NCBI GenBank assembly: GCA_964409515.1
Contig: CAYPDY010000004.1
Span: forward strand, 1 to 40,359
Length of the DNA: 40,359 nt
Source of the DNA: an uncultured Dehalococcoidia bacterium
GTDB lineage: Bacteria; Chloroflexota; Dehalococcoidia; UBA2247; RBG-13-53-26
Direction of reading: 5' to 3'
Numbering within the stretch: the first letter of the stretch is position 1; the number at the start of each line of letters is the position of its first letter. Below the pieces are notes generated by a model. That model made no database searches and was not told where the DNA came from. It was given only the letters and a program-made list of their open reading frames with translations. Below are positions 1 through 40,359 of the stretch, in pieces. Made by a program: the position numbers and the translations under genes.

Positions 1-60
1 GGTGACATTTTCACTGAACCATTGAGGGGTGTCACTATCTCAGAACTACCACAAGCATCA

Positions 61-90
61 TTGACAGAACCCTGGCAAACGACCTAGAAT
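61..90 (+). promoter_or_regulatory. sigma70-like promoter upstream of the CoA-transferase operon
   Basis: TTGACA (61-66), an 18-nt spacer and TAGAAT (85-90) lie in the only AT-rich stretch before the first gene. The palindrome ATTAG-TAAG-CTAAT at 104-117 sits just downstream. Confidence 0.45.
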
Positions 91-252
91 GTCCTCAATT
101 ATCATTAGTAAGCTAATAATAGCTCAAAATGAGGCTTTTGCAAGTCGTATTCCACGCCCTGGAAACCATGGTAGCCGCCAGGAGCACAGCTCAAGCGCCG
201 GTTCCCTCCCCCGGGTTGGCCGGGATATGAGTAGCATGCGGGAGGTGCCTTC

Positions 253-1527
253 TTGAATGATCAAGCGCGTTTGCTGAGCGGTTTCAGAATCCTCGACCTG
301 ACCGACGAGAAGGGGGACATGTGTGGAAAGATCCTGGGTGACTTCGGCGCCGAAGTGATCAAGGTTGAGCCGCCCGGAGGCAGCTCCGCCCGCCATACCG
401 GCCCCTTCTACCAGAACGATCCGGATCCTCAGAAAAGCCTGTCCTGGTTTGCCTTCAATACCAGCAAGCGGGGCATCACCCTGAACCTGGAAACGGCGGA
501 CGGCCGGGAGATACTCCGGAGGTTGATCAAGACAGCGGATTTCGTGGTGGAGTCCTGCGACCCGGGGTACCTGGACAGCCTGGGGCTGGGATATGCGGAG
601 ATGGAGAAGATCAAGCCGGACCTCATTCTCACCTCCATCACCCCCTTCGGCCAGACCGGCCCGTACAGTCACTACAAAGCCACCGACCTGGTGGCCATGG
701 CGATGGGGGGACCGGTGAGCGTAATGGGTGAGTTCAACCGACCGCCGGTGCGCATGAGTTGCGCCCCCCAGGCCTATGTCCAGGCAGGCATGCACGCCGC
801 CGTGGGGTCGATGGTGGCCCACTATCACCGCGTTCTCACCGGCGAGGGGCAACACGTCGACGTTTCAGTCCAGGAGGCGGTCCTGCTCAGCATGGGCATT
901 GCCGTCGAAGTATACGAGCTCATGAAGATGAACATGATGGGTACCGGGAACCTGTTCATCGTTCCGAGACCTGAGCCCGCCGGCATAGTCTTCCTGCGCT
1001 TCCTCCTGCCCTGCACAGACGGCCATGTCGTGGTGGCATGGGCCGGGGGAAACGCGGGGTTCACCTCATCAACAAGGGCGCTGGTGGAGTGGGCCAACGA
1101 AGAGGGAATGGCGCAGGAGCTGGAGGGCTTCGACTTCTCTTCCGCGGTTTGGGACATGACGAAGATCAGTCAGGAGACGGTGGACAGGGTGCTGAACGCG
1201 ATACTGCCTTTCCTGATGACCAAGACCAAGGCCGAGCTCTTCGAAGGGGCCCTGAGAAGGGGGGTCATGCTGGCACCCTGCAACACGACCGCTGACATAA
1301 GCCGAGACCCGCACCTGGAAGCCAAGGGGTTCTGGCAGAGAGTGGCCCACCCTGAACTAGGCGAGGAGCTGCTCTATCCTGGCGCGCCGCTCACCATGAC
1401 TGGAGTGGACTGGCGAATCCAGTCCCGGGCGCCGCTGGTGGGAGAGCACAACCGGGACATCTACGAGAAGGAGCTGGGCTTCTCCCCAGAGCAGCTCGCC
1501 ATCTTCAAGGCACGGGGTGTCATCTGA
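253..1527 (+). CDS. family III CoA-transferase (CaiB/BaiF/Frc type)
   Basis: A TTG start lies 6 nt after GGAGGT. The N-terminus GFRILDLTDEKGDMCGKILGDFGAEVIKVEPPGG is the hallmark of type III CoA-transferases. The central ATDLVAMAMGG matches the catalytic Asp region. The 424-aa length is typical. Confidence 0.85.
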   Translation: MNDQARLLSGFRILDLTDEKGDMCGKILGDFGAEVIKVEPPGGSSARHTGPFYQNDPDPQKSLSWFAFNTSKRGITLNLETADGREILRRLIKTADFVVESCDPGYLDSLGLGYAEMEKIKPDLILTSITPFGQTGPYSHYKATDLVAMAMGGPVSVMGEFNRPPVRMSCAPQAYVQAGMHAAVGSMVAHYHRVLTGEGQHVDVSVQEAVLLSMGIAVEVYELMKMNMMGTGNLFIVPRPEPAGIVFLRFLLPCTDGHVVVAWAGGNAGFTSSTRALVEWANEEGMAQELEGFDFSSAVWDMTKISQETVDRVLNAILPFLMTKTKAELFEGALRRGVMLAPCNTTADISRDPHLEAKGFWQRVAHPELGEELLYPGAPLTMTGVDWRIQSRAPLVGEHNRDIYEKELGFSPEQLAIFKARGVI

Positions 1528-1563
1528 CGCCGTGGTGAACCGATTCCCGCTGAAAGGAGAGAT

Positions 1564-2817
1564 ATGGTCAAGCAAGTGTTCGAAGGTGTGAAAGTCGCCG
1601 ATTTCAGTTGGGTAGCCGCCGGGCCGCAGATCGGCCGCGAGCTGGCCGACCACGGGGCTACTGTGGTCCGCGTGGAAAGCCACCGGCGTCCGGACATAAC
1701 CAGGCAGGCCTTCCCTTTCAAAGACGGAATAAGCGGATGGAACCGCAGCGCCTATTTCGCCTCCTTCAATGCCGGCAAGTATGGCGTTAGCCTGAACATA
1801 AGGACTGAGAGGGGGAAGCAGGTAGCCATGAGACTGGTCGCCTGGGCTGACGTGCTGACCGAGAGCATGATGCCAGGGGCGATGGCGGGTTTGGGCCTGG
1901 ACTACGAGAGCTGCCGCAAGGTGAATCCGGCGCTCATATACTGCAGCACCACGCAGATGGGTCAGACAGGGCCGCATAACGGCTACGTGGGCGTTGGCTT
2001 CCAGACCAATGGCCTGCTCGGCATTTGCCACACCACCGGCTGGCCTGACAGCGATCCAACCCTTCCGCTCACGCCGTACAGCGACTACATAGCCCCCTGG
2101 TACGCACTGGTGGCCATCATAGGCGCTCTGGCGCGGAGACGCCGGACGGGCGAAGGGATGTACATAGACCAGTCACAGTACGAGGCTGGCTTGCACGCCA
2201 TGGCTCCTCACCTCATGGACTGCATGGTCAACGGTAACGTGATCAGCCGCATGGGGAACCGCGACCGCTACATGTGCCCGCACGGTGTCTACCCCTGTTC
2301 TGAAGGCCGGCACGTGGCCATCGCCACGACCACCGAAGAGGAATGGACGCAGCTCTGCAGGGTCACAGGCCATCCGGAATGGGATCAGGACCCGCGGTTC
2401 GTCACGATCGCCAACCGGAAGGACAACGAGGGCGAGTTGGACGGGCTGATCGCCGATTGGACGAAGGACCTTGCGGCGGAGGAGGTCATGGAGAGACTGC
2501 AGGGCGCTGGGGTGCCGGCGGGGGCGGTGCAGAGAGGCCAGGAGGTATTGGACGACCCACAGCTCAAGCACCGGGGGCACTACCAGGTGCTCCATCATCC
2601 CGAGATCGGCCCCCATTCATACCATGCTCCCGCCTACCGGCTGTCGAAGACCCCGTTTGAGATGAAGAGGCCGGCACCCTGTCTGGGCGAGCACAACCTG
2701 TATGTCTACAAGGAGCTGCTGGGCATGTCGGACGACGAAATCGCCGAGATGGTGATAGACAGGACTATCACCACGGAAGTGGACGGAGACGAAGCCTTCT
2801 CCGGCGGCAAAGGGTGA
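1564..2817 (+). CDS. family III CoA-transferase (second paralog)
   Basis: An ATG follows GAAAGGAGAG. The N-terminus VKVADFSWVAAGPQIGRELADHGATVVRVES and the YSDYIAP Asp region fit the family. The protein is 417 aa. Confidence 0.85.
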   Translation: MVKQVFEGVKVADFSWVAAGPQIGRELADHGATVVRVESHRRPDITRQAFPFKDGISGWNRSAYFASFNAGKYGVSLNIRTERGKQVAMRLVAWADVLTESMMPGAMAGLGLDYESCRKVNPALIYCSTTQMGQTGPHNGYVGVGFQTNGLLGICHTTGWPDSDPTLPLTPYSDYIAPWYALVAIIGALARRRRTGEGMYIDQSQYEAGLHAMAPHLMDCMVNGNVISRMGNRDRYMCPHGVYPCSEGRHVAIATTTEEEWTQLCRVTGHPEWDQDPRFVTIANRKDNEGELDGLIADWTKDLAAEEVMERLQGAGVPAGAVQRGQEVLDDPQLKHRGHYQVLHHPEIGPHSYHAPAYRLSKTPFEMKRPAPCLGEHNLYVYKELLGMSDDEIAEMVIDRTITTEVDGDEAFSGGKG

Positions 2818-2956
2818 AGACAGGCGACCACGCATGATGGCCAGAGCGACCCTGCTGAGAAGAGCGGTGGTGGCACCAACAACGCTTCGGTGGCTGTGAA
2901 CACCACACCCCTCCGAAGCCGGGCAGGAAGATAGAGAAACGGAATGGAGGCGGCTG

Positions 2957-4351
2957 ATGGCAGTCAAGAGACTTGAGGGATTCGATGTGATCATAGCCGG
3001 AGCCGGCCCGTGCGGCTGCGTTCTGGCCAAGGACCTGGCAAAGGCAGGCAAGAAGGTGATCCTCATCGAGAAGGGTGGCAACAGCCTCAAAGGCATCGGC
3101 ACCATGATGGGGATGCTCAACGGGGAGCACATGATAAGGGCCAAGTTCCCCAACATATGGCAGCAAACGCTGGAGGGCCACGGCGTGGTGCTGGGCACAG
3201 GCGTTGGCGGAGGGTCATACCTCTACGCCGGCATCACGGGCATGCCTCAGCTCGAGCCCTTCGATGAGGTCGGGATAGACCTCAGGCCATACCTGGAGGA
3301 GGCGAAGAAGGAGACCTGGGTCTCCAGGACACCTGACGAGTTCCTCGGCCCCACCACCAGGCGCATGCTGGAGGTGGCCAACTCCATCGGCCTCCCCTTC
3401 CAGGTCGCCTACAGGCACATCAACTTCGACAAGTGCGAGTATGGCTGCAAGACGGCCTCGTTCGGTTGCAGGAGGGGCGCCAAGTGGATGGGGTACTACG
3501 CCGCCCAGGAGGCCGTGGAGCACGGGGCCAGGCTGCAGACCTACACCGACGTCAGGAGCGTCATCATCGAGAATGGGGCAGCAGCCGGGGTCATCGCCCG
3601 GGACGTCAGGGATGGCCACTACTACGAGATTCGCGGTCAGGCGGTGGCCAGCACCGCGGGGGGCATAGGATCAGCCGGCATCCTGACCAGGTCAGGGATC
3701 AGGGGCGCCGGGCTGAGGCTGTTCGGCGACCCCAGCTTCGGGTCCACCGGCCTCCTGCCCGCGGGTGACCTGAAGAGCCATTTCTATGAGCATGGGACTT
3801 CCATAGCCTTCATGGATGACAAGAACGGATGCATGTACTCCACCAATATCACCTGGTCGCGCTTCTTCTGGTCCGCGTACCAGGTGATGGGGTCCGGGCT
3901 GGGCGGGTTCTGGAAGGTCTACAAGGCTTATCCCCGCATGGTGAGCATCATGAACAAGATCCACGACGAAGGGGTGGGGCGAGTCACCTACACCGGCCGC
4001 GTCTCCAAGACCCTGACCCTGGCGGATGAAGACAAGATGAACCACTGCCGCTTCGTCAACGAGAAGATACTGCTGGCCATGGGCTGCGACCGCCGGACCA
4101 TCAAGCATGCCGGGTTCAGCCACGTCAAGGGCGGTATGAGCTTCGGCCATCCCGGCGGGACGTGCCCCATGGGGGTGGTGGTCGACAGGAACCTGGAGAC
4201 ACCTATCAAGAACTGCTTCGTCTGCGATATCAGCTCACTCCCGGGGGCGCCTTCCAGGCCGCCGGTCCTGACGCTGGTGACCCTGACCAAATGGTTCGTA
4301 CCGCGGCTCCTCGAGAGACTGGGCGGGAAAAGCAGCCAGGCACAGAGCTGA
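2957..4351 (+). CDS. GMC-family FAD-dependent oxidoreductase
   Basis: The N-terminal Rossmann motif is FDVIIAGAGPCGCVLAKDLAKAGKKVILIEKG. The C-terminal HPGGTCPMGVVVD...CFVCDISSLPGA resembles the GMC C-terminal signature. Confidence 0.75.
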   Translation: MAVKRLEGFDVIIAGAGPCGCVLAKDLAKAGKKVILIEKGGNSLKGIGTMMGMLNGEHMIRAKFPNIWQQTLEGHGVVLGTGVGGGSYLYAGITGMPQLEPFDEVGIDLRPYLEEAKKETWVSRTPDEFLGPTTRRMLEVANSIGLPFQVAYRHINFDKCEYGCKTASFGCRRGAKWMGYYAAQEAVEHGARLQTYTDVRSVIIENGAAAGVIARDVRDGHYYEIRGQAVASTAGGIGSAGILTRSGIRGAGLRLFGDPSFGSTGLLPAGDLKSHFYEHGTSIAFMDDKNGCMYSTNITWSRFFWSAYQVMGSGLGGFWKVYKAYPRMVSIMNKIHDEGVGRVTYTGRVSKTLTLADEDKMNHCRFVNEKILLAMGCDRRTIKHAGFSHVKGGMSFGHPGGTCPMGVVVDRNLETPIKNCFVCDISSLPGAPSRPPVLTLVTLTKWFVPRLLERLGGKSSQAQS

Positions 4352-4467
4352 CCCTGCAGTGCGCCAGCTGACTGACAGGGGGATTCGTCAGCCCCCGTGC
4401 CCGACGGGAGTCCACTGGCGGATTCTCCACCGGTCCGTGTAACATTGACATTCGGGGGTGACCAGCG

Positions 4468-5862
4468 ATGAGTGACGAACTGATACGCCGCGACCTGGCC
4501 GCCGTGGTGGGGGAAGATTACGTGTCGGACCGGACGGAAGAGCTCTATCTCTACTCGGTCGATTCGGGGACAGAGGGCCCGCGCCAGGTAGATTATGTCG
4601 TCATGCCCCGTACCGTCGAACAGGTCCAGCAGGTAGTGGTGCTGGCCAACCGCCACAGGTTGCCCATCACGCCCATGGGCGCCAACCTCACCCTGAACGG
4701 CCTGGGCCTCCCGGTGAACGGCGGAATGGTCATGGACATGAAGAGGATGGACCGGGTCCTGGAGCTGAACCGGCAGAGAAGATACGTAGTGATCGAGGCG
4801 GGGGTCACCCAGGGCCACCTGGGGTCATACCTGGAAAAGAACTGCCCCGACCTGGAGCATTCCCGGCCCGAGGCCCCTCCCATGGCCACCATCGCCGGGA
4901 ACATGGTGATACGCGGACACGGCTACCTGTCCCTCCGCTACGGCAACAACTCCCATCACATCAACGGCCTGGAGGTCGTACTGCCCACCGGCGAGGTCTG
5001 CCGTATCGGGGCGGGCTCGGTGTCACCGTGGCCTTTCTGCAAGGGCCCGCTTCCGGACCTGGCCGGCCTGTTCTGCGGGTGGAACGGGACCACCGGCATC
5101 ATCACCAGGCTGTCGCTGAAGCTTTTCCCGAAGAGGCGGATGCTGGATGTGGTCGGCTACACGGTCAAGGACCTCGAGCTGCTGCCGGACCTGCTGAACC
5201 AGGTCACCCACACGGACATGGTGGACAACCTCTTCGTTGTGGGCTTCGCGTCGGCTGACGGCCAGCGTTCCCGCCATTACGTGAATGCAGCCATCACCGG
5301 TGACCTGGACGAGGAGCTGGCCTACAAGATGGCGGTGCTCAAGAGGATCGCCGCGGGAGGAGCCGGAGGTGACGTGGGCAGGGTCAGATTCCTGTATCCC
5401 GTGCCGGACATGATCAAGAGCCGCTTCGTTGAGAAGCCACCTTATGTCAGCCCGGCGCTGGCAGCCGACTTCGAGAGAGGCGGAGGCTACAGGTACTGTG
5501 GCGCCATCCTGCCCGTGGACAAGATCCCGGAGGCGTGGCAGAAGGGGGTGGAAATCGCCTCCCGGTTCGGTATGAACTTCCTTCCCGGCATCCAGATCCT
5601 GGGCTACTGCCACAGCGCCATGTTCGGCTTCGTCTATCCCTTCAACCGGGCTGAAGAGGAGAAGGTGGAACGGGTGAGGAAAGCCATGAAGGAAACCAGC
5701 GAAGCGGTCCTCGAAATGGGAGGCATCCCCTGGAAGGCGGAAGTGGACGCGCAAAGAAAGATCGTGGAGAGGATGGACCCGAACACGTACGAGCTAATCA
5801 GCCGCATCAGGAAAGCCCTCGACCCCAACGGGATCATGAACCCGGGGAACTGGAGCCGGTGA
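4468..5862 (+). CDS. FAD-linked oxidase (GlcD / D-2-hydroxyacid dehydrogenase-like)
   Basis: The FAD_binding_4-type N-terminal half reads VVMPRTVEQVQQVVVLANRHRLPITPMGANLTLNG...MDMKRMDRVLELN. The 464-aa length is typical. Its stop is 1 nt before the next start. Confidence 0.8.
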   Translation: MSDELIRRDLAAVVGEDYVSDRTEELYLYSVDSGTEGPRQVDYVVMPRTVEQVQQVVVLANRHRLPITPMGANLTLNGLGLPVNGGMVMDMKRMDRVLELNRQRRYVVIEAGVTQGHLGSYLEKNCPDLEHSRPEAPPMATIAGNMVIRGHGYLSLRYGNNSHHINGLEVVLPTGEVCRIGAGSVSPWPFCKGPLPDLAGLFCGWNGTTGIITRLSLKLFPKRRMLDVVGYTVKDLELLPDLLNQVTHTDMVDNLFVVGFASADGQRSRHYVNAAITGDLDEELAYKMAVLKRIAAGGAGGDVGRVRFLYPVPDMIKSRFVEKPPYVSPALAADFERGGGYRYCGAILPVDKIPEAWQKGVEIASRFGMNFLPGIQILGYCHSAMFGFVYPFNRAEEEKVERVRKAMKETSEAVLEMGGIPWKAEVDAQRKIVERMDPNTYELISRIRKALDPNGIMNPGNWSR

Positions 5863-5863
5863 T

Positions 5864-7051
5864 ATGAGCCAGATGACGCAGATGGCCGAAGCAGACTACA
5901 GGAGCCTGGTCCACAGGTGTTTCCGGTGCGGGTTCTGCAAGCTCACCTACGACTACTCGACGGAGGGCTTCAACTGCCCCATGTACCACCGCTTTCGCCT
6001 GGAGACCTACTCGCCTGGCGGGCTGAACTGGCTCATCAGGGCCGCCCTGGTCACGGAGACCATCGGCTGGACGGACCACCTCTCCGAGATCCTGTACGCC
6101 TGCACCATGTGCGGGAACTGCGTTGAGGCGTGCCGCTTCGATTTCCGGAAAGACCTGCTGAACATCTTCAGGCAGGCCAGGGAAGAGGCTATGGACAGGC
6201 AGCTGGGCCTGCCCAAAATGGTCAGCCAGTTCCTGGAGAACGTCTATCTCTACGGCAACGAGTTCCGGGAGGCCAGGGAGACGAGGGGCGACTGGGCCGA
6301 AGGGCTGCCCGTAAGGCACTTCGAGAAGGGGGATGAGTACCTCTACTATGTCGGCTGCGTGGGCTCCTATGACAGCCGCAGCCGGAAGGCAGCCAGGGCC
6401 CTGGGGAGCCTGCTGCTCAAGGCCAGGGTGTCATTCGGCATCCTGGGACAGGAAGAGGAGTGCGACGGAAACGAGGTGCGCCTCCTGGGCGAGCAGGGGC
6501 TGTTCCAGAGGCAGCGGGATCGCAACGTCGAGAGGTTCAGCCAGCTGGGGGTGAAAAAGATCGTGACCCTCTCGCCCCACTCCTACAACGCCATGAAGAA
6601 CCACTACCCCGGCGGCTTCGAGGTGCTGCACTACACGCAGCTCCTGCGCGAGCTCATCCGGGCCGGGGCCCTGCCCCTTCCCGGGTGCTCGACCGGGAAG
6701 GTCACCTACCATGACCCCTGCTTCCTGGGCCGGCACAACGGCGAGTACGATGCTCCCAGGGAGGTCCTTCACTCCGTACCCGGGCTGGAGTTGGTGGAGA
6801 TGGAGAGGGCCCGCAATATGGCCTTCTGCTGCGGCGGAGGCGGGGCCAATTTCTACACTGGCATATCGGCCAAAGGGAAGGACCAGGCCAGCAACGCCAG
6901 GGTGCGGGAGGCGGTCAACTCCGGCGCCAGCGTACTCGCCGTGGCCTGCCCGGTGTGCCTGATGATGCTGGAGGACGCCGCCAAGAGCGAGGGGCTCGAG
7001 GACAGGATAGCGATCAGGGACATAGCCGAAATACTGAACGGCCAGGCATGA
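5864..7051 (+). CDS. Fe-S oxidoreductase with two CCG domains (GlcF/HdrD/LutA-like)
   Basis: Two ferredoxin-type motifs are present (CFRCGFCKLTY..CP and CTMCGNCVEAC). The Cys-rich CCG-type motifs are YYVGCVGSYD, YHDPCFLGRHNG, AFCCGGGG and ACPVCLMM. The gene is adjacent to the GlcD-like gene. Confidence 0.8.
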   Translation: MSQMTQMAEADYRSLVHRCFRCGFCKLTYDYSTEGFNCPMYHRFRLETYSPGGLNWLIRAALVTETIGWTDHLSEILYACTMCGNCVEACRFDFRKDLLNIFRQAREEAMDRQLGLPKMVSQFLENVYLYGNEFREARETRGDWAEGLPVRHFEKGDEYLYYVGCVGSYDSRSRKAARALGSLLLKARVSFGILGQEEECDGNEVRLLGEQGLFQRQRDRNVERFSQLGVKKIVTLSPHSYNAMKNHYPGGFEVLHYTQLLRELIRAGALPLPGCSTGKVTYHDPCFLGRHNGEYDAPREVLHSVPGLELVEMERARNMAFCCGGGGANFYTGISAKGKDQASNARVREAVNSGASVLAVACPVCLMMLEDAAKSEGLEDRIAIRDIAEILNGQA

Positions 7052-7101
7052 CACGCTAGCCGGTCATCGCCTGGACTGCGGAGACTGAGTGGGAGGGAGA
7101 C

Positions 7102-7626
7102 ATGACTGAGCTGGAAGAGCTGAAACAGAGGGTGAGGGTCCTTGAGGACATCGAGGCCATCAGGAGGCTGAGAAACAAGTACTTCCGCTGCCTGGACGGC
7201 CGGCTGTGGGAGGAGATGGCGGAGTGCTTCGCCGAGGATGTCTCGGCGCAGTACTTCAACGGGGAGTTCAAGTTCGAGGGCAAGGAGGCGCTGCTGGGGT
7301 TCTTCAGGGCGGGAATGACCGATGCCCTCATCGGCATGCATCACGGTCACCATCCCGAGATAGAGATAACCGGCGAGACCACAGCCAGGGGCACCTGGGG
7401 GCTGTACAACTACCTCATCGACCGGAAGCACAATCGCGGCCAGCGCATCGCCGGCATATACCAGGACGAATACGTCAAGCAGGATGGTCAGTGGAAGATC
7501 AAGTCCATTGCCTGCAACCAGATCTTCCAGGAGAACTGGGACCGCAACGACACGCCGAGCCTGAAGGTCACGCTGCGGGGCACTCCGCAGTATGCGGCCA
7601 CGCCGGCCTGGAGGACCAGGGGATAG
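7102..7626 (+). CDS. SnoaL-like / NTF2-fold protein
   Basis: The N-terminus EDIEAIRRLRNKYFRCLDGRLWEEMAECFAEDV is typical of SnoaL_4/NTF2-like proteins (BaiE-like fold). The SD is GGGAGGGAG. Confidence 0.65.
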   Translation: MTELEELKQRVRVLEDIEAIRRLRNKYFRCLDGRLWEEMAECFAEDVSAQYFNGEFKFEGKEALLGFFRAGMTDALIGMHHGHHPEIEITGETTARGTWGLYNYLIDRKHNRGQRIAGIYQDEYVKQDGQWKIKSIACNQIFQENWDRNDTPSLKVTLRGTPQYAATPAWRTRG

Positions 7627-7646
7627 GATCTGCGGGGAAGACACTG

Positions 7647-7676
7647 TTGACAGCGGGAGAAGGCGGATGGTATCGT
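7647..7676 (+). promoter_or_regulatory. candidate promoter of the peroxiredoxin gene
   Basis: TTGACA (7647-7652), an 18-nt spacer and TATCGT (7671-7676). Confidence 0.4.
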
Positions 7677-7790
7677 CGGAATTGACCAGCCGATCCGCCG
7701 CCCCGGTCCCCACATGAACGAAGCGATACTCATAGTCGAGCCAATCCATCTGTCATCAATTCAGTCACCGGATCACAGGAAGGAGGTGCC

Positions 7791-8495
7791 ATGCCAGAGA
7801 TGAAGGAAGGCTGCGTCAAGCCTGCCCGCGGGCCGATTATGCCAGCGTCCGCATCGGCAGCCCCGGCAACCGGGACAACGACATCAGTGGAGGTGAAAAC
7901 AGTGCAGGCACGAGTCGGGAAGGAAGCCATCGATTTCGAGGCCAATGCTTTTGTTGAGGGTTTCGGTTTCAAGCCGGTGAAGCTGTCGGACCATAAGGGG
8001 AAGTGGATTGTCATCTGCTTCTATCCGGGTGACTTCACCTTCGTCTGACCCACCGAGCTGGCGGCGGTCGCCGCCAAGTACGCCGAGTTCAAGGCGCTGG
8101 GGGTGGAGTTCCTGGCCATGAGCACCGACAGCCGTTTCGTCCACAAGATCTGGCAGGAGCAGGAGCTGACCAAGATGGTGAAAGGCGGAGTGCCCTTCCC
8201 CATGCTGTCCGATGCGGGGGGACAGATCGGCCGGATATACGGCGTTTATGACGAAGCCGCCGGCGTAGACATACGCGGCCGCTTCATAATCGACCCCGAT
8301 TTCGTCATCCGGGCCATGGAGTCGCTGACCCCCGAGGTGGGCCGCAATCCCGATGAGCTGGTCCGCCAGATCAAGGCCTTCCAGCACGTGCGGGCCACGG
8401 GCGAGGTGACCCCCTCGGGCTGGCAGCCGGGACAGGTCACCCTCAAGCCGGGGCCCGACCTGGTCGGCAAGGTCTGGGAGGTGTGGAAGCCCTAG
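7791..8495 (+). CDS. selenocysteine-containing peroxiredoxin (TGA 8046-8048 read as Sec)
   Basis: ORFs 7791..8048 and 8103..8495 share a frame. Read-through gives [17 protein letters not shown]..., so the TGA replaces the peroxidatic Cys of the FTFVCPTE motif. The rest is a typical AhpC/Prx1-type sequence. An alternative start at GTG 7902, 8 nt after GGAGG, would give a canonical Prx of about 197 aa. Confidence 0.8.
8059..8076 (+). promoter_or_regulatory. SECIS-like stem-loop downstream of the UGA
   Basis: A 7-bp stem (8059-8065 pairs with 8070-8076; core GGCGGC/GCCGCC) closes a GGUC loop (8066-8069). The loop lies 17 nt after the UGA. Confidence 0.55.
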
Positions 8496-8523
8496 GCCGC
8501 CGGCACGCCCCATCCGCTGTTCC

Positions 8524-8561
8524 GGGCAGCCCGGCTTCGCGCCGGGCTGCCCTGTTGTTGT
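8524..8561 (+). terminator. intrinsic terminator after the peroxiredoxin gene
   Basis: A perfect 12-bp stem, GGGCAGCCCGGC (8524-8535) with GCCGGGCTGCCC (8541-8552), has a 5-nt loop and is followed by TGTTGTTGT. Confidence 0.7.
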
Positions 8562-8634
8562 GCTGGTCTCGCCGCCCCCTGAAGCAGGCTGCGCGGCATC
8601 CGCCGTAGCGGCGGGGCGTGGGGGAGCGGCGACA

Positions 8635-8664
8635 GTCGTAGACTGGTATGTCGTAGACTGGTAT
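8635..8664 (+). repeat. perfect tandem direct repeat (2 x 15 bp, GTCGTAGACTGGTAT) abutting a -35 box
   Basis: Copies at 8635-8649 and 8650-8664 are identical. The last T is shared with TTGACA at 8664-8669. Confidence 0.9.
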
Positions 8665-8692
8665 TGACAAACTCAAGTCTGCTGGCTATGAT
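8664..8692 (+). promoter_or_regulatory. promoter of the DUF2089 operon
   Basis: TTGACA (8664-8669), a 17-nt spacer and TATGAT (8687-8692). The imperfect palindrome GTGAaTTAAcTCAC at 8712-8725 lies in the leader. Confidence 0.6.
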
Positions 8693-8741
8693 ATGTTAAG
8701 AAAATCAATTTGTGAATTAACTCACACGTAAGGCGGGCGGT

Positions 8742-9104
8742 ATGGCGAAGGAATGGCAGGATCTGCTGAAGATGACCCAGGGCAAACCGGTGACGGTGGA
8801 GCGAGTCCGGCTGGTGGACGACGACATCGCCATTGAAGGGAGCTTCCTGCTGCCTCCCCTGGCCAGCCTGTCGGCCGAGGACCAGGTCTTCGTCATGGCC
8901 TTCGTCCGCTCCCACGGCTCGATCAAGGGGATGGAGGAGATGTTCGGCATAAGCTACCCCACGGTCAAGAACCGGCTGAACCGCATCGCCCGGCGGCTGG
9001 AGTTCGTGGAGATTGTGAAAGGCTCCCCGGGCGAAGAGGTCCTGGACGGGCTGGAGCGCGGCGAGATCTCCGTCGAAGAGGCGATAAGGAGGTTGGAGGA
9101 ATGA
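8742..9104 (+). CDS. DUF2089-family protein (putative DNA-binding)
   Basis: VERVRLVDDDIAIEGSFLLPPLASLSAEDQVFVMAFVRSHGSIKGMEEMFGISYPTVKNRLNRIARRL matches my recollection of DUF2089, which has a C-terminal HTH-like segment. Confidence 0.7.
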   Translation: MAKEWQDLLKMTQGKPVTVERVRLVDDDIAIEGSFLLPPLASLSAEDQVFVMAFVRSHGSIKGMEEMFGISYPTVKNRLNRIARRLEFVEIVKGSPGEEVLDGLERGEISVEEAIRRLEE

Positions 9105-9379
9105 AGCGGCCACCCATGCTGATGCACGTGAGGATCCAGGAAGGGAAAGGGGGATTTGGCTTCTGGCTGCCCCTGTTCCTGCTGCTGCCGCTGGCGCTGG
9201 TGGTGTTCATCATCCTCTCCCCGCTGATATTCATGGCCACCGTCATCCTGTGGCCCACCGGCTGGGGGAAGAGGGCGTGGTCCATCCTGAGGACCTCTCT
9301 CGAGGCCTTCTGGTCCATGCGGGGCCTCAGCGTCGATGTGCACACCGGCGGTCAATGCGTGACCATTTCCGTCGTTTAG
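9101..9379 (+). CDS. small membrane protein (2 predicted TM helices)
   Basis: Its start overlaps the DUF2089 stop in an ATGA arrangement. The hydrophobic segments are FGFWLPLFLLLPLALVVFIILSPLIFMATVILWP. Confidence 0.6.
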   Translation: MKRPPMLMHVRIQEGKGGFGFWLPLFLLLPLALVVFIILSPLIFMATVILWPTGWGKRAWSILRTSLEAFWSMRGLSVDVHTGGQCVTISVV

Positions 9380-9401
9380 GCGAGATAGGGAGGACAGAAC
9401 C

Positions 9402-9854
9402 ATGACTGACAAGACCGACAACAAGAAGCGAATCCTGGATATGCTGGCCCAGAACAAGATAAGCGCCGATGACGCCTACCGCCTGCTCAGCGCCGTAGAT
9501 AGCGGGGAGGGCGGACGCGAGGGCGCCGCCAGGGCGGAGACGGCAGTGAAGGGCAAGGCCAAGTACCTGCGCGTCACGGTGCTGCCGGACCCCGAAGCCG
9601 AGAAGACCGGCAACTACGACCGGGTGAACATCCGCGTGCCCATGTCGCTGATACGGGCCGGCATCAAGCTGACCTCCCTGATACCGTCTGAAGCCCGGGA
9701 CAAGGTGAACCTGGCCCTGCACGAGAAGGGCATCGACTTCGACGAGCGCAACATGAAGCCGGAAGACATCGAGGAGCTCATCGGGGCCCTGGGCGACCTG
9801 GAAGTGGATGTCATCAGCAAGACCGGAGAGAAGGTAAAGGTATACGTGGAGTGA
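9402..9854 (+). CDS. SHOCT-like / DUF2089-associated protein
   Basis: The N-terminus ILDMLAQNKISADDAYRLLSAV is SHOCT-like. The C-terminal half, YLRVTVLPD...VNIRVPMSLIRAGIKL...IEELIGALGDLEVDV, is of the kind usually encoded next to DUF2089. Confidence 0.6.
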   Translation: MTDKTDNKKRILDMLAQNKISADDAYRLLSAVDSGEGGREGAARAETAVKGKAKYLRVTVLPDPEAEKTGNYDRVNIRVPMSLIRAGIKLTSLIPSEARDKVNLALHEKGIDFDERNMKPEDIEELIGALGDLEVDVISKTGEKVKVYVE

Positions 9855-9882
9855 GCGGGCTTTCGCGGGCGGAAGCCCGCTC
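9853..9882 (+). terminator. GC-rich hairpin overlapping the stop codon (attenuator or terminator-like, no U-tract)
   Basis: GAGCGGGCTT (9853-9862) pairs with AAGCCCGCTC (9873-9882) around a 10-nt loop. Confidence 0.35.
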
Positions 9883-9918
9883 GGTCCCGGGCAGAAAACT
9901 TGGCTAGGAGGTGCGTTC

Positions 9919-10569
9919 ATGGTTCAAGGCGTGCAACCCTATCCGGCGACCCTATCGGTGGACTACCCTGACCGCGAACTGAACCGGCTGACCACGTTCT
10001 TTCGTCTCATAACCGTCATTCCGATAGCCATCATCCTGACCCTGGTTACCAGCGCCGCCTTCAGCTCGAACTCCGGCGATGAGACGGAGTGGGCAGTGAG
10101 CGCCTCCGCCGGCGGAGTGCTCTTCCTGGCTACCATGTTCATGCAGGTCTTCCGGCAGAAGTACCCGCGCTGGTGGTTCGACTGGAACATCGCCCTGACC
10201 AGGTTCAGCACGCGGGTGGGAGCCTACCTGTGCCTGCTGAGAGACGAGTACCCGTCCACCGACGAGGAGCAGGCCGTGCACATCGAGATACCCTACCCGG
10301 ATGTGAAGAAGGACCTGAACCAGTGGCTGCCGCTGGTGAAGTGGCTGCTGGCCATCCCGCACTACATCGTCCTCTTCTTCCTGAGCATCGCCGCCATCTT
10401 CGTGGTGATAGTGGCCTGGTTTGCCATACTGTTCACCGGCCGTTACCCTAAGGGACTCTTCGACTTCGTGGTCGGAGTGATGCGGTGGTCACTGAGGGTC
10501 GATGCATACGCCATCCTGCTCACCACCGACAAGTATCCGCCATTCAGCCTGGAAGCGCAGGCCCAGTAG
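9919..10569 (+). CDS. DUF4389-family membrane protein
   Basis: The N-terminus YPATLSVDYPDRELNRLTTFFRLITVIPIAIIL and the repeated segment WLLAIPHYIVLFFLSIAAIFVVIVAWFAILFTGRYPKGLFDF are typical of DUF4389. The SD is TAGGAGG. Confidence 0.7.
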   Translation: MVQGVQPYPATLSVDYPDRELNRLTTFFRLITVIPIAIILTLVTSAAFSSNSGDETEWAVSASAGGVLFLATMFMQVFRQKYPRWWFDWNIALTRFSTRVGAYLCLLRDEYPSTDEEQAVHIEIPYPDVKKDLNQWLPLVKWLLAIPHYIVLFFLSIAAIFVVIVAWFAILFTGRYPKGLFDFVVGVMRWSLRVDAYAILLTTDKYPPFSLEAQAQ

Positions 10570-10578
10570 GAGGAAATC

Positions 10579-10716
10579 ATGAAGGAAGCATCTTTCGGAG
10601 GGACGCTCTGGTTTGCCGGCTGGCTGTTCAGTATCGGCTTCGCCCACCTGGTGTGGTGGAAGGTCATCCTGGGCCTCGTAGTGTGGCCGTACTTCCTGGG
10701 CACCTACCTCGGCTAG
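10579..10716 (+). CDS. unannotated 45-aa hydrophobic membrane peptide
   Basis: It is absent from the ORF track because it is under 60 aa. The ATG lies 5 nt after AGGAGG (10568-10573), and the sequence is MKEASFGGTLWFAGWLFSIGFAHLVWWKVILGLVVWPYFLGTYLG. It starts 9 nt after the DUF4389 stop. Confidence 0.6.
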   Translation: MKEASFGGTLWFAGWLFSIGFAHLVWWKVILGLVVWPYFLGTYLG

Positions 10717-10794
10717 GCCGGTCCGGGGCTTTCCCGTTGCCGGCAGCGCGGTTGACAGCGGGGTTGCCCCCGGCCAGAAGGTACAGGGCCTCTG

Positions 10795-10824
10795 TTGTTA
10801 GGCGCACGATCGGGATGCTATAAT
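10795..10824 (+). promoter_or_regulatory. promoter giving a leaderless or near-leaderless transcript
   Basis: TTGTTA (10795-10800), an 18-nt spacer and TATAAT (10819-10824). The ATG at 10833 is only 8 nt after the -10 box and has no SD. Confidence 0.5.
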
Positions 10825-10832
10825 TTGCCGGA

Positions 10833-11318
10833 ATGTCACACATGTGCGTCGCCGTCATCGGCGGCAGCGCGTGCTCAGCCGAGGACGCCCGGGTGGCGGA
10901 GGCGGTGGGGCGGGGGCTGGCCAGCCGGGGAGCGGCGCTGGTGTGCGGGGGACTGGGCGGCGTCATGGAGGCCGCCTGCCGGGGTGCCAAATCGGCCGGA
11001 GGGCTGACGGTGGGCATCCTCCCCGGAGATGACCGGCGATCGGCCAACTCCAACGTGGACATACCGGTGGTCACCGGCATGGGCCACGCGCGCAATGCCA
11101 TCGTGGTGAAGACCGCCCAGGCGGTCATCGCCATCGACGGCAGCTACGGTACTCTCTCGGAAATAGCTCTCGCACTCCAGAACGGCATCGCAGTCATCGG
11201 ACTCGGCACCTGGGCCCTCACTCTCCGTGGACAGGCTGACCAGTCCATAGTCGAGGCTCGGGACGCGGACGAAGCCGTCGAGAAAGCCATTGCTGCGGCA
11301 GGAAAGAGGAGGGACTAG
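10833..11318 (+). CDS. TIGR00725-family (LOG/SLOG-like Rossmann) protein
   Basis: VAVIGGS...[31 protein letters not shown]...[14 protein letters not shown]...[16 protein letters not shown] matches the family. Confidence 0.7.
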
Positions 11319-11320
11319 CC

Positions 11321-12619
11321 ATGTTGTCAAGAACGGGGACGATCAAGGATGTGTCCGCCTGGGAGATCCTCGACTCGCGGGGCAATCCCACCGTGGCGGT
11401 GGAGGTCAAGCTGTTCGACGGCTCGTCGGCTGCGGCGGCCGTTCCCTCCGGAGCCAGCACCGGCACCTATGAGGCGCTGGAGCTGCGTGATGGAGACAAG
11501 AAGCGCTTCCGCGGGTTGGGCGTCCTTCAGGCAGTGAAGAACGTCAACCAGGAAATCAGGGCCGCCGTGGTCGGGCTCTCCGTCGCCGACCAGGCCAACA
11601 TCGACCAGAAGATGATCGACCTCGACGGCACGGAGGACAAGTCACGCCTGGGGGCCAATGCCATCCTGGGCGTCTCGCTGGCCACCGCCCATGCCGCGGC
11701 CAAGTTCCTCAAGATTCCCCTCTATCGTCACCTGGGCGGCGCCAATGCCTGCACCCTGCCCGTGCCGATGCTCAACATCCTCAACGGCGGCAGGCACGCG
11801 CACGATTCCACGGATTTCCAGGAGTTCATGATAGTCCCCAGCGGAGCGGAGAGCTTCGCCGACTCCGTCCGCATCGGCAGCGAGGTCTACCACGCCCTCC
11901 GGTCCGTGCTCCAGGAGAACGGGCTGAACACCAACGTGGGGGACGAGGGCGGGTTCGCGCCGTCCCTCAAGTCGAACCGCCAGGCGGTCGAAATGATCAT
12001 CAAGGCCATTGAGAAGGCGGGCTACAGGCCGGGCAAGGACTGCTTCATTGCCCTGGACCCGGCGGCCAGCACCTTCTACGAGCAGGGAAAGTACCACCTG
12101 GCCAAAGAGCGGGCCACGCTCACCAGCAAGGACCTGGTCAACTACTACGCCGAGTGGGCGGCCGCCTTCCCCATCATCAGCATCGAGGACGGGATGGCCG
12201 AGGATGACTGGGAAGGGTGGCATTCCCTGCGGGACAAACTGGGCCAGAAGGTGCAGCTGGTGGGCGATGATCTGTACGCCACCAACCTCAAGCGCCTGGA
12301 GCGCGGCATCACCGGCCACGCGTCCAATTCGGTCCTGGTGAAGCCCAACCAGGTGGGGACCCTGACCGAATCCATCAAGGTCATCCGGAGAGCCCGGCAG
12401 GTGAGCTGGACCACCGTGATAAGCCACCGCTCCGGCGAGACCGAGGACACCACCATAGCCGACCTGTCCGTAGCCATGAACACCGGCCTGATCAAGGCCG
12501 GGGCCCCCTGCCGCTCCGAGAGGAACTGCAAGTACAACCGCCTCATCCGGATAGAGCAGGAGCTGGGCTCCGAGGGTCGCTTCCCCGGACAGCAGGCATT
12601 CTTCAGCCTGGGCAAGTAG
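11321..12619 (+). CDS. eno: enolase
   Basis: [14 protein letters not shown]...[19 protein letters not shown]...[18 protein letters not shown] are canonical enolase motifs. The protein is 432 aa. Confidence 0.95.
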
Positions 12620-12621
12620 CC

Positions 12622-13626
12622 ATGGAGATCCTCCCGGGCATACACCAGCTGAAGCTGCCGTTCCCCCTCCAGCCGGAGGAGCTGGCCGTCAACGCCTATC
12701 TCATACAGGGGGACGGGGGCTGCCTGCTGGTGGACACCGGCTGGAACATCAACCAGGCGTACTCCGCCATGGAGCGCCAGCTGCGGGAGATCGGCCTGGG
12801 ATTCGCGGACATATCCCTCATCCTGATCACCCACTTCCATCCCGACCACTACGGTCTCGCCGGCCGCCTGGTGCAGGTCTCCGGGGCCAGAGTGGCCCTT
12901 CACCGGATCGAGAGGGACTTCATCGACGCCCGGTACATGAACATGGATGCGCTGCTGGACCAGACCGCCGATATCCTCCGCGCCAATGGCGTGCCGGAGA
13001 AGGACCTCCCGCGGCTGCAGAAGGCCTCCCTGGGTGTCAGGCGGTACGTGGCACCGGTTTCGCCGGAGGTGGTGCTGGAGGGCGGGGAGATCATCGGCCA
13101 GGGACCGTACCGGTTCGAGGTGCTCTGGACGCCGGGGCACTCGCCCGGTCATGTCTGCCTGCTGGAGCGGAACGCGAAGATTCTCATCTCGGGCGATCAC
13201 GTGCTGCCGGCCACCTTCCCCAATGTCGGCCTTCACTCGCAGTCGGGCCCGGACCCACTCCCGAACTACCTGCGTTCGTTGCGGGCCGTCGAGGACCTGG
13301 ACGTTGACCTGGTGCTGCCGGCGCACGAGCACGTCTTCAGCCCGCTGGCGCCGCGGATCCAGGAGATAATCCACCACCATGAAGAGCGGAGGAACGCCAT
13401 CCTGGCTGCGCTCAACGCGGGGCCCCAGACCGCCTACGAGGTGTCGCTGCGGATACCCTGGATCGTGAACGGCCTCAACCTGTCCTACGACCAGCTCCAA
13501 GCCCTGGACCGGCGCCTGGCCGTGATGTCGGCCATGGCCCACCTGGAGCCGCTGTGCAGCGAAGGATCGGCAGCCAGGGTCCAACGGGATGGCATCACGG
13601 TCTACAGCCTGCCGGGGGTCCGGTGA
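12622..13626 (+). CDS. MBL-fold metallo-hydrolase
   Basis: The HxHxDH motif is ITHFHPDHYG, followed by TPGHSPGH. The gene starts 2 nt after the eno stop. Confidence 0.8.
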   Translation: MEILPGIHQLKLPFPLQPEELAVNAYLIQGDGGCLLVDTGWNINQAYSAMERQLREIGLGFADISLILITHFHPDHYGLAGRLVQVSGARVALHRIERDFIDARYMNMDALLDQTADILRANGVPEKDLPRLQKASLGVRRYVAPVSPEVVLEGGEIIGQGPYRFEVLWTPGHSPGHVCLLERNAKILISGDHVLPATFPNVGLHSQSGPDPLPNYLRSLRAVEDLDVDLVLPAHEHVFSPLAPRIQEIIHHHEERRNAILAALNAGPQTAYEVSLRIPWIVNGLNLSYDQLQALDRRLAVMSAMAHLEPLCSEGSAARVQRDGITVYSLPGVR

Positions 13627-14666
13627 AGGCCATCGGGGTAACCACTACCGTCCCCGTGGAAGTGCTCCTGGCTGCCGGCTGCCAGCCGGTGGACCTGAAC
13701 AACCTCTTCATCGGCGACCCTGACCCCGACCGCCTGGTAGGCATCGCCGAGAGGGCGGGCTTCCCCCAGAACTGCTGTACGTGGATCAAGGGCATCTACG
13801 GCGCCTGCGTCGACCGCGGGGTGGGCACCGTGCTTTGCGTGACCACCGGCGACTGCTCCAACACCATCATGCTCATGGAGGTGCTGAAGCTGCGGGGGTT
13901 CAGGGTGATCCCCTTCGCCTATCCGGACCACCCCGATGCCGGCCTGATGCGGGCGCGCCTGCTGGCCCTGGCGGACTCCCTGGGCACCACGCTGGAGGCC
14001 GCGGAAGGAATGAGGCAGGAGCTGGCCCCCTGCCGCCGGCTTACCGGGAGGCTGGACAGGATGACCTGGAAGGAGAACACGGTCAGCGGCTGGGAGAACC
14101 ACATCTGGCTGGTGTCCAGCTCGGATTTTGCCGGCGATCATCATCGATACCGGCGGGAGCTGCAGGGCTTCCTGGCCGAATGCCGCCAGCGCCAGCCCTT
14201 CACTGGAGAAATCCGCCTGGCCTACATCGGCGTGCCTCCGGTCTTCGCCCGGGACCTGCACCGCTTCCTGGAGCAGCACGGCGCCAGGGTGGTATACAAC
14301 GAGGTACAGCGGCAGTTTGCCATGCCCCGCGGCGGAGACTCGCTGGAGGAGCAGTACTCGAACTACACCTATCCCTACTCCATATTCGACCGCATCAAGG
14401 ACATCAGGGCCGAGCTGCGCCGCCGGAGGGTCGACGGAGTCATCCACTACGTTCAGGCTTTCTGTCACCGGGCCATTGGTGATATCATATTCCGTGGGGA
14501 GCTCGACTTGCCCCTGATAACACTCGAAGGAAACGCCGACTACGTGCTGACTCCGCACCTGCGGACGAAGGTGGAGGCGTTCCTCGACCTGATAGGACGC
14601 AGTCGCCGTCAGTCCCGGGAAGCAGGTGGTTCCATGAAAGGTAGGGCGTATGGGTTCAGTTCGTAA
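13623..14666 (+). CDS. 2-hydroxyacyl-CoA dehydratase family protein (HgdB/BcrC-like, single subunit)
   Basis: The likely GTG start overlaps the MBL stop (GTGA at 13623-13626). Cys-containing segments NCCTWIKGIYGAC, TTGDCSNT and DGVIHYVQAFCHRA resemble the HGD-D family. The track ORF begins earlier, at 13554. Confidence 0.55.
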   Translation: MKAIGVTTTVPVEVLLAAGCQPVDLNNLFIGDPDPDRLVGIAERAGFPQNCCTWIKGIYGACVDRGVGTVLCVTTGDCSNTIMLMEVLKLRGFRVIPFAYPDHPDAGLMRARLLALADSLGTTLEAAEGMRQELAPCRRLTGRLDRMTWKENTVSGWENHIWLVSSSDFAGDHHRYRRELQGFLAECRQRQPFTGEIRLAYIGVPPVFARDLHRFLEQHGARVVYNEVQRQFAMPRGGDSLEEQYSNYTYPYSIFDRIKDIRAELRRRRVDGVIHYVQAFCHRAIGDIIFRGELDLPLITLEGNADYVLTPHLRTKVEAFLDLIGRSRRQSREAGGSMKGRAYGFSS

Positions 14667-14745
14667 GTGGCGTCAGAAGAAAATGGCCAAGCACAAGCAC
14701 AAGAAGATGATGAAGAAGACCCGGTGGGAGCGGAAGCACAAGTAG
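14650..14745 (+). CDS. 31-aa highly basic peptide, bS22-like (AURKAIP1/COX24-domain)
   Basis: It is not in the ORF track. The sequence MGSVRKWRQKKMAKHKHKKMMKKTRWERKHK matches the MGSV(I/R)KKRRKRMxKKKHRKLL pattern of actinobacterial bS22. It overlaps the previous gene by 17 nt. Confidence 0.6.
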   Translation: MGSVRKWRQKKMAKHKHKKMMKKTRWERKHK

Positions 14746-14780
14746 TCTTCTTGGCGACTTCAATACCATAGATACATGGG

Positions 14781-14806
14781 CGGGGGCAGACCGGCCGGTC
14801 TGCCCC
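14781..14806 (+). terminator. perfect 13-bp GC palindrome or hairpin (terminator-like, no U-tract)
   Basis: GGGGGCAGACCGG (14781-14793) pairs with CCGGTCTGCCCCC (14794-14806), between the bS22-like ORF and gap. Confidence 0.45.
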
Positions 14807-14852
14807 CGGCAATCCAAGGCGTAAGCTTGCCCGCGTTCCCAACACAGCTTGA

Positions 14853-15878
<1,026 letters not shown>

Positions 15879-16020
15879 GCCAAGCCTGTCCCGGCAACGA
15901 TCAGGCTCTTGACGCGAGGCTATCCTGGCATATACCATCGTGCATCATGCTCGTGCAACCAAGCACCTGTCTTGTTCGTTTCTATTGTATGGACCCTTGC
16001 CGCTGCGGACTTGACGGGAA

Positions 16021-19000
16021 ATGAAAATCGGCAGCTCAGCGAGGTGCCGGCGCGCTCTGTTCGTCCTTTTCGTCGCTCTCATGGTCTGCTGCCTGGCCTT
16101 GGGAATTGACGCTCTGCCCCGGCCCTGGCCGGCGGAGTCGAATGCGCCCGCGTCTGAGGCAGCCGCCAGCCCCTCCGTCACCTGCATGCCTTTCGGCCTC
16201 TACGGTGACATCACCACCCGGCCGCTGGTCGACAGGCTAAGCGATGGCGGCGACAACCTGACGTTCGTGGGCACCACCAACGGGCTCTACGTGGTAGCCT
16301 CTGGCGGCAGGCTGCAGCATTTCCTCTACTCACCCTTCGGCATCAGGCACATCGCCCTGATCGACGACACCACCGGTGACGGCACCCGCGAGGTAGTGGT
16401 GGCGCTGAACGACACCCAGGTGCCGGCGCTGCGCTGCTATGACGGCGCGAGCTGGGAGGAGGTATGGCGGTTCGCGCCCATGGCCAGGATCTGGGACCGG
16501 CTGTGGGTGGACCGCCAGAGCATCATCACCAACCTCGAGGTGACCGGCGAGGGGGACTCTATGGGCCTGCTGCTGACCACCGGCCGGTGCGTCCTCTCGG
16601 TGCATGCTGCCGACGGTGCGGAACAGTGGCGCTTCACCGCGTCCTCGGCACTCTGGCGGATGGTGACTCTGGCCGATCTCGACGGCGATGGCTCCGATGA
16701 GGTCCTGGCGGGGTGCAACGGCGGAGACCTCATCTGGCTGGAGGCCGCGACCGGCCGGAAGGAGTGGCAGACGAGGCTGCCGGAGCACGAGAATGCCGGG
16801 TCGGGGGCGGTGTCACACCTGCTGAGCGACATCGCCGTCCTGGATGAAGGAGAAGGACTGCTGGCCACCGCCTCTGGAGACGGCTCGGTGCAGATGTTCG
16901 ACCTGCGGGCCAGGAAGCTCATGTGGGACACGCTGGCCTTCAAGGACACGGGCAGCAATCCCTACATGTCAGACAGCGTGCTGCTGTCGCCGACGGCCGA
17001 CGTCAGCGGCGACGGCCTGGGCGAGCTCCTCCTGAGCCAAGGCCCCGACGCGGGCTCGTACCCCGGGGGTGATACCTACAGCGGATACGCGACCAGCGGC
17101 GGCCGGGCCCTCTGCGACTCCACCGGCCAGGTGGTCTGGCAAACCGACTCATCAGGTGAGGAATCGCTGGTACGGCCCGGCATGGCATTCGAAACCGGCG
17201 TTTTCGAAGGCCAGCCAGTCTTTCTGGACAGGGCCGCCTATGCTGAGAGCGGGGCCGAGTTGGAGATGGTGGACGTCAGGGACGGCCAGTCGGTCCTCCA
17301 TGCAGTCCCGCTGAATGCGATTCAGGGCCACAGCATCGTGGTGAAACAACCCGCGGGGGACGGTTACCTGGCATTCTCATCCAGCAGCGACCTGGCGGCG
17401 ATATCCGCCACCGGCGACCTGCTCTGGCACTATCCCAGGATCACCATCGTCATGGCGGAGAGAGGCAGTTTCGTCGGCAACGGCACGGAGGATGTCCTGC
17501 TCCTTTGCGGGTCCGATGCCGGGCAGAATCCGGGTCAGGAGCCTGTTGTCAGGATGCTCCGGATGATGGACGGGGCCACCGGGGCCGTGGTCTGGTCGTA
17601 CGAAGTGCCGCACGCCGAATGGGTGAGGGGCGGCGGGCTGAGGTCCTTGCAGTTGACTGGGGACTTGGCGGGCAGCGACGGCGTTCAGGACATCGCCGGC
17701 TGCCGCGGAGACAGGGCCTTCATCTTCAGCGGCCGGGACGGGGCCGTCTCCAGCTTCGACGCCGGACAGGCGGTGTCATCCCTGGAGGTCATTCGCCACG
17801 GGGCCAACGGGACGGCCTTTGCCCTAACCACATCCGACTCCGCTGGGCAGGGATACGGGTACGCGGCCGGGCTGCTGATCCTGGACCAGGCGGGCGAACC
17901 GCTGTGGTCGACCGCAACCGCCGCGTGGCTGGGTGAAGAGAGCGGCAGTTTCCTTACCCTGGATGATATCAACTCCGACAACGCCAGCGACCTGGCGGTC
18001 TTCTCCGGCAGCAGGATACTGGTACTGGGGAGCACCGACAACGCCTCGGGCTACGACCTGTGGCAGACCATCCTCCCTGAGAATGGGTTCTCCATCCGGC
18101 TGCCTGAGCTGGTAGGGGACAGTGACGGGGACGGACTGAGGGAGTTGGCCTACCTGCAGGAAAGCTCATCGGAGTCACGCGAGTCCGGAGGCGGATTCTA
18201 CGAAAGCGGCCCGTCTCACTTGCTCTGCGTGCAGTCGCTTGAGGACCGCCGGTCCCTGGTGCGGGCCGACCTGCAGGGCACCATCCGGGGCTACGATCTG
18301 GCCTGCGGGGACTTCAATGCCGATGGAGTATCGGACTCTGTGGTAAGGGTCCTCGAGGCGTTGGGGAGCGAGGACGGGTATCCCGGATACAGAACATGCT
18401 CGAGGATACTCTCCGGCAAGGACGGCGCCCTGATATGGGAGGAGGCCACCGGTGAAGAAGGCTGGGGCTTCAGCTACAGCGACGGGGGAGTGGTCTTCGG
18501 AAGCCTCCTGGCCATGAACGCCGGAGACATCAATGGGGATGGCGCCGACGAGCTGGCCTCGGTCTCCGGCGTGATGGAGGGTCGCCAGTACGGGGGCACG
18601 CTGCGGCAGCAGCGCCTGCAGGTATTCGACGTGGTCCACGACACCTTGCTCAAGGACATCGCCGCAACCCCGCTGCTCCAGGATGACAGCGGGGCCATTG
18701 TCGATGGAGGAGTCGACAGCGCCATGCAATTGGCGAACGCCGGCGCTGACGGCCACGGGGTGGCATTCATGGCGGTCGGCGAGCCGTCATTGCCGACGTA
18801 CGACCCGGACGCGTCAGCCCTCTTCGAGGGCACGGGTTCTCCGCGGCACATCGCCCTCATCGACCTGGAGAGCGGCCGCCGGCTGTGCGCCTTCACCGGC
18901 TTTGACCCGGCCGGCGTCTCGGTGCTGGGGAGTCGGATCCCCGGCACACTGACTGTGGCCGCCTGCGGTGGGCTCTGCTCCCTGCACCTCGACGCTGATC

Positions 19001-19386
19001 TGCTGGTCACCTCGCCCGAGGACGGGGCCAATACTGGGCCTACCGTAGGAGTCTCTTGGGAAAGCCCATCCGGCGGCATGTCCCAGGTATTCGTGGACGG
19101 GGTCCGCAACGATATCACCAACGGCTTCAAATCAGACCTGTATCTGGGCGGCGGAAAGCACGAGGTCGTGGTCCGGTCCGTCGACGACTGGGGGCGGGTA
19201 TCCTACGGGCCCGCCGACCTTGACGCTCCGGTTACCATAGGCGTAGGCCCCTCCCCATGGAAGCCAGCTTGGCTGGTGCTCGGGTTGTTCGCCCTGGTGG
19301 CCGTCGTTCTGGCGCTCCTTTACCCCAGACTGCACCGGGCGTGGCGGGCACGAAGACTGCCGCACGGAGGTTCGAATGGCCACTAA
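16021..19386 (+). CDS. giant membrane-anchored FG-GAP/PQQ-like beta-propeller repeat protein (paralog 1)
   Basis: An N-terminal signal peptide (ALFVLFVALMVCCLALG) is present. Many DxDGDG-type motifs occur (DLDGDGSDEV, DVSGDGLGEL, GDSDGDGLREL, GDFNADGVSD, GDINGDGADEL), interleaved with W-containing blades (EQWRF, KEWQTRLP, LLWHYP, VVWSYEVP). The C-terminus carries a TM helix (AWLVLGLFALVAVVLALL) and a basic tail. Confidence 0.75.
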   Translation: MKIGSSARCRRALFVLFVALMVCCLALGIDALPRPWPAESNAPASEAAASPSVTCMPFGLYGDITTRPLVDRLSDGGDNLTFVGTTNGLYVVASGGRLQHFLYSPFGIRHIALIDDTTGDGTREVVVALNDTQVPALRCYDGASWEEVWRFAPMARIWDRLWVDRQSIITNLEVTGEGDSMGLLLTTGRCVLSVHAADGAEQWRFTASSALWRMVTLADLDGDGSDEVLAGCNGGDLIWLEAATGRKEWQTRLPEHENAGSGAVSHLLSDIAVLDEGEGLLATASGDGSVQMFDLRARKLMWDTLAFKDTGSNPYMSDSVLLSPTADVSGDGLGELLLSQGPDAGSYPGGDTYSGYATSGGRALCDSTGQVVWQTDSSGEESLVRPGMAFETGVFEGQPVFLDRAAYAESGAELEMVDVRDGQSVLHAVPLNAIQGHSIVVKQPAGDGYLAFSSSSDLAAISATGDLLWHYPRITIVMAERGSFVGNGTEDVLLLCGSDAGQNPGQEPVVRMLRMMDGATGAVVWSYEVPHAEWVRGGGLRSLQLTGDLAGSDGVQDIAGCRGDRAFIFSGRDGAVSSFDAGQAVSSLEVIRHGANGTAFALTTSDSAGQGYGYAAGLLILDQAGEPLWSTATAAWLGEESGSFLTLDDINSDNASDLAVFSGSRILVLGSTDNASGYDLWQTILPENGFSIRLPELVGDSDGDGLRELAYLQESSSESRESGGGFYESGPSHLLCVQSLEDRRSLVRADLQGTIRGYDLACGDFNADGVSDSVVRVLEALGSEDGYPGYRTCSRILSGKDGALIWEEATGEEGWGFSYSDGGVVFGSLLAMNAGDINGDGADELASVSGVMEGRQYGGTLRQQRLQVFDVVHDTLLKDIAATPLLQDDSGAIVDGGVDSAMQLANAGADGHGVAFMAVGEPSLPTYDPDASALFEGTGSPRHIALIDLESGRRLCAFTGFDPAGVSVLGSRIPGTLTVAACGGLCSLHLDADLLVTSPEDGANTGPTVGVSWESPSGGMSQVFVDGVRNDITNGFKSDLYLGGGKHEVVVRSVDDWGRVSYGPADLDAPVTIGVGPSPWKPAWLVLGLFALVAVVLALLYPRLHRAWRARRLPHGGSNGH

Positions 19387-20314
19387 CGTGATAATAGAAA
19401 CCCGGGGACTGACCAAGAGATTTGGCAAGCTGGTGGCCGTGGACGGCCTCGATGTGAAGGTCGACACCGGAACGATCCACGGATTCGTGGGACCCAACGG
19501 GGCTGGAAAATCAACCACCATCAAGCTCCTGGTGGGTGCCATCAGGCGCACCAGCGGCGTGGGGTTCATCAAGGGGTACCCCATCGGTTCGGTGGACGCG
19601 CGCCGGGCCATCGGCTACTCCCCGGAGCGTCCCTCCTTCTACAAGGACTGGACCGCCTTCGACTACCTGGTCCACATGGCCGCCCTGAGCGGGATCAAGA
19701 CGGCCGAGGCCGAGCGGCGCAGCCAGGAGCTCCTGGAGTGGCTGGAGCTGAGCGACTTCGCCGGGGCCAGGGTAGGAGGATTCAGTGCCGGCATGAAGCA
19801 GCGCCTGAGCATCGCCCAGGCCATGACCCACAAACCCGAGCTGCTGGTCCTGGACGAACCCACCGCCAACCTGGACCCTGATGGCCGGATGTCCCTCCTG
19901 GAAAAGCTCAAGAGCCTGCCCCGGGAACAGGGCGTGACCGTCTTCATCAGCAGCCACATCCTCTCGGAGCTGGAGTACCTGATCGATTCCGTCACCCTGA
20001 TCAACAAGGGCCGCACGGTGGCCGAGGACAGCATCAAGGACATGAAAGAGGACATGGCCCTGAACCGCTATGTCTTGAACACCTCGAACAACGAGGCGGT
20101 GATGAAGGCCTTGCAGGGGCACCCGTCCATACAGGAAATGAAGAGCGGCGCCGATGGCGTCATCCACATCAGCAGCCCCGATATGGGGAAGCTCCAGGTG
20201 GCCGTAATGGAGGCGGTGACCAAGACGGGCAGCCTGCTGAAAACCTTCGGCGAGGAACAGGTGAGGCTGGAGGACATCTACCGCAGCACCATGGACCAGG
20301 GAAAGGACAAGTAG
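19376..20314 (+). CDS. ABC transporter ATP-binding protein (ABC-2/CcmA-type)
   Basis: Walker A is GPNGAGKST, the signature is FSAGMKQRL and Walker B is LLVLDEP. The start overlaps the upstream gene by 11 nt. Confidence 0.9.
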   Translation: MATNVIIETRGLTKRFGKLVAVDGLDVKVDTGTIHGFVGPNGAGKSTTIKLLVGAIRRTSGVGFIKGYPIGSVDARRAIGYSPERPSFYKDWTAFDYLVHMAALSGIKTAEAERRSQELLEWLELSDFAGARVGGFSAGMKQRLSIAQAMTHKPELLVLDEPTANLDPDGRMSLLEKLKSLPREQGVTVFISSHILSELEYLIDSVTLINKGRTVAEDSIKDMKEDMALNRYVLNTSNNEAVMKALQGHPSIQEMKSGADGVIHISSPDMGKLQVAVMEAVTKTGSLLKTFGEEQVRLEDIYRSTMDQGKDK

Positions 20315-21262
20315 ATGGGAATGTTGGCCATTGTCCGAAAGACGCTCATCGACCTCACGGGCTGGAAGAGGACGCTTACCCTCCTGGTGCTCGGCCTGCT
20401 GCTGCCGGTGCTCATCGGCATTTTCTGGCGCTTTGAGTTGCAGAACGCCGGGCTGTCTCCGGAGATGGAGACCTACGTGGTGGTCAAGCACTTCATCGGC
20501 ATCTCCTTCATCTGGACCGCGGGGTTGTTCCTGGCCATGGCCGTGGTGACCAACGCCGCGGGTGCCTTGTCCAAGGAGGCCAGCGACGGCACGCTTCTCA
20601 CGCTGGTCAGCAAACCGATATCCCGCCGCCAGATCGTCCAGGGCAAGTTCGTCGCCATAGTGGCACATGCCTTCCTCATGACCGCCATCATACTGCTGGT
20701 CCAGGCCATTGTTCTCTGGTTCATGCTTCCGGTCGAGGCTCCCAGCTTCGCCGCCCTGCTGGCCGCCATCCCCTGGGTCCTGCTCTACTCGCTGCTGGTG
20801 ATCCTGGTCTTCGCCTCAGTATCACTGGCCCTGTCCTCCCTTATCGACAACCAGGTGGCCATAACGGTCCTGGCCTGCGGGGTGGTCCTGTTCATGTTCC
20901 TCTTCGGCCCCATCAGCAGCATGTTCGGCCTGCACTCGCCGTCCTACGAGAATAACCATATCTACCTGATGGACGGCTCCTACCAGCTGGGCAACGCCTT
21001 CGCGCCCGCCCTCGAACAGGCGCTCGGCGGAGAGATGCTGCCCGCCAGCGAGCTGGGAGAAATGAAGGTCTTCGCCGGCATCTTCCAGGGGGGGAGGTGG
21101 GAAGATGAGTACACGGACTGGGAGAACTCCTCGGAGTACCAGTACCCGGGGGAGCTGGCCAACTACGTGAGCCCCTGGGTATCGGTCGTTCTGCTGATGG
21201 TTCTGGCCGGCGGATCCCTGGCCGTGGCCATCGCGGCGACGGAGAGAAAGGATGTCGGGTAG
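20315..21262 (+). CDS. ABC-2 family permease with a large extracytoplasmic loop
   Basis: The gene starts on the base after the ATPase stop. It has six hydrophobic segments. A polar insert of about 80 aa (HSPSYENNHIYLMDGSYQ...EYQYPGELANYVSPW) precedes the last TM. Confidence 0.75.
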   Translation: MGMLAIVRKTLIDLTGWKRTLTLLVLGLLLPVLIGIFWRFELQNAGLSPEMETYVVVKHFIGISFIWTAGLFLAMAVVTNAAGALSKEASDGTLLTLVSKPISRRQIVQGKFVAIVAHAFLMTAIILLVQAIVLWFMLPVEAPSFAALLAAIPWVLLYSLLVILVFASVSLALSSLIDNQVAITVLACGVVLFMFLFGPISSMFGLHSPSYENNHIYLMDGSYQLGNAFAPALEQALGGEMLPASELGEMKVFAGIFQGGRWEDEYTDWENSSEYQYPGELANYVSPWVSVVLLMVLAGGSLAVAIAATERKDVG

Positions 21263-24200
21263 GGACGCGGGAATGACCAGGATTGCGCGACTGCTGGCCA
21301 TCCTGCTGATGACAGCCTGCATTATCGATGCCGGCCTGCTGGCCGGCATCGTACCACATGGCGGCCTGGCCTCACGGACTCGCGCCGCTCCTGCCGCACT
21401 GTCAGCTTCAGGTCACGGGGCGGCCGCCGCCGCCCCGTTGGCTGAGGCCTCGGTCACCTGCCAGCCCTTCGGTTTCTGTGGAGAAGGCTCGGCGGAGACG
21501 TTGGTGGCCAGCTTCAGTGACAGCAGCGGTGATCTTATCCTCCAGGGGACCTCCATCGGGCTCTATGTCCTGGGCCTGGACGGCTCCCTGCGGCATTTCC
21601 TCCACACCCCGTTCGGAGTGCGTTTCGTGGCCCTGATCGACGATATCACCGGCGACGGCAACAGGGAGGTCGTGCTGGCGCTGGGCGGCACGCAGGTGCC
21701 CGCGCTCCGCTGCTACGATGGAGCTACATGGGAGAAGCTGTGGCAGTACGCGCCGATGGTGAAGGTCTGGGACGACAGGCACTGGGTGGAGCGACAGACA
21801 TCCATCGCGAGCCTGGCGGTGATACGGGATGAGGGCTCACCGGGCCTGGCTGTGGTCTCCGAGGGGCGGGTGCTGGGCGTCGATGCCAGGGACGGCACCG
21901 AGCGCTGGCGGTCGGGCGCCACGCGCAACGCCAGCCGCCTGGAGGCCCTCGGCGATCTCGACGGCGACGGCGCCGATGAAGTCTTCGTGACCGCGACGGA
22001 CGGCCGCCTCTTCCTGCTCCATGGACGCACGGGTGAAATCGGGTGGCAGACCCGGCTCCCGGAACAGACGTCTGGCGGCGAGGTCACGCAGGCAGCGCCG
22101 GGGACCACCCTGGTGCTGGACGCCGAAGAGGGCCTGTTAGCTGTGGCCGCCACGGACGGGCTGGTGCGGTTGTATGACCTCAGGGCCAAGAGGCTGGATT
22201 GGGATGCCGGTTTCTCAGGGGACGATACGGGCTCCGTGGGCCCCATGGTGCTGGTTCCCAATGCCATGCCCGATGGCCGGCCCGGGATCCTGGCATCATA
22301 CAGCAACTCCGTTCCACTAGGTGACGGGTCCATGGAGATGCGGCAGAGGATGGCCCTGCTCGATCCCGCCGGGAACAGGCTGTGGGATAGGGATGGAGGC
22401 AACGGCTGGAGCCTCAACGTCGGCAACTTCGGGGGCCGGCCGGTCTTGATCCAGCCCGCGGAGGAGGAGATCAGACTGATCGACCTGGCCGATGGCCAGT
22501 CAGTGGTCAAGACTATAGCCACCGGCGCTCTGCAGGAAGGCGCCGGGAATGTAAGCCAGATCGGGTCGGATGCCTTCCTGGTCGGCAGTGAGATGACGGC
22601 CCTGTCCTCGACGGGAGACGTTCTGTGGCACTACCCTCTCATCGATAACGTCAGGGCAACATCCGGGGACTTCGTCGGTGACGCCACCGAGGATACTCTC
22701 TTCAGCGGTGAATGGGAAAGGGAGTCCTGGGTACGCGGTCCTGGCGTCAACGAGGACGGCATCACGCTGGCCGCTCCTCCTTACACGACCCCGGTGGAGG
22801 CGCCGGAGCCTGAGGTGCGCCTGCTGAAGGTAATGGACGGGGCGACCGGAGAGATCGCCTGGTCCTACGAGGTGCCGCCGGGCGACATGAAGGACGAGGG
22901 CGGACTGAAGGGACTGGAGATAGCCGCCAACCTGGTGGGCGATGACGGCGGCCAGGATATCGTCTGCCACCGCGGCGACTCCGTCCTCATCTTCGACGGC
23001 CAGACGGGAACGTCCTCCAGCTTCCCCACGGGTCAACCGGTGGAGTCGCTGCAGGTCATGCGGGGAGGGGGCTCCCGCAGGGCACTCGCAGTCGTCGCCG
23101 CCGACAACCTGACCATCTTCGACATCACCGGCGCCGCCCTCTGGACCACCACGGGCGCCGAATGGGTCGACGGCGAAACCGTCAGGCTCACCACCCTGGA
23201 CGACCTCAACTCCGACAATGTCAGCGACCTGGCCGTCCTCTGTGAGAGCCGGATCGTCCTTCTGGAGAGCGTTGGCAGCGCTGCCGCTTATCAGCCGCAC
23301 CTGACCTTCGATGCGGAGACGGGTTGCCTGATCGAGTTCGCGCAGGTGGTGCCCGACGCCAACGGAGACGGCGTGAGAGAGCTGGCCTACATCCAGCGGG
23401 ACCCGGGAACGCCGCAGGCTGACCAGGAGTGGGATAAGATCCCCAGCCAGCCCCCGCAGCCCCTTTTGGTGAAGCGTTCCCCGGTCGGCGGGGAGCAGCT
23501 CCTGCGAATCACTATCCCCGGATGGAACTCCGCCGTCGAGCTCTCCTCCGGAGACTTCGATGGCGACGGCTGCCCCGACGCGCTCATCTGCTGTGACTCC
23601 TACCAGATATACGGTGACCCTAGTTCCCCCGGGGAATACGGTACGGTGCTGAGGGCGGTCTCCGGCAGGGACGGGGCGACCCTGTGGGAGCACCTGTTGA
23701 CCAACAAGTCGTCCTGGACCGTGAACGGATGGAAGTCCAGCCTCCCGGCCGGCAGTGCGGGGGATGTGACTGGTGACGGCAAGGACGACCTGGGCTGGAC
23801 GTCCTACTCGTCGGTTGAGGCTTATTCCGGCTACTACTGCATCCAGCAGTATGTGGAGGTCTACGATGTGGCCCGTGACCGGCCGGTGGCCACCGTGCCG
23901 GCGAGCCCGCTGCTGGGAGAGGACGCCGGCGGGTACGGCTGGGTCGAGTACCCCCTGCTATTCCCGGGCGATGTGAATGGCGACGGCCGCGCAGAGGTGC
24001 TGGCCGGGGTGAGCGAGCCGACGACGGCCCCCCTCGTCGGGTCCCCATATGCCAACTACGTGGCCGTGCTGGACCTGCAGGCCGGCGAGCGCCTGGCGGC
24101 GTACCTGGGGTTCAGTCCGTTATCGATCTCCCTGTTTGAAACCCATCGGCCCGGGGTGCTGGGCGTGGCCGGGGCCGGCGGCATCTACTTCCTGAACACG

Positions 24201-24602
24201 GAGGCCAGCCTGCAGATCACTTCGCCGGCGCAGGGGGCGAGCACCGGGCCGACGGTGGACGTCCGGTGGGAGGGCACCGCCGAAGGGGAATTCGTCCAGG
24301 TGTTTGTCGATGGAGTGCGCAACCACACGGGCAACGGATCCGAGGTCCGGCTGTACCTGGGCCGCGGAGAGCACGATATCGTGGTCTGGTCCATGGACGA
24401 CTGCGGCCGGATACTCTACGGGCCCGCGGGCCTGGGCGTCCCGATATCGGTCAGGGTCACGGCTTCCCCCTGGAAGCCTGTCATGCTGGTGCTGACCCTG
24501 CTGGTGGTGGCAGCCTTCATCCTCGCCCTGCTCTACCCCAGGCTGCACCGCATATTGCGAGCCCGGCAGAGGGCGGCGAAGATGCAGGCCCAGCGCCCCT
24601 GA
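21252..24602 (+). CDS. giant membrane-anchored FG-GAP/PQQ-like beta-propeller repeat protein (paralog 2)
   Basis: It aligns with 16021..19386 by eye at both ends: SVTC(M/Q)PFG...LRHFL..PFG(I/V)R..ALIDD.TGDG.REVV.AL..TQVPALRCYDGA.WE at the N-terminus and VDGVRN...LYLG.G.H..VV.S.DD.GR..YGPA.L..P...SPWKP...LLYPRLHR at the C-terminus. The ATG lies after GGAGAGAAAGG and overlaps the permease by 11 nt. Confidence 0.75.
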   Translation: MSGRDAGMTRIARLLAILLMTACIIDAGLLAGIVPHGGLASRTRAAPAALSASGHGAAAAAPLAEASVTCQPFGFCGEGSAETLVASFSDSSGDLILQGTSIGLYVLGLDGSLRHFLHTPFGVRFVALIDDITGDGNREVVLALGGTQVPALRCYDGATWEKLWQYAPMVKVWDDRHWVERQTSIASLAVIRDEGSPGLAVVSEGRVLGVDARDGTERWRSGATRNASRLEALGDLDGDGADEVFVTATDGRLFLLHGRTGEIGWQTRLPEQTSGGEVTQAAPGTTLVLDAEEGLLAVAATDGLVRLYDLRAKRLDWDAGFSGDDTGSVGPMVLVPNAMPDGRPGILASYSNSVPLGDGSMEMRQRMALLDPAGNRLWDRDGGNGWSLNVGNFGGRPVLIQPAEEEIRLIDLADGQSVVKTIATGALQEGAGNVSQIGSDAFLVGSEMTALSSTGDVLWHYPLIDNVRATSGDFVGDATEDTLFSGEWERESWVRGPGVNEDGITLAAPPYTTPVEAPEPEVRLLKVMDGATGEIAWSYEVPPGDMKDEGGLKGLEIAANLVGDDGGQDIVCHRGDSVLIFDGQTGTSSSFPTGQPVESLQVMRGGGSRRALAVVAADNLTIFDITGAALWTTTGAEWVDGETVRLTTLDDLNSDNVSDLAVLCESRIVLLESVGSAAAYQPHLTFDAETGCLIEFAQVVPDANGDGVRELAYIQRDPGTPQADQEWDKIPSQPPQPLLVKRSPVGGEQLLRITIPGWNSAVELSSGDFDGDGCPDALICCDSYQIYGDPSSPGEYGTVLRAVSGRDGATLWEHLLTNKSSWTVNGWKSSLPAGSAGDVTGDGKDDLGWTSYSSVEAYSGYYCIQQYVEVYDVARDRPVATVPASPLLGEDAGGYGWVEYPLLFPGDVNGDGRAEVLAGVSEPTTAPLVGSPYANYVAVLDLQAGERLAAYLGFSPLSISLFETHRPGVLGVAGAGGIYFLNTEASLQITSPAQGASTGPTVDVRWEGTAEGEFVQVFVDGVRNHTGNGSEVRLYLGRGEHDIVVWSMDDCGRILYGPAGLGVPISVRVTASPWKPVMLVLTLLVVAAFILALLYPRLHRILRARQRAAKMQAQRP

Positions 24603-24636
24603 GACACTGAGGCCGGTGGGCGCCCCGGGGACCTGA

Positions 24637-25485
24637 TCACCACACGCCCTGCGCCAGGGGGACCGAGGCGCGCTCGGCGAGGACTATGGCATTCTTGGTG
24701 CACAGAGAGCGGCAGATGCCGCAGCCGTAGCACCGCCGGGGGTCTATGACCACCTTCTCGTGGGCAATGCTGTACCCCATGGCCCCGAACTGGCAGACCC
24801 GCATGCACTGGCGGCACCCGTTACACGCCTCGGGATTCACTTCGGCCACGTACTCCGCCCGGAACATCACCGGGAACTTCATGGTGACCGTGGACCGCAT
24901 CGCCGCGCAGTCGGACCGGTCGCAGTTGCAGATGCCGCCGATGAACGGGGTGATGAAGGTCCAGACGGTGTGGCACAGGCCCTTCCTCTCCAGGTCCCGG
25001 AGGCTGGCCAGGGCCTCTCCTTTGGACAGCGGCTCCAGCCCGCGGGTGTCCGGGCCGCTCAGGTAGCTGGCATCAATCTGCCGCACCATCTGATAGAGCC
25101 GCGATTCCTCGTGGGACACCATGCTGATTCCGTAGCAGTGCCGCTGCTCACTGCCCACCAGCGCCTGGCGGCAGATGCAGGGCAGCCTGACGACGGAGTT
25201 GATGAAGGTGAAGATGCGCTCCACCTCCTCGATGGGCACCACCTGGCCGTAGTGGGTCTTCTTCTGCCGGTTGACCGCCAGCGGATTGATGACGGACCGG
25301 ACGAACGCCGGAGCACGCTCCAGCCTCTCCAGCTTCCGTTGGCCTTCACTGATATGCTCCGGGGACCCCAGGAACTCCATGATGAAACTGCGCCGCCGCA
25401 GGTCGCTCAGCAGGTCCTCGGAGTAGTTCTCGGCCCGCAGGTACCACTTCTGGCCTTCGCCGTGCTTGTGACAGAACTCGCACAT
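24637..25485 (-). CDS. 4Fe-4S dicluster domain protein of unknown function
   Basis: The N-terminus is MCEFCHKHGEGQKWYL. The C-terminal motifs are CNGCRQCMRVCQ and CYGCGICRSLCTKNAI. The SD is GGAGGTGG. Confidence 0.65.
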   Translation of the reverse strand: MCEFCHKHGEGQKWYLRAENYSEDLLSDLRRRSFIMEFLGSPEHISEGQRKLERLERAPAFVRSVINPLAVNRQKKTHYGQVVPIEEVERIFTFINSVVRLPCICRQALVGSEQRHCYGISMVSHEESRLYQMVRQIDASYLSGPDTRGLEPLSKGEALASLRDLERKGLCHTVWTFITPFIGGICNCDRSDCAAMRSTVTMKFPVMFRAEYVAEVNPEACNGCRQCMRVCQFGAMGYSIAHEKVVIDPRRCYGCGICRSLCTKNAIVLAERASVPLAQGVW

Positions 25486-25540
25486 CTACGCCACCTCCAC
25501 AGTCCCCTGGCACCCTCTACCGCACGCCTTGCATGGCCCG

Positions 25541-25546
25541 ATTATA
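25541..25546 (-). promoter_or_regulatory. candidate -10 box (TATAAT) for the 4Fe-4S gene
   Basis: The minus strand reads TATAAT immediately after the znuB stop. No convincing -35 was found. Confidence 0.3.
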
Positions 25547-25549
25547 GCA

Positions 25550-26380
25550 TCAGGGACGCCGGGCCAGGGCCGGGCGCCGGCGCCGTTTCGGCGAGAAGGC
25601 GAAGCAGACAAAGAAGATGGCCGCCGCGGTCAGCACGATCGTAGCGCCCGACGGCAGGTCCCACCAGTAGGAGAAGAGCAGCCCGGCCACCCCGGACGCC
25701 ACACCGAATACGACGGACAGCCCCATCATGCGCCCGAAGCTGCGCGTCAGCTGGTGCGCCGCCGCCGCGGGGATGACCAGCAGCGCCTCTACCAGGATGA
25801 TGCCCACGATCTTGATGGAGACGACGACCGTCAGGGCCATCAGCGCCAGCAACAGGTAATACAGCGCCTGCACCGGCAGGCCGCTCACCGCGGCCATCTC
25901 CTCGTCGAAGCTGACGAACAGCAGCTCCTTGAACAGGAGCGCCACGGCCACGACGACCCCCAACCCCAGCCCCAGGATGAGCCACAGGTCGGAGGTTGAA
26001 ACCGCCAGTATGGAGCCGAAGAGGTAGCCGAAGAGGTCCACGTTGTAGCCCTCCTTGAGGCCAATGAAGAGGGCACCCAGCGCCATGGTGCTGGCAAAGG
26101 CGATCCCGATAGCGGTGTCCTCGGAGACCCGGCCCCTCCGGCTCACCCAGCCAATGGCCATGGCTGTCGCCAGGCAGAAGGGAATGGCCACGCCTATGGG
26201 ATCCAGGCCCAGCAGGTAGCCCAGCGCCACGCCGCCGAACGCCGAGTGGGAGATGCCGGCGCCGATGAAGGCCATCTTGCGCAGCACCACGTAGGTGCCC
26301 ACCACCGAGCAGACCACCCCGACCAGCACCGCCGCCACCAGCGCCCGCTGCATGAAGGGATAGCTCAGGACATCGCTCAT
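25550..26380 (-). CDS. znuB: metal (zinc) ABC transporter permease, ABC-3 family
   Basis: The protein starts MSDVLSYPFMQRALVAAVLVG and is multi-TM, typical of ZnuB/MntB. The start is trimmed to the ATG that forms an ATGA overlap with the znuC stop. The track ORF extends to 26476. Confidence 0.8.
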   Translation of the reverse strand: MSDVLSYPFMQRALVAAVLVGVVCSVVGTYVVLRKMAFIGAGISHSAFGGVALGYLLGLDPIGVAIPFCLATAMAIGWVSRRGRVSEDTAIGIAFASTMALGALFIGLKEGYNVDLFGYLFGSILAVSTSDLWLILGLGLGVVVAVALLFKELLFVSFDEEMAAVSGLPVQALYYLLLALMALTVVVSIKIVGIILVEALLVIPAAAAHQLTRSFGRMMGLSVVFGVASGVAGLLFSYWWDLPSGATIVLTAAAIFFVCFAFSPKRRRRPALARRP

Positions 26381-27201
26381 TTGTGCTCTCCCGGCGCTTT
26401 GTGCTCTCCCGACACCGTGTGCTCTTCCAGCACGCGGTGGGGTATCCGGCCGTGGGCCAGGAGCTCCACCTCGCACCCGTAGACCTTCTCTAGCGTGCCG
26501 GCCGTGATCACCTCGGACGGCGGCGCATGGGTGTACAGCGTCTGGTTGAGACAGGCCAGCTTCTCCACATGGGCCGACACCACCGCGATGTCATGCGTCA
26601 CCACCACTATGGTCAGGCCTTGCTGCTCCTTCAGCCCCTGCAGCAGCTCGTAGAACTTCTCTTCCCCGTACGCGTCCACGCCGGCCGCCGGCTCATCCAG
26701 GAGCAGCAGCTTCGGCTCGGTGGCCAGGGCCCGGGCAATGAGGACTCTCTGCTGCTGCCCGCCGGAAAGCTCGGCCAGCTGCCGCCGGGCGAGGTCCTGC
26801 ATCTGAACATCCTCCAGGGCGTGCATGGCCACTTCCCGGTCCGCCTTCGAGGGGCGCTTGAACAGGCCGATGCGGCCGTACCGCCCCATCAGCACCACGT
26901 CGATCACCGAAACGGGGAAGGTCCAGTCGCCCTGGCTTCTCTGCGGGACATAGCCCACCAGGTGGTGCCTGGCCCCCAGGCGGTCCGGGGGCACGCCGAA
27001 CACCTCCACCCTCCCCCGGTCCGGTTTCACCAGCCCCAGAATGACCCTGATCAGGGTCGTCTTGCCGCTGCCGTTGGGACCGATCAGCCCCAGGAACTCG
27101 CCGTCCTCGATCTCCATGTCGACGCCCTTCAAGGCCAGCGTCTCGTGATAGGTGACCCACACGTCCTCCAGCTTAACCACGCTGGCCCTGGGCCCTGTCA
27201 T
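26377..27201 (-). CDS. znuC: metal (zinc) ABC transporter ATP-binding protein
   Basis: Walker A is GPNGSGKTT, the signature is LSGGQQQRV and Walker B is LLLLDEP. Confidence 0.85.
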   Translation of the reverse strand: MTGPRASVVKLEDVWVTYHETLALKGVDMEIEDGEFLGLIGPNGSGKTTLIRVILGLVKPDRGRVEVFGVPPDRLGARHHLVGYVPQRSQGDWTFPVSVIDVVLMGRYGRIGLFKRPSKADREVAMHALEDVQMQDLARRQLAELSGGQQQRVLIARALATEPKLLLLDEPAAGVDAYGEEKFYELLQGLKEQQGLTIVVVTHDIAVVSAHVEKLACLNQTLYTHAPPSEVITAGTLEKVYGCEVELLAHGRIPHRVLEEHTVSGEHKAPGEHK

Positions 27202-28142
27202 GCCATCGCCTCCGCCATCTGGGCCACGTTGTAGCGCATGAGCGCCAGGTAGCTGTCGCGGCCCTCCAGGCCCTCGCCCCCCATCGGGTCCAGCAGGAGC
27301 ACCTCCGCGCCGCTGTCGGCGGCAATGGCATCGGCCGCCTTGGTGCTGAACTGCGGCTCAGCGAAGATGGCCTTGACCTTGAGGGCCCTGGCCACATCGA
27401 CAACGTGCATGATGTACTCCACCGAGGGCTCCTTGCCCGGCGCTTCCTCGATCACCGCCGCCTCCGCCAGCCCGTACCTCGCGGCGAAATACGTCCAGGC
27501 CGGATGGAAGGTGATGAACTCGCGCGAGGAGAACGACTGCACCGCACCCTTGATCTCCTCGTCCAGTGACTGCAGCCGGGCGATGTAGCCCGCCGCGTTG
27601 TCCATGTAGAAGTCCCCGTTGTCCGGGTCGACGGAGGCCAGCGCCGCGGCGATGGCCTCCACCTGCTTCTGCGCCAGGACCGGATCCAGCCAGTAGTGGG
27701 GGTTCACACCGCCGTGATCGTCATCCTCGTGCTCATCGCCCGAGAGAAGCAGGCCTTCCTCCGCCAGGGCCGCCGAGGTGTCCAGCACGACCAGGCTGTC
27801 GCTGGCCGCCGGCCTCAGGTCCTCCACCCAGAAGTCCAGGCCCGCACCATTCACCACCAGAAGAATGGCCCCGGCCAGGTCCTTGATGTCGCCCGGGGTA
27901 GGCTCGTACGTATGCGGGCTGGCGCCTGAAGGCAGGAGGGTAATCACCTCGAGCCTGTCTCCCACGACGTTCTCCACGAAATCCGCCAGGGGGAAGATGG
28001 TGGTCACCACGATGGGCTTGCCGCTGGTCATCTCCCGGCTGCAGGTCACGCCCCCGAGCAGCGTTCCCAGGGTGATCAGCACCGCGAGCGCCATGGCCGG
28101 GAGCCGGCGGCCCCAGCCCGCCTTCCCCCCTTCGTTATTCAC
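27198..28142 (-). CDS. znuA: zinc ABC transporter substrate-binding protein (TroA/ZnuA family)
   Basis: IVVTTIFPLADFVENV and NPHYWLDP are present, along with an acidic/His loop GDEHEDDDHGG typical of ZnuA. The signal sequence is MALAVLITLGTLLGGVTC. The start is uncertain: GTG 28142 or ATG 28094. The track ORF to 28346 is an overextension through zur. Confidence 0.75.
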   Translation of the reverse strand: MNNEGGKAGWGRRLPAMALAVLITLGTLLGGVTCSREMTSGKPIVVTTIFPLADFVENVVGDRLEVITLLPSGASPHTYEPTPGDIKDLAGAILLVVNGAGLDFWVEDLRPAASDSLVVLDTSAALAEEGLLLSGDEHEDDDHGGVNPHYWLDPVLAQKQVEAIAAALASVDPDNGDFYMDNAAGYIARLQSLDEEIKGAVQSFSSREFITFHPAWTYFAARYGLAEAAVIEEAPGKEPSVEYIMHVVDVARALKVKAIFAEPQFSTKAADAIAADSGAEVLLLDPMGGEGLEGRDSYLALMRYNVAQMAEAMA

Positions 28143-28560
28143 GGCAGTCCCTGCAGAGCCCGGAAGACTCGGTGACGTGGTGTTCCGCCCGGAAGCCCAG
28201 CTTCCGGGCCGCCTCGCTCTCCTGCCGGCACAGCGCCTCATCGCGGAACTCCTGCAGGCTGCCGCAGCCCCGGCACACCAGGAAGCGGTGGCATCCCTCT
28301 TCCTCCTGCAGATCGCACCGGACGTACCCGCCCCGGGAGAAGACACGGTGCACCAGGTTCAACGTGCAGAGAAGGCTGATCACCCGGTAGATGGTGACCT
28401 GGTCCAGGTGCTGGCCGCCCCCTTCCATCAGTTTCCCGATGTCGCTGGGTGACATGGCGCCCCCGGCCCTGCCTATAGCCTCGATCACCTGCTTGCGGGG
28501 CCTGGTGACCTTGTATCCCTTTTCGCGCAGCACGGCAACGGCGTGTTCGGTAAAAGACAT
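28135..28560 (-). CDS. zur: Fur-family regulator, probably Zur
   Basis: It starts MSFTEHAVAVLREKGYKVTRPRKQVIEAI. The winged helix reads VTIYRVISLLCTLNLVHRV. The structural Zn site has CRGC...CRDC. It is the first gene of the znu operon. Confidence 0.75.
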   Translation of the reverse strand: MSFTEHAVAVLREKGYKVTRPRKQVIEAIGRAGGAMSPSDIGKLMEGGGQHLDQVTIYRVISLLCTLNLVHRVFSRGGYVRCDLQEEEGCHRFLVCRGCGSLQEFRDEALCRQESEAARKLGFRAEHHVTESSGLCRDCRE

Positions 28561-28592
28561 CTCTTGACCCCGTCCCCACGGGCTATGGGCCC

Positions 28593-28633
28593 AATATAGC
28601 ACGGGCCGCATTCAAATGCAACTTTGTTGCATT
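28593..28633 (-). promoter_or_regulatory. zur-znu promoter with an overlapping 19-bp palindromic operator
   Basis: On the minus strand, TTGCAT (28621-28616), a 17-nt spacer and TATATT (28598-28593). The perfect inverted repeat AATGCAAC-TTT-GTTGCATT (28615-28633) covers the -35 box. Confidence 0.6.
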
Positions 28634-28682
28634 ACGGGCCAGCCGCACTCGATTCGCCGTGCGGGCCAAACGCGCGCGCAGG

Positions 28683-28712
28683 GTTGACAGCATATACGTT
28701 TATATCGTATAC
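28683..28712 (+). promoter_or_regulatory. strong promoter for the 111-aa hypothetical gene
   Basis: TTGACA (28683-28688), an 18-nt spacer and TATACT (28707-28712). The inverted repeat TATACG...CGTATA (28692-28697 with 28705-28710) lies in the spacer. Confidence 0.55.
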
Positions 28713-28764
28713 TTCATCATATCACAGAGGGGCGCACCAACAAATATAGAACGAGGAGGGCGAA

Positions 28765-29100
28765 ATGACTGAACTGGACCGCGCATTCGAAATGATCCTG
28801 GAATGGAAGGCTCGCCGGATGCTCTATGCTGACTACCAGGCCAGCATCGGCGCAGCCACGGCTTCCTACGACCGGTCGTTCAAGGTCGGAGCCATCGACG
28901 CCATGGTCTACGACCTGGCTTCCCTGGTGGGCTTCAACCGGAAGACGGCCGATCATGCCAACTGGGCTTCATACGGGGTCCGCAAGACCTTCCTGGACAA
29001 GCTCCGCAACGGCATAACGCCGCCGCAGGCTCCGGCGGCGGCGGACCCGGCGCCGGAGCCGGTCGAGCCTCTGCCTGATCCCGTTCCCGCCGGGGAATAG
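28765..29100 (+). CDS. hypothetical protein with a Pro/Ala-rich C-terminal tail
   Basis: The ATG follows the SD GAGGAGGG. I recognise no motif. The tail reads PPQAPAAADPAPEPVEPLPDPVPAGE. Confidence 0.5.
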   Translation: MTELDRAFEMILEWKARRMLYADYQASIGAATASYDRSFKVGAIDAMVYDLASLVGFNRKTADHANWASYGVRKTFLDKLRNGITPPQAPAAADPAPEPVEPLPDPVPAGE

Positions 29101-29117
29101 GACCAGCAGCGCAACGA

Positions 29118-29159
29118 GGGTGGGGCCGGTTCCCCGGACTGTTCTCCGCGGCCCCACCC
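29118..29159 (+). terminator. GC hairpin after the hypothetical gene
   Basis: GGGTGGGGCC (29118-29127) pairs with GGCCCCACCC (29150-29159). The loop is large (22 nt) and there is no clear U-tract. Confidence 0.35.
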
Positions 29160-29192
29160 TCCGCCATGGAGCGAACCGGCCAACCATAACGC

Positions 29193-29221
29193 TTGACGTT
29201 ATTATCTCCAGGGGCTATGAT
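29193..29221 (+). promoter_or_regulatory. higBA promoter, leaderless arrangement
   Basis: TTGACG (29193-29198), a 17-nt spacer and TATGAT (29216-29221). The ATG at 29228 is only 6 nt after the -10 box. Confidence 0.55.
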
Positions 29222-29227
29222 AGGCGC

Positions 29228-29509
29228 ATGATACGGGACTTCCGCGACAGAGAGACCGAGAAGGTGTTCTCTCGAGAAAGGTCCCGCAGACTCCCGGAAG
29301 GCATCCAGCGGATCGCTCTTCGCAAGCTGGTCATCCTTGATGCAGCGGATTCGCTCGAGGACCTGGCTCTGCCTCCAGGCAATCGCCTGGAGAAACTGCA
29401 TGGGGATCTTGCCGGGCGGTACAGTATCCGCATCAACGAGCGATGGAGGGTCTGTTTCCGCTGGAGCGATGGGGATGCCTACGATGTCGAGATAGCTGAC
29501 TATCACTAG
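29228..29509 (+). CDS. higB: HigB-type (RelE/ParE superfamily, killer protein) toxin
   Basis: MIRDFRDRETEKVFSRERSRRLPEGIQRIALRKLVILDAADSLEDLALPPGNRLEKLHGDLAGRYSIRINERWRVCFRW is the classic HigB-like pattern. The start is trimmed from the track ORF start at 29120. Confidence 0.85.
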   Translation: MIRDFRDRETEKVFSRERSRRLPEGIQRIALRKLVILDAADSLEDLALPPGNRLEKLHGDLAGRYSIRINERWRVCFRWSDGDAYDVEIADYH

Positions 29510-29517
29510 GAGGTGGG

Positions 29518-29823
29518 ATGCCCGGGAAGAAACTGCCGCCGGTTCATCCAGGTGAAGTACTGCTGGAGGAATTCTTGAAGCCCATGGGGATAAGCCAGTA
29601 CCGGCTGGCCAAAGACATAAGCGTGCCACCGCGTCGCATCAACGAGATAGTGCATGGCAAGAGAGCGGTTACGGCCGACACCGCCCTGAGACTGTCGCGG
29701 TACTTCGGCACTTCCGAGCGCTTCTGGCTGAACCTGCAGACCCGCTACGACATCGAGATGGAGAAGGACCGCCTGGGCGGCAGTCTGGACAGGGAGGTCC
29801 GCGCCCTGGCGGCCGCCAGGTAA
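29518..29823 (+). CDS. higA: HigA-type HTH antitoxin
   Basis: VHPGEVLLEEFLKPMGISQYRLAKDISVPPRRINEIVHGKRAVTADTALRLSRYFGTSERFWLNLQ matches HigA. The gene starts 8 nt after higB. Confidence 0.85.
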   Translation: MPGKKLPPVHPGEVLLEEFLKPMGISQYRLAKDISVPPRRINEIVHGKRAVTADTALRLSRYFGTSERFWLNLQTRYDIEMEKDRLGGSLDREVRALAAAR

Positions 29824-29840
29824 AGCACAGCCCCAGGCCC

Positions 29841-30146
29841 TCAGCGCTGCAGCTTCCGCACCACCGACTCCACCTTGCCGCTCATGGTCAGGGGCTTGTC
29901 GCGGCGGTCGTCGATCTTGATGGTGGTCACCACCCTCCTCGCGCCACCTTCGAGGACCGCCTCGTGCATCTTGCGGGCTGCCCTGAAGACGTCCTCCAGC
30001 TCCCCCTCCAGGATCGTCCCCATGGAAGTGAGCTCATACACCACCTTCTTCTCCTTGCGCAGCACCTTGAGCGCGGCGGCCACATGCTTGCTGACCGAAG
30101 TCGTCTTGGTGCCTACGGGCACAATGCTGATCTCGGCGACTGCCAT
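29841..30146 (-). CDS. MTH1187/YkoF-family (thiamine-binding-like, DUF77) protein
   Basis: The protein is 101 aa. AEISIVPVGTKTTSVSKHVAAALKVL...YELTSMGTILEGELEDVF...TIKIDDRRDK is typical of the family. Confidence 0.7.
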   Translation of the reverse strand: MAVAEISIVPVGTKTTSVSKHVAAALKVLRKEKKVVYELTSMGTILEGELEDVFRAARKMHEAVLEGGARRVVTTIKIDDRRDKPLTMSGKVESVVRKLQR

Positions 30147-30179
30147 TGCGGACCTCCTTCACGGAATGCATCCAGGGCT

Positions 30180-30188
30180 ATTCTAGCA
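30180..30188 (-). promoter_or_regulatory. extended -10 promoter (TGCTAGAAT) for the MTH1187-like gene
   Basis: The minus strand reads TGC-TAGAAT about 35 nt upstream of the ATG. The SD is GAAGGAGG. Confidence 0.4.
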
Positions 30189-30206
30189 AGCGGGGGCAAC
30201 CGGGGG

Positions 30207-30986
30207 TTACCGCCGGAGCGAGGCCGATACCCTGATGGCGTCGGCCTGGCATGATTCCACGCATCTGCCGCACCGTGTGCAGTCGGTGCAGCTCTCGATG
30301 TCCTCCAGGTTCTCTATCTTCACCGGGCAGACCCGGAGGCAGGCCTGGCAGCGGCTGCACTTGTCGAAGTCCACCCGCACCTTCAGCAGGCTCACCGGGT
30401 TGAACAGGCCCAGCACCGCCCCCATGGGGCAGAGGAAGCGGCACCAGAACCGGCCAACCAGAACGAAGAGAGCGAGGGCTATCGCCAGGGTCAGCAGATG
30501 GACGTAGAAGAAAGTCCCGAAGTGAAACTCGGTGGACACGAACCGCTGCGGAATGGCCGCGAACAGGCTGCCCGCCGGGCAGATCTTGCAGAAGAGCGTC
30601 TCCCCCGCCGCCCACGCCAGCACCACCACGGCGAAGAGAACGACGAACTTGATCCAGGCGCCGCGGGGCAGACGGAGGATGTCCCGGCCTCTCCGCCCCC
30701 GCACCAGTGAGACCAGGTCCTGCACCAGCCCGAAAGGGCAGGCCCAGCCGCACCAGAACCTCCCCAGGGCCAGGCCGAACAGGCCGACCACGCCCAGGGC
30801 GTAGAACGGGAACTGCTGCAGGGCAGCGTAGTTCTGAAAGACCCCGATGGGGCAGGCAAATGCCGCCGCCGGGCAGGCGTAGCAGTAGAAGAAGGGGCAG
30901 GGGATGCCGGTCTTCAGTATGGCGAAAACACCCAGGTTGGCGATGACCAGAGCCAGGATCTGGGTGGTCCACCGGAGCTTGCTCAT
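30207..30986 (-). CDS. membrane polyferredoxin (NapH/MauN/CcoG-like, COG0348-type)
   Basis: The likely start is MSKLRWTTQ (ATG 30986). Motifs include RFWCGWACPFG and RFWCRFLCPMG (CX3CP), an N-terminal CPFFYCYACPAAAFACPIG, and C-terminal CSRCQACLRVCP plus CTDCTRCGRCVESC. Several TM helices are present. Confidence 0.75.
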   Translation of the reverse strand: MSKLRWTTQILALVIANLGVFAILKTGIPCPFFYCYACPAAAFACPIGVFQNYAALQQFPFYALGVVGLFGLALGRFWCGWACPFGLVQDLVSLVRGRRGRDILRLPRGAWIKFVVLFAVVVLAWAAGETLFCKICPAGSLFAAIPQRFVSTEFHFGTFFYVHLLTLAIALALFVLVGRFWCRFLCPMGAVLGLFNPVSLLKVRVDFDKCSRCQACLRVCPVKIENLEDIESCTDCTRCGRCVESCQADAIRVSASLRR

Positions 30987-30996
30987 TAGCCTCTTG

Positions 30997-31140
30997 TCAA
31001 CCGATCCCCACACAGGAGGTGCAGATGACGATCACCAGGCTGCGCACCATGTCATACTGGCTGGCCGCGAAGCCGGCCGCGAAGCCCGTGAAGAGCAGAA
31101 GAAGAAGGAGGCGAAGTGCCAATAGACCGTTTTCTCTCAT
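30997..31140 (-). CDS. unannotated 47-aa membrane peptide with a C-terminal CxxC
   Basis: It is not in the ORF track as a separate gene. The sequence is MRENGLLALRLLLLLLFTGFAAGFAASQYDMVRSLVIVICTSCVGIG, after a G-rich SD (GGGGGTTGGGC). Its stop lies 10 nt before the NapH-like ATG. Confidence 0.5.
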   Translation of the reverse strand: MRENGLLALRLLLLLLFTGFAAGFAASQYDMVRSLVIVICTSCVGIG

Positions 31141-31178
31141 GCCCAACCCCCGAATGGACACCCCGGGGCGCCCTCTCG

Positions 31179-31667
31179 TCAGCCGGTGTAGCCAGCCAGC
31201 ACGGAGTCCACCCTCTCGGCAAACTCCGTCGGACCCAGGTATCCCGATATGCGATCGATCTCCGCGCCTGACGCGTCCGTGAAGACCGTGGTGGGGACGT
31301 AGAAGCCCGTGCCCTCTTGCATGTAGCTTTCGTAGAGCCGGCTCTTCCAGGTGTTGCTCTTGACGGGCACCAGCCTCTCGTTTATGAGTGCGCTCACACT
31401 ATCATCTGAGAACGTGCCGGCATCCAGCCGCTTGCAGGCCGGTCAGGTGTCGGTGTAGAAGTTGACCATGATGGGCTTGTTCTCGCTCGCCGCCTGGTCC
31501 TTCGCCGCCTCCCAGTCCCGCTGGAAGACCACCTTCGTTTCCACGCTGTCGGTGCAGCCCGCCCCGCCGGCCATGATCAGGGCCATGGACAGGACCATGA
31601 CGACCGCCCAGGCGAGCCTCAATAGCCGGCCCGCAGCCGCTGCCGCGCCTGACGTCCGGAAGCTCAT
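31179..31667 (-). CDS. thioredoxin-fold lipoprotein with Sec in the redox motif (T-U-P-A-C)
   Basis: ORFs 31443..31736 and 31179..31397 share a frame (31445-31397=48). Read-through of TGA 31445-31443 gives KPIMVNFYTDT-U-PACKRLDAGTFSDDSV..., so the TGA sits at the first Cys of the WCxxCK motif of Thioredoxin_7-type proteins. The signal and lipobox read LSMALIMAGGAGC. The ATG at 31667 forms an ATGA overlap with the upstream gene. Confidence 0.7.
31417..31442 (-). promoter_or_regulatory. candidate SECIS-region stem immediately 3' of the UGA
   Basis: On the mRNA, CCGGC (31442-31438) pairs with GCCGG (31421-31417) around a 16-nt interior that can form a few more pairs. The apical loop is not obviously canonical. 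Confidence 0.25.
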
Positions 31668-32368
31668 CTGCCGCCCCCGGCACAGGCCTGCCCTTCCCGG
31701 ACCACCAGCGACCCCACCGGGCACACGCGCACGCACTCCAGGCAGGAATCACACCTGGCCTCCGCCAGGGGTATCCGGTCGAAGGTGCTGATCGTGGTCT
31801 CCAGGCCGCGGAAGGCGAAATCAATGGAGCCCACGCCATGGCGCTGGCAGACCCAGACGCACTTGCCGCACAGAACGCACTTGTTCGGGTCGTAGGTGAA
31901 CAGCGGGTGGCTGGAGTCGACGGGCAGATCGCGCGGAATGGGCCGCAGCCTCTGCAGCTTCAGCTTGAAGCCCTGGCGGGCCGCGATCTTCTGCAGCTCG
32001 CAGCTCTTGTTCTTCGGGCAACGGGCGCAGTCCAGATGATGATGGGACAGGAGGAGCTCGAAGGCGGTGCGGCGAAGCTGCTTCACCGCGGGCGTGTCCG
32101 TGCGGACCACCATGCCGTCCTCCACCGGCTGGCTGCAGGCCGCGACCGGCGCCCGCCGGCCCTCGATCTCGACGAAGCAGAGCCGGCACCCGCCGAACGG
32201 CGGGTCCGCCTCGCGGATAGCGCACAGGTTCGGGATGTAGATATCGTGGTCCAGGGCCACCCACAGGAGCCTCTCTCCCGCGCGGGCCCTGACCTCGCGG
32301 CCATCAATGCTGAGGACGACTTCCCTGTCTATGGCTCCCTCCACGCACCCCTCAATGCTAGAATACAA
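31664..32368 (-). CDS. 2Fe-2S plus 4Fe-4S protein resembling the NuoG/HymC/FdhA N-terminal module
   Basis: NLCAIREADPPFGGCRLCFVEIEG...ACS is the 2Fe-2S motif. HHLDCARCPKNKSC is a His-ligated 4Fe-4S motif. CVLCGKCVWVCQ and CDSCLECVRVCPVGSL are also present. The exact start is uncertain: the TTG at 32368 is only the ORF-track start. Confidence 0.75.
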   Translation of the reverse strand: MYSSIEGCVEGAIDREVVLSIDGREVRARAGERLLWVALDHDIYIPNLCAIREADPPFGGCRLCFVEIEGRRAPVAACSQPVEDGMVVRTDTPAVKQLRRTAFELLLSHHHLDCARCPKNKSCELQKIAARQGFKLKLQRLRPIPRDLPVDSSHPLFTYDPNKCVLCGKCVWVCQRHGVGSIDFAFRGLETTISTFDRIPLAEARCDSCLECVRVCPVGSLVVREGQACAGGGR

Positions 32369-32389
32369 CGGCAGTCCGGCCCCGGTCCA

Positions 32390-32752
32390 TTACTTGACCA
32401 GCCAGTCCAGGGCCTCCTGCTCGGTCTTGAAGGGCCGGGCCGGGACGGCGACCTTGGCGAAGATGCCCGTCACCGCATCCATGAGCACCTTCTTCACCCC
32501 CGTGACGCCCAGGATGGCGATCTTCTCCACCTTCTTCTTGGCGGTGTCCGGGCCGTGACGCCTGAGCCAGTCCATGACCTCCCGCGATACCGCGGCGTCC
32601 TCGATGTTGCCCAGGTAAAGCACCTTGTTCGGAGAAGCCAGTATCAGCCGGTCGGCCTCCTCCAGGAGCGCCACGAACTCCTTCGAGCTCAGCTTGCGAT
32701 AGTCGACGTAGAGCACCTGCTTGCCCTTGTATTCCATCCACTTCGCCGGCAT
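32390..32752 (-). CDS. small STAS-like (SpoIIAA-like fold) protein, tandem copy 1
   Basis: The protein is 120 aa: MPAKWMEYKGKQVLYVDYRK...KIAILGVTGVKKVL...ARPFKTEQEALDWLVK. The fold assignment is tentative and rests on the overall pattern ending in F..eeA..WL. Confidence 0.45.
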   Translation of the reverse strand: MPAKWMEYKGKQVLYVDYRKLSSKEFVALLEEADRLILASPNKVLYLGNIEDAAVSREVMDWLRRHGPDTAKKKVEKIAILGVTGVKKVLMDAVTGIFAKVAVPARPFKTEQEALDWLVK

Positions 32753-32765
32753 GTGTCCCCCCTTT

Positions 32766-33128
32766 CTACTCGACCAGCCAGTCCAGGGCCTCCTGTTCGG
32801 TCTTGAAGGCCCGGACTGGAATCCCAGTCCTGTCGAACATTCCCACCACCGCCTCCATGAGGATCTTCTTGACCCCGGCGACGCCCACGACGGCCAGCTT
32901 GATGAGCATCTTGCGGCCCATCCTGTCGGCGATTTCCCTGATCTCCTTCATCACTTCCCGCGACACCGCCGCATCTTCGATGTTGCCGAGGTAGAGTATC
33001 TTGCTCGGCGATGCCCGGGCCAGGGCGTCGCCCTCCCTCAGCGCCGCCACGAACTCCTGTGAGCTGGCCTTGCGGACGTCAACGTAGAGGACCTTCTTCC
33101 CCTTGTGTTCTATCCACTTCGCCGGCAT
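32766..33128 (-). CDS. small STAS-like protein, tandem copy 2
   Basis: It starts MPAKWIEHKGKKVLYVDVRK and ends VRAFKTEQEALDWLVE. The SD AAGGGGGGTGCAG matches that of copy 1. The track ORF overextends to 33173. Confidence 0.45.
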   Translation of the reverse strand: MPAKWIEHKGKKVLYVDVRKASSQEFVAALREGDALARASPSKILYLGNIEDAAVSREVMKEIREIADRMGRKMLIKLAVVGVAGVKKILMEAVVGMFDRTGIPVRAFKTEQEALDWLVE

Positions 33129-33180
33129 CTGCACCCCCCTTTCTTCATGTCGCAGGACTGTCGCGGCCATCACTGCCCGG

Positions 33181-33558
33181 TCAGAGGATACCGGGCTCAG
33201 AGAGCCACTTCAGGGCCGCTTCCTCCGTCTCGAACTTGCGGGCCGTGTCCTTCCCCAGGGCCGCGACGAAGGAGTCGAAGAATACCGCCAGCAGGCCCGT
33301 GGCCCCCACCACAGCGATCTTCTCCGCCCGCTGGCGCAGCACCATTCTGGCCGACCCCTTGAGATAGTTCATCACCTCCCCGGTCACGTACGCCCCCTCG
33401 ACGTTGCCCAGAATGAGCACTCTCCCCCGGGAAGCCGCCACCGCGTCATTGGTCTCCTTCATCAGGGGAAGGATCTCCTTCGGCTTCATCCCGCGGTAGT
33501 CGACGTAGAGCACGCTCTTGCCCCGGTGCTCCATCCATCTCCAGCGCATCTGGGTCAT
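33181..33558 (-). CDS. small STAS-like protein, tandem copy 3 (more diverged)
   Basis: MTQMRWRWMEHRGKSVLYVDYRG...KIAVVGATGLLAVF...ARKFETEEAALKWL shows the same pattern. Confidence 0.45.
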   Translation of the reverse strand: MTQMRWRWMEHRGKSVLYVDYRGMKPKEILPLMKETNDAVAASRGRVLILGNVEGAYVTGEVMNYLKGSARMVLRQRAEKIAVVGATGLLAVFFDSFVAALGKDTARKFETEEAALKWLSEPGIL

Positions 33559-33616
33559 CCTGTTCCTCTCGCCAGTCCTTTCCCGCCCGGTCTCCAGCGC
33601 AAGGGCATCGGCCCTA

Positions 33617-33654
33617 TTGTCATGGGCCCGGCCGCAGCCTATAATGGCTGCGGC
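33617..33654 (+). promoter_or_regulatory. trxA promoter with a perfect 9-bp inverted repeat bracketing the -10 box
   Basis: TTGTCA (33617-33622), a 17-nt spacer and TATAAT (33640-33645). GCCGCAGCC (33631-33639) and GGCTGCGGC (33646-33654) flank the -10 box directly. Confidence 0.6.
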
Positions 33655-33672
33655 GTCCGCCGAAGCCAGCCC

Positions 33673-33702
33673 ATTTTACCACCATGGTTTCCGGTTTCGT
33701 AA
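33673..33702 (-). promoter_or_regulatory. candidate divergent promoter for the STAS-like/redox operon
   Basis: On the minus strand, TTACGA (33702-33697), an 18-nt spacer and TGG-TAAAAT (extended -10; TAAAAT is 33678-33673). Confidence 0.4.
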
Positions 33703-33738
33703 GATGCTACGGGCAACACAAGAAGGAGAAGAGGTGGA

Positions 33739-34056
33739 ATGGTGAACGAGATCAAGGACCAGGACTTCGAGAAAGAGGTGCTCCAGTCCAGCCTCCCCGT
33801 CGTGGTCGATTTCTGGGCCCCGTGGTGCGGCCCCTGCCGCCAGATCGGGCCCATAGTAGAGAAGCTGTCCGAGGAGTACAAAGGCAAGCTGAAGTTCTGC
33901 AAACTGAACGTGGATGAGAACCATGACGTCCCGTCCAAGTATCACGTCATGAGCATACCAACGCTGATCTTCTTTAAGAAGGGGGAGCTGGCTGACCAGT
34001 CAGTGGGCGCGCTCCCCGAGAAGGCGCTGCGCTCCAAACTGCAGGACCTTCTCTAG
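33739..34056 (+). CDS. trxA: thioredoxin
   Basis: VVDFWAPWCGPCRQIGP is present. The protein is 105 aa and the SD is AAGGAGAAGAGG. Confidence 0.95.
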   Translation: MVNEIKDQDFEKEVLQSSLPVVVDFWAPWCGPCRQIGPIVEKLSEEYKGKLKFCKLNVDENHDVPSKYHVMSIPTLIFFKKGELADQSVGALPEKALRSKLQDLL

Positions 34057-34445
34057 GCCCGCGGGCCCGGCTGGAAAGGACCGGCCTGGCGATAGGGCTT
34101 CTTCCAGGGCTCGCGCTGCAGCGCGAGATGGTCCAGTATCGCCCGTCTGAGAGCAGTCACCGCCAGGGTGGCGCAGTGTGTCTCGGCCTCCGGCAAGCCA
34201 TCCAGTCCGGCTAGTATGTCGCCTTCATCCAGCGCCATGGCGGCGCTGATGGTCTTGCCCTCGACCAGATCGGTCACCATGCTGCCGCAGGCGACCACCG
34301 GCCCGCACCCGTCGGCCATGAACCTGGCTTCCAGAATCCGGCCGTCGACGACCCGGAGCCCGATCTGCATCGAGTCGCCGCAGGGGATGGTTGCCCGGCC
34401 GAGACCGTCCGGGGCCTGAAACTCGCCCATGTGGCGCACCAGCAT
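34053..34445 (-). CDS. NifU/IscU N-terminal-domain-like Fe-S scaffold protein
   Basis: CGDSMQIGLRV...ARFMADGCGPVVACGSMVTDLVEGKTI...THCATLAVTALRRAI shows the three conserved Cys in an IscU-like arrangement. Confidence 0.7.
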   Translation of the reverse strand: MLVRHMGEFQAPDGLGRATIPCGDSMQIGLRVVDGRILEARFMADGCGPVVACGSMVTDLVEGKTISAAMALDEGDILAGLDGLPEAETHCATLAVTALRRAILDHLALQREPWKKPYRQAGPFQPGPRA

Positions 34446-34448
34446 GGT

Positions 34449-35372
34449 CTACCGGCCCACGGCCGTCATCACGCCGGCGGCCTGGACGATCTGCCGGTAG
34501 CGCTCAATCTGCTCAGTCGTGGGGGCGGGAACGTCTCCCATGGTGAACTTGCGGCCCAGCTTCTCGAACTTGGACGCCCCCCAGACATGATAGGGAAGGA
34601 GGGAGATCCTGGCGGCGCCGATCTCTTTGGCAAACCGCGCCGTCTCCTTCAGGTTCTCTTCCGAGTCGTTGTAGCCCGGCACCACCGGCACCCTCACCCA
34701 CAGCCTTCGCTTCGCCGCCGCCTTTCGGGCATTCTCCAGGATCAGCTCGTTGGTCTTTCCGGTGCCTTCACGGTGTTTCTCCGGGTTCATGTGCTTGACG
34801 TCGTACAGGACCAGGTCGGTGTACGCCAGGAGCTTCTCCAGGATGCTCCACTCGGCGAAACCGGAAGTCTCGATGGCGGTGTGGAAGCCTCGTCCCTTGC
34901 AGGCCTTGAGGAGATCAACGGCGAACTCCCACTGCTGGAGCGGATCGCCGCCGGAGAGCGTGACGCCGCCGCCCGAGTTCTGGTAGAACAGCTCGTCAGC
35001 GGCCGCCTCCTGCATCACCTCATCCACGGTCATCCACTTCCCGGTGGCCGCCAGCGCCCCGGTGGGGCAGACATCCGCGCACTGCAGGCACCGGTTGCAC
35101 AGCCCGCGATCCAGCTTCCGGCCCGTGTCACTGACCACGATGGCATTCACCGGGCAGACCTGCGCGCAGCGGCCGCACCGGGTGCAGCGGAGGTCATTGG
35201 TAACGATCTCCTCGTAGGCATTCCAGGACTCCGGGTTGGAGCACCAGCGGCACCGCAGTCCGCAGCCCTTGAAGAAGACGACGGTCCTGATGCCAGGCCC
35301 GTCATGAATGCTGAAACGCTGGATGTTGAAGACCAGCCCCTGCCGGGGCGAAGGAACCTGTTGCGCGGACAT
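34449..35372 (-). CDS. glycyl-radical-enzyme activating protein (radical SAM with two extra ferredoxin-like clusters)
   Basis: FNIQRFSIHDGPGIRTVVFFKGCGLRCRWCSNPES is the rSAM CxxxCxxC context of the PflA/CutD/HpdA type. CTRCGRCAQVCP and CNRCLQCADVCP are the extra clusters. GGVTLSGGDPL is also present. Confidence 0.8.
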   Translation of the reverse strand: MSAQQVPSPRQGLVFNIQRFSIHDGPGIRTVVFFKGCGLRCRWCSNPESWNAYEEIVTNDLRCTRCGRCAQVCPVNAIVVSDTGRKLDRGLCNRCLQCADVCPTGALAATGKWMTVDEVMQEAAADELFYQNSGGGVTLSGGDPLQQWEFAVDLLKACKGRGFHTAIETSGFAEWSILEKLLAYTDLVLYDVKHMNPEKHREGTGKTNELILENARKAAAKRRLWVRVPVVPGYNDSEENLKETARFAKEIGAARISLLPYHVWGASKFEKLGRKFTMGDVPAPTTEQIERYRQIVQAAGVMTAVGR

Positions 35373-35468
35373 TCCTGTCTGGTGCCTCCTTGCGTTCAGC
35401 GGACAGGTATAGGATAGCCGAAGGCACCACCGGGTTCAAATCATGCGGTCCTGCACCCCGGGAAGCCT

Positions 35469-36695
35469 CTAGCGGCGGCCGCCCCTCGGCATCAGCAGCA
35501 CGTACCCTATCGCGCCGAACGCCAGCAGCACCATGCCTATGCCCAGCAGGAGCGTCCCGGTAGGCTCGACTTCCTTCAGGCTGTTGGGGTCCTTGTCGCC
35601 CGACAGCGCGCTGTCCATGAAAATGTAGGCCTGGTCGTAGTGCGTCCTGGCCTCCTCCAGATTGCCGGCGGCGTACTGCTGGTCGCCCAGCTGCTCTTCC
35701 ATGGCCGATTTGGCCGCCAGCTCCCGGGAGCCGGTGGTATTCAGCGTCGGGGTGCCGATGGCCACCAGCTTCTGCTTCACCGCCATGGCGGCATTCTGGT
35801 CGGCGGAGTAGACCGCGAAGTCGTCTCCGGCGGCCGTCCATCTCGCCGCATACTGGTAGTTGGCGATGATGTACTTGCCCGCCGCGGGTGCGGCGTTGAA
35901 CGTGATGGTCCCGGCATCAGGGTCCAGGGTGTAGTCGGCGGATAGTGCGCAGTCCACATACACCTGCTGGGTGCCGGGGACCACCGGCGGATGGTCCAGC
36001 TGGAACACGGTCTGGGCCCCATTGCCCGCTCCGACGAGCTCCACCTGCTGGTAGTCCACATTCACGGAGGCCCCCAGCGGAGGGGCCGTGGCGAAGGTGA
36101 TCCTGGCGCCGCCCATGCCGTAGTAGCAGTCGAGGGTGTAGGCCGTGGTCAGCTGCCCGTTCACGTAGACGTGAAGGGTCGACGGGTCCACCGGGCCGCT
36201 GTCCAGCGTCCAGACGGTACCGACCCCGCCGAGATTCTGCCTGGCGACAGGGTTCCCGACCCCGTAGCCCCCCGCCTTCGCATAGTCCACGAACACCGTA
36301 TAGCTGTGCCTCACCCGGCTGGAGATGGCCGACGCCTCCGGCACCGTGAAGCTGATGGCCACGGTGCCTCTCTCGTTGTTGGCCAGGGTCGCCGGGTAGT
36401 TGTCGGTGGCCGCGTATTCCCCGCCGGCCCAGTCGAACTCCACCTTGGCGCCCTTGATCTCGATGGTCTCCCCGGTGGTGTTCTGCAGCGATACCAGGAG
36501 AGTTGCCGTGGACCCTGCTTCATACGCCTGGATGGTGCCGCCCAGCAGCAGGTCAGATCCCTTGTAGGCCGTGTTCAACCATACCAGGGAGCCGATGGCG
36601 GCTGACGCGGGAGCGGGCGCCAGCGCTGCCGGCAGCACCAGGGCCGCGAACACCATGCCGATCACGATAAGCAGGAATGCGGACTTTCTCTTCAT
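35469..36695 (-). CDS. secreted, C-terminally membrane-anchored surface protein with an internal duplication
   Basis: The signal peptide is MKRKSAFLLIVIGMVFAALVLPAALAPAPASA. The C-terminal TM is LLLGIGMVLLAFGAIGYVLL, followed by a basic end. Two modules of about 55 aa are related (VYVNGQLTTAYTLD...ARITFATAPPLGASVNVDYQ and VYVDCALSADYTLDPDAGTITFNAAPAAGKYIIANYQ). Confidence 0.6.
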   Translation of the reverse strand: MKRKSAFLLIVIGMVFAALVLPAALAPAPASAAIGSLVWLNTAYKGSDLLLGGTIQAYEAGSTATLLVSLQNTTGETIEIKGAKVEFDWAGGEYAATDNYPATLANNERGTVAISFTVPEASAISSRVRHSYTVFVDYAKAGGYGVGNPVARQNLGGVGTVWTLDSGPVDPSTLHVYVNGQLTTAYTLDCYYGMGGARITFATAPPLGASVNVDYQQVELVGAGNGAQTVFQLDHPPVVPGTQQVYVDCALSADYTLDPDAGTITFNAAPAAGKYIIANYQYAARWTAAGDDFAVYSADQNAAMAVKQKLVAIGTPTLNTTGSRELAAKSAMEEQLGDQQYAAGNLEEARTHYDQAYIFMDSALSGDKDPNSLKEVEPTGTLLLGIGMVLLAFGAIGYVLLMPRGGRR

Positions 36696-36734
36696 ACTGA
36701 CCCCTCCTTCGATTCGGATCGGGACTGCCCCGGG

Positions 36735-37577
36735 CTAGTCCGTGACCATGACCGAGGCGTAGCCGACGACTTCAGAGTAGTCGCCGGTGATGTCCCCCGA
36801 GGTGGCATAGCGCAGCAGGCTGGCCTTCCTGGCGCCCAGCTCCTTGCCGGCGGTGATCATGGCCATAACCGGACCGGGACCGCACATGCTGATGTTCTGG
36901 CTGACCACCGTGGCCGCCACCTGGGCCGGGGCCAGCTTGAGGATGGCATCGATGGCGAGGCGGTCCTTCCGGCCGGCGGACGCCTGCGATTCGTAGTGGC
37001 TGAAGTCGGAGCTGGCGATTATCAACCCCGCTCTCCCCCTGAGGGCGGATGCGATGGCCCGGCCCAGGTCCTGGGCGATCTCCATTTCCTGCCGCAGCAT
37101 GGCGACGGGCACGATCTTGAACCCGGAGCCGTAGATGTACTGCAGGAACGGCACCTGGACCTCCAGTGAATGCTCCATGCCATGCGCCTGGTCATCCCAC
37201 TTGGCCCACTGCCCCCCGGCCACCACCGCCTCCCCCACCTCCAGGTCCACGTCCACCGCACCCAGCGGGGTCTGCCAGGGGCTCTGGCGGCCCACCGCTA
37301 CCGCGGCCCCCAGGCCGCGGTGGTTGGGGCCGACGATGACCACCACCTCGGGCATCTTCTCCGCCGCCAGCCGTGCGAAACCGTGGGCCGCCACGGGCCC
37401 GGAGTACACGTATCCCGCGTGCGGGAGGACCAGCCCCAGCGTGTGCCGCTCGGCGGACCGTACTTCGCCAGGGAGGGCGCCCGGCCCCAGTGGATGCTTG
37501 AAGCAGTCCTCTATCTGGCGCTGCAGGCCGGCGAATGAACCGGCATAGAAGGATCCGGCGACCGCGGGCTTCCTCAT
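36735..37577 (-). CDS. MEMO1-family protein (AmmeMemoRadiSam system protein B)
   Basis: It starts MRKPAVAGSFYAGSFAGLQRQIEDCF and contains VLPHAGYVYSGPVAAHGF, VVIVGPNH and SSDFSHYES. The start is trimmed from the track ORF end at 37625. Confidence 0.8.
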   Translation of the reverse strand: MRKPAVAGSFYAGSFAGLQRQIEDCFKHPLGPGALPGEVRSAERHTLGLVLPHAGYVYSGPVAAHGFARLAAEKMPEVVVIVGPNHRGLGAAVAVGRQSPWQTPLGAVDVDLEVGEAVVAGGQWAKWDDQAHGMEHSLEVQVPFLQYIYGSGFKIVPVAMLRQEMEIAQDLGRAIASALRGRAGLIIASSDFSHYESQASAGRKDRLAIDAILKLAPAQVAATVVSQNISMCGPGPVMAMITAGKELGARKASLLRYATSGDITGDYSEVVGYASVMVTD

Positions 37578-37595
37578 CTCTCTCCTATAAGCTCG

Positions 37596-37601
37596 ATTAT
37601 A
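37596..37601 (-). promoter_or_regulatory. candidate -10 (TATAAT) in front of the MEMO gene
   Basis: The minus strand reads TATAAT 18 nt upstream of the ATG, with GGAGAG between them. No good -35 was found. Confidence 0.3.
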
Positions 37602-37685
37602 GCCCGGAAGTCCAGCCCCCGGCATTGGCTGCCGCGGGGACCGAACAAAGGGCCGCGTCCGGCGGCCGGCCCGATGGGCGGCCGG

Positions 37686-38318
37686 CTAGGCCCGGAGGCG
37701 GTCCAGCCTCTCCGTCAGGTCCCTCTGCCTGATGGCCATGGTCAGATCGCCCCTGGTCTTCTCCAGAATGCCCCGCAGCACGTCGGTCGCCCTTCTCAGG
37801 CCGAACGTTAGGGCATCCGGGAAGTCCATCGTCACCAGAATGCCGTAGATGTCGTCCATGTAGGAGAGCAGCTCCTCGCAGCCCGCGGTGTCATTCTTCC
37901 TCAGGGTATCCAGGAGGTGCCGCCGCATCTCCCCCACGGCCTCCGCCAGCCCGTGAAGGTAGGCGGGGTACGCCACTCCCAGCTCCTCAGGGGTGGGAAG
38001 AGGGTTGTTGAGCACCAGCGCCAGCGTTATGGAGCCCTCTGCGTACTCCTTCTGGGCATCATGGATGAACCCCGCGTGCTTCATCTCCAGGTGGTCCGCC
38101 ACGGACGCTCTGGCTTCCTCCACCAGCTGCCGCGCCGCGGCCAGCGACTCCCGGGCAGAGTCGAACTCGCCGCGATGGATGGCCCGGATGGAATTGGCGC
38201 TGTGCCGAATGACCTCGCGGCCCATCCGCAAAGCCTTCTCCCGGGCGGCATCCTCCGCCGCGAAACTGGCTCGAATCCTCTGCGCCGTCGCTTCCAGGTT
38301 AGAGGTGGCTCTCTCCAT
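37686..38318 (-). CDS. translin-family-like helical protein
   Basis: The 210-aa all-helical sequence shows the pattern REKALRMGREVIRHSANSIRAIHRGEF...AGFIHDAQKEYAEG...YLHGLAEAVGEMRR...MDDIYGILVTMDFPDALT..LRR..DVLRGILEKTRGDL, which I recall from archaeal and bacterial translin homologues. Confidence 0.5.
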   Translation of the reverse strand: MERATSNLEATAQRIRASFAAEDAAREKALRMGREVIRHSANSIRAIHRGEFDSARESLAAARQLVEEARASVADHLEMKHAGFIHDAQKEYAEGSITLALVLNNPLPTPEELGVAYPAYLHGLAEAVGEMRRHLLDTLRKNDTAGCEELLSYMDDIYGILVTMDFPDALTFGLRRATDVLRGILEKTRGDLTMAIRQRDLTERLDRLRA

Positions 38319-38339
38319 ATCTCACACTCCAATACCAGA

Positions 38340-39413
38340 TTATTCCTTCGTTCTTGAGGCGAGCCTCCTGGCCGCCCTTTCCACGTCACCCGCGCCCAGG
38401 ACCGCGCTGATGACCGCCACGGCATCGGCCCCGGCCTTGATGACTTCCCGGACATTGGTGTCGTTGATGCCGCCGATGGCTACCAGCGGCACGGATACCC
38501 TGGACCGCGTCCGCAGCAGGGTTTCCAGTCCCACCAGCCTGTACCTCTCCTTGGACGTGGTGGGGTAGATCGATCCCAGGGCCACGTAGTCGGCGCCGGC
38601 GGCCTGGGCCCGGACCGCCTCGGCCGTGCTGTGGGTGGAGCAGCCGATCAGCATATCAAGGGGAAGTATGCGCCGCGCCTCCGCCGGAGGCAAGTCATCC
38701 TGCCCCAGGTGAAGTCCATCGGCGCGCACTGCCAGGGCAATATCGAGATGATCGTTCACCACAAACAGAACGCCTTTCTCGGCGCAGAGGGACCGCAGCT
38801 TCCGGGCCGCGGCCAGCACGTCGGCCTTGCCCCGGTGCTTGTCCCTCAGTTGGATGATCCTGGCCCCGCCGCGAACAGCGGCGGCCGCCACGTCCACCTC
38901 ATCGCGCCCCCCGAGCGCCGTGGTGTCCAGAACCAGGTACAGGCCGTTCAACCGGCCGGCCTTGTCGTGCCGGCGCACCCGGCCCGCCAGGTGCTGCTCC
39001 AGGTCGTAGATCTCGAAACGGGCCTTCTCGAATCGGCCCGCCTGGCCGGCCAGCGGTCCACCGGAGAGGCGGCTGAACTCCTCCAGGACGCGCAGGGACT
39101 CCTGGGCCCTCCGCGAGTTGGCCAGCACCAGGGCCGTCAGGTCACCATGCGGCTCGGCCGGGCGCTTCGCTGCCGGAGCGCCCGTGCGCCCCACCGGAGC
39201 GCCTGTGCGCACCGGTGCGCCTACGTCCTCCGCCACGCGGCGGGCCGAGAGGAGATCCTGTTCCAGGGGGCCAAGGGTCTTCACCAGGTCGTGCCGCAGG
39301 GTCTTCAGCCGCCGGGAGCACGGGGCGTCATTGAGCAGAAAGCGGGAAACGTCTTCCAGGACCCGAAGTCCTTCCCCGAGGCGGTCCAGGTTGGCATCGA
39401 CAACTCGCAGCAC
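38340..39413 (-). CDS. thiE: thiamine-phosphate synthase with an N-terminal extension domain
   Basis: The C-terminal 210 aa are canonical ThiE (GLYLVLD...GGARIIQLRDK...VNDHLDIALAVRADGLHLGQDD...IGCSTHS...GADYVALGSIYPTTSK...VAIGGI). The N-terminal part of about 130 aa (MLRVVDANLDRLGEGLRVLEDVSRF) is joined through a GAPV-repeat linker. The GTG start shares 1 nt with the upstream stop. Confidence 0.85.
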   Translation of the reverse strand: MLRVVDANLDRLGEGLRVLEDVSRFLLNDAPCSRRLKTLRHDLVKTLGPLEQDLLSARRVAEDVGAPVRTGAPVGRTGAPAAKRPAEPHGDLTALVLANSRRAQESLRVLEEFSRLSGGPLAGQAGRFEKARFEIYDLEQHLAGRVRRHDKAGRLNGLYLVLDTTALGGRDEVDVAAAAVRGGARIIQLRDKHRGKADVLAAARKLRSLCAEKGVLFVVNDHLDIALAVRADGLHLGQDDLPPAEARRILPLDMLIGCSTHSTAEAVRAQAAGADYVALGSIYPTTSKERYRLVGLETLLRTRSRVSVPLVAIGGINDTNVREVIKAGADAVAVISAVLGAGDVERAARRLASRTKE

Positions 39414-39775
39414 TAGACCTCGGTCAGGCCAGGCTGCAGGTCCTTCACCGATTCAGGCATCTGTCCGTCGCGCGCCGCCTCTATCATGCCCTGAACCTCT
39501 GAAGGCATCTCCATGCCCAGGTCCTGGAATTTCTTCTCGGTCCACCGGCCGATGTTGCGCGGGTCGTTGTAGTAGCCCTCGCCGGGCTGGTACGGATCGC
39601 CTGATTCCTCGTGGATGGTGGCCAGCGACTTATGGTAGGCAAAGCTGGAGAAGACCCGGCTCATCTCGCGGCTGCCGCAGAAAGAACAAGCGGGCGACAG
39701 CGGATCGTTGAAGCCCTTCACGAAGAAGCTGGACTTCTTCTGGCACGAAGAGCAGCGGTACTCGTAGACCGGCAT
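39413..39775 (-). CDS. FmdB-family zinc-ribbon protein with a C-terminal extension
   Basis: The sequence is MPVYEYRCSSCQKKSSFFVKGFNDPLSPACSFCGS (CxxC...CxxC). Confidence 0.75.
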   Translation of the reverse strand: MPVYEYRCSSCQKKSSFFVKGFNDPLSPACSFCGSREMSRVFSSFAYHKSLATIHEESGDPYQPGEGYYNDPRNIGRWTEKKFQDLGMEMPSEVQGMIEAARDGQMPESVKDLQPGLTEV

Positions 39776-39781
39776 GGTGGC

Positions 39782-40204
39782 CTAGTCCTCTCCTCCGGAG
39801 GCGGACTCGGCGCCGGCGCCGGCCGCTGGCTCCTCTCCACCCATGATCCTCTTCTGCATCTCCGGCACCACGCTTTCGTAGCTTTCGCCGCGTTCCAGCC
39901 GCTCCACCATCTCCTGGTATTCCGGCTGCTTCTCACCCTCGGTGCCCCCCATCCTCCGCGACCACTCCACCATGGCAGTAGGATCATTGTGCATCATCCG
40001 ATTGACCAGGACGGGGTCGTCCAGGATATCGCCGTAGACATCCTGGTCCGTCCTCACCGTGGCGAACGTCGAGAACAGGCGAGTCAGGTCCTTACCACCA
40101 CAGAAACCGCAGGTCACGTCCCCGGCTCCCGAGAAACCCCTCACCAGCACGGACACCTTTCGCCCACACTTCTTGTTCTGACAACGGTACTCATAGACGG
40201 GCAT
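39782..40204 (-). CDS. FmdB-family zinc-ribbon protein (tandem paralog)
   Basis: It starts MPVYEYRCQNKKCGRKVSVLVRGFSGAGDVTCGFCGG. The start is trimmed from the track ORF end at 40243. The SD is GGGAGGATAGC. Confidence 0.75.
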   Translation of the reverse strand: MPVYEYRCQNKKCGRKVSVLVRGFSGAGDVTCGFCGGKDLTRLFSTFATVRTDQDVYGDILDDPVLVNRMMHNDPTAMVEWSRRMGGTEGEKQPEYQEMVERLERGESYESVVPEMQKRIMGGEEPAAGAGAESASGGED

Positions 40205-40259
40205 GCTATCCTCCCAAGCCAAAGAGGGCCGCCACTTTGCCATCGGCCCTAACTTAATG

Positions 40260-40288
40260 ATTTTAGCACAGGCGACGCAAGCGGTAAA
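40260..40288 (-). promoter_or_regulatory. candidate promoter of the fmdB-thiE-translin run
   Basis: On the minus strand, TTTACC (40288-40283), a 17-nt spacer and TGC-TAAAAT (extended -10; TAAAAT is 40265-40260). Confidence 0.45.
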
Positions 40289-40359
40289 CGCGGACGCTCA
40301 GCCCGCAGCGGTTCCGCAACTTCGCCGGGCGGGGTAGGGAAAGGGGGCCGGATCAGCTT

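What the first reader, a model, noticed from the sequence alone, without database searches (positions are those of the whole stretch)
16021..24602. ABC-2 exporter sandwiched between two paralogous 1100-aa membrane-anchored beta-propeller proteins in one translationally coupled operon
**Coupling.** Four plus-strand genes are linked without gaps. The giant-1 stop overlaps the ATPase start by 11 nt (19376-19386). The ATPase stop abuts the permease start (20314/20315). The permease end overlaps the giant-2 start by 11 nt (21252-21262).

**The giants.** Both have a signal peptide. Both carry roughly 1000 aa of FG-GAP-like Ca-binding loops (DxDGDGxxE) alternating with PQQ/BamB-like Trp-containing blades, probably forming two or more propellers. 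This is followed by a beta-sandwich-like module, a single C-terminal TM helix and a short basic cytoplasmic tail.

**The permease.** It has an unusual extracytoplasmic insert of about 80 aa before the last TM.

**Interpretation.** The symmetric arrangement suggests stoichiometric assembly of an envelope machine (exporter plus two surface propellers), not a random neighbourhood. I cannot name a characterised system with this architecture. Possible roles are surface-layer or adhesin anchoring, export and capture of a lipid or polymer, or a motility- or contact-related apparatus.
Basis: partly seen in the sequence, partly recalled or inferred. Interest (0 to 1): 0.75.

Follow-up and report, generated by a model that had tools for sequence, protein, structure and literature searches.

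The report
Propeller giants partnered with NosFY-like ABC
This is an uncharacterised gene cassette, so far seen only in uncultured Chloroflexota (mostly Dehalococcoidia), in which a huge membrane-anchored beta-propeller surface protein is always encoded next to a small ABC transporter whose membrane subunit most resembles NosY; in this genome the giant has been duplicated, and the second copy is an optional extra.

Summary
Four co-directional genes (giant-1, ABC ATPase, ABC-2 permease, giant-2) sit at the stated coordinates with the stated overlaps. The giants are 40% identical paralogs with a signal or anchor helix, multiple propellers, an Ig-like module, a TM helix and a basic tail.

Across about 25 independent related loci, the conserved unit is three genes: giant, ATPase, permease. 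These loci span at least five genomic contexts and include a sister family with a coiled-coil insert. The second giant occurs only in one syntenic Dehalococcoidia lineage and is absent from close relatives. The symmetric "sandwich" is therefore a lineage-specific duplication.

The system also has a nameable analogue. By both fold (top 11 Foldseek hits, TM-score about 0.7) and profile search, the permease's nearest solved relative is NosY of NosDFY. NosDFY is an ABC-2 machine that carries a large extracytoplasmic partner and has the same partner-ATPase-permease gene order. Membership of the Nos, Gld, BamB and PQQ families fails on every scored test.

My best reading is that the giant is the accessory subunit of a NosFY-like ABC-2 motor or extruder. 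It would dock through conserved membrane-proximal parts, while its variable propeller faces bind an unknown external partner. I rate this a new variant of a known kind, of moderate interest.

The parts
15879..16020 (+). Intergenic gap between GAPDH and giant-1; probable promoter region of the operon.
   Evidence: A comparable 128-336-nt gap precedes giant-1 in the syntenic loci L001, L002, L004 and L009. The only sigma-70-like site in 15700-24900 lies here, at 15909-15938, although the count is not above chance. That this region holds the promoter is an inference.
16021..19386 (+). Giant-1 (1121 aa). N-terminal signal or anchor helix, multi-propeller ectodomain (PQQ_2 and FG-GAP_3), Ig-like module, C-terminal TM helix (residues 1079-1105) and the RLHRAWRARR tail. 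It is the ancestral first-position partner gene.
   Evidence: It falls in the clade of first-position giants. 90% identical to P0035.
19376..20314 (+). ABC ATPase (312 aa) of the DrrA/ABCA/NosF class. Walker A is GPNGAGKST, the signature motif is FSAGMKQRL, Walker B is LLVLDEPT, and the H-loop His is present.
   Evidence: Pfam ABC_tran 94 bits. TIGR01188 DrrA subfamily 222 bits, below its 312 cut-off. In the PDB, ABCA nucleotide-binding domains score about 170 bits and NosF 121 bits. The motifs were read from the translation.
20315..21262 (+). ABC-2 (type V) permease, 315 aa, 6 TM helices, NosY-like. It has a conserved extracytoplasmic TM5-TM6 loop at about residues 206-285.
   Evidence: PF12679 ABC2_membrane_2, 62 bits. 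The AF2 model has pLDDT 82. The top 11 Foldseek hits are all NosY. NosY is the only PDB sequence the family profile matches, E = 8.7e-5. Loop residues Y211, D220, Y223, N227, G238, G239 and P243 are invariant in 30 sequences.
20930..21169 (+). Region encoding the permease's extracytoplasmic TM5-TM6 loop. The first ~45 aa are nearly invariant and helical; the last ~25 aa are variable and disordered. I propose it as the docking surface for the giant.
   Evidence: helices 208-213, 221-236, 248-254; pLDDT below 50 at 258-279. The docking role is an inference.
21252..24602 (+). Giant-2 (1116 aa). A paralog of giant-1 with the same architecture. It is a lineage-specific second copy and is dispensable in related genomes.
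   Evidence: Absent in L002, L009/L010, L018, L019, L020 and the sister loci.
24204..24569 (+). Region encoding giant-2's Ig-like module, TM helix and RLHRxxRAR tail (residues 985-1106). Together with residues 67-160, this is the part best conserved between the paralogs. The equivalent region in giant-1 is at about 18991-19356.
   Evidence: G1/G2 identity is 0.55 in the Ig-like module and 0.64 in the TM helix plus tail, against 0.34-0.37 in the propeller bulk. Two other genomes show the same pattern. The RLHRxWRARRR-type tail, allowing single conservative substitutions, is present in 37 of 37 core-family members.

Best explanation
The cassette encodes a three-component envelope machine confined to uncultured Chloroflexota (mostly Dehalococcoidia). 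The components are a homodimeric NosY-like ABC-2 permease, its ATPase, and a ~1100-aa membrane-anchored multi-propeller giant that acts as the transporter's extracytoplasmic accessory subunit.

**Shown.**
- The giant, ATPase and permease are co-inherited as a unit in a fixed order.
- The permease's nearest solved relative is NosY.
- The giant's best-conserved parts are its first blades, its membrane-proximal Ig-like module, its TM helix and a fixed basic tail. The bulk of the propellers diverges quickly.
- The first half of the permease's TM5-TM6 outer loop is nearly invariant.

**Inferred.**
- The giant docks on the permease dimer through these conserved parts.
- ATP binding and hydrolysis move the permease dimer, and this motion is passed to the giant. 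That would be mechanotransmission as in NosDFY, where (from my own knowledge of Muller et al. 2022) the ATPase cycle switches NosD between partners.
- The variable propeller faces engage an unknown external ligand or partner protein.

**The second giant.** In this window's lineage the giant gene was duplicated and the copy was placed after the permease. The two paralogs keep the presumed docking parts and differ elsewhere. They most likely occupy the two equivalent sites of the two-fold-symmetric permease dimer, or alternate on it, giving the same motor two different outward-facing surfaces.
For: **Co-conservation.**
- The order giant, ATPase, permease holds in the window, L001, L002/3, L004/5, L006-8, L009/10, L018, L019, L020 and L021-L036. 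This covers different flanking genes, a 30%-identity relative (P0039) and the sister family.
- No other neighbouring gene is conserved.
- In the reverse direction, every permease homolog found on a long contig shares that contig with a giant (matching contig lengths; checked directly).

**Link to NosY.**
- Foldseek ranks 1-11 are all NosY. Ranks 1-9 have E-values from 2.3e-6 to 8e-4, and the target-normalised TM-scores over the 11 hits are 0.61-0.78.
- NosY is the only PDB sequence the family profile matches.
- NosF is among the ATPase's PDB hits.
- JGI gives the permeases the COG1277 "multi-copper enzyme maturation permease" name.

**Conservation pattern.**
- The permease is 65-94% identical across the same-length core-family hits (41-55% in a few more distant relatives), while the giants are 39-77% identical.
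- Conservation in the giant peaks at residues 81-160 and 1041-1080.
- The tail motif is fixed in 37 of 37 core members. A C-terminal TM helix plus basic tail is present in 69 of 73 long members.
- In three genomes the paralog pairs keep 55-72% identity in the first blades, the Ig-like module, the TM helix and the tail, against 34-38% elsewhere.
- The conserved loop positions in the permease are listed.

**Catalysis.** The ATPase has intact catalytic motifs.
Against: - No physical interaction was tested. Neither complex prediction nor model coordinates were available.
- Gene linkage fits functional coupling without a stable complex equally well.
- Similarity to NosY is at fold level (about 20% identity) and says nothing about the substrate.
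- By sequence the ATPase is closer to the nucleotide-binding domains of ABCA lipid exporters (about 170 bits) than to NosF (121 bits). That would fit a true exporter.
- A basic tail is expected from the positive-inside rule anyway. Only its exact conservation is unusual.
- I could not show that residues 81-160 lie close to the membrane in the model.
- The giant/ATPase spacing reaches 379 nt in some loci, so translational coupling is not a family trait.
Confidence: 0.45

Rival explanations
1. Extrusion and hand-off. The ABC-2 pair is a true exporter or extractor that pulls a lipid, lipid-linked glycan or other hydrophobic molecule out of the membrane and passes it to the giant. The giant acts as acceptor or scaffold at the cell surface, as the extracellular domains do in ABCA1 or the Lpt bridge does for LptB2FG. 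The giant is still a dedicated partner, but a substrate crosses or leaves the membrane.
For: - The ATPase's best PDB matches are the nucleotide-binding domains of ABCA lipid exporters, at about 170 bits.
- After NosY, the permease's next structural matches are ABCG2, ABCG25, ABCG5/8 and PmtCD, all true exporters of lipophilic substrates.
- The co-conservation evidence fits this reading as well as it fits the best explanation.
Against: - No lipid-, glycan- or polymer-synthesis gene is conserved next to the module in any context.
- The nearest relative by both fold and profile is NosY, which is not known to translocate a substrate (my knowledge of the NosDFY work).
- Propellers are not typical lipid-binding folds.
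Confidence: 0.28
2. Surface coat or adhesin with a loosely linked exporter. The giants are S-layer-like or adhesin proteins of a wall-less or monoderm Dehalococcoidia envelope, anchored by their C-terminal helix as in archaeal S-layer proteins. The ABC-2 pair only supports them indirectly, for example by exporting a modifying group, or is a housekeeping exporter kept in the same operon for co-expression.
For: - The architecture is a large, acidic ectodomain with a C-terminal TM anchor and a short basic tail: 144-146 D+E against 71-78 K+R.
- The exposed propeller bulk diverges quickly.
- A gene duplicate is present with diverged surfaces.
- Published work discusses S-layers in Dehalococcoidia; these papers were listed but I did not read them in depth.
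Against: - The fixed gene order and the strict co-occurrence of the permease clade with giants, across about 25 independent loci and two subfamilies, are stronger than a loose association would predict.
- The cytoplasmic tail motif and the permease's outer loop are both highly conserved, which points to specific contacts.
- There is no evidence on abundance or on lattice formation.
Confidence: 0.17
3. The cassette is a divergent member of an already described system (Nos copper-enzyme maturation, Bacteroidota GldAFG gliding, PQQ-dehydrogenase-associated ABC, BamB) or of an anti-phage defence system.
For: - Database names given to homologs: "outer membrane protein assembly factor BamB", "PQQ-binding-like beta-propeller repeat protein" and "multi-copper enzyme maturation permease".
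- Weak NCBIfam hits to GldA, GldF and PQQ_ABC_ATP.
Against: - All the equivalog scores are far below their cut-offs: GldA 176 against 403, GldF 26 against 289, BamB 16-20 against 285, PQQ_ABC_ATP 137 against 302, PQQ dehydrogenase 19 against 480.
- The giant is a propeller, not a NosD beta-helix or a GldG-type protein.
- No nosZ, nosL or nosR, and no gld genes, are nearby.
- PADLOC models hit only the generic ATPase fold.
Confidence: 0.03

Closest known systems
NosDFY (NosD-NosF-NosY), the ABC-2 assembly machine for nitrous oxide reductase; PDB 7O0Y, 7ZNQ, 7QBA
   Same: - The permease has the NosY fold. Foldseek ranks 1-11 are all NosY, with target-normalised TM-scores of 0.61-0.78 and about 20% identity. 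NosY is also the only PDB profile hit.
- The ATPase is NosF-like (121 bits).
- A large extracytoplasmic partner is encoded immediately upstream, in the same partner-ATPase-permease order.
- The permease is a single gene, so presumably a homodimer.
   Different: - The partner is a ~1100-aa multi-propeller protein with its own C-terminal TM anchor and basic tail. NosD is a soluble periplasmic beta-helix of roughly 400-450 aa (size from memory).
- No nosZ, nosL or nosR is nearby.
- The TM5-TM6 loop is about 40 aa longer than in NosY.
- The host is a Chloroflexota lineage, probably monoderm.
- The partner gene is duplicated in this lineage.
GldA-GldF-GldG, the gliding-motility ABC transporter of Bacteroidota
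   Same: An ABC-2 ATPase and permease with a large membrane-anchored accessory protein encoded next to the permease. GldG is described as a transmembrane protein that likely forms the transporter together with GldA and GldF (PMC5682007). There are weak NCBIfam hits to GldA (176 bits) and GldF (26 bits).
   Different: - The scores are far below the equivalog cut-offs.
- The giant shows no GldG-type (ABC_transp_aux) signature in Pfam.
- The gene order differs: gldG lies downstream of gldF.
- The phylum and the envelope type differ.
- No gliding or T9SS genes are present.
Integrin alpha subunits and bacterial integrin-type FG-GAP propellers
   Same: FG-GAP repeats with D-x-D-x-D-G calcium-loop motifs (Pfam FG-GAP 51 bits in G2; motifs), followed by an Ig-like module, a single TM helix and a short conserved basic cytoplasmic tail. 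This is the same overall layout as an integrin alpha chain.
   Different: - There is more than one propeller, and the N-terminal one is PQQ/BamB-like.
- Only one Ig-like module is present.
- The tail motif is RLHRxWRARRR, not KxGFFxR.
- There is no beta-subunit.
- The gene is linked to an ABC transporter.
- The bacterial integrin-type propellers surveyed by Chouhan et al. 2011 lacked TM anchors (PMC3192720).
EMC1 (ER membrane protein complex subunit 1) and DDB1-type multi-propeller scaffolds
   Same: These are the best full-length structural matches: 6WW7_A and 7ADO_A with target-normalised TM-scores of 0.33-0.35, and DDB1 with E about 1e-15. EMC1 also combines tandem luminal propellers with a C-terminal TM helix that packs into a membrane machine.
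   Different: - Sequence identity is 9-10% and the global TM-scores are low.
- These proteins are eukaryotic.
- The resemblance is one of fold class and layout only and is not evidence of homology or shared function.

Membership tests
NosDFY (nitrous oxide reductase maturation ABC system) | Permease of the NosY type (ABC-2, 6 TM helices) | tested here: met
   Met at the fold and profile level only. Foldseek ranks 1-11 are all NosY. The profile hit to NosY has E = 8.7e-5. PF12679 scores 62 bits. No NosY equivalog model was hit in NCBIfam.
NosDFY (nitrous oxide reductase maturation ABC system) | Extracytoplasmic partner is NosD, a right-handed beta-helix protein | tested here: not met
   The giants are beta-propeller proteins (Pfam PQQ_2 and FG-GAP; AF2 model and Foldseek hits). 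There is no NosD or beta-helix hit.
NosDFY (nitrous oxide reductase maturation ABC system) | Genomic association with nosZ, nosL or nosR | tested here: not met
   None was found among the window's ORFs scanned with Pfam or in the gene tables of the related loci. The rest of the genome was not available.
GldAFG gliding-motility ABC transporter | GldA and GldF equivalog scores (TIGR03522, TIGR03518) | tested here: not met
   GldA scores 175.6 bits against a cut-off of 402.6. GldF scores 25.8 bits against a cut-off of 288.5.
GldAFG gliding-motility ABC transporter | GldG-type auxiliary protein | tested here: not met
   No ABC_transp_aux or GldG hit for either giant at E <= 0.1.
BamB (outer membrane protein assembly factor), the name some databases give to homologs | TIGR03300 equivalog score; a ~380-aa 8-bladed lipoprotein of diderm bacteria | tested here: not met
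   16.0 and 20.3 bits against a cut-off of 285.2. The proteins are 1100 aa long with a C-terminal TM anchor.
PQQ-dependent dehydrogenases and the PQQ-associated ABC system (TIGR03075, TIGR03864) | Family-level scores for the propeller and for the ATPase | tested here: not met
   TIGR03075 scores 19.4 bits against a cut-off of 480. TIGR03864 scores 136.8 bits against a cut-off of 302.
ABC-2 / type V ABC transporters (general class) | ABC_tran ATPase with intact motifs plus an ABC2_membrane-family permease with 6 TM helices | tested here: met
   PF00005 scores 94 bits. PF12679, PF12698 and PF01061 are above or near their cut-offs. Six TM helices are predicted. The Walker A, signature, Walker B and H-loop motifs were read.
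Integrin alpha-type proteins | A 7-bladed FG-GAP propeller with calcium loops, Ig-like legs, one TM helix and a KxGFFxR tail, paired with a beta subunit | tested here: inconclusive
   FG-GAP repeats, calcium-loop motifs, an Ig-like module, a TM helix and a basic tail are present. The tail motif differs, there are extra PQQ-like blades, and no beta-subunit is encoded nearby. The layout resembles integrin alpha, but membership is not shown.
S-layer or surface-coat protein | Forms a surface lattice; very abundant | not testable with these tools
   This needs proteomics or cryo-ET of the organism, which is known only from MAGs.
Anti-phage defence systems (PADLOC) | A hit to a defence-specific component | tested here: not met
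   The giants and the permease have 0 hits. The ATPase gives only generic ABC/AAA similarity.

The most novel reading that the evidence does not exclude
The giant plus NosFY-like ABC pair is a previously unrecognised class of ATP-driven surface machine in wall-less or monoderm Chloroflexota. In it, a cytoplasmic ATPase cycle is transmitted through an ABC-2 permease to an integrin-alpha-like anchored propeller and switches its outward-facing binding state. This would be a bacterial form of inside-out activation of an adhesion or capture receptor. The duplicated giant in this lineage would give a heteromeric, two-headed version.
Probability: 0.15. Interest if true: 0.8.

Novelty: new variant of a known kind. 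Interest (0 to 1): 0.5.

Why it matters
- ABC-2 transporters that act on a large extracytoplasmic partner, instead of simply pumping a solute, are known from very few worked examples. NosDFY is the only one with structures, and GldAFG is still unexplained.
- This cassette is a third, clearly delimited case. The partner has a completely different fold and carries its own TM anchor and conserved cytoplasmic tail.
- It is restricted to Dehalococcoidia and other Chloroflexota, whose cell envelope is poorly understood and which have few cultured members.
- It gives a concrete, testable candidate for a surface machine in these abundant sediment bacteria.
- It corrects misleading database names ("BamB", "PQQ-binding").
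- The natural variation (one giant, two giants, or giants with a coiled-coil insert) is a ready-made comparative series for structural work.

Tried and rejected
- **Genome-collection scans.** The scan with G2 alone found nothing.
- **Alignment A3.** A 12-sequence C-terminal alignment was too divergent for pattern design. It was replaced by A4.
- **PDB sequence search.** Single-sequence searches found nothing meaningful for the giant or the permease. Only the profile and fold searches were informative.
- **Pro at the TM boundary.** I hypothesised a conserved Pro at the cytoplasmic end of the giant's TM helix. It is present in only 34 of 69 members and was dropped.
- **Terminator after giant-2.** No hairpin is better than in shuffled sequence (z = +2.0). 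The terminator-like sites in the region number 4 against 3.5 expected.
- **Defence-system reading.** Rejected.
- **tRNA and Rfam scans of the window.** Both empty.
- **Literature.** One query was wasted on an author-name match for "Nosy". The primary NosDFY paper (Muller et al. 2022, Nature) is not held, so statements about its mechanism rest on my own knowledge and on a citing preprint.

Full report
**1. What is in the sequence**

- 16021-19386, giant-1 (G1), 1121 aa
- 19376-20314, ATPase, 312 aa
- 20315-21262, permease, 315 aa
- 21252-24602, giant-2 (G2), 1116 aa

The junctions are also as described. G1 overlaps the ATPase by 11 nt, the ATPase stop abuts the permease start, and the permease overlaps G2 by 11 nt. 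Each internal start is preceded by a Shine-Dalgarno-like sequence. One caveat applies. The family's consensus N-terminus aligns with Met8 of G2, whose ATG is at 21273. If that is the real start, the last junction is a 10-nt gap and not an overlap.

G1 and G2 are paralogs, 40% identical over 1091 aa. Pfam places them above the gathering score in PQQ_2 and FG-GAP_3 (both giants) and in FG-GAP and the FAM234A/B beta-propeller (G2). The ATPase is ABC_tran and the permease is ABC2_membrane_2.

Each giant has an N-terminal hydrophobic helix, 4-6 calcium-loop-like DxDGDG motifs, one C-terminal TM helix and a basic tail. The permease has 6 TM helices and an outer loop of about 80 aa between TM5 and TM6.

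The flanking genes are housekeeping genes. Upstream lie enolase, a metallo-beta-lactamase-fold protein, an HGD-D protein and GAPDH. Downstream, on the opposite strand, lie a ferredoxin and ZnuBCA. The cassette is therefore a discrete unit. The window has no tRNA or Rfam hits.

**2. Structure**

The AlphaFold2 model of G2, built with a 39-sequence family alignment, has mean pLDDT 80 and pTM 0.78. Its parts in order are:
- helix 8-31
- a disordered Ala/Pro-rich linker, 29-63
- about 68 beta-strands from residue 68 to 982
- an 8-strand Ig-like sandwich, 988-1069
- a TM helix, 1074-1114

By my strand count there are 26 strands between 597 and 982. That fits a 7-bladed FG-GAP propeller, and four or five of the calcium-loop motifs lie there. 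About 42 strands lie in 68-592, or roughly 8-10 PQQ-like blades. I had no model coordinates, so the blade and propeller numbers are estimates.

Foldseek against the PDB returns only generic multi-propeller scaffolds at 9-10% identity: DDB1, EMC1, Gemin5 and UTP proteins. EMC1 shares the layout of tandem propellers plus a C-terminal TM helix. I treat this as fold class, not homology. Sequence searches of the PDB find nothing for the giant.

The permease model has pLDDT 82 and pTM 0.85. Its best 11 Foldseek hits are all NosY chains from the NosDFY and NosFY structures, with TM-scores of 0.61-0.78 normalised to the target and about 20% identity. ABCG2, ABCG25, ABCG5/8 and PmtCD rank lower.

A profile of 30 family permeases matches exactly one PDB sequence, NosY (E = 8.7e-5, TM2-TM5). 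JGI independently gives these permeases the COG1277 "multi-copper enzyme maturation permease" name.

The ATPase belongs to the DrrA/ABCA/NosF class and has intact Walker A, signature, Walker B and H-loop motifs.

From the NosY alignment I estimate that NosY's TM5-TM6 loop is about 40 aa. The loop here is therefore a lengthened version of an existing loop. Its first ~45 residues are nearly invariant in the family and form short helices. The last ~25 residues are variable and disordered.

**3. Distribution and co-conservation**

*Family size.* A word-indexed search of 5.8 billion proteins finds about 40 giant clusters. All come from metagenomes or MAGs, and the only organism labels are Dehalococcoidia.

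An exhaustive HMM search of 1.84 billion cluster representatives finds about 20 end-to-end family clusters at the 50% identity level. It also finds a sister group of 1100-1350-aa proteins. These share the whole architecture but carry a 100-250-aa highly charged, coiled-coil-like insert where the two propeller regions meet. Below about 230 bits there are only generic FG-GAP/VCBS proteins. The sister group is likewise labelled Chloroflexota or Dehalococcoidia.

*Gene contexts.* I examined contexts through the gene tables and by my own ORF and HMM mapping of every fetched locus. In every locus with at least ~0.5 kb beyond the giant's 3' end, the giant is followed directly by the ATPase and then the permease. 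That amounts to about 25 independent loci:
- the window
- L001, L002/3, L004/5 and L009/10, which share the window's synteny
- L006-8, a 30%-identity giant with different upstream genes and an 8-nt overlap
- L018, on a 1.84-Mb contig with RNase II upstream
- L019 and L020
- 16 sister-family loci, L021-L036

L037 matches over only 46 residues and is uninformative.

In the reverse direction, the permease family has 56 clusters, mostly 65-94% identical to the window's. Every member on a long contig shares that contig with a giant. No other neighbouring gene is conserved across contexts.

That did not happen. Linkage of a giant to the ABC pair is about as strong as comparative genomics can show.

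*The second giant is not part of the conserved unit.* It is present in the window, L001, L004/5 and L011. By matching contig lengths it is probably also present on the contigs that carry P0002/P0036 and P0004/P0035. All of these lie in the GAPDH...ferredoxin/Znu syntenic lineage.

Within that same synteny, L002 (a 315-kb contig) and L009/L010 have the giant, ATPase and permease followed directly by the ferredoxin gene. L018, L019 and L020 also lack a second giant. So do all the sister loci, which have up to 8 kb of downstream flank.

A neighbour-joining tree puts first-position giants, including the "solo" P0030 and P0037, in one clade. Second-position giants fall in other clades. That fits an old duplication within one lineage followed by loss in some genomes.

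*Junction spacing.* The giant/ATPase spacing varies between loci: -11, -8, -4, +24, +40, +54, +220 and +379 nt. The permease/G2 spacing is +40 to +67 nt in the other loci. The ATPase/permease junction is always 0-1 nt or overlapping. The fully gap-free arrangement is a local feature of this window.

**4. Where the constraint lies**

The permease is much better conserved than the giants (65-94% against 39-77% identity).

Within the giant, conservation peaks at residues 81-160 (0.76-0.86 mean column conservation) and 1041-1080 (0.78). The family mean is 0.60.

A C-terminal TM helix plus basic tail is present in 69 of 73 long family members. Allowing single conservative substitutions, all 37 core-family members carry the motif RLHRxWRARRR. 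That is more than the positive-inside rule requires.

In three genomes with both paralogs, G1 and G2 share 55-72% identity in the first blades, the Ig-like module, the TM helix and the tail. They share only 34-38% in the rest of the propellers.

The pattern is therefore a common, constrained, mostly membrane-proximal set of parts plus rapidly diverging distal surfaces.

**5. Mechanism**

*Shown.*
- The three genes form a co-inherited module.
- The permease is NosY-like.
- The ATPase looks catalytically competent.
- The conservation pattern is as described in section 4.

*Inferred.* The giant is the accessory subunit of the ABC-2 dimer. It docks through its Ig-like module, TM helix and tail onto the permease, whose invariant TM5-TM6 loop is the obvious outer contact. 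ATP-driven movements of the dimer then act on the giant. Its variable propeller faces bind an external partner that I cannot identify.

The model for this is NosDFY. [quoted passage not shown] From my own knowledge of Muller et al. 2022, which is not held in the library, the ATPase cycle switches NosD between partners.

Because the permease is encoded by one gene and should form a two-fold-symmetric dimer, two docking sites are expected. In lineages with two giants, the paralogs may fill one site each or compete for the sites. I put 0.45 on this reading.

*Main rival (0.28).* The pair really extrudes a lipid or other hydrophobic molecule and hands it to the giant. In its favour, the ATPase is closest to ABCA nucleotide-binding domains, and ABCG and PmtCD transporters are the next-best permease folds. 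Against it, no biosynthetic genes are linked to the module.

*Surface-coat or adhesin reading with only loose coupling (0.17).* It fits the architecture and the fast divergence. It explains the strict linkage, the fixed tail motif and the invariant loop poorly.

*Membership of Nos, Gld, BamB, PQQ-associated or defence systems (0.03).* It fails every scored test.

**6. Comparison and novelty**

The closest known systems are:
- NosDFY: same permease fold, same gene order, same logic of a large outer partner
- GldAFG: an ABC-2 pair plus a membrane-anchored accessory protein (PMC5682007)

The giant's layout resembles an integrin alpha chain: an FG-GAP propeller with calcium loops, an Ig-like module, a TM helix and a short conserved basic tail. 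The bacterial integrin-type propellers surveyed in PMC3192720 lacked TM anchors.

None of these is a membership. The partner's fold, its own anchor, the tail motif, the phylum and the lack of nos or gld genes all differ. I found no paper describing this family. Databases call the giants "BamB" or "PQQ-binding-like beta-propeller repeat protein", and the scores do not support either name.

I class the cassette as a new variant of a known kind: ABC-2 transporters with a dedicated extracytoplasmic accessory subunit.

**7. Verdict**

The linkage is real, but the conserved machine has three genes, not a symmetric set of four. A characterised analogue, NosDFY, can be named.
- Interest is moderate (0.5). 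The family is well delimited, uncharacterised, restricted to one phylum and structurally distinctive, and it comes with a natural one-giant / two-giant / insert-bearing series. Its function remains inferred, and the finding does not by itself resolve a long-standing question.

Noticed in passing
Proteins P0113, P0114, P0118, P0135; loci L021-L036 (e.g. L025 6068-10261, L035 6803-10450): A sister family of the giants carries a 100-250-aa highly charged (E/R/K/Q-rich) coiled-coil-like insert where the two propeller regions meet. It corresponds to about residue 590 of giant-2. These giants are also followed by the ATPase and permease and never by a second giant.
   Followed up: partly
L018 11145-12203: On the 1.84-Mb contig, a 352-aa protein with both N- and C-terminal TM helices and no Pfam hit lies directly after the permease, where giant-2 sits in the window. 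It might be a different accessory component.
   Followed up: no
window 35469-36695 (-): A 407-aa ORF with a DUF2460 hit (a phage/GTA-associated domain, 36.8 bits) sits among housekeeping genes (radical SAM, Memo-like, ThiD2/ThiE). A syntenic copy is present in L011.
   Followed up: no
window 253-7051 (+): A cluster of two CoA-transferase family III genes, a GMC-type FAD oxidoreductase, an FAD-linked oxidase and a CCG/4Fe-4S protein (GlcD/GlcF-like). It looks like a hydroxy-acid or acyl-CoA oxidation module.
   Followed up: no
window 13554-14666 (+): The listed GTG start of the HGD-D ORF overlaps the preceding metallo-beta-lactamase-fold gene by 73 nt and gives 370 aa. Orthologs in L001, L002 and L004 are 347 aa and overlap by 4 nt, so the real start is probably near 13623.
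   Followed up: partly
window 14868-15938 (-) and 15122-16024 (+): Long ORFs (356 and 300 aa) overlap the GAPDH gene in other frames and have no Pfam hits. They are almost certainly artefacts of the high G+C content.
   Followed up: yes
window 24603-24636: Only 34 nt separate the giant-2 stop from the stop of the convergent ferredoxin gene. No stable terminator hairpin is present (fold energy is worse than in shuffled sequence, z = +2.0).
   Followed up: yes
L002 15420-17277 and L009 15014-16888: In the two syntenic genomes that lack giant-2, the convergent ferredoxin-like gene is duplicated (two ~282-289-aa Fer4 genes instead of one).
   Followed up: no

Follow-up and report, generated by a model that had tools for sequence, protein, structure and literature searches.

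A putative Fe-S-fed electron route to an extracytoplasmic selenocysteine thioredoxin in a Dehalococcoidia gene cluster

Among the genes of a minus-strand cluster from an uncultured Dehalococcoidia bacterium are a NapH-like membrane polyferredoxin, a 47-aa CxxC mini-protein and a thioredoxin-fold lipoprotein (Trx) with a predicted selenocysteine. The cluster lies in a 40,359-nt stretch of DNA, called the window here. From observed gene content, motifs, conservation, fusions and Sec/Cys correspondence, we lean toward the reading that this Fe-S-fed core supplies a (seleno)thioredoxin outside the cytoplasm with reducing power, a job like that of DsbD and CcdA. The polyferredoxin, mini-protein and Sec-Trx, a module shared among uncultured anaerobic bacteria and archaea, probably form an outward electron route distinct from the known DsbD/CcdA proteins.

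Gene content and layout

Seven minus-strand ORFs were found at the coordinates given in a first-pass annotation of this DNA, and the motifs and the in-frame TGA were also as it had described. The features are as follows:

33181-33558, minus strand: STAS/SpoIIAA-like paralogue 1, 125 aa (PF11964, 26.5 bits)
32766-33128, minus strand: STAS/SpoIIAA-like paralogue 2, 120 aa (PF11964 22.8 bits and DUF7793 23.3 bits, both below cut-off)
32390-32752, minus strand: STAS/SpoIIAA-like paralogue 3, 120 aa (PF11964, 25.4 bits vs. cut-off 25)
31664-32368, minus strand: NuoG-N/HoxU-like Fe-S protein, soluble (Pfam and NCBIfam domain matches)
31179-31667, minus strand: Thioredoxin_7-type lipoprotein (Trx), 162 aa, active site T-U-P-A-C
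31443-31445, minus strand: in-frame TGA within Trx, read as selenocysteine from alignment to the catalytic Cys of homologues
31418-31441, minus strand: candidate SECIS hairpin immediately following the UGA (RNAalifold consensus)
30997-31140, minus strand: mini-protein, 47 aa, C-terminus ICTSCVGIG
30207-30986, minus strand: NapH-like (Fer4_5) membrane polyferredoxin, 259 aa (Pfam Fer4_5 and Fer4)
29841-30146, minus strand: MTH1187-family (Thiamine_BP/DUF77) protein (TIGR00106, 109 bits vs. cut-off 54.7)
33739-34056, plus strand: trxA ORF, divergent from the cluster
33617-33645, plus strand: sigma-70-like promoter site on the trxA strand (promoter scan)

The tight packing was borne out: from STAS-like paralogue 1 to the polyferredoxin, gaps of 52, 13 and 21 nt are followed by a 4-nt overlap and by gaps of 38 and 10 nt. 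The overlap is the ATGA at 31664-31667, where the NuoG-N-like stop meets the Trx start. The NuoG-N-like ORF has a TTG start, with an alternative in-frame GTG at 32344. Judging by its position, the co-directional MTH1187-family gene, which follows the polyferredoxin after 60 nt, is probably an eighth member; it has the same position in loci L001, L085, L087 and L089, and in L086 it comes after NuoG-N-MBL. Fur and ZnuABC genes are located downstream of the window cluster. Divergent trxA is kept in loci L001, L004, L084, L085, L087 and L089, and its product is a possible candidate for an alternative cytoplasmic reductant. Overlapping divergent promoters had been proposed for trxA and the cluster, but the promoter scan returned the single plus-strand site listed above and none on the minus strand.

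The polyferredoxin and its CxxC partner

A Pfam search matched Fer4_5 in two stretches of the polyferredoxin (72.9 bits), plus Fer4. Four TM helices, positioned from an AF2 model of moderate confidence (pLDDT 76.9; ∼52 in the Cys-rich loop 1), are arranged as two internal repeats, whose CX3CP motifs fall in register when one half is aligned to the other. The invariant Cys were read off two alignments of 21 and 110 sequences. Each repeat carries one outer-face CxxCP pair (C35/C38 and C133/C136, plus C45 and usually C30) and one inner-face CX3CP pair (C79/C83 and C182/C186), and the C-terminus is a 2x[4Fe-4S] ferredoxin domain predicted to be cytoplasmic. Since the Arg-rich 77-109 loop has to face the cytoplasm, as does the Fe-S domain, loops 26-58 and 129-157 are predicted to lie outside. 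For the membrane part, structure searches found no homologue of solved structure. Even for NapH, NosR and RdhC, no function has been assigned to the CX3CP motifs (PMC5928378).

The mini-protein consists of a predicted N-in TM helix, an amphipathic segment (SQYDMVRS...) and the C-terminal ICTSCVGIG; it matched no Pfam or NCBIfam family. The mini element is encoded directly upstream of the polyferredoxin at 34 of 82 related loci, all from MAGs and phylogenetically non-independent, in Dehalococcoidia, Bipolaricaulota, "Thermotogae" MAGs, Bathyarchaeia, Methanofastidiosum and others. These 34 are the loci nearest the window among the 82. The outer-loop Cys motifs are present in nearly all polyferredoxins of mini-containing loci and missing from most distant homologues without the mini element. 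Comparison of the loci confirmed a core of polyferredoxin plus mini-protein, syntenic across phyla beyond chance, and by this pattern the mini-protein is an obligate partner of the polyferredoxin. The neighborhood conservation expected for the seven-gene relay of the first-pass annotation was found for the core, whose genes neighbor each other in related genomes; the full set of seven does not recur as a unit, with the NuoG-N-like and STAS-like genes limited to particular clades.

The mini element is either free-standing (45-71 aa, with a stop 2-3 residues past CxxC-G) or runs into a thioredoxin domain, a fusion seen at at least 20 loci in many phyla. A thioredoxin-fold gene lies within 3.5 kb at 28 of the 34 loci with the mini element vs. 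1 of the 48 without it (again non-independent MAG loci); the mini-protein and polyferredoxin lack a nearby thioredoxin at six loci. Three architectures were observed. In Dehalococcoidia the Trx_7 lipoprotein is encoded on its own. A mini-Trx fusion that ends 0-3 nt before the polyferredoxin is found in Bathyarchaeia, Methanofastidiosum, Methanobacteriota, "Thermotogae" and Bipolaricaulota. The third, a single chain of ∼696 aa, joins a TlpA-like domain to an Ig-like one (CxxxxC), two TM helices, the CTSC motif and a Trx domain. From the signal peptide, the two TM helices and the positive-inside rule, we infer that the CxxC motif and the Trx domain of the fusions are both extracellular. The fusions and the 28/34 vs. 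1/48 association make the link between polyferredoxin, CxxC mini-protein and Trx stronger than the first-pass annotation could know. We found no description of this module among Pfam and NCBIfam families, solved structures or published papers.

An ordinary NapH-type respiratory module, in which the polyferredoxin is a quinol dehydrogenase or electron conduit for some respiratory enzyme and the Trx and other genes are mechanistically uncoupled neighbors, appears improbable. The top NCBIfam matches are indeed NapH (95 bits) and NapH/MauN (93 bits), and the six loci without a nearby Trx fit such a module, but both scores are far under the family cut-offs (234 and 213), and the cluster contains no gene for NapG/A, Nos, RdhA or an FMN-binding domain. 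The polyferredoxin also has the extra outer Cys pairs, which to our knowledge E. coli NapH lacks, and the fusions and the Trx association are hard to credit to neighborhood alone. In line with the first-pass view that no characterized pathway covers the set, no HMM placed the cluster proteins in a Nap, Nos, Ccm or Cco module. NapH-like proteins serve many reductases and oxidases (PMC8238504), which is compatible with the respiratory assignment. The same work proposes that they conduct electrons across the membrane, in modular fashion, to carriers outside the cytosol, a precedent for the outward relay favored here. Compared with NapH, NosR, RdhC (PceC) and the NapH-like clusters (Meheust et al., 2021, PMC8238504), the polyferredoxin has in common four TM helices, two CX3CP motifs, Fer4_5, a modular coupling to an outside redox carrier and, except for RdhC, two C-terminal 4Fe-4S sites. 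It differs in that the carrier is a thioredoxin fold with a CxxC mini-protein instead of an FMN-binding domain or NapG, in its two additional outer-face CxxCP pairs, and in that no respiratory enzyme is encoded nearby.

The selenocysteine thioredoxin and the clade-specific genes

The Trx matched Thioredoxin_7 at 54 bits in Pfam, with a signal peptide ending at a conserved Cys (...AGGAGC); it matched best the C-terminal (gamma) domain of DsbD and the C-terminus of TsoB. The TGA is located in the column of the first (catalytic) Cys of CPAC in homologues L002, L006, L007 and L040, and is kept in five diverged lineages (the window, L001, L004, L087 and L089) at protein identity down to 51%. Both halves of Trx are conserved and in frame at the TGA loci, with conserved sequence past the TGA. 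By this standard Sec/Cys-pair signature, the TGA is read as a selenocysteine codon, in agreement with the first-pass annotation; Sec is optional, since many relatives use Cys. The candidate SECIS hairpin has 8 pairs and an apical loop AGCGGC in the RNAalifold consensus of the five TGA loci, with no compensatory change; its fold is no more stable than shuffles, and an Rfam search for SECIS gave no match. No Sec machinery or selenium-utilization genes are present in the 40-kb window. These SECIS and Sec-machinery results, together with automatic gene calls that split the Trx gene, would fit a true stop, leaving a split or decaying Trx, no selenoprotein and a partly degenerate cluster. We consider this highly improbable: the TGA falls exactly at the catalytic-Cys column in all five lineages, and both Trx halves are conserved and in frame, the usual Sec/Cys-pair signature.

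The NuoG-N-like protein contains Fer2_4, NADH-G_4Fe-4S_3 and two Fer4 domains (Pfam/NCBIfam). Direct reading of its motifs (four Cys for 2Fe-2S, HxxxCxxCx5C and two CxxCxxCxxxC) gave the same count as the first-pass annotation, one 2Fe-2S and three 4Fe-4S sites. The gene lies upstream of the triad in the window, L001, L004, L084, L085, L087 and L089, and occurs without the triad in L086, where a CsoR-type regulator is encoded ahead of it. It accompanies the core in Chloroflexota only. The recurring gene order there and the overlap of its stop with the Trx start point to Fe-S donor coupling, and the protein is probably a candidate cytoplasmic electron donor in Chloroflexota.

The STAS-like assignment is marginal, given PF11964 scores of 26.5, 22.8 and 25.4 bits against the cut-off of 25; paralogue 2 is paralogous to paralogues 1 and 3. 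The family comprises only 37 clusters at ≥51% identity, always at one locus in a narrow clade, and its synteny for that reason says nothing about function. By this distribution, the STAS-like array is a clade-specific addition.

Proposed relay and competing readings

In the scheme that we infer for topology, direction of electron flow, membrane-domain cofactors (Fe-S clusters included) and substrates, a low-potential cytoplasmic Fe-S donor would reduce the two [4Fe-4S] clusters of the polyferredoxin C-terminal domain. The donor would probably be the co-translated NuoG-N/HoxU-like protein in Chloroflexota and ferredoxin elsewhere. Electrons may then be relayed across the membrane by the conserved Cys pairs of the two-repeat domain, from the two inner CX3CP to the two outer CxxCP pairs; these pairs could either coordinate Fe-S clusters, intramembrane or outer, or be redox-active disulfides. 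At the outer face they would pass to the CxxC of the mini-protein, seated against the polyferredoxin. The resulting dithiol would reduce the UxxC (or CxxC) of the lipoprotein Trx, and Trx would in turn reduce envelope substrates.

DsbD and CcdA have the job predicted here, bringing reducing power through the cytoplasmic membrane to a thioredoxin fold on the other side, and it is the gamma domain of DsbD that the window Trx resembles most. Distant versions with an Ig-like Cys pair, membrane helices and Trx on one chain echo the alpha-beta-gamma layout of DsbD, although their Ig-like domain has no sequence match to DsbD-alpha; their TlpA-like partner also recalls DsbD/CcdA pathways. The DsbD/CcdA membrane domain (PF02683) was absent from every protein of the cluster in Pfam/NCBIfam profile searches, and its place is taken by the NapH-like Fe-S protein and the CxxC single-TM element. 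The predicted donor here is an Fe-S protein or ferredoxin, whereas theirs is cytoplasmic thioredoxin.

The direction of flow is not fixed by gene content alone. Membrane oxidases joined to an extracytoplasmic Trx domain are known (VKOR-Trx fusions), and the module could by that design be a disulfide-forming DsbB/VKOR analogue in which the outside Trx oxidizes substrates and electrons pass inward, via the mini-protein and polyferredoxin, to a cytoplasmic acceptor. This reversal is quite doubtful: low-potential centers of the 4Fe-4S or ferredoxin type would have to take electrons thermodynamically uphill from thiols (about -120 to -270 mV), the host lineages are strict anaerobes, and a Sec as the attacking residue, as in this active site, is typical of reductases. 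The DsbD-gamma-like and TlpA-like partners are also of the reductive type, TlpA-like partners being typical of reductive pathways.

A metal- or chalcogen-handling role is less probable than outward disulfide reduction but deserves some weight. The polyferredoxin would then be a CcoG-like extracytoplasmic reductase of Cu(II), selenite/Se(0) or polysulfide, and the Cys/Sec of the mini-protein and Trx would carry reduced species (e.g., selenide for SelD) instead of reducing disulfides. In its favor is a sister branch of polyferredoxins (33-39% identity, outer Cys motifs kept; PVC, Armatimonadota and other MAG loci) located between selD (373 bits) and selA (533 bits), with a different small TM protein ending in CPT as partner. 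Because of this location, a selenium-related role is possible and the family may serve another chemistry. However, the selD/selA-linked loci have neither the CxxC mini-protein nor a thioredoxin neighbor and may thus be a separate recruitment, and the window holds no selenium-utilization genes. The thioredoxin system reduces selenite, and both the Fur and ZnuABC genes after the cluster and the CsoR-type regulator before the NuoG-N gene in L086 are compatible with metal handling; the TlpA-like and DsbD-gamma-like partners indicate protein thiol chemistry.

CcoG, a cupric reductase of the COG0348 class encoded with the small single-TM CcoS, is the precedent for such a role. CcoG (FixG/RdxA) with CcoS (FixS) resembles the present pair in placing a COG0348-type polyferredoxin beside a ∼50-aa single-TM protein and in its extracytoplasmic substrate. 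The CcoG model gave only 15 bits against a cut-off of 317, however, and the mini-protein has no detectable CcoS (FixS) similarity (no Pfam match at E<0.1); CcoS, as far as we know, has no CxxC, and the cluster has no cbb3 oxidase or Cu-ATPase context.

For outward reduction of the Trx, ferredoxin:thioredoxin reductase and HdrB offer a mechanistic analogy only. They would share the proposed conversion of one-electron Fe-S chemistry to two-electron disulfide reduction feeding thioredoxin, and Cys-Pro-rich motifs, but are soluble proteins of unrelated folds with no sequence relation detected. NqrDE/RnfAE, transmembrane electron carriers, hold an intramembrane [2Fe-2S] by Cys pairs of two pseudo-symmetric repeats. 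Although they belong to an unrelated family (Foldseek to RnfB, 9eri_B, probability 0.07), they are a precedent for an Fe-S cluster between two membrane repeats, as is putative for the polyferredoxin.

Organisation of the cluster and its accessory genes

ORF analysis recovered all seven minus-strand genes in the order and at the coordinates described in the first-pass annotation, and Pfam and NCBIfam upheld the domain calls for their products.

Genes of the cluster (window coordinates)
33181-33558, 32766-33128 and 32390-32752, minus: three STAS-like paralogues, 120-125 aa (ORF)
31664-32368, minus: NuoG-N/HoxU-like Fe-S protein, 234 aa (ORF and domain matches)
31179-31667, minus: thioredoxin-fold protein (Trx), 162 codons, with a TGA interruption at 31443-31445 (ORF and Thioredoxin_7)
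30997-31140, minus: mini-protein, 47 codons (ORF)
30207-30986, minus: polyferredoxin, 259 codons (ORF; two Fer4_5 and one Fer4)
29841-30146, downstream of the polyferredoxin: MTH1187-family gene (same place in relatives)

The seven genes are spaced by 52, 13 and 21 nt, a 4-nt overlap (ATGA), 38 and 10 nt. The G+C content of the window is ∼64%, and its closest relatives are Dehalococcoidia/Chloroflexota MAGs. Since the MTH1187-family gene follows the polyferredoxin in relatives as well as in the window, the cluster is probably eight genes long. A promoter/terminator scan of the window found no internal terminators in the cluster beyond chance and gave no support for a minus-strand promoter. Overlapping divergent promoters had been proposed; the sole sigma-70-like site (33617-33645) lies on the side of trxA, the conserved divergent neighbour, and the scan did not bear that proposal out. 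A glycyl-radical-enzyme activase gene (TIGR02494, 361 bits) and a NifU_N scaffold gene (34053-35372, minus) adjoin trxA tail-to-tail. L001, L084, L087 and L089 (numbered loci from other genomes) have this same order, activase-NifU-trxA and then the divergent cluster; no glycyl-radical enzyme gene was detected in the window. On the other side, a HigB-like toxin ORF (recognized by eye, no family match) and a HigA antitoxin gene (TIGR02607, 117 bits; 29120-29823, plus) form a pair, an insertion that separates the MTH1187-family gene from the Fur/ZnuABC genes. This spot is held by a different small gene in L001, L087 and L089.

For comparison, the polyferredoxin was searched against 5.8 billion proteins, which gave 382 relatives, and a scan of one genome per GTDB species yielded 80 loci. 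Fetched loci were compared by tblastn, ORF clustering and motif-plus-context searches. All of the loci are from MAGs and they are not phylogenetically independent.

The seven genes had been viewed as one unit. Comparative support covers a three-gene core of polyferredoxin, mini-protein and Trx, and the NuoG-N-like gene is found without this triad in L086. The NuoG-N-like and the three STAS-like genes are accessories to the core. The NuoG-N/HoxU-like protein (Fer2_4, NADH-G_4Fe-4S_3 and two Fer4 domains) scored 172.9 bits vs. 333 for HoxU and 106.2 vs. 470 for NuoG; by these matches it shares only the N-terminal Fe-S module with them. No NuoE/F, HoxF or hydrogenase genes were found in the window. 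It is one of many free-standing ∼220-aa proteins that form a large family in Chloroflexota, and its gene precedes the triad in the window, L001, L004, L084, L085, L087 and L089, in some cases across an intervening MBL-fold gene. In several Chloroflexota relatives this MBL-fold (Lactamase_B) gene overlaps the NuoG-N-like stop and separates it from Trx; it is absent from the window, and no specific MBL subfamily could be assigned. In L086, a gene for a CsoR/CstR-type metal or persulfide repressor precedes the NuoG-N-MBL pair.

MBL-fold genes in Chloroflexota relatives
L085: 6659-7501
L086: 6660-7502
L087: 7086-7928
L089: 7087-7980

The STAS-like paralogues matched SpoIIAA-like PF11964 with 26.5, 22.8 and 25.4 bits, marginal at the cut-off of 25, and sequence searches returned no solved homologue. 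Their family is narrow (37 clusters in all at ≥51% identity), and wherever the contig is long its members occupy this one locus, in arrays of 3-4; their synteny is therefore uninformative on function, which cannot be separated from recent common descent. A role for them in the cluster gained no comparative support.

The polyferredoxin and the mini-protein

The polyferredoxin matched Fer4_5 (PF12801) in two stretches (72.9 bits vs. a cut-off of 22 in Pfam) in addition to Fer4, and it has the hallmarks of the NapH-like superfamily, i.e., two Fer4_5 repeats with CX3CP and a C-terminal 2x[4Fe-4S] domain. It fell below every family threshold tested: 95.4 bits vs. 234 for NapH (NF007013), 92.6 vs. 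213 for NapH/MauN (TIGR02163) and 15.1 vs. 316.7 for CcoG (TIGR02745), with NosR also below threshold and its gene context missing. No napG, napA or other nap genes were present in the window cluster, L001, L002, L084, L085, L087 or L089, and the ccoNOQP/ccoI context is absent from the window. Judged by these profile scores, the protein is a member of the NapH-like (Fer4_5) superfamily outside the NapH, NapH/MauN, NosR and CcoG families. The mini-protein 'SQYD' recalls the CcoS motif 'SGQYDD'. CcoG/CcoS membership was rejected, as the mini-protein gave no FixS match at E<0.1 and the CcoG score was ∼15 bits; the likeness is an analogy only.

In a 110-sequence alignment, 16 of the 16 relevant Cys residues were invariant or nearly so. 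The outer-loop Cys motifs (window numbering) are C35-x2-C38-P, then C45-P, and C133-x2-C136-P. Since the membrane-domain halves align in register at CX3CP, the protein looks like an internal duplication, each repeat contributing one outer CxxCP and one inner CX3CP pair. The AF2 model reached a pLDDT of 57 with a 21-sequence alignment and 76.9 with 110 sequences. Foldseek against the PDB matched the ferredoxin domain alone; neither it nor sequence searches found a solved structure of the membrane module.

Topology was assessed by manual reading, the positive-inside rule, the AF2 helices and the published NapH topology (simple Kyte-Doolittle TM calling missed TM2). We infer that the N-terminus, with K3 and R5, has to lie in the cytoplasm together with the Arg-rich loop 77-109 and the Fe-S domain; this would place the Cys-rich loops 26-58 and 129-157 outside. 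The AF2 helices (pLDDT 76.9) agree with this arrangement, as does the N-in/C-in topology of NapH.

The mini element, either free-standing or fused to a thioredoxin domain, is made up of a TM helix and a short amphipathic stretch ahead of the motif [ILV]-C-x-[SANE]-C-[VILM]-G. Among 82 loci, 34 have it immediately ahead of the polyferredoxin; the records of these 34 are labelled Dehalococcoidia, Bathyarchaeia, Bipolaricaulota, 'Thermotogae', Methanofastidiosum, Methanobacteriota, Elusimicrobia, Clostridia, Spirochaetales and unclassified bacteria. The polyferredoxins of these 34 loci are the closest to the window's among the 82, and nearly all carry both outer-loop Cys motifs; of the more distant homologues, most lack the outer motifs and all lack the mini element. 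The exceptions, with Cys-rich loops but no mini element, are a selD/selA-linked branch and a Syntrophales group. We concluded that the mini-protein is real and a constant partner of the polyferredoxin. It matched no Pfam or NCBIfam family and defines a conserved, previously unannotated family of 45-55-aa membrane proteins. Exhaustive phmmer with the 47-aa protein against 1.84 billion representatives gave 10 matches at E≤0.001; this query is too short, and the motif-plus-context search in fetched loci is far more sensitive.

In six loci the mini-protein and polyferredoxin genes stand alone among housekeeping genes (HU/IHF-like, PPIase, dCMP deaminase), without a Trx-fold gene within 3.5 kb. This makes the pair of genes the minimal unit; a Trx partner, if any, would be encoded elsewhere.

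Loci with mini-protein and polyferredoxin only
L024: 5622-6750
L028: 5716-6702
L033: 1728-2820
L038: 4894-5974
L031: 4477-6242
L043

Thioredoxin-fold partners and selenocysteine

A Trx-fold gene was present within 3.5 kb in 28 of the 34 loci with a mini element vs. 1 of the 48 without. Three architectures were observed. In Dehalococcoidia (the window, L001, L002, L004, L006, L007, L040, L084, L085, L087 and L089) the mini gene is preceded by that of a separate Trx_7 lipoprotein. In Bathyarchaeia, Methanofastidiosum, Methanobacteriota, 'Thermotogae' and Bipolaricaulota the mini element continues into a thioredoxin/glutaredoxin-fold domain with its own CxxC, and the fusion gene stops 0-3 nt ahead of the polyferredoxin. 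The 'Thermotogae' fusion additionally carries a signal peptide as well as an Ig-like domain in which C-x4-C is invariant, and a TlpA/AhpC-TSA-like protein is encoded upstream of it. Several Bipolaricaulota carry all parts on one ∼696-aa chain, in which an N-terminal domain is followed by a TlpA-like thioredoxin and an Ig-like domain (invariant motif Y-x-Y-C-x4-C-F-Q); then come two TM helices, the CTSC element and another thioredoxin domain. This protein directly precedes the polyferredoxin; the equivalent parts are on two genes in 'Thermotogae' MAGs.

Multi-part proteins of Bipolaricaulota and 'Thermotogae'
L016: 3908-5998
L020: 3908-5989
L023: 1397-3493
L051: 3803-5899
L012: 3120-4145
L013: 2172-4324

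Because the parts recur in different arrangements across two domains of life, the polyferredoxin, mini element and Trx fold appear to constitute a functional unit despite the non-independence of the loci (classic Rosetta-stone evidence). The fusion proteins run from signal peptide through Ig-like domain, TM helix and short positive loop to a second TM helix. With the Ig-like domain predicted outside and two TM helices after it, the CxxC motif and thioredoxin domain would be outside too. The Bipolaricaulota/'Thermotogae' layout echoes DsbD alpha-beta-gamma, but there is no sequence match to DsbD-alpha. The Ig-like CxxxxC domain was tried as a DsbD-alpha equivalent and rejected: the PDB profile search and Pfam scan gave weak Ig-like matches alone (NPCBM_assoc, DUF11). 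The window Trx is a Thioredoxin_7 protein, which among full families matches the C-terminal domains of DsbD and TsoB best. Its signal peptide ends in a Cys conserved among homologues, and it is expected to be a lipoprotein.

The TGA of Trx is kept in the window, L001, L004, L087 and L089, and aligns exactly with the first Cys of CPAC in L002, L006, L007 and L040. Conserved in-frame Trx sequence continues on both sides; the L004 protein (51% identity) reads P-U-N-A-C. In alignment this is the standard Sec/Cys-pair signature of a UxxC selenoprotein, and it would add an extracytoplasmic Trx_7-type lipoprotein to the selenoprotein families. Sec as a required part of the system was not borne out, given the Cys forms in L002, L006, L007 and L040. 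A candidate SECIS hairpin of 8 pairs directly 3' of the UGA is common to five TGA loci, with no covariation and a stability no greater than that of shuffled sequence (z = 0.11); Rfam gave no relevant SECIS match. No sel genes and no tRNA genes of any kind were found in the 40-kb window. Two tandem FmdB-family Zn-ribbon proteins (PF09723) are encoded at 39413-40243 (minus), with a pair at the matching relative position in L084, L085 and L087; FmdB is among the families with selenoprotein forms (PMC13188914).

A putative Fe-S route to extracytoplasmic thioredoxins

The Fe-S-to-thioredoxin relay proposed at first pass gained strong comparative support for the three-gene core and none as a seven-gene unit. 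The best-supported reading is that the core module would export reducing equivalents. To our knowledge, all characterised reducing routes to extracytoplasmic thioredoxin-fold proteins are DsbD/CcdA relays fed by cytoplasmic thioredoxin. In the DsbD-beta/CcdA domain, two TM helices have an essential Cys each. No cluster protein matched that domain (PF02683), and Trx alone matched the DsbD model NF001419 (positions 459-572, 48 bits vs. a cut-off of 330). By analogy, the module may work like DsbD/CcdA yet, lacking PF02683, stands outside that family.

Electrons would pass from a cytoplasmic Fe-S donor to the C-terminal 2x[4Fe-4S] domain of the polyferredoxin, then through the inner CX3CP and outer CxxCP pairs to the mini-protein CxxC, the Trx UxxC/CxxC and envelope substrates. 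The membrane Cys pairs could be either cluster ligands or disulfides that cycle. If they bind clusters, the intramembrane [2Fe-2S] of NqrDE/RnfAE and the Fe-S-to-disulfide step of FTR are parallels. The reductive direction is favoured on four counts: electrons would enter at low-potential centres, Trx is similar to the DsbD gamma domain, the partners are TlpA-like and Sec is at the attacking position.

The selD/selA-linked branch (Planctomycetota, Armatimonadota and other MAGs) has polyferredoxin homologues of 33-39% identity with the outer Cys motifs, encoded between selD and selA.

Loci of the selD/selA-linked branch
L035: 4109-8434
L039: 3590-6798
L041: 3804-6804
L037: 4178-6693
L061: 4065-6807
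L046: 5965-8542
L036: 88-2675

The upstream selD (TIGR00476, 373 bits) has an N-terminal Cys-rich 'GHCICDPKQPCPC..C.C' extension and a C-terminal AhpD-like domain; selA (TIGR00474, 533 bits) follows the polyferredoxin. The small partner here is a ∼115-aa single-TM protein ending '...CPT', unlike the mini-protein. The branch possibly ties the membrane protein family to selenium supply for selenocysteine synthesis. The same selD-polyferredoxin-selA context leaves room for the main alternative, that the polyferredoxin family reduces a chalcogen or a metal, which we consider unlikely.

A wider reading keeps the export of reducing equivalents and adds selenium: a ferredoxin-driven Fe-S conduit would replace DsbD/CcdA in many uncultured anaerobes of both domains, and the selD/selA sister branch would supply reduced selenium for selenophosphate synthesis. 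The pseudo-symmetric NapH-like protein would bind one cluster at the inner CX3CP pairs and a second on the outer CxxCP pairs, completed by the mini-protein. The mini-protein CxxC would receive electrons at the outer membrane face by an Fe-S/disulfide mechanism like that of FTR and hand them to thioredoxin-fold (seleno)proteins. We put this combined reading forward tentatively, as rather unlikely in its entirety. A NapH-like Fe-S route as such would be a mechanistically distinct third solution. It would link the thiol redox state of the envelope directly to the pool of low-potential ferredoxin in strict anaerobes, and it would offer a testable function for the CX3CP motifs found in the NapH/NosR/RdhC superfamily, which have lacked a known role ever since they were discovered (PMC5928378). 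The sister branch may be relevant to the way in which prokaryotes obtain selenium in reduced form; according to a 2026 review, prokaryotes have no identified system that transports selenium specifically and with high affinity (PMC13188914).

The module would be a variation on two things already known, NapH-like conduits and the reduction of extracytoplasmic thioredoxins. NapH-like proteins were described as modular transmembrane conduits to extracytosolic FMN-binding domains, and thioredoxin-like proteins were assigned to a class apart that DsbD serves (Meheust et al. 2021, PMC8238504). The NapH-like/thioredoxin pairing is not in that paper, nor in Pfam or NCBIfam, and a search of literature outside subscription-only papers (polyferredoxin/NapH family with thioredoxin, DsbD, TlpA or selD) found no description of the module, possibly because all loci are from MAGs.

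Elsewhere in the window, two paralogues of 1121 and 1116 aa with PQQ_2/FG-GAP beta-propeller repeats (16021-24602, plus) flank an ABC-2 transporter pair (19376-21262), a region that may be a surface or envelope system. At 4468-7051 (plus), an FAD-linked oxidase (FAD_binding_4) gene is followed by one for a CCG-domain/Fer4_8 protein (a GlcD/GlcF- or HdrD-like pair), near two family-III CoA-transferases and a GMC-type oxidoreductase; this region appears unrelated to the cluster.

Follow-up and report, generated by a model that had tools for sequence, protein, structure and literature searches.

A probable selenocysteine codon within a single thioredoxin-fold protein gene listed as two open reading frames in an uncultured Dehalococcoidia bacterium

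Why do two short open reading frames (ORFs), 31443..31736 and 31179..31397, lie in one minus-strand frame, the first ending at a TGA that falls where a thioredoxin-like protein would have its first active-site cysteine? The window analyzed here is the whole 40,359-nt stretch of contig CAYPDY010000004.1 (GenBank assembly GCA_964409515.1) from an uncultured Dehalococcoidia bacterium, and a preliminary description of it had proposed that this TGA is read as selenocysteine (Sec). We find that the two ORFs are a single gene with a UGA at the position of the first active-site Cys, and we consider it highly likely that the whole of 31667-31179 is explained as one gene whose UGA is decoded as Sec, yielding an exported thioredoxin-fold protein with the motif U75-P-A-C78.

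One frame with a single internal TGA

The frame runs on the minus strand from an ATG at 31667-31665 to a terminal TGA at 31181-31179 and contains exactly one internal TGA, at 31445-31443. Both listed ORFs belong to this frame, and their coordinates as well as the read-through product given in the preliminary description (...NKPIMVNFYTDT-U-PACKRLDAGTFSDDSVSALINERLVPVK..., with the motif U-P-A-C) were reproduced exactly; the codon for the resolving Cys78 is a TGC at 31436-31434. Translational coupling to the preceding gene, also claimed there, stood in part, as the ATG overlaps the stop codon of the upstream Fe-S gene (TGA 31666-31664) as ATGA in the window, but the relatives start ~11 residues later than the window ATG, following a ~43-nt gap. 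Public gene calls end at the internal TGA and give a 74-residue product, and the gene is of the ordinary bacterial selenoprotein kind that gene callers routinely split. Coordinates of the gene, its elements and its neighbors are collected in Table 1.

Table 1. Features of the predicted selenoprotein gene and of the adjacent genes in the window.
Feature	Coordinates	Strand	Basis or remark
NapH-like membrane polyferredoxin, 259 aa	30207..30986	minus	Pfam Fer4_5, 72.9 bits
47-aa membrane peptide, one TM helix	30997..31140	minus	directly downstream of the predicted selenoprotein gene
Complete predicted selenoprotein gene, 162 aa including Sec75	31179..31667	minus	sequence and translation
Candidate SECIS	31415..31436	minus	RNAalifold consensus, covariation
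UGA predicted to be read as Sec, residue 75, first position of U-P-A-C	31443..31445	minus	Sec/Cys alignment
Predicted N-terminal export signal, hydrophobic segment then ...AGGAG-C38, lipobox-like	31554..31667	minus	sequence pattern
HoxU/NuoG-N-terminal-like Fe-S protein, 2Fe-2S and 4Fe-4S motifs	31664..32368	minus	upstream gene

An error of sequencing or assembly in a TGC or TGT codon could produce the same picture, TGA and TGC being one base apart and close relatives with TGC being on record. Checking the support at this position, as had been proposed, we found the TGA unchanged in contigs from four independent public runs, two of which represent a ~94%-identical strain, and the same in 37 loci that were assembled independently and come from many studies. 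Because the codon is unchanged in the four runs and the same codon is present in 24 distinct homologous sequences, the TGA is neither a chance feature nor a sequencing error, and we regard an error at this base as extremely improbable.

Homologs carry TGA or a Cys codon at the same position

The homologs compared came from metagenome-assembled genomes (MAGs) of Chloroflexota/Dehalococcoidia and from metagenomes of wetlands, sediments and bioreactors. A TGA occupied the exactly aligned codon in the 24 distinct sequences (38 copies, window included), and more distant homologs had TGC or TGT there. Called full-length products were found for five Cys-form proteins only (P0001-P0005), as against at least 24 distinct Sec forms in the DNA; in these five and in about 40 TGC/TGT loci, the first Cys of CPxC aligned with the window TGA, which bears out the earlier placement of the stop on the first Cys of the motif. 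The clade was restricted to Chloroflexota/Dehalococcoidia.

If the TGA simply ended translation, the gene would be truncated or a pseudogene with its downstream part decaying, a reading that agrees with the 74-residue product of the public gene callers and with the lack of visible Sec machinery within the window. The preliminary description had reasoned that homologs ending at this position would count for such a reading, and they do not end there: the frame stays open for 83-88 codons 3' of the TGA (22 sequences), with a median dN/dS of 0.28 and a mean dS of about 1.0 over this downstream part (22 sequences). The 24 distinct sequences have thus kept both the TGA and these open codons despite near-saturated dS, and the TGA sits exactly in the catalytic Cys column, whereas the 74-residue product would lack the whole of the thioredoxin fold after strand beta1. 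Decay or true truncation is therefore close to refuted, and we give it very little probability. Two properties of a selenoprotein gene are present, namely a UGA/Cys pair at a redox-active site and conserved coding sequence under purifying selection across the orthologs on both sides of the UGA.

The same alignment bears on a second possibility, that the locus makes two polypeptides: a lipopeptide of 74 residues and, by re-initiation at the GTG at 31397, a C-terminal fragment of 72 residues. While a mechanical ORF listing yields precisely these two ORFs, conservation at the protein level takes in the 15 codons that separate the TGA from the GTG (PACKRLDAGTFSDDS), which would stay untranslated under this arrangement, and the GTG itself is an ordinary conserved Val codon (GTG/GTC/GTA) in the relatives. 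Furthermore, each fragment would fall short of a full thioredoxin fold, and the C-terminal fragment would lack an export signal. We consider two separate products to be very unlikely.

A small covarying hairpin downstream of the UGA

Alignment of the TGA forms gave a consensus hairpin, C(G/A)GC-UGGAY-GC(C/U)G, whose start lies 13 nt 3' of the UGA and whose apical loop lies 16 nt from it. In the window the core of this candidate SECIS consists of a 5' arm CGGC (31430-31427), a loop UGGAU (31426-31422) and a 3' arm GCCG (31421-31418), to which an optional lower stem may be added by pairing U31436/G31435 with C31416/A31415 across a 3-4 nt bulge. The four pairs were kept in 24/24 TGA forms in the RNAalifold consensus, and at one of them both bases had changed, from G-C to A-U, in four sequences from four different clades. 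The codons of the hairpin are synonymously frozen (Leu is always CTG and Arg always CGG), and the Ala codon, GCC or GCT, covaries. The hairpin was missing from 12/12 distant Cys forms and was kept in two close Cys (TGC) forms, as would be expected after a recent Sec-to-Cys change.

In thermodynamic terms the hairpin is modest. The energy of the core ranged from -5.1 to -7.0 kcal/mol, short of the -7.5 kcal/mol that is among the criteria of the bSECIS consensus model (PMC13188914), and 7/24 sequences reached -7.5 kcal/mol when the lower stem was added. The folding energy of the window sequence was the same as that of shuffled sequence (z = -0.4), and its minimum-energy fold prefers a competing CCGGCC/GGCUGG stem. 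Like the bSECISearch model and the SECIS of the E. coli fdhF type, the candidate is a stem-loop within the coding sequence directly 3' of the UGA, and it has a 5-nt loop with G at loop position 2 followed by another G, a stem no shorter than 4 bp, and 16 nt of spacing. It differs from the model in being as small as each size criterion allows: the UGGAY loop, the 4-5 bp stem and the 16-nt spacing are all within the bSECIS criteria, each at the lower bound. If functional, a 4-bp stem with a 5-nt loop would be one of the smallest SECIS elements that occur naturally in bacteria.

Three other stems were considered and set aside. The preliminary description had pointed to a CCGGC/GCCGG stem starting right after the UGA; this is present in the window, but across the homologs (alignment columns 13-17 with 34-38) only 57% of cells were paired, no better than in shuffles. 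The minimum-energy CCGGCC/GGCUGG stem, immediately 3' of the UGA, had 71% of cells paired and no covariation, and it occurred in Pro-Ala variants only. The third, a UCUCG/CGAGG hairpin 36 nt downstream of the UGA, was 84% paired with no excess over shuffles and was broken in the window. Rfam gave no match at the gathering threshold, and a permissive search of 31300-31520 returned chance matches only. The preliminary description had made its claim depend on a foldable SECIS; the candidate for it is a conserved, covarying 4-5 bp hairpin 13 nt downstream, formed by a different stem from the one it named.

Predicted selenocysteine use in the window and in the lineage

A second TGA at a catalytic Cys (7791-8495) had been cited in the preliminary description as a parallel case. 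This in-frame TGA lies at 8046-8048 inside a gene for a PrxU peroxiredoxin, which scored 373 bits against an NCBIfam equivalog cut-off of 270, and 10 nt after its UGA is a SECIS, UGGCGGC-GGUC-GCCGCCA, with the canonical GGUC loop; the hairpin of the thioredoxin-fold gene is much smaller than this 7-bp element. A rough scan for TGA-interrupted frames across the window recovered only the thioredoxin-fold gene, and its thresholds missed even PrxU, so the scan is uninformative. Pfam scans covering about 40 genes of the window, and scans of related loci, detected no SelA, SelB or SelD, and ARAGORN found no tRNA-Sec in the 40-kb window or in 17 loci. Dehalococcoidia MAGs are among the most selenoprotein-rich bacteria (PMC13326102).

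Read-through of another kind would also join the two ORFs, either because UGA is reassigned genome-wide to Trp or Gly or because near-cognate or suppressor decoding inserts Cys or Trp. Such a reading could draw on the hairpin being weaker than a typical SECIS and on the absence of sel genes and tRNA-Sec from the window. Reassignment, however, is excluded since UGA still serves as the stop codon of the predicted selenoprotein gene itself, of the upstream Fe-S gene and of the downstream peptide gene, in the window and for the same genes in all relatives. As to leaky decoding, a Cys/UGA pair at a redox CxxC is the signature of Sec, the window also contains a PrxU-type gene whose SECIS has the canonical GGUC loop, and simple leakage leaves no role for a covarying hairpin placed where a SECIS would be. 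Taken as a whole, we judge read-through without Sec to be unlikely, and we favor decoding of the UGA as Sec.

A thioredoxin-fold protein with a predicted lipoprotein signal

The read-through product scored above the 27-bit cut-offs of three Pfam families (PF13899, 54 bits; PF13098, 52.8 bits; PF03190, 30 bits), and profile searches of the PDB matched it to DsbD-gamma and to 2KUC with E-values of about 1e-11. An AlphaFold model of the Cys ortholog P0002, which is a model of the ortholog and not of the window protein, has a thioredoxin fold in which a strand (55-60) is followed by a helix (65-74) with Cys64 at the junction. Foldseek matched this model best to 3F9U, DsbD-gamma and DsbH, the top entries being 3F9U, 1UC7 and 2JU5. 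With Pfam scores above gathering and the CxxC at the N-terminus of helix alpha1, the protein has a Thioredoxin_7/DsbD-gamma-like fold, and the family named in the preliminary description holds: the protein belongs to Thioredoxin_7/Thioredoxin_2/DsbH, and DsbD-gamma domains are its closest solved relatives.

The N-terminus has a hydrophobic segment (residues 8-26), and Gly37 and Cys38 are invariant in all homologs. We applied the lipobox pattern [LVI][ASTVI][GAS]C with the invariant Cys at +1; position -3 is variable (G, P, L or T) where the consensus has Leu. The hydrophobic segment and the invariant Gly-Cys fit a predicted lipoprotein signal, in agreement with the preliminary description, and the protein is probably lipid-anchored at Cys38, which would be the first residue of the mature form.

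Comparison with known families

The nearest described selenoproteins at the level of domain and motif are those of the 'thiol:disulfide interchange protein' family (PF13098, UxxC), which was predicted in prokaryotic selenoproteome surveys and is listed in a 2026 review (PMC13188914). Both have a thioredoxin fold with Sec first in UxxC, the window protein exceeds the PF13098 cut-off, Cys-form homologs coexist with Sec forms in each, and both are known from prediction alone. They differ in that the best Pfam match here is Thioredoxin_7 and not Thioredoxin_2, and in that our proteins form a clade of Chloroflexota/Dehalococcoidia only, in which the genes of the 47-aa CxxC peptide and of the NapH-like protein are fixed neighbors.

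DsbD gamma and the free-standing extracytoplasmic thioredoxins reduced through CcdA/DsbD-beta provide the closest solved structures by profile and by fold, and they share with the window protein the (W)CxxC-K motif and a position outside the cytoplasm, the latter being predicted here. In contrast to them, the window protein would have Sec for the N-terminal Cys, and it has no adjacent DsbD_TM/CcdA gene. Its score against the NCBIfam DsbD model NF001419 was 48 bits against a cut-off of 330, so the likeness is to the gamma domain and not to full-length DsbD. Three further NCBIfam families are Thioredoxin_7/DsbD-gamma-like with Sec in some members, and the window protein belongs to none of them: it scored 24.5 bits against a cut-off of 300 for Trx7/PDZ (NF041199), 25.5 against 275 for VPGUxxT type 2 (NF041383) and 49.7 against 805 for TsoB (NF045694). 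TsoB is rhodanese/DsbD fusion-like. Unlike these families, the window protein has no PDZ and no rhodanese, and its motif is UPAC rather than CxxU or VPGU.

Gene neighborhood and a proposed reducing route

The 47-aa peptide has a C-terminal motif, ...V-x-V-(I/L)-C-x-(S/A)-C-(I/V/M)-G-(I/L)-G, and had no Pfam or NCBIfam match. It lies between the thioredoxin-like and NapH-like genes in every locus that extends far enough, even where the Cys forms are only 42-56% identical. The NapH-like protein has a pair of Fer4_5 CxxxCP motifs and, at the C-terminus, two 4Fe-4S motifs, together with five further conserved Cys in two loops that hydropathy and charge predict to face outward (FYCxxCPxxxFxCPIG and FCKxCP), and its relatives are 51-88% identical and syntenic. 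Its scores against NCBIfam NapH (95.4 bits against 234 and 92.6 against 213) fall below the cut-offs, and Pfam scans of the window genes found no napA, napB or napG near it; it is NapH-like in architecture only. No Trx-NapH fusions were present among the 120 best homologs of this protein. The upstream Fe-S protein matches Pfam Fer2_4, NADH-G_4Fe-4S_3 and Fer4, scores 172.9 bits against NCBIfam HoxU (below the cut-off of 333), and is syntenic in close relatives only. Among distant homologs of the predicted selenoprotein, CcdA (DsbD_TM) is encoded beside one (locus L011) and fused to another (L013), and the 47-aa peptide and NapH-like protein occupy the place that CcdA holds there.

These observations suggest how the protein may be made and used. 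The UGA at 31445-31443 would be decoded as Sec by the bacterial SelB/tRNA-Sec route, guided by the intragenic stem-loop CGGC-UGGAU-GCCG, to which SelB presumably binds, and the genome would be expected to carry selABCD. The product would be exported and, probably lipid-anchored at Cys38, would face the outside of the membrane. Because the active site is U75-P-A-C78, a selenol rather than a thiol would attack substrate disulfides on the outward side of the membrane. The protein may act as a reductase that is re-reduced by way of the adjacent 47-aa CxxC peptide and the NapH-like protein; we infer the functional link to the latter from synteny and conserved Cys. More speculatively, the thioredoxin-like lipoprotein, the 47-aa CxxC peptide and the NapH-like polyferredoxin could together form a CcdA-independent transmembrane reducing route in this Dehalococcoidia clade, a possibility that we put forward tentatively and hold to be rather less than even. 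Electrons would pass in it from cytoplasmic Fe-S carriers to the extracytoplasmic selenol/thiol oxidoreductase, and the route would be a non-homologous counterpart of DsbD-beta/CcdA.

Significance

Our knowledge of Sec decoding itself is unchanged by this gene. As regards annotation, public calls split or truncate the gene, and naming it corrects how a conserved operon of widespread uncultured anaerobic Chloroflexota is annotated. For SECIS prediction, it offers a well-supported, covarying and very small hairpin on the margin of the consensus model. Such an example can help to tune predictors, by which about 13% of selenoprotein genes in bacteria are reportedly overlooked (PMC13326102). In terms of physiology, the constant association with a NapH-like protein and a CxxC mini-protein is a testable lead on how extracytoplasmic thiols and selenols may be kept reduced.

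Reading frame and protein family

On re-deriving the frame and its translation we found that the two ORFs listed mechanically (31443..31736 and 31179..31397) lie in one frame and are joined by read-through of the TGA at 31445-31443, as the preliminary description had stated; this is the only interruption, and the read-through product has 162 residues (MSFRTSG...LIMAGGAGCTD...NKPIMVNFYTDT-U-PACKRLDAGTFSDD...GYTG). The ATG start and the TGA stop of the Fe-S gene before it share bases as ATGA, in agreement with the coupling proposed for these genes. When we compared contigs from four independent public runs over 31150-31700 (two from the same strain, in bioreactor metagenomes, and two from a ~94%-identical strain), the TGA was unaltered in all four.

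The protein had been described as Thioredoxin_7/DsbD-gamma-like, and this assignment held: Pfam matches to Thioredoxin_7 (54 bits), Thioredoxin_2 (52.8) and Thioredox_DsbH (30) all exceeded the 27-bit cut-offs, and a PDB-sequence profile search matched 2KUC (a putative disulphide isomerase of Bacteroides) and DsbD-gamma domains (E ~1e-11) with the CxxC motifs aligned. The AlphaFold model of a Cys-form ortholog, P0002 (mean pLDDT 80, core >90), has a thioredoxin fold in which helix alpha1 begins at the first Cys, with 3F9U, DsbD-gamma 1UC7 and DsbH 2JU5 as top structural matches. An N-terminal hydrophobic segment followed by a Gly-Cys invariant among homologues fits the lipoprotein signal predicted earlier, although position -3 of the lipobox is not the consensus Leu. 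Scores against NCBIfam TsoB, Trx7/PDZ, VPGUxxT and DsbD were all far below cut-offs, placing the protein outside these families; it would be filed, at the domain level only, in the "thiol:disulfide interchange protein" selenoprotein family (PF13098, UxxC; PMC13188914).

Features of the window and their positions
Feature	Position	Strand	Remarks
Probable Trx-like selenoprotein gene	31667-31179	-	ATG 31667-31665, terminal TGA 31181-31179
Candidate SECIS hairpin	31430-31418	-	RNAalifold consensus of 24 sequences; starts 13 nt after UGA
47-aa membrane peptide	downstream of Trx-like gene	-	one TM helix; end ...V-x-V-(I/L)-C-x-(S/A)-C-(I/V/M)-G-(I/L)-G
NapH-like protein, 259 aa	downstream of 47-aa ORF	-	two Fer4_5 CxxxCP and two C-terminal 4Fe-4S motifs
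PrxU peroxiredoxin, second selenoprotein gene	7791-8495	+	TGA 8046-8048; hairpin 8059-8076
FG-GAP/PQQ beta-propeller proteins	16021-19386 and 21252-24602	+	~1,120 aa each; ABC ATPase and ABC-2 permease genes between them
HigB-like toxin and HTH_3 antitoxin-like gene	29234-29823	+	toxin PF05015, 70.6 bits
Tandem SpoIIAA/STAS-like paralogues	32390-33558	-	PF11964, DUF7793; upstream of Fe-S gene
Classical thioredoxin gene	33739-34056		divergent orientation
Radical SAM/4Fe-4S enzyme, NifU_N scaffold, weak DUF2460 match, Memo-like protein	34449-37625	-	upstream, same orientation
Zn_ribbon_8 (FmdB-family) genes	39413-39775 and 39782-40243	-	adjacent pair

TGA and Cys forms among homologues

A protein search with Cys substituted for the stop returned only five full-length called homologues, all C-P-x-C, evidently because gene callers truncate the TGA forms; the call in public assemblies on the window sequence itself is a 74-residue product. 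DNA-level searches of one-genome-per-species contigs and metagenomes gave 78 loci, and in each we read the codon standing opposite the TGA in the alignment. It was TGA in 37 (24 distinct sequences with the window), all found in MAGs of Chloroflexota/Dehalococcoidia or in metagenomes of wetland, sediment and freshwater. It was TGC or TGT in more distant homologues (other Dehalococcoidia, Desulfobacterales, archaea and Clostridia). The TGA does fall on the first Cys of the redox motif, as first proposed. The motif itself varies among the TGA forms (UPAC, UPWC, UPYC, UDAC, UGAC), which indicates diverged orthologues and not copies of one sequence.

A truncated gene or pseudogene would be expected to end at the TGA in its homologues; instead the frame stays open for 83–88 codons beyond it in 22 sequences, and the post-TGA half has a median dN/dS of 0.28 at a mean dS of ~1.0 (229 pairs). 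A dead 3' half is thus very unlikely, as it would not remain open and constrained at such divergence. Reassignment of UGA is ruled out, since TGA is the terminal codon of the selenoprotein gene and of its neighbours on both sides (the Fe-S gene upstream and the peptide gene downstream), in the window and in relatives; it follows that decoding acts locally and depends on a signal. Overall we regard the gene as very probably a genuine selenoprotein gene.

A minimal hairpin downstream of the UGA

The CCGGC/GCCGG stem first put forward as the SECIS, immediately after the UGA, is present in the window, but over the whole set of 24 sequences just 57% of cells are paired, no better than in shuffles. 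Two further candidate stems were also tested and rejected. A foldable element does seem to exist, in the form of a different, conserved hairpin, for which RNAalifold gave the consensus C(G/A)GC stem arm, UGGA(U/C) loop and GC(C/U)G arm. All four pairs are retained in 24/24 TGA forms, the second being G-C in 20, A-U in four and mismatched in none. The A-U sequences (loci L003, L030, L032 and L042) fall in four different gene-tree clades, each beside G-C sequences, and the double change thus arose repeatedly. On the 5' side it replaces an amino acid (Arg CGG to Gln CAG) and on the 3' side it is a synonymous third-position substitution (Ala GCC to GCU), a paired change for which protein constraint could hardly account. 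Precisely at the hairpin, synonymous sites are also frozen (Leu+6 is CTG in 24/24, Arg+5 only CGG), whereas Leu and Ala codons are free to vary in the rest of the gene. The hairpin is extended in about half of the sequences by a fifth pair and a 2–3 bp lower stem (alignment columns U19-A40, G20-C39).

The hairpin was found in 0/12 distant Cys-form genes and is still carried by two close relatives, L081 (2775-3227) and L084 (596-1048), which have TGC for TGA and are 68% identical to the window protein, one pair having turned G-U in L084. These look like recent Sec-to-Cys conversions inside the Sec clade, and the hairpin would be the relic expected after a recent one-base change.

The published bSECIS consensus has a loop of 3–9 nt with G in the first two loop positions, a stem of 4–16 bp, a spacing of 16–37 nt and an MFE of at most -7.5 kcal/mol (PMC13188914). 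Our hairpin agrees with it in loop, stem and spacing, each at the lower limit, but its core (-5.1 to -7.0 kcal/mol) falls short of -7.5, which 7/24 sequences attain when the lower stem is added. In the minimum-energy fold of the window sequence a competing, non-conserved stem is preferred to it, and the folding energy does not stand out from that of shuffled sequence (z ~ -0.4). Given its good comparative support, the hairpin is probably the SECIS of this gene, a minimal one, to which SelB would bind.

Probable selenocysteine use in the organism

The second TGA reported at a catalytic Cys was borne out: it lies at the peroxidatic Cys (FTFV-U-PTE) of a protein passing the NCBIfam PrxU equivalog (373 bits, cut-off 270). 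Ten nt after this UGA, UGGCGGC-GGUC-GCCGCCA is predicted to fold into a stem of 7 bp capped by a GGUC loop, by its sequence a textbook bacterial SECIS. Within the window we found no tRNA genes or Rfam families, and Pfam and NCBIfam scans of ~40 of its genes found no SelA, SelB or SelD. Dehalococcoidia MAGs reportedly rank among the ten bacteria richest in selenoprotein genes (49 and 46; PMC13326102), and with the PrxU gene and its SECIS this is good indirect evidence that the source organism uses Sec. The FmdB family, to which the Zn_ribbon_8 pair belongs, is among those with Sec-containing members (2026 review, PMC13188914).

Neighbourhood and possible electron supply

The order Trx-like gene, 47-aa ORF, 259-aa NapH-like gene is constant in all loci extending far enough, even in Cys forms 42–56% identical. 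The 47-aa peptide had zero matches in scans of Pfam and NCBIfam families. The NapH-like protein is under the NCBIfam NapH cut-offs, Pfam scans of neighbouring window genes found no nap genes, and five extra conserved Cys (FYCxxCPxxxFxCPIG, FCKxCP) lie in two loops that, from the positive-inside rule and NapH architecture, we infer to face outward. A HoxU-like Fe-S protein and 0–4 tandem STAS-like genes lie upstream in close relatives only (none in L003 and L023, one in L024 and L047, two in L002 and L081, three in the window and four in L001, at 2802-4462). The radical SAM, NifU_N, DUF2460-like and Memo-like genes keep their synteny with the selenoprotein locus among close relatives.

The simplest interpretation makes the Trx-like protein an extracytoplasmic DsbD-gamma-type reductase. 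Distant homologues adjoin or are fused to CcdA: in L011 (Desulfobacterales MAG, 4793-6390) the homologue follows MauE-like and DsbD_TM/CcdA genes, and in L013 (Thermofilaceae archaeon, 5932-7020) it is fused with a DsbD_TM/CcdA domain. The window clade has the CxxC mini-protein and the NapH-like protein instead, and it is possible, though we suggest it only tentatively from synteny, that these replace CcdA in supplying electrons to the reductase. No Trx-NapH-like fusions occurred among the 120 best NapH-like homologues.

Elsewhere in the window, the HigB-like/HTH_3 pair sits between the gene for a thiamine-binding protein and the next conserved gene; it looks like a strain-specific insertion, because the same flanking genes are only ~86 nt apart in L001. 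The region 16021-24602 (+) resembles a duplicated module.

Among bacterial selenoproteins, those with Sec first in the UxxC of a thioredoxin fold are the commonest kind, and Sec/Cys switching within families is normal; for these reasons, and because Dehalococcoidia are selenoprotein-rich, the original finding is correct and unsurprising. The gene is new, or at minimum unannotated, among known thioredoxin-fold UxxC selenoproteins, and specialists may be interested in its very small, well-covarying putative SECIS, which lies at the limits of the consensus model, and in the conserved three-gene module with its NapH-like partner.
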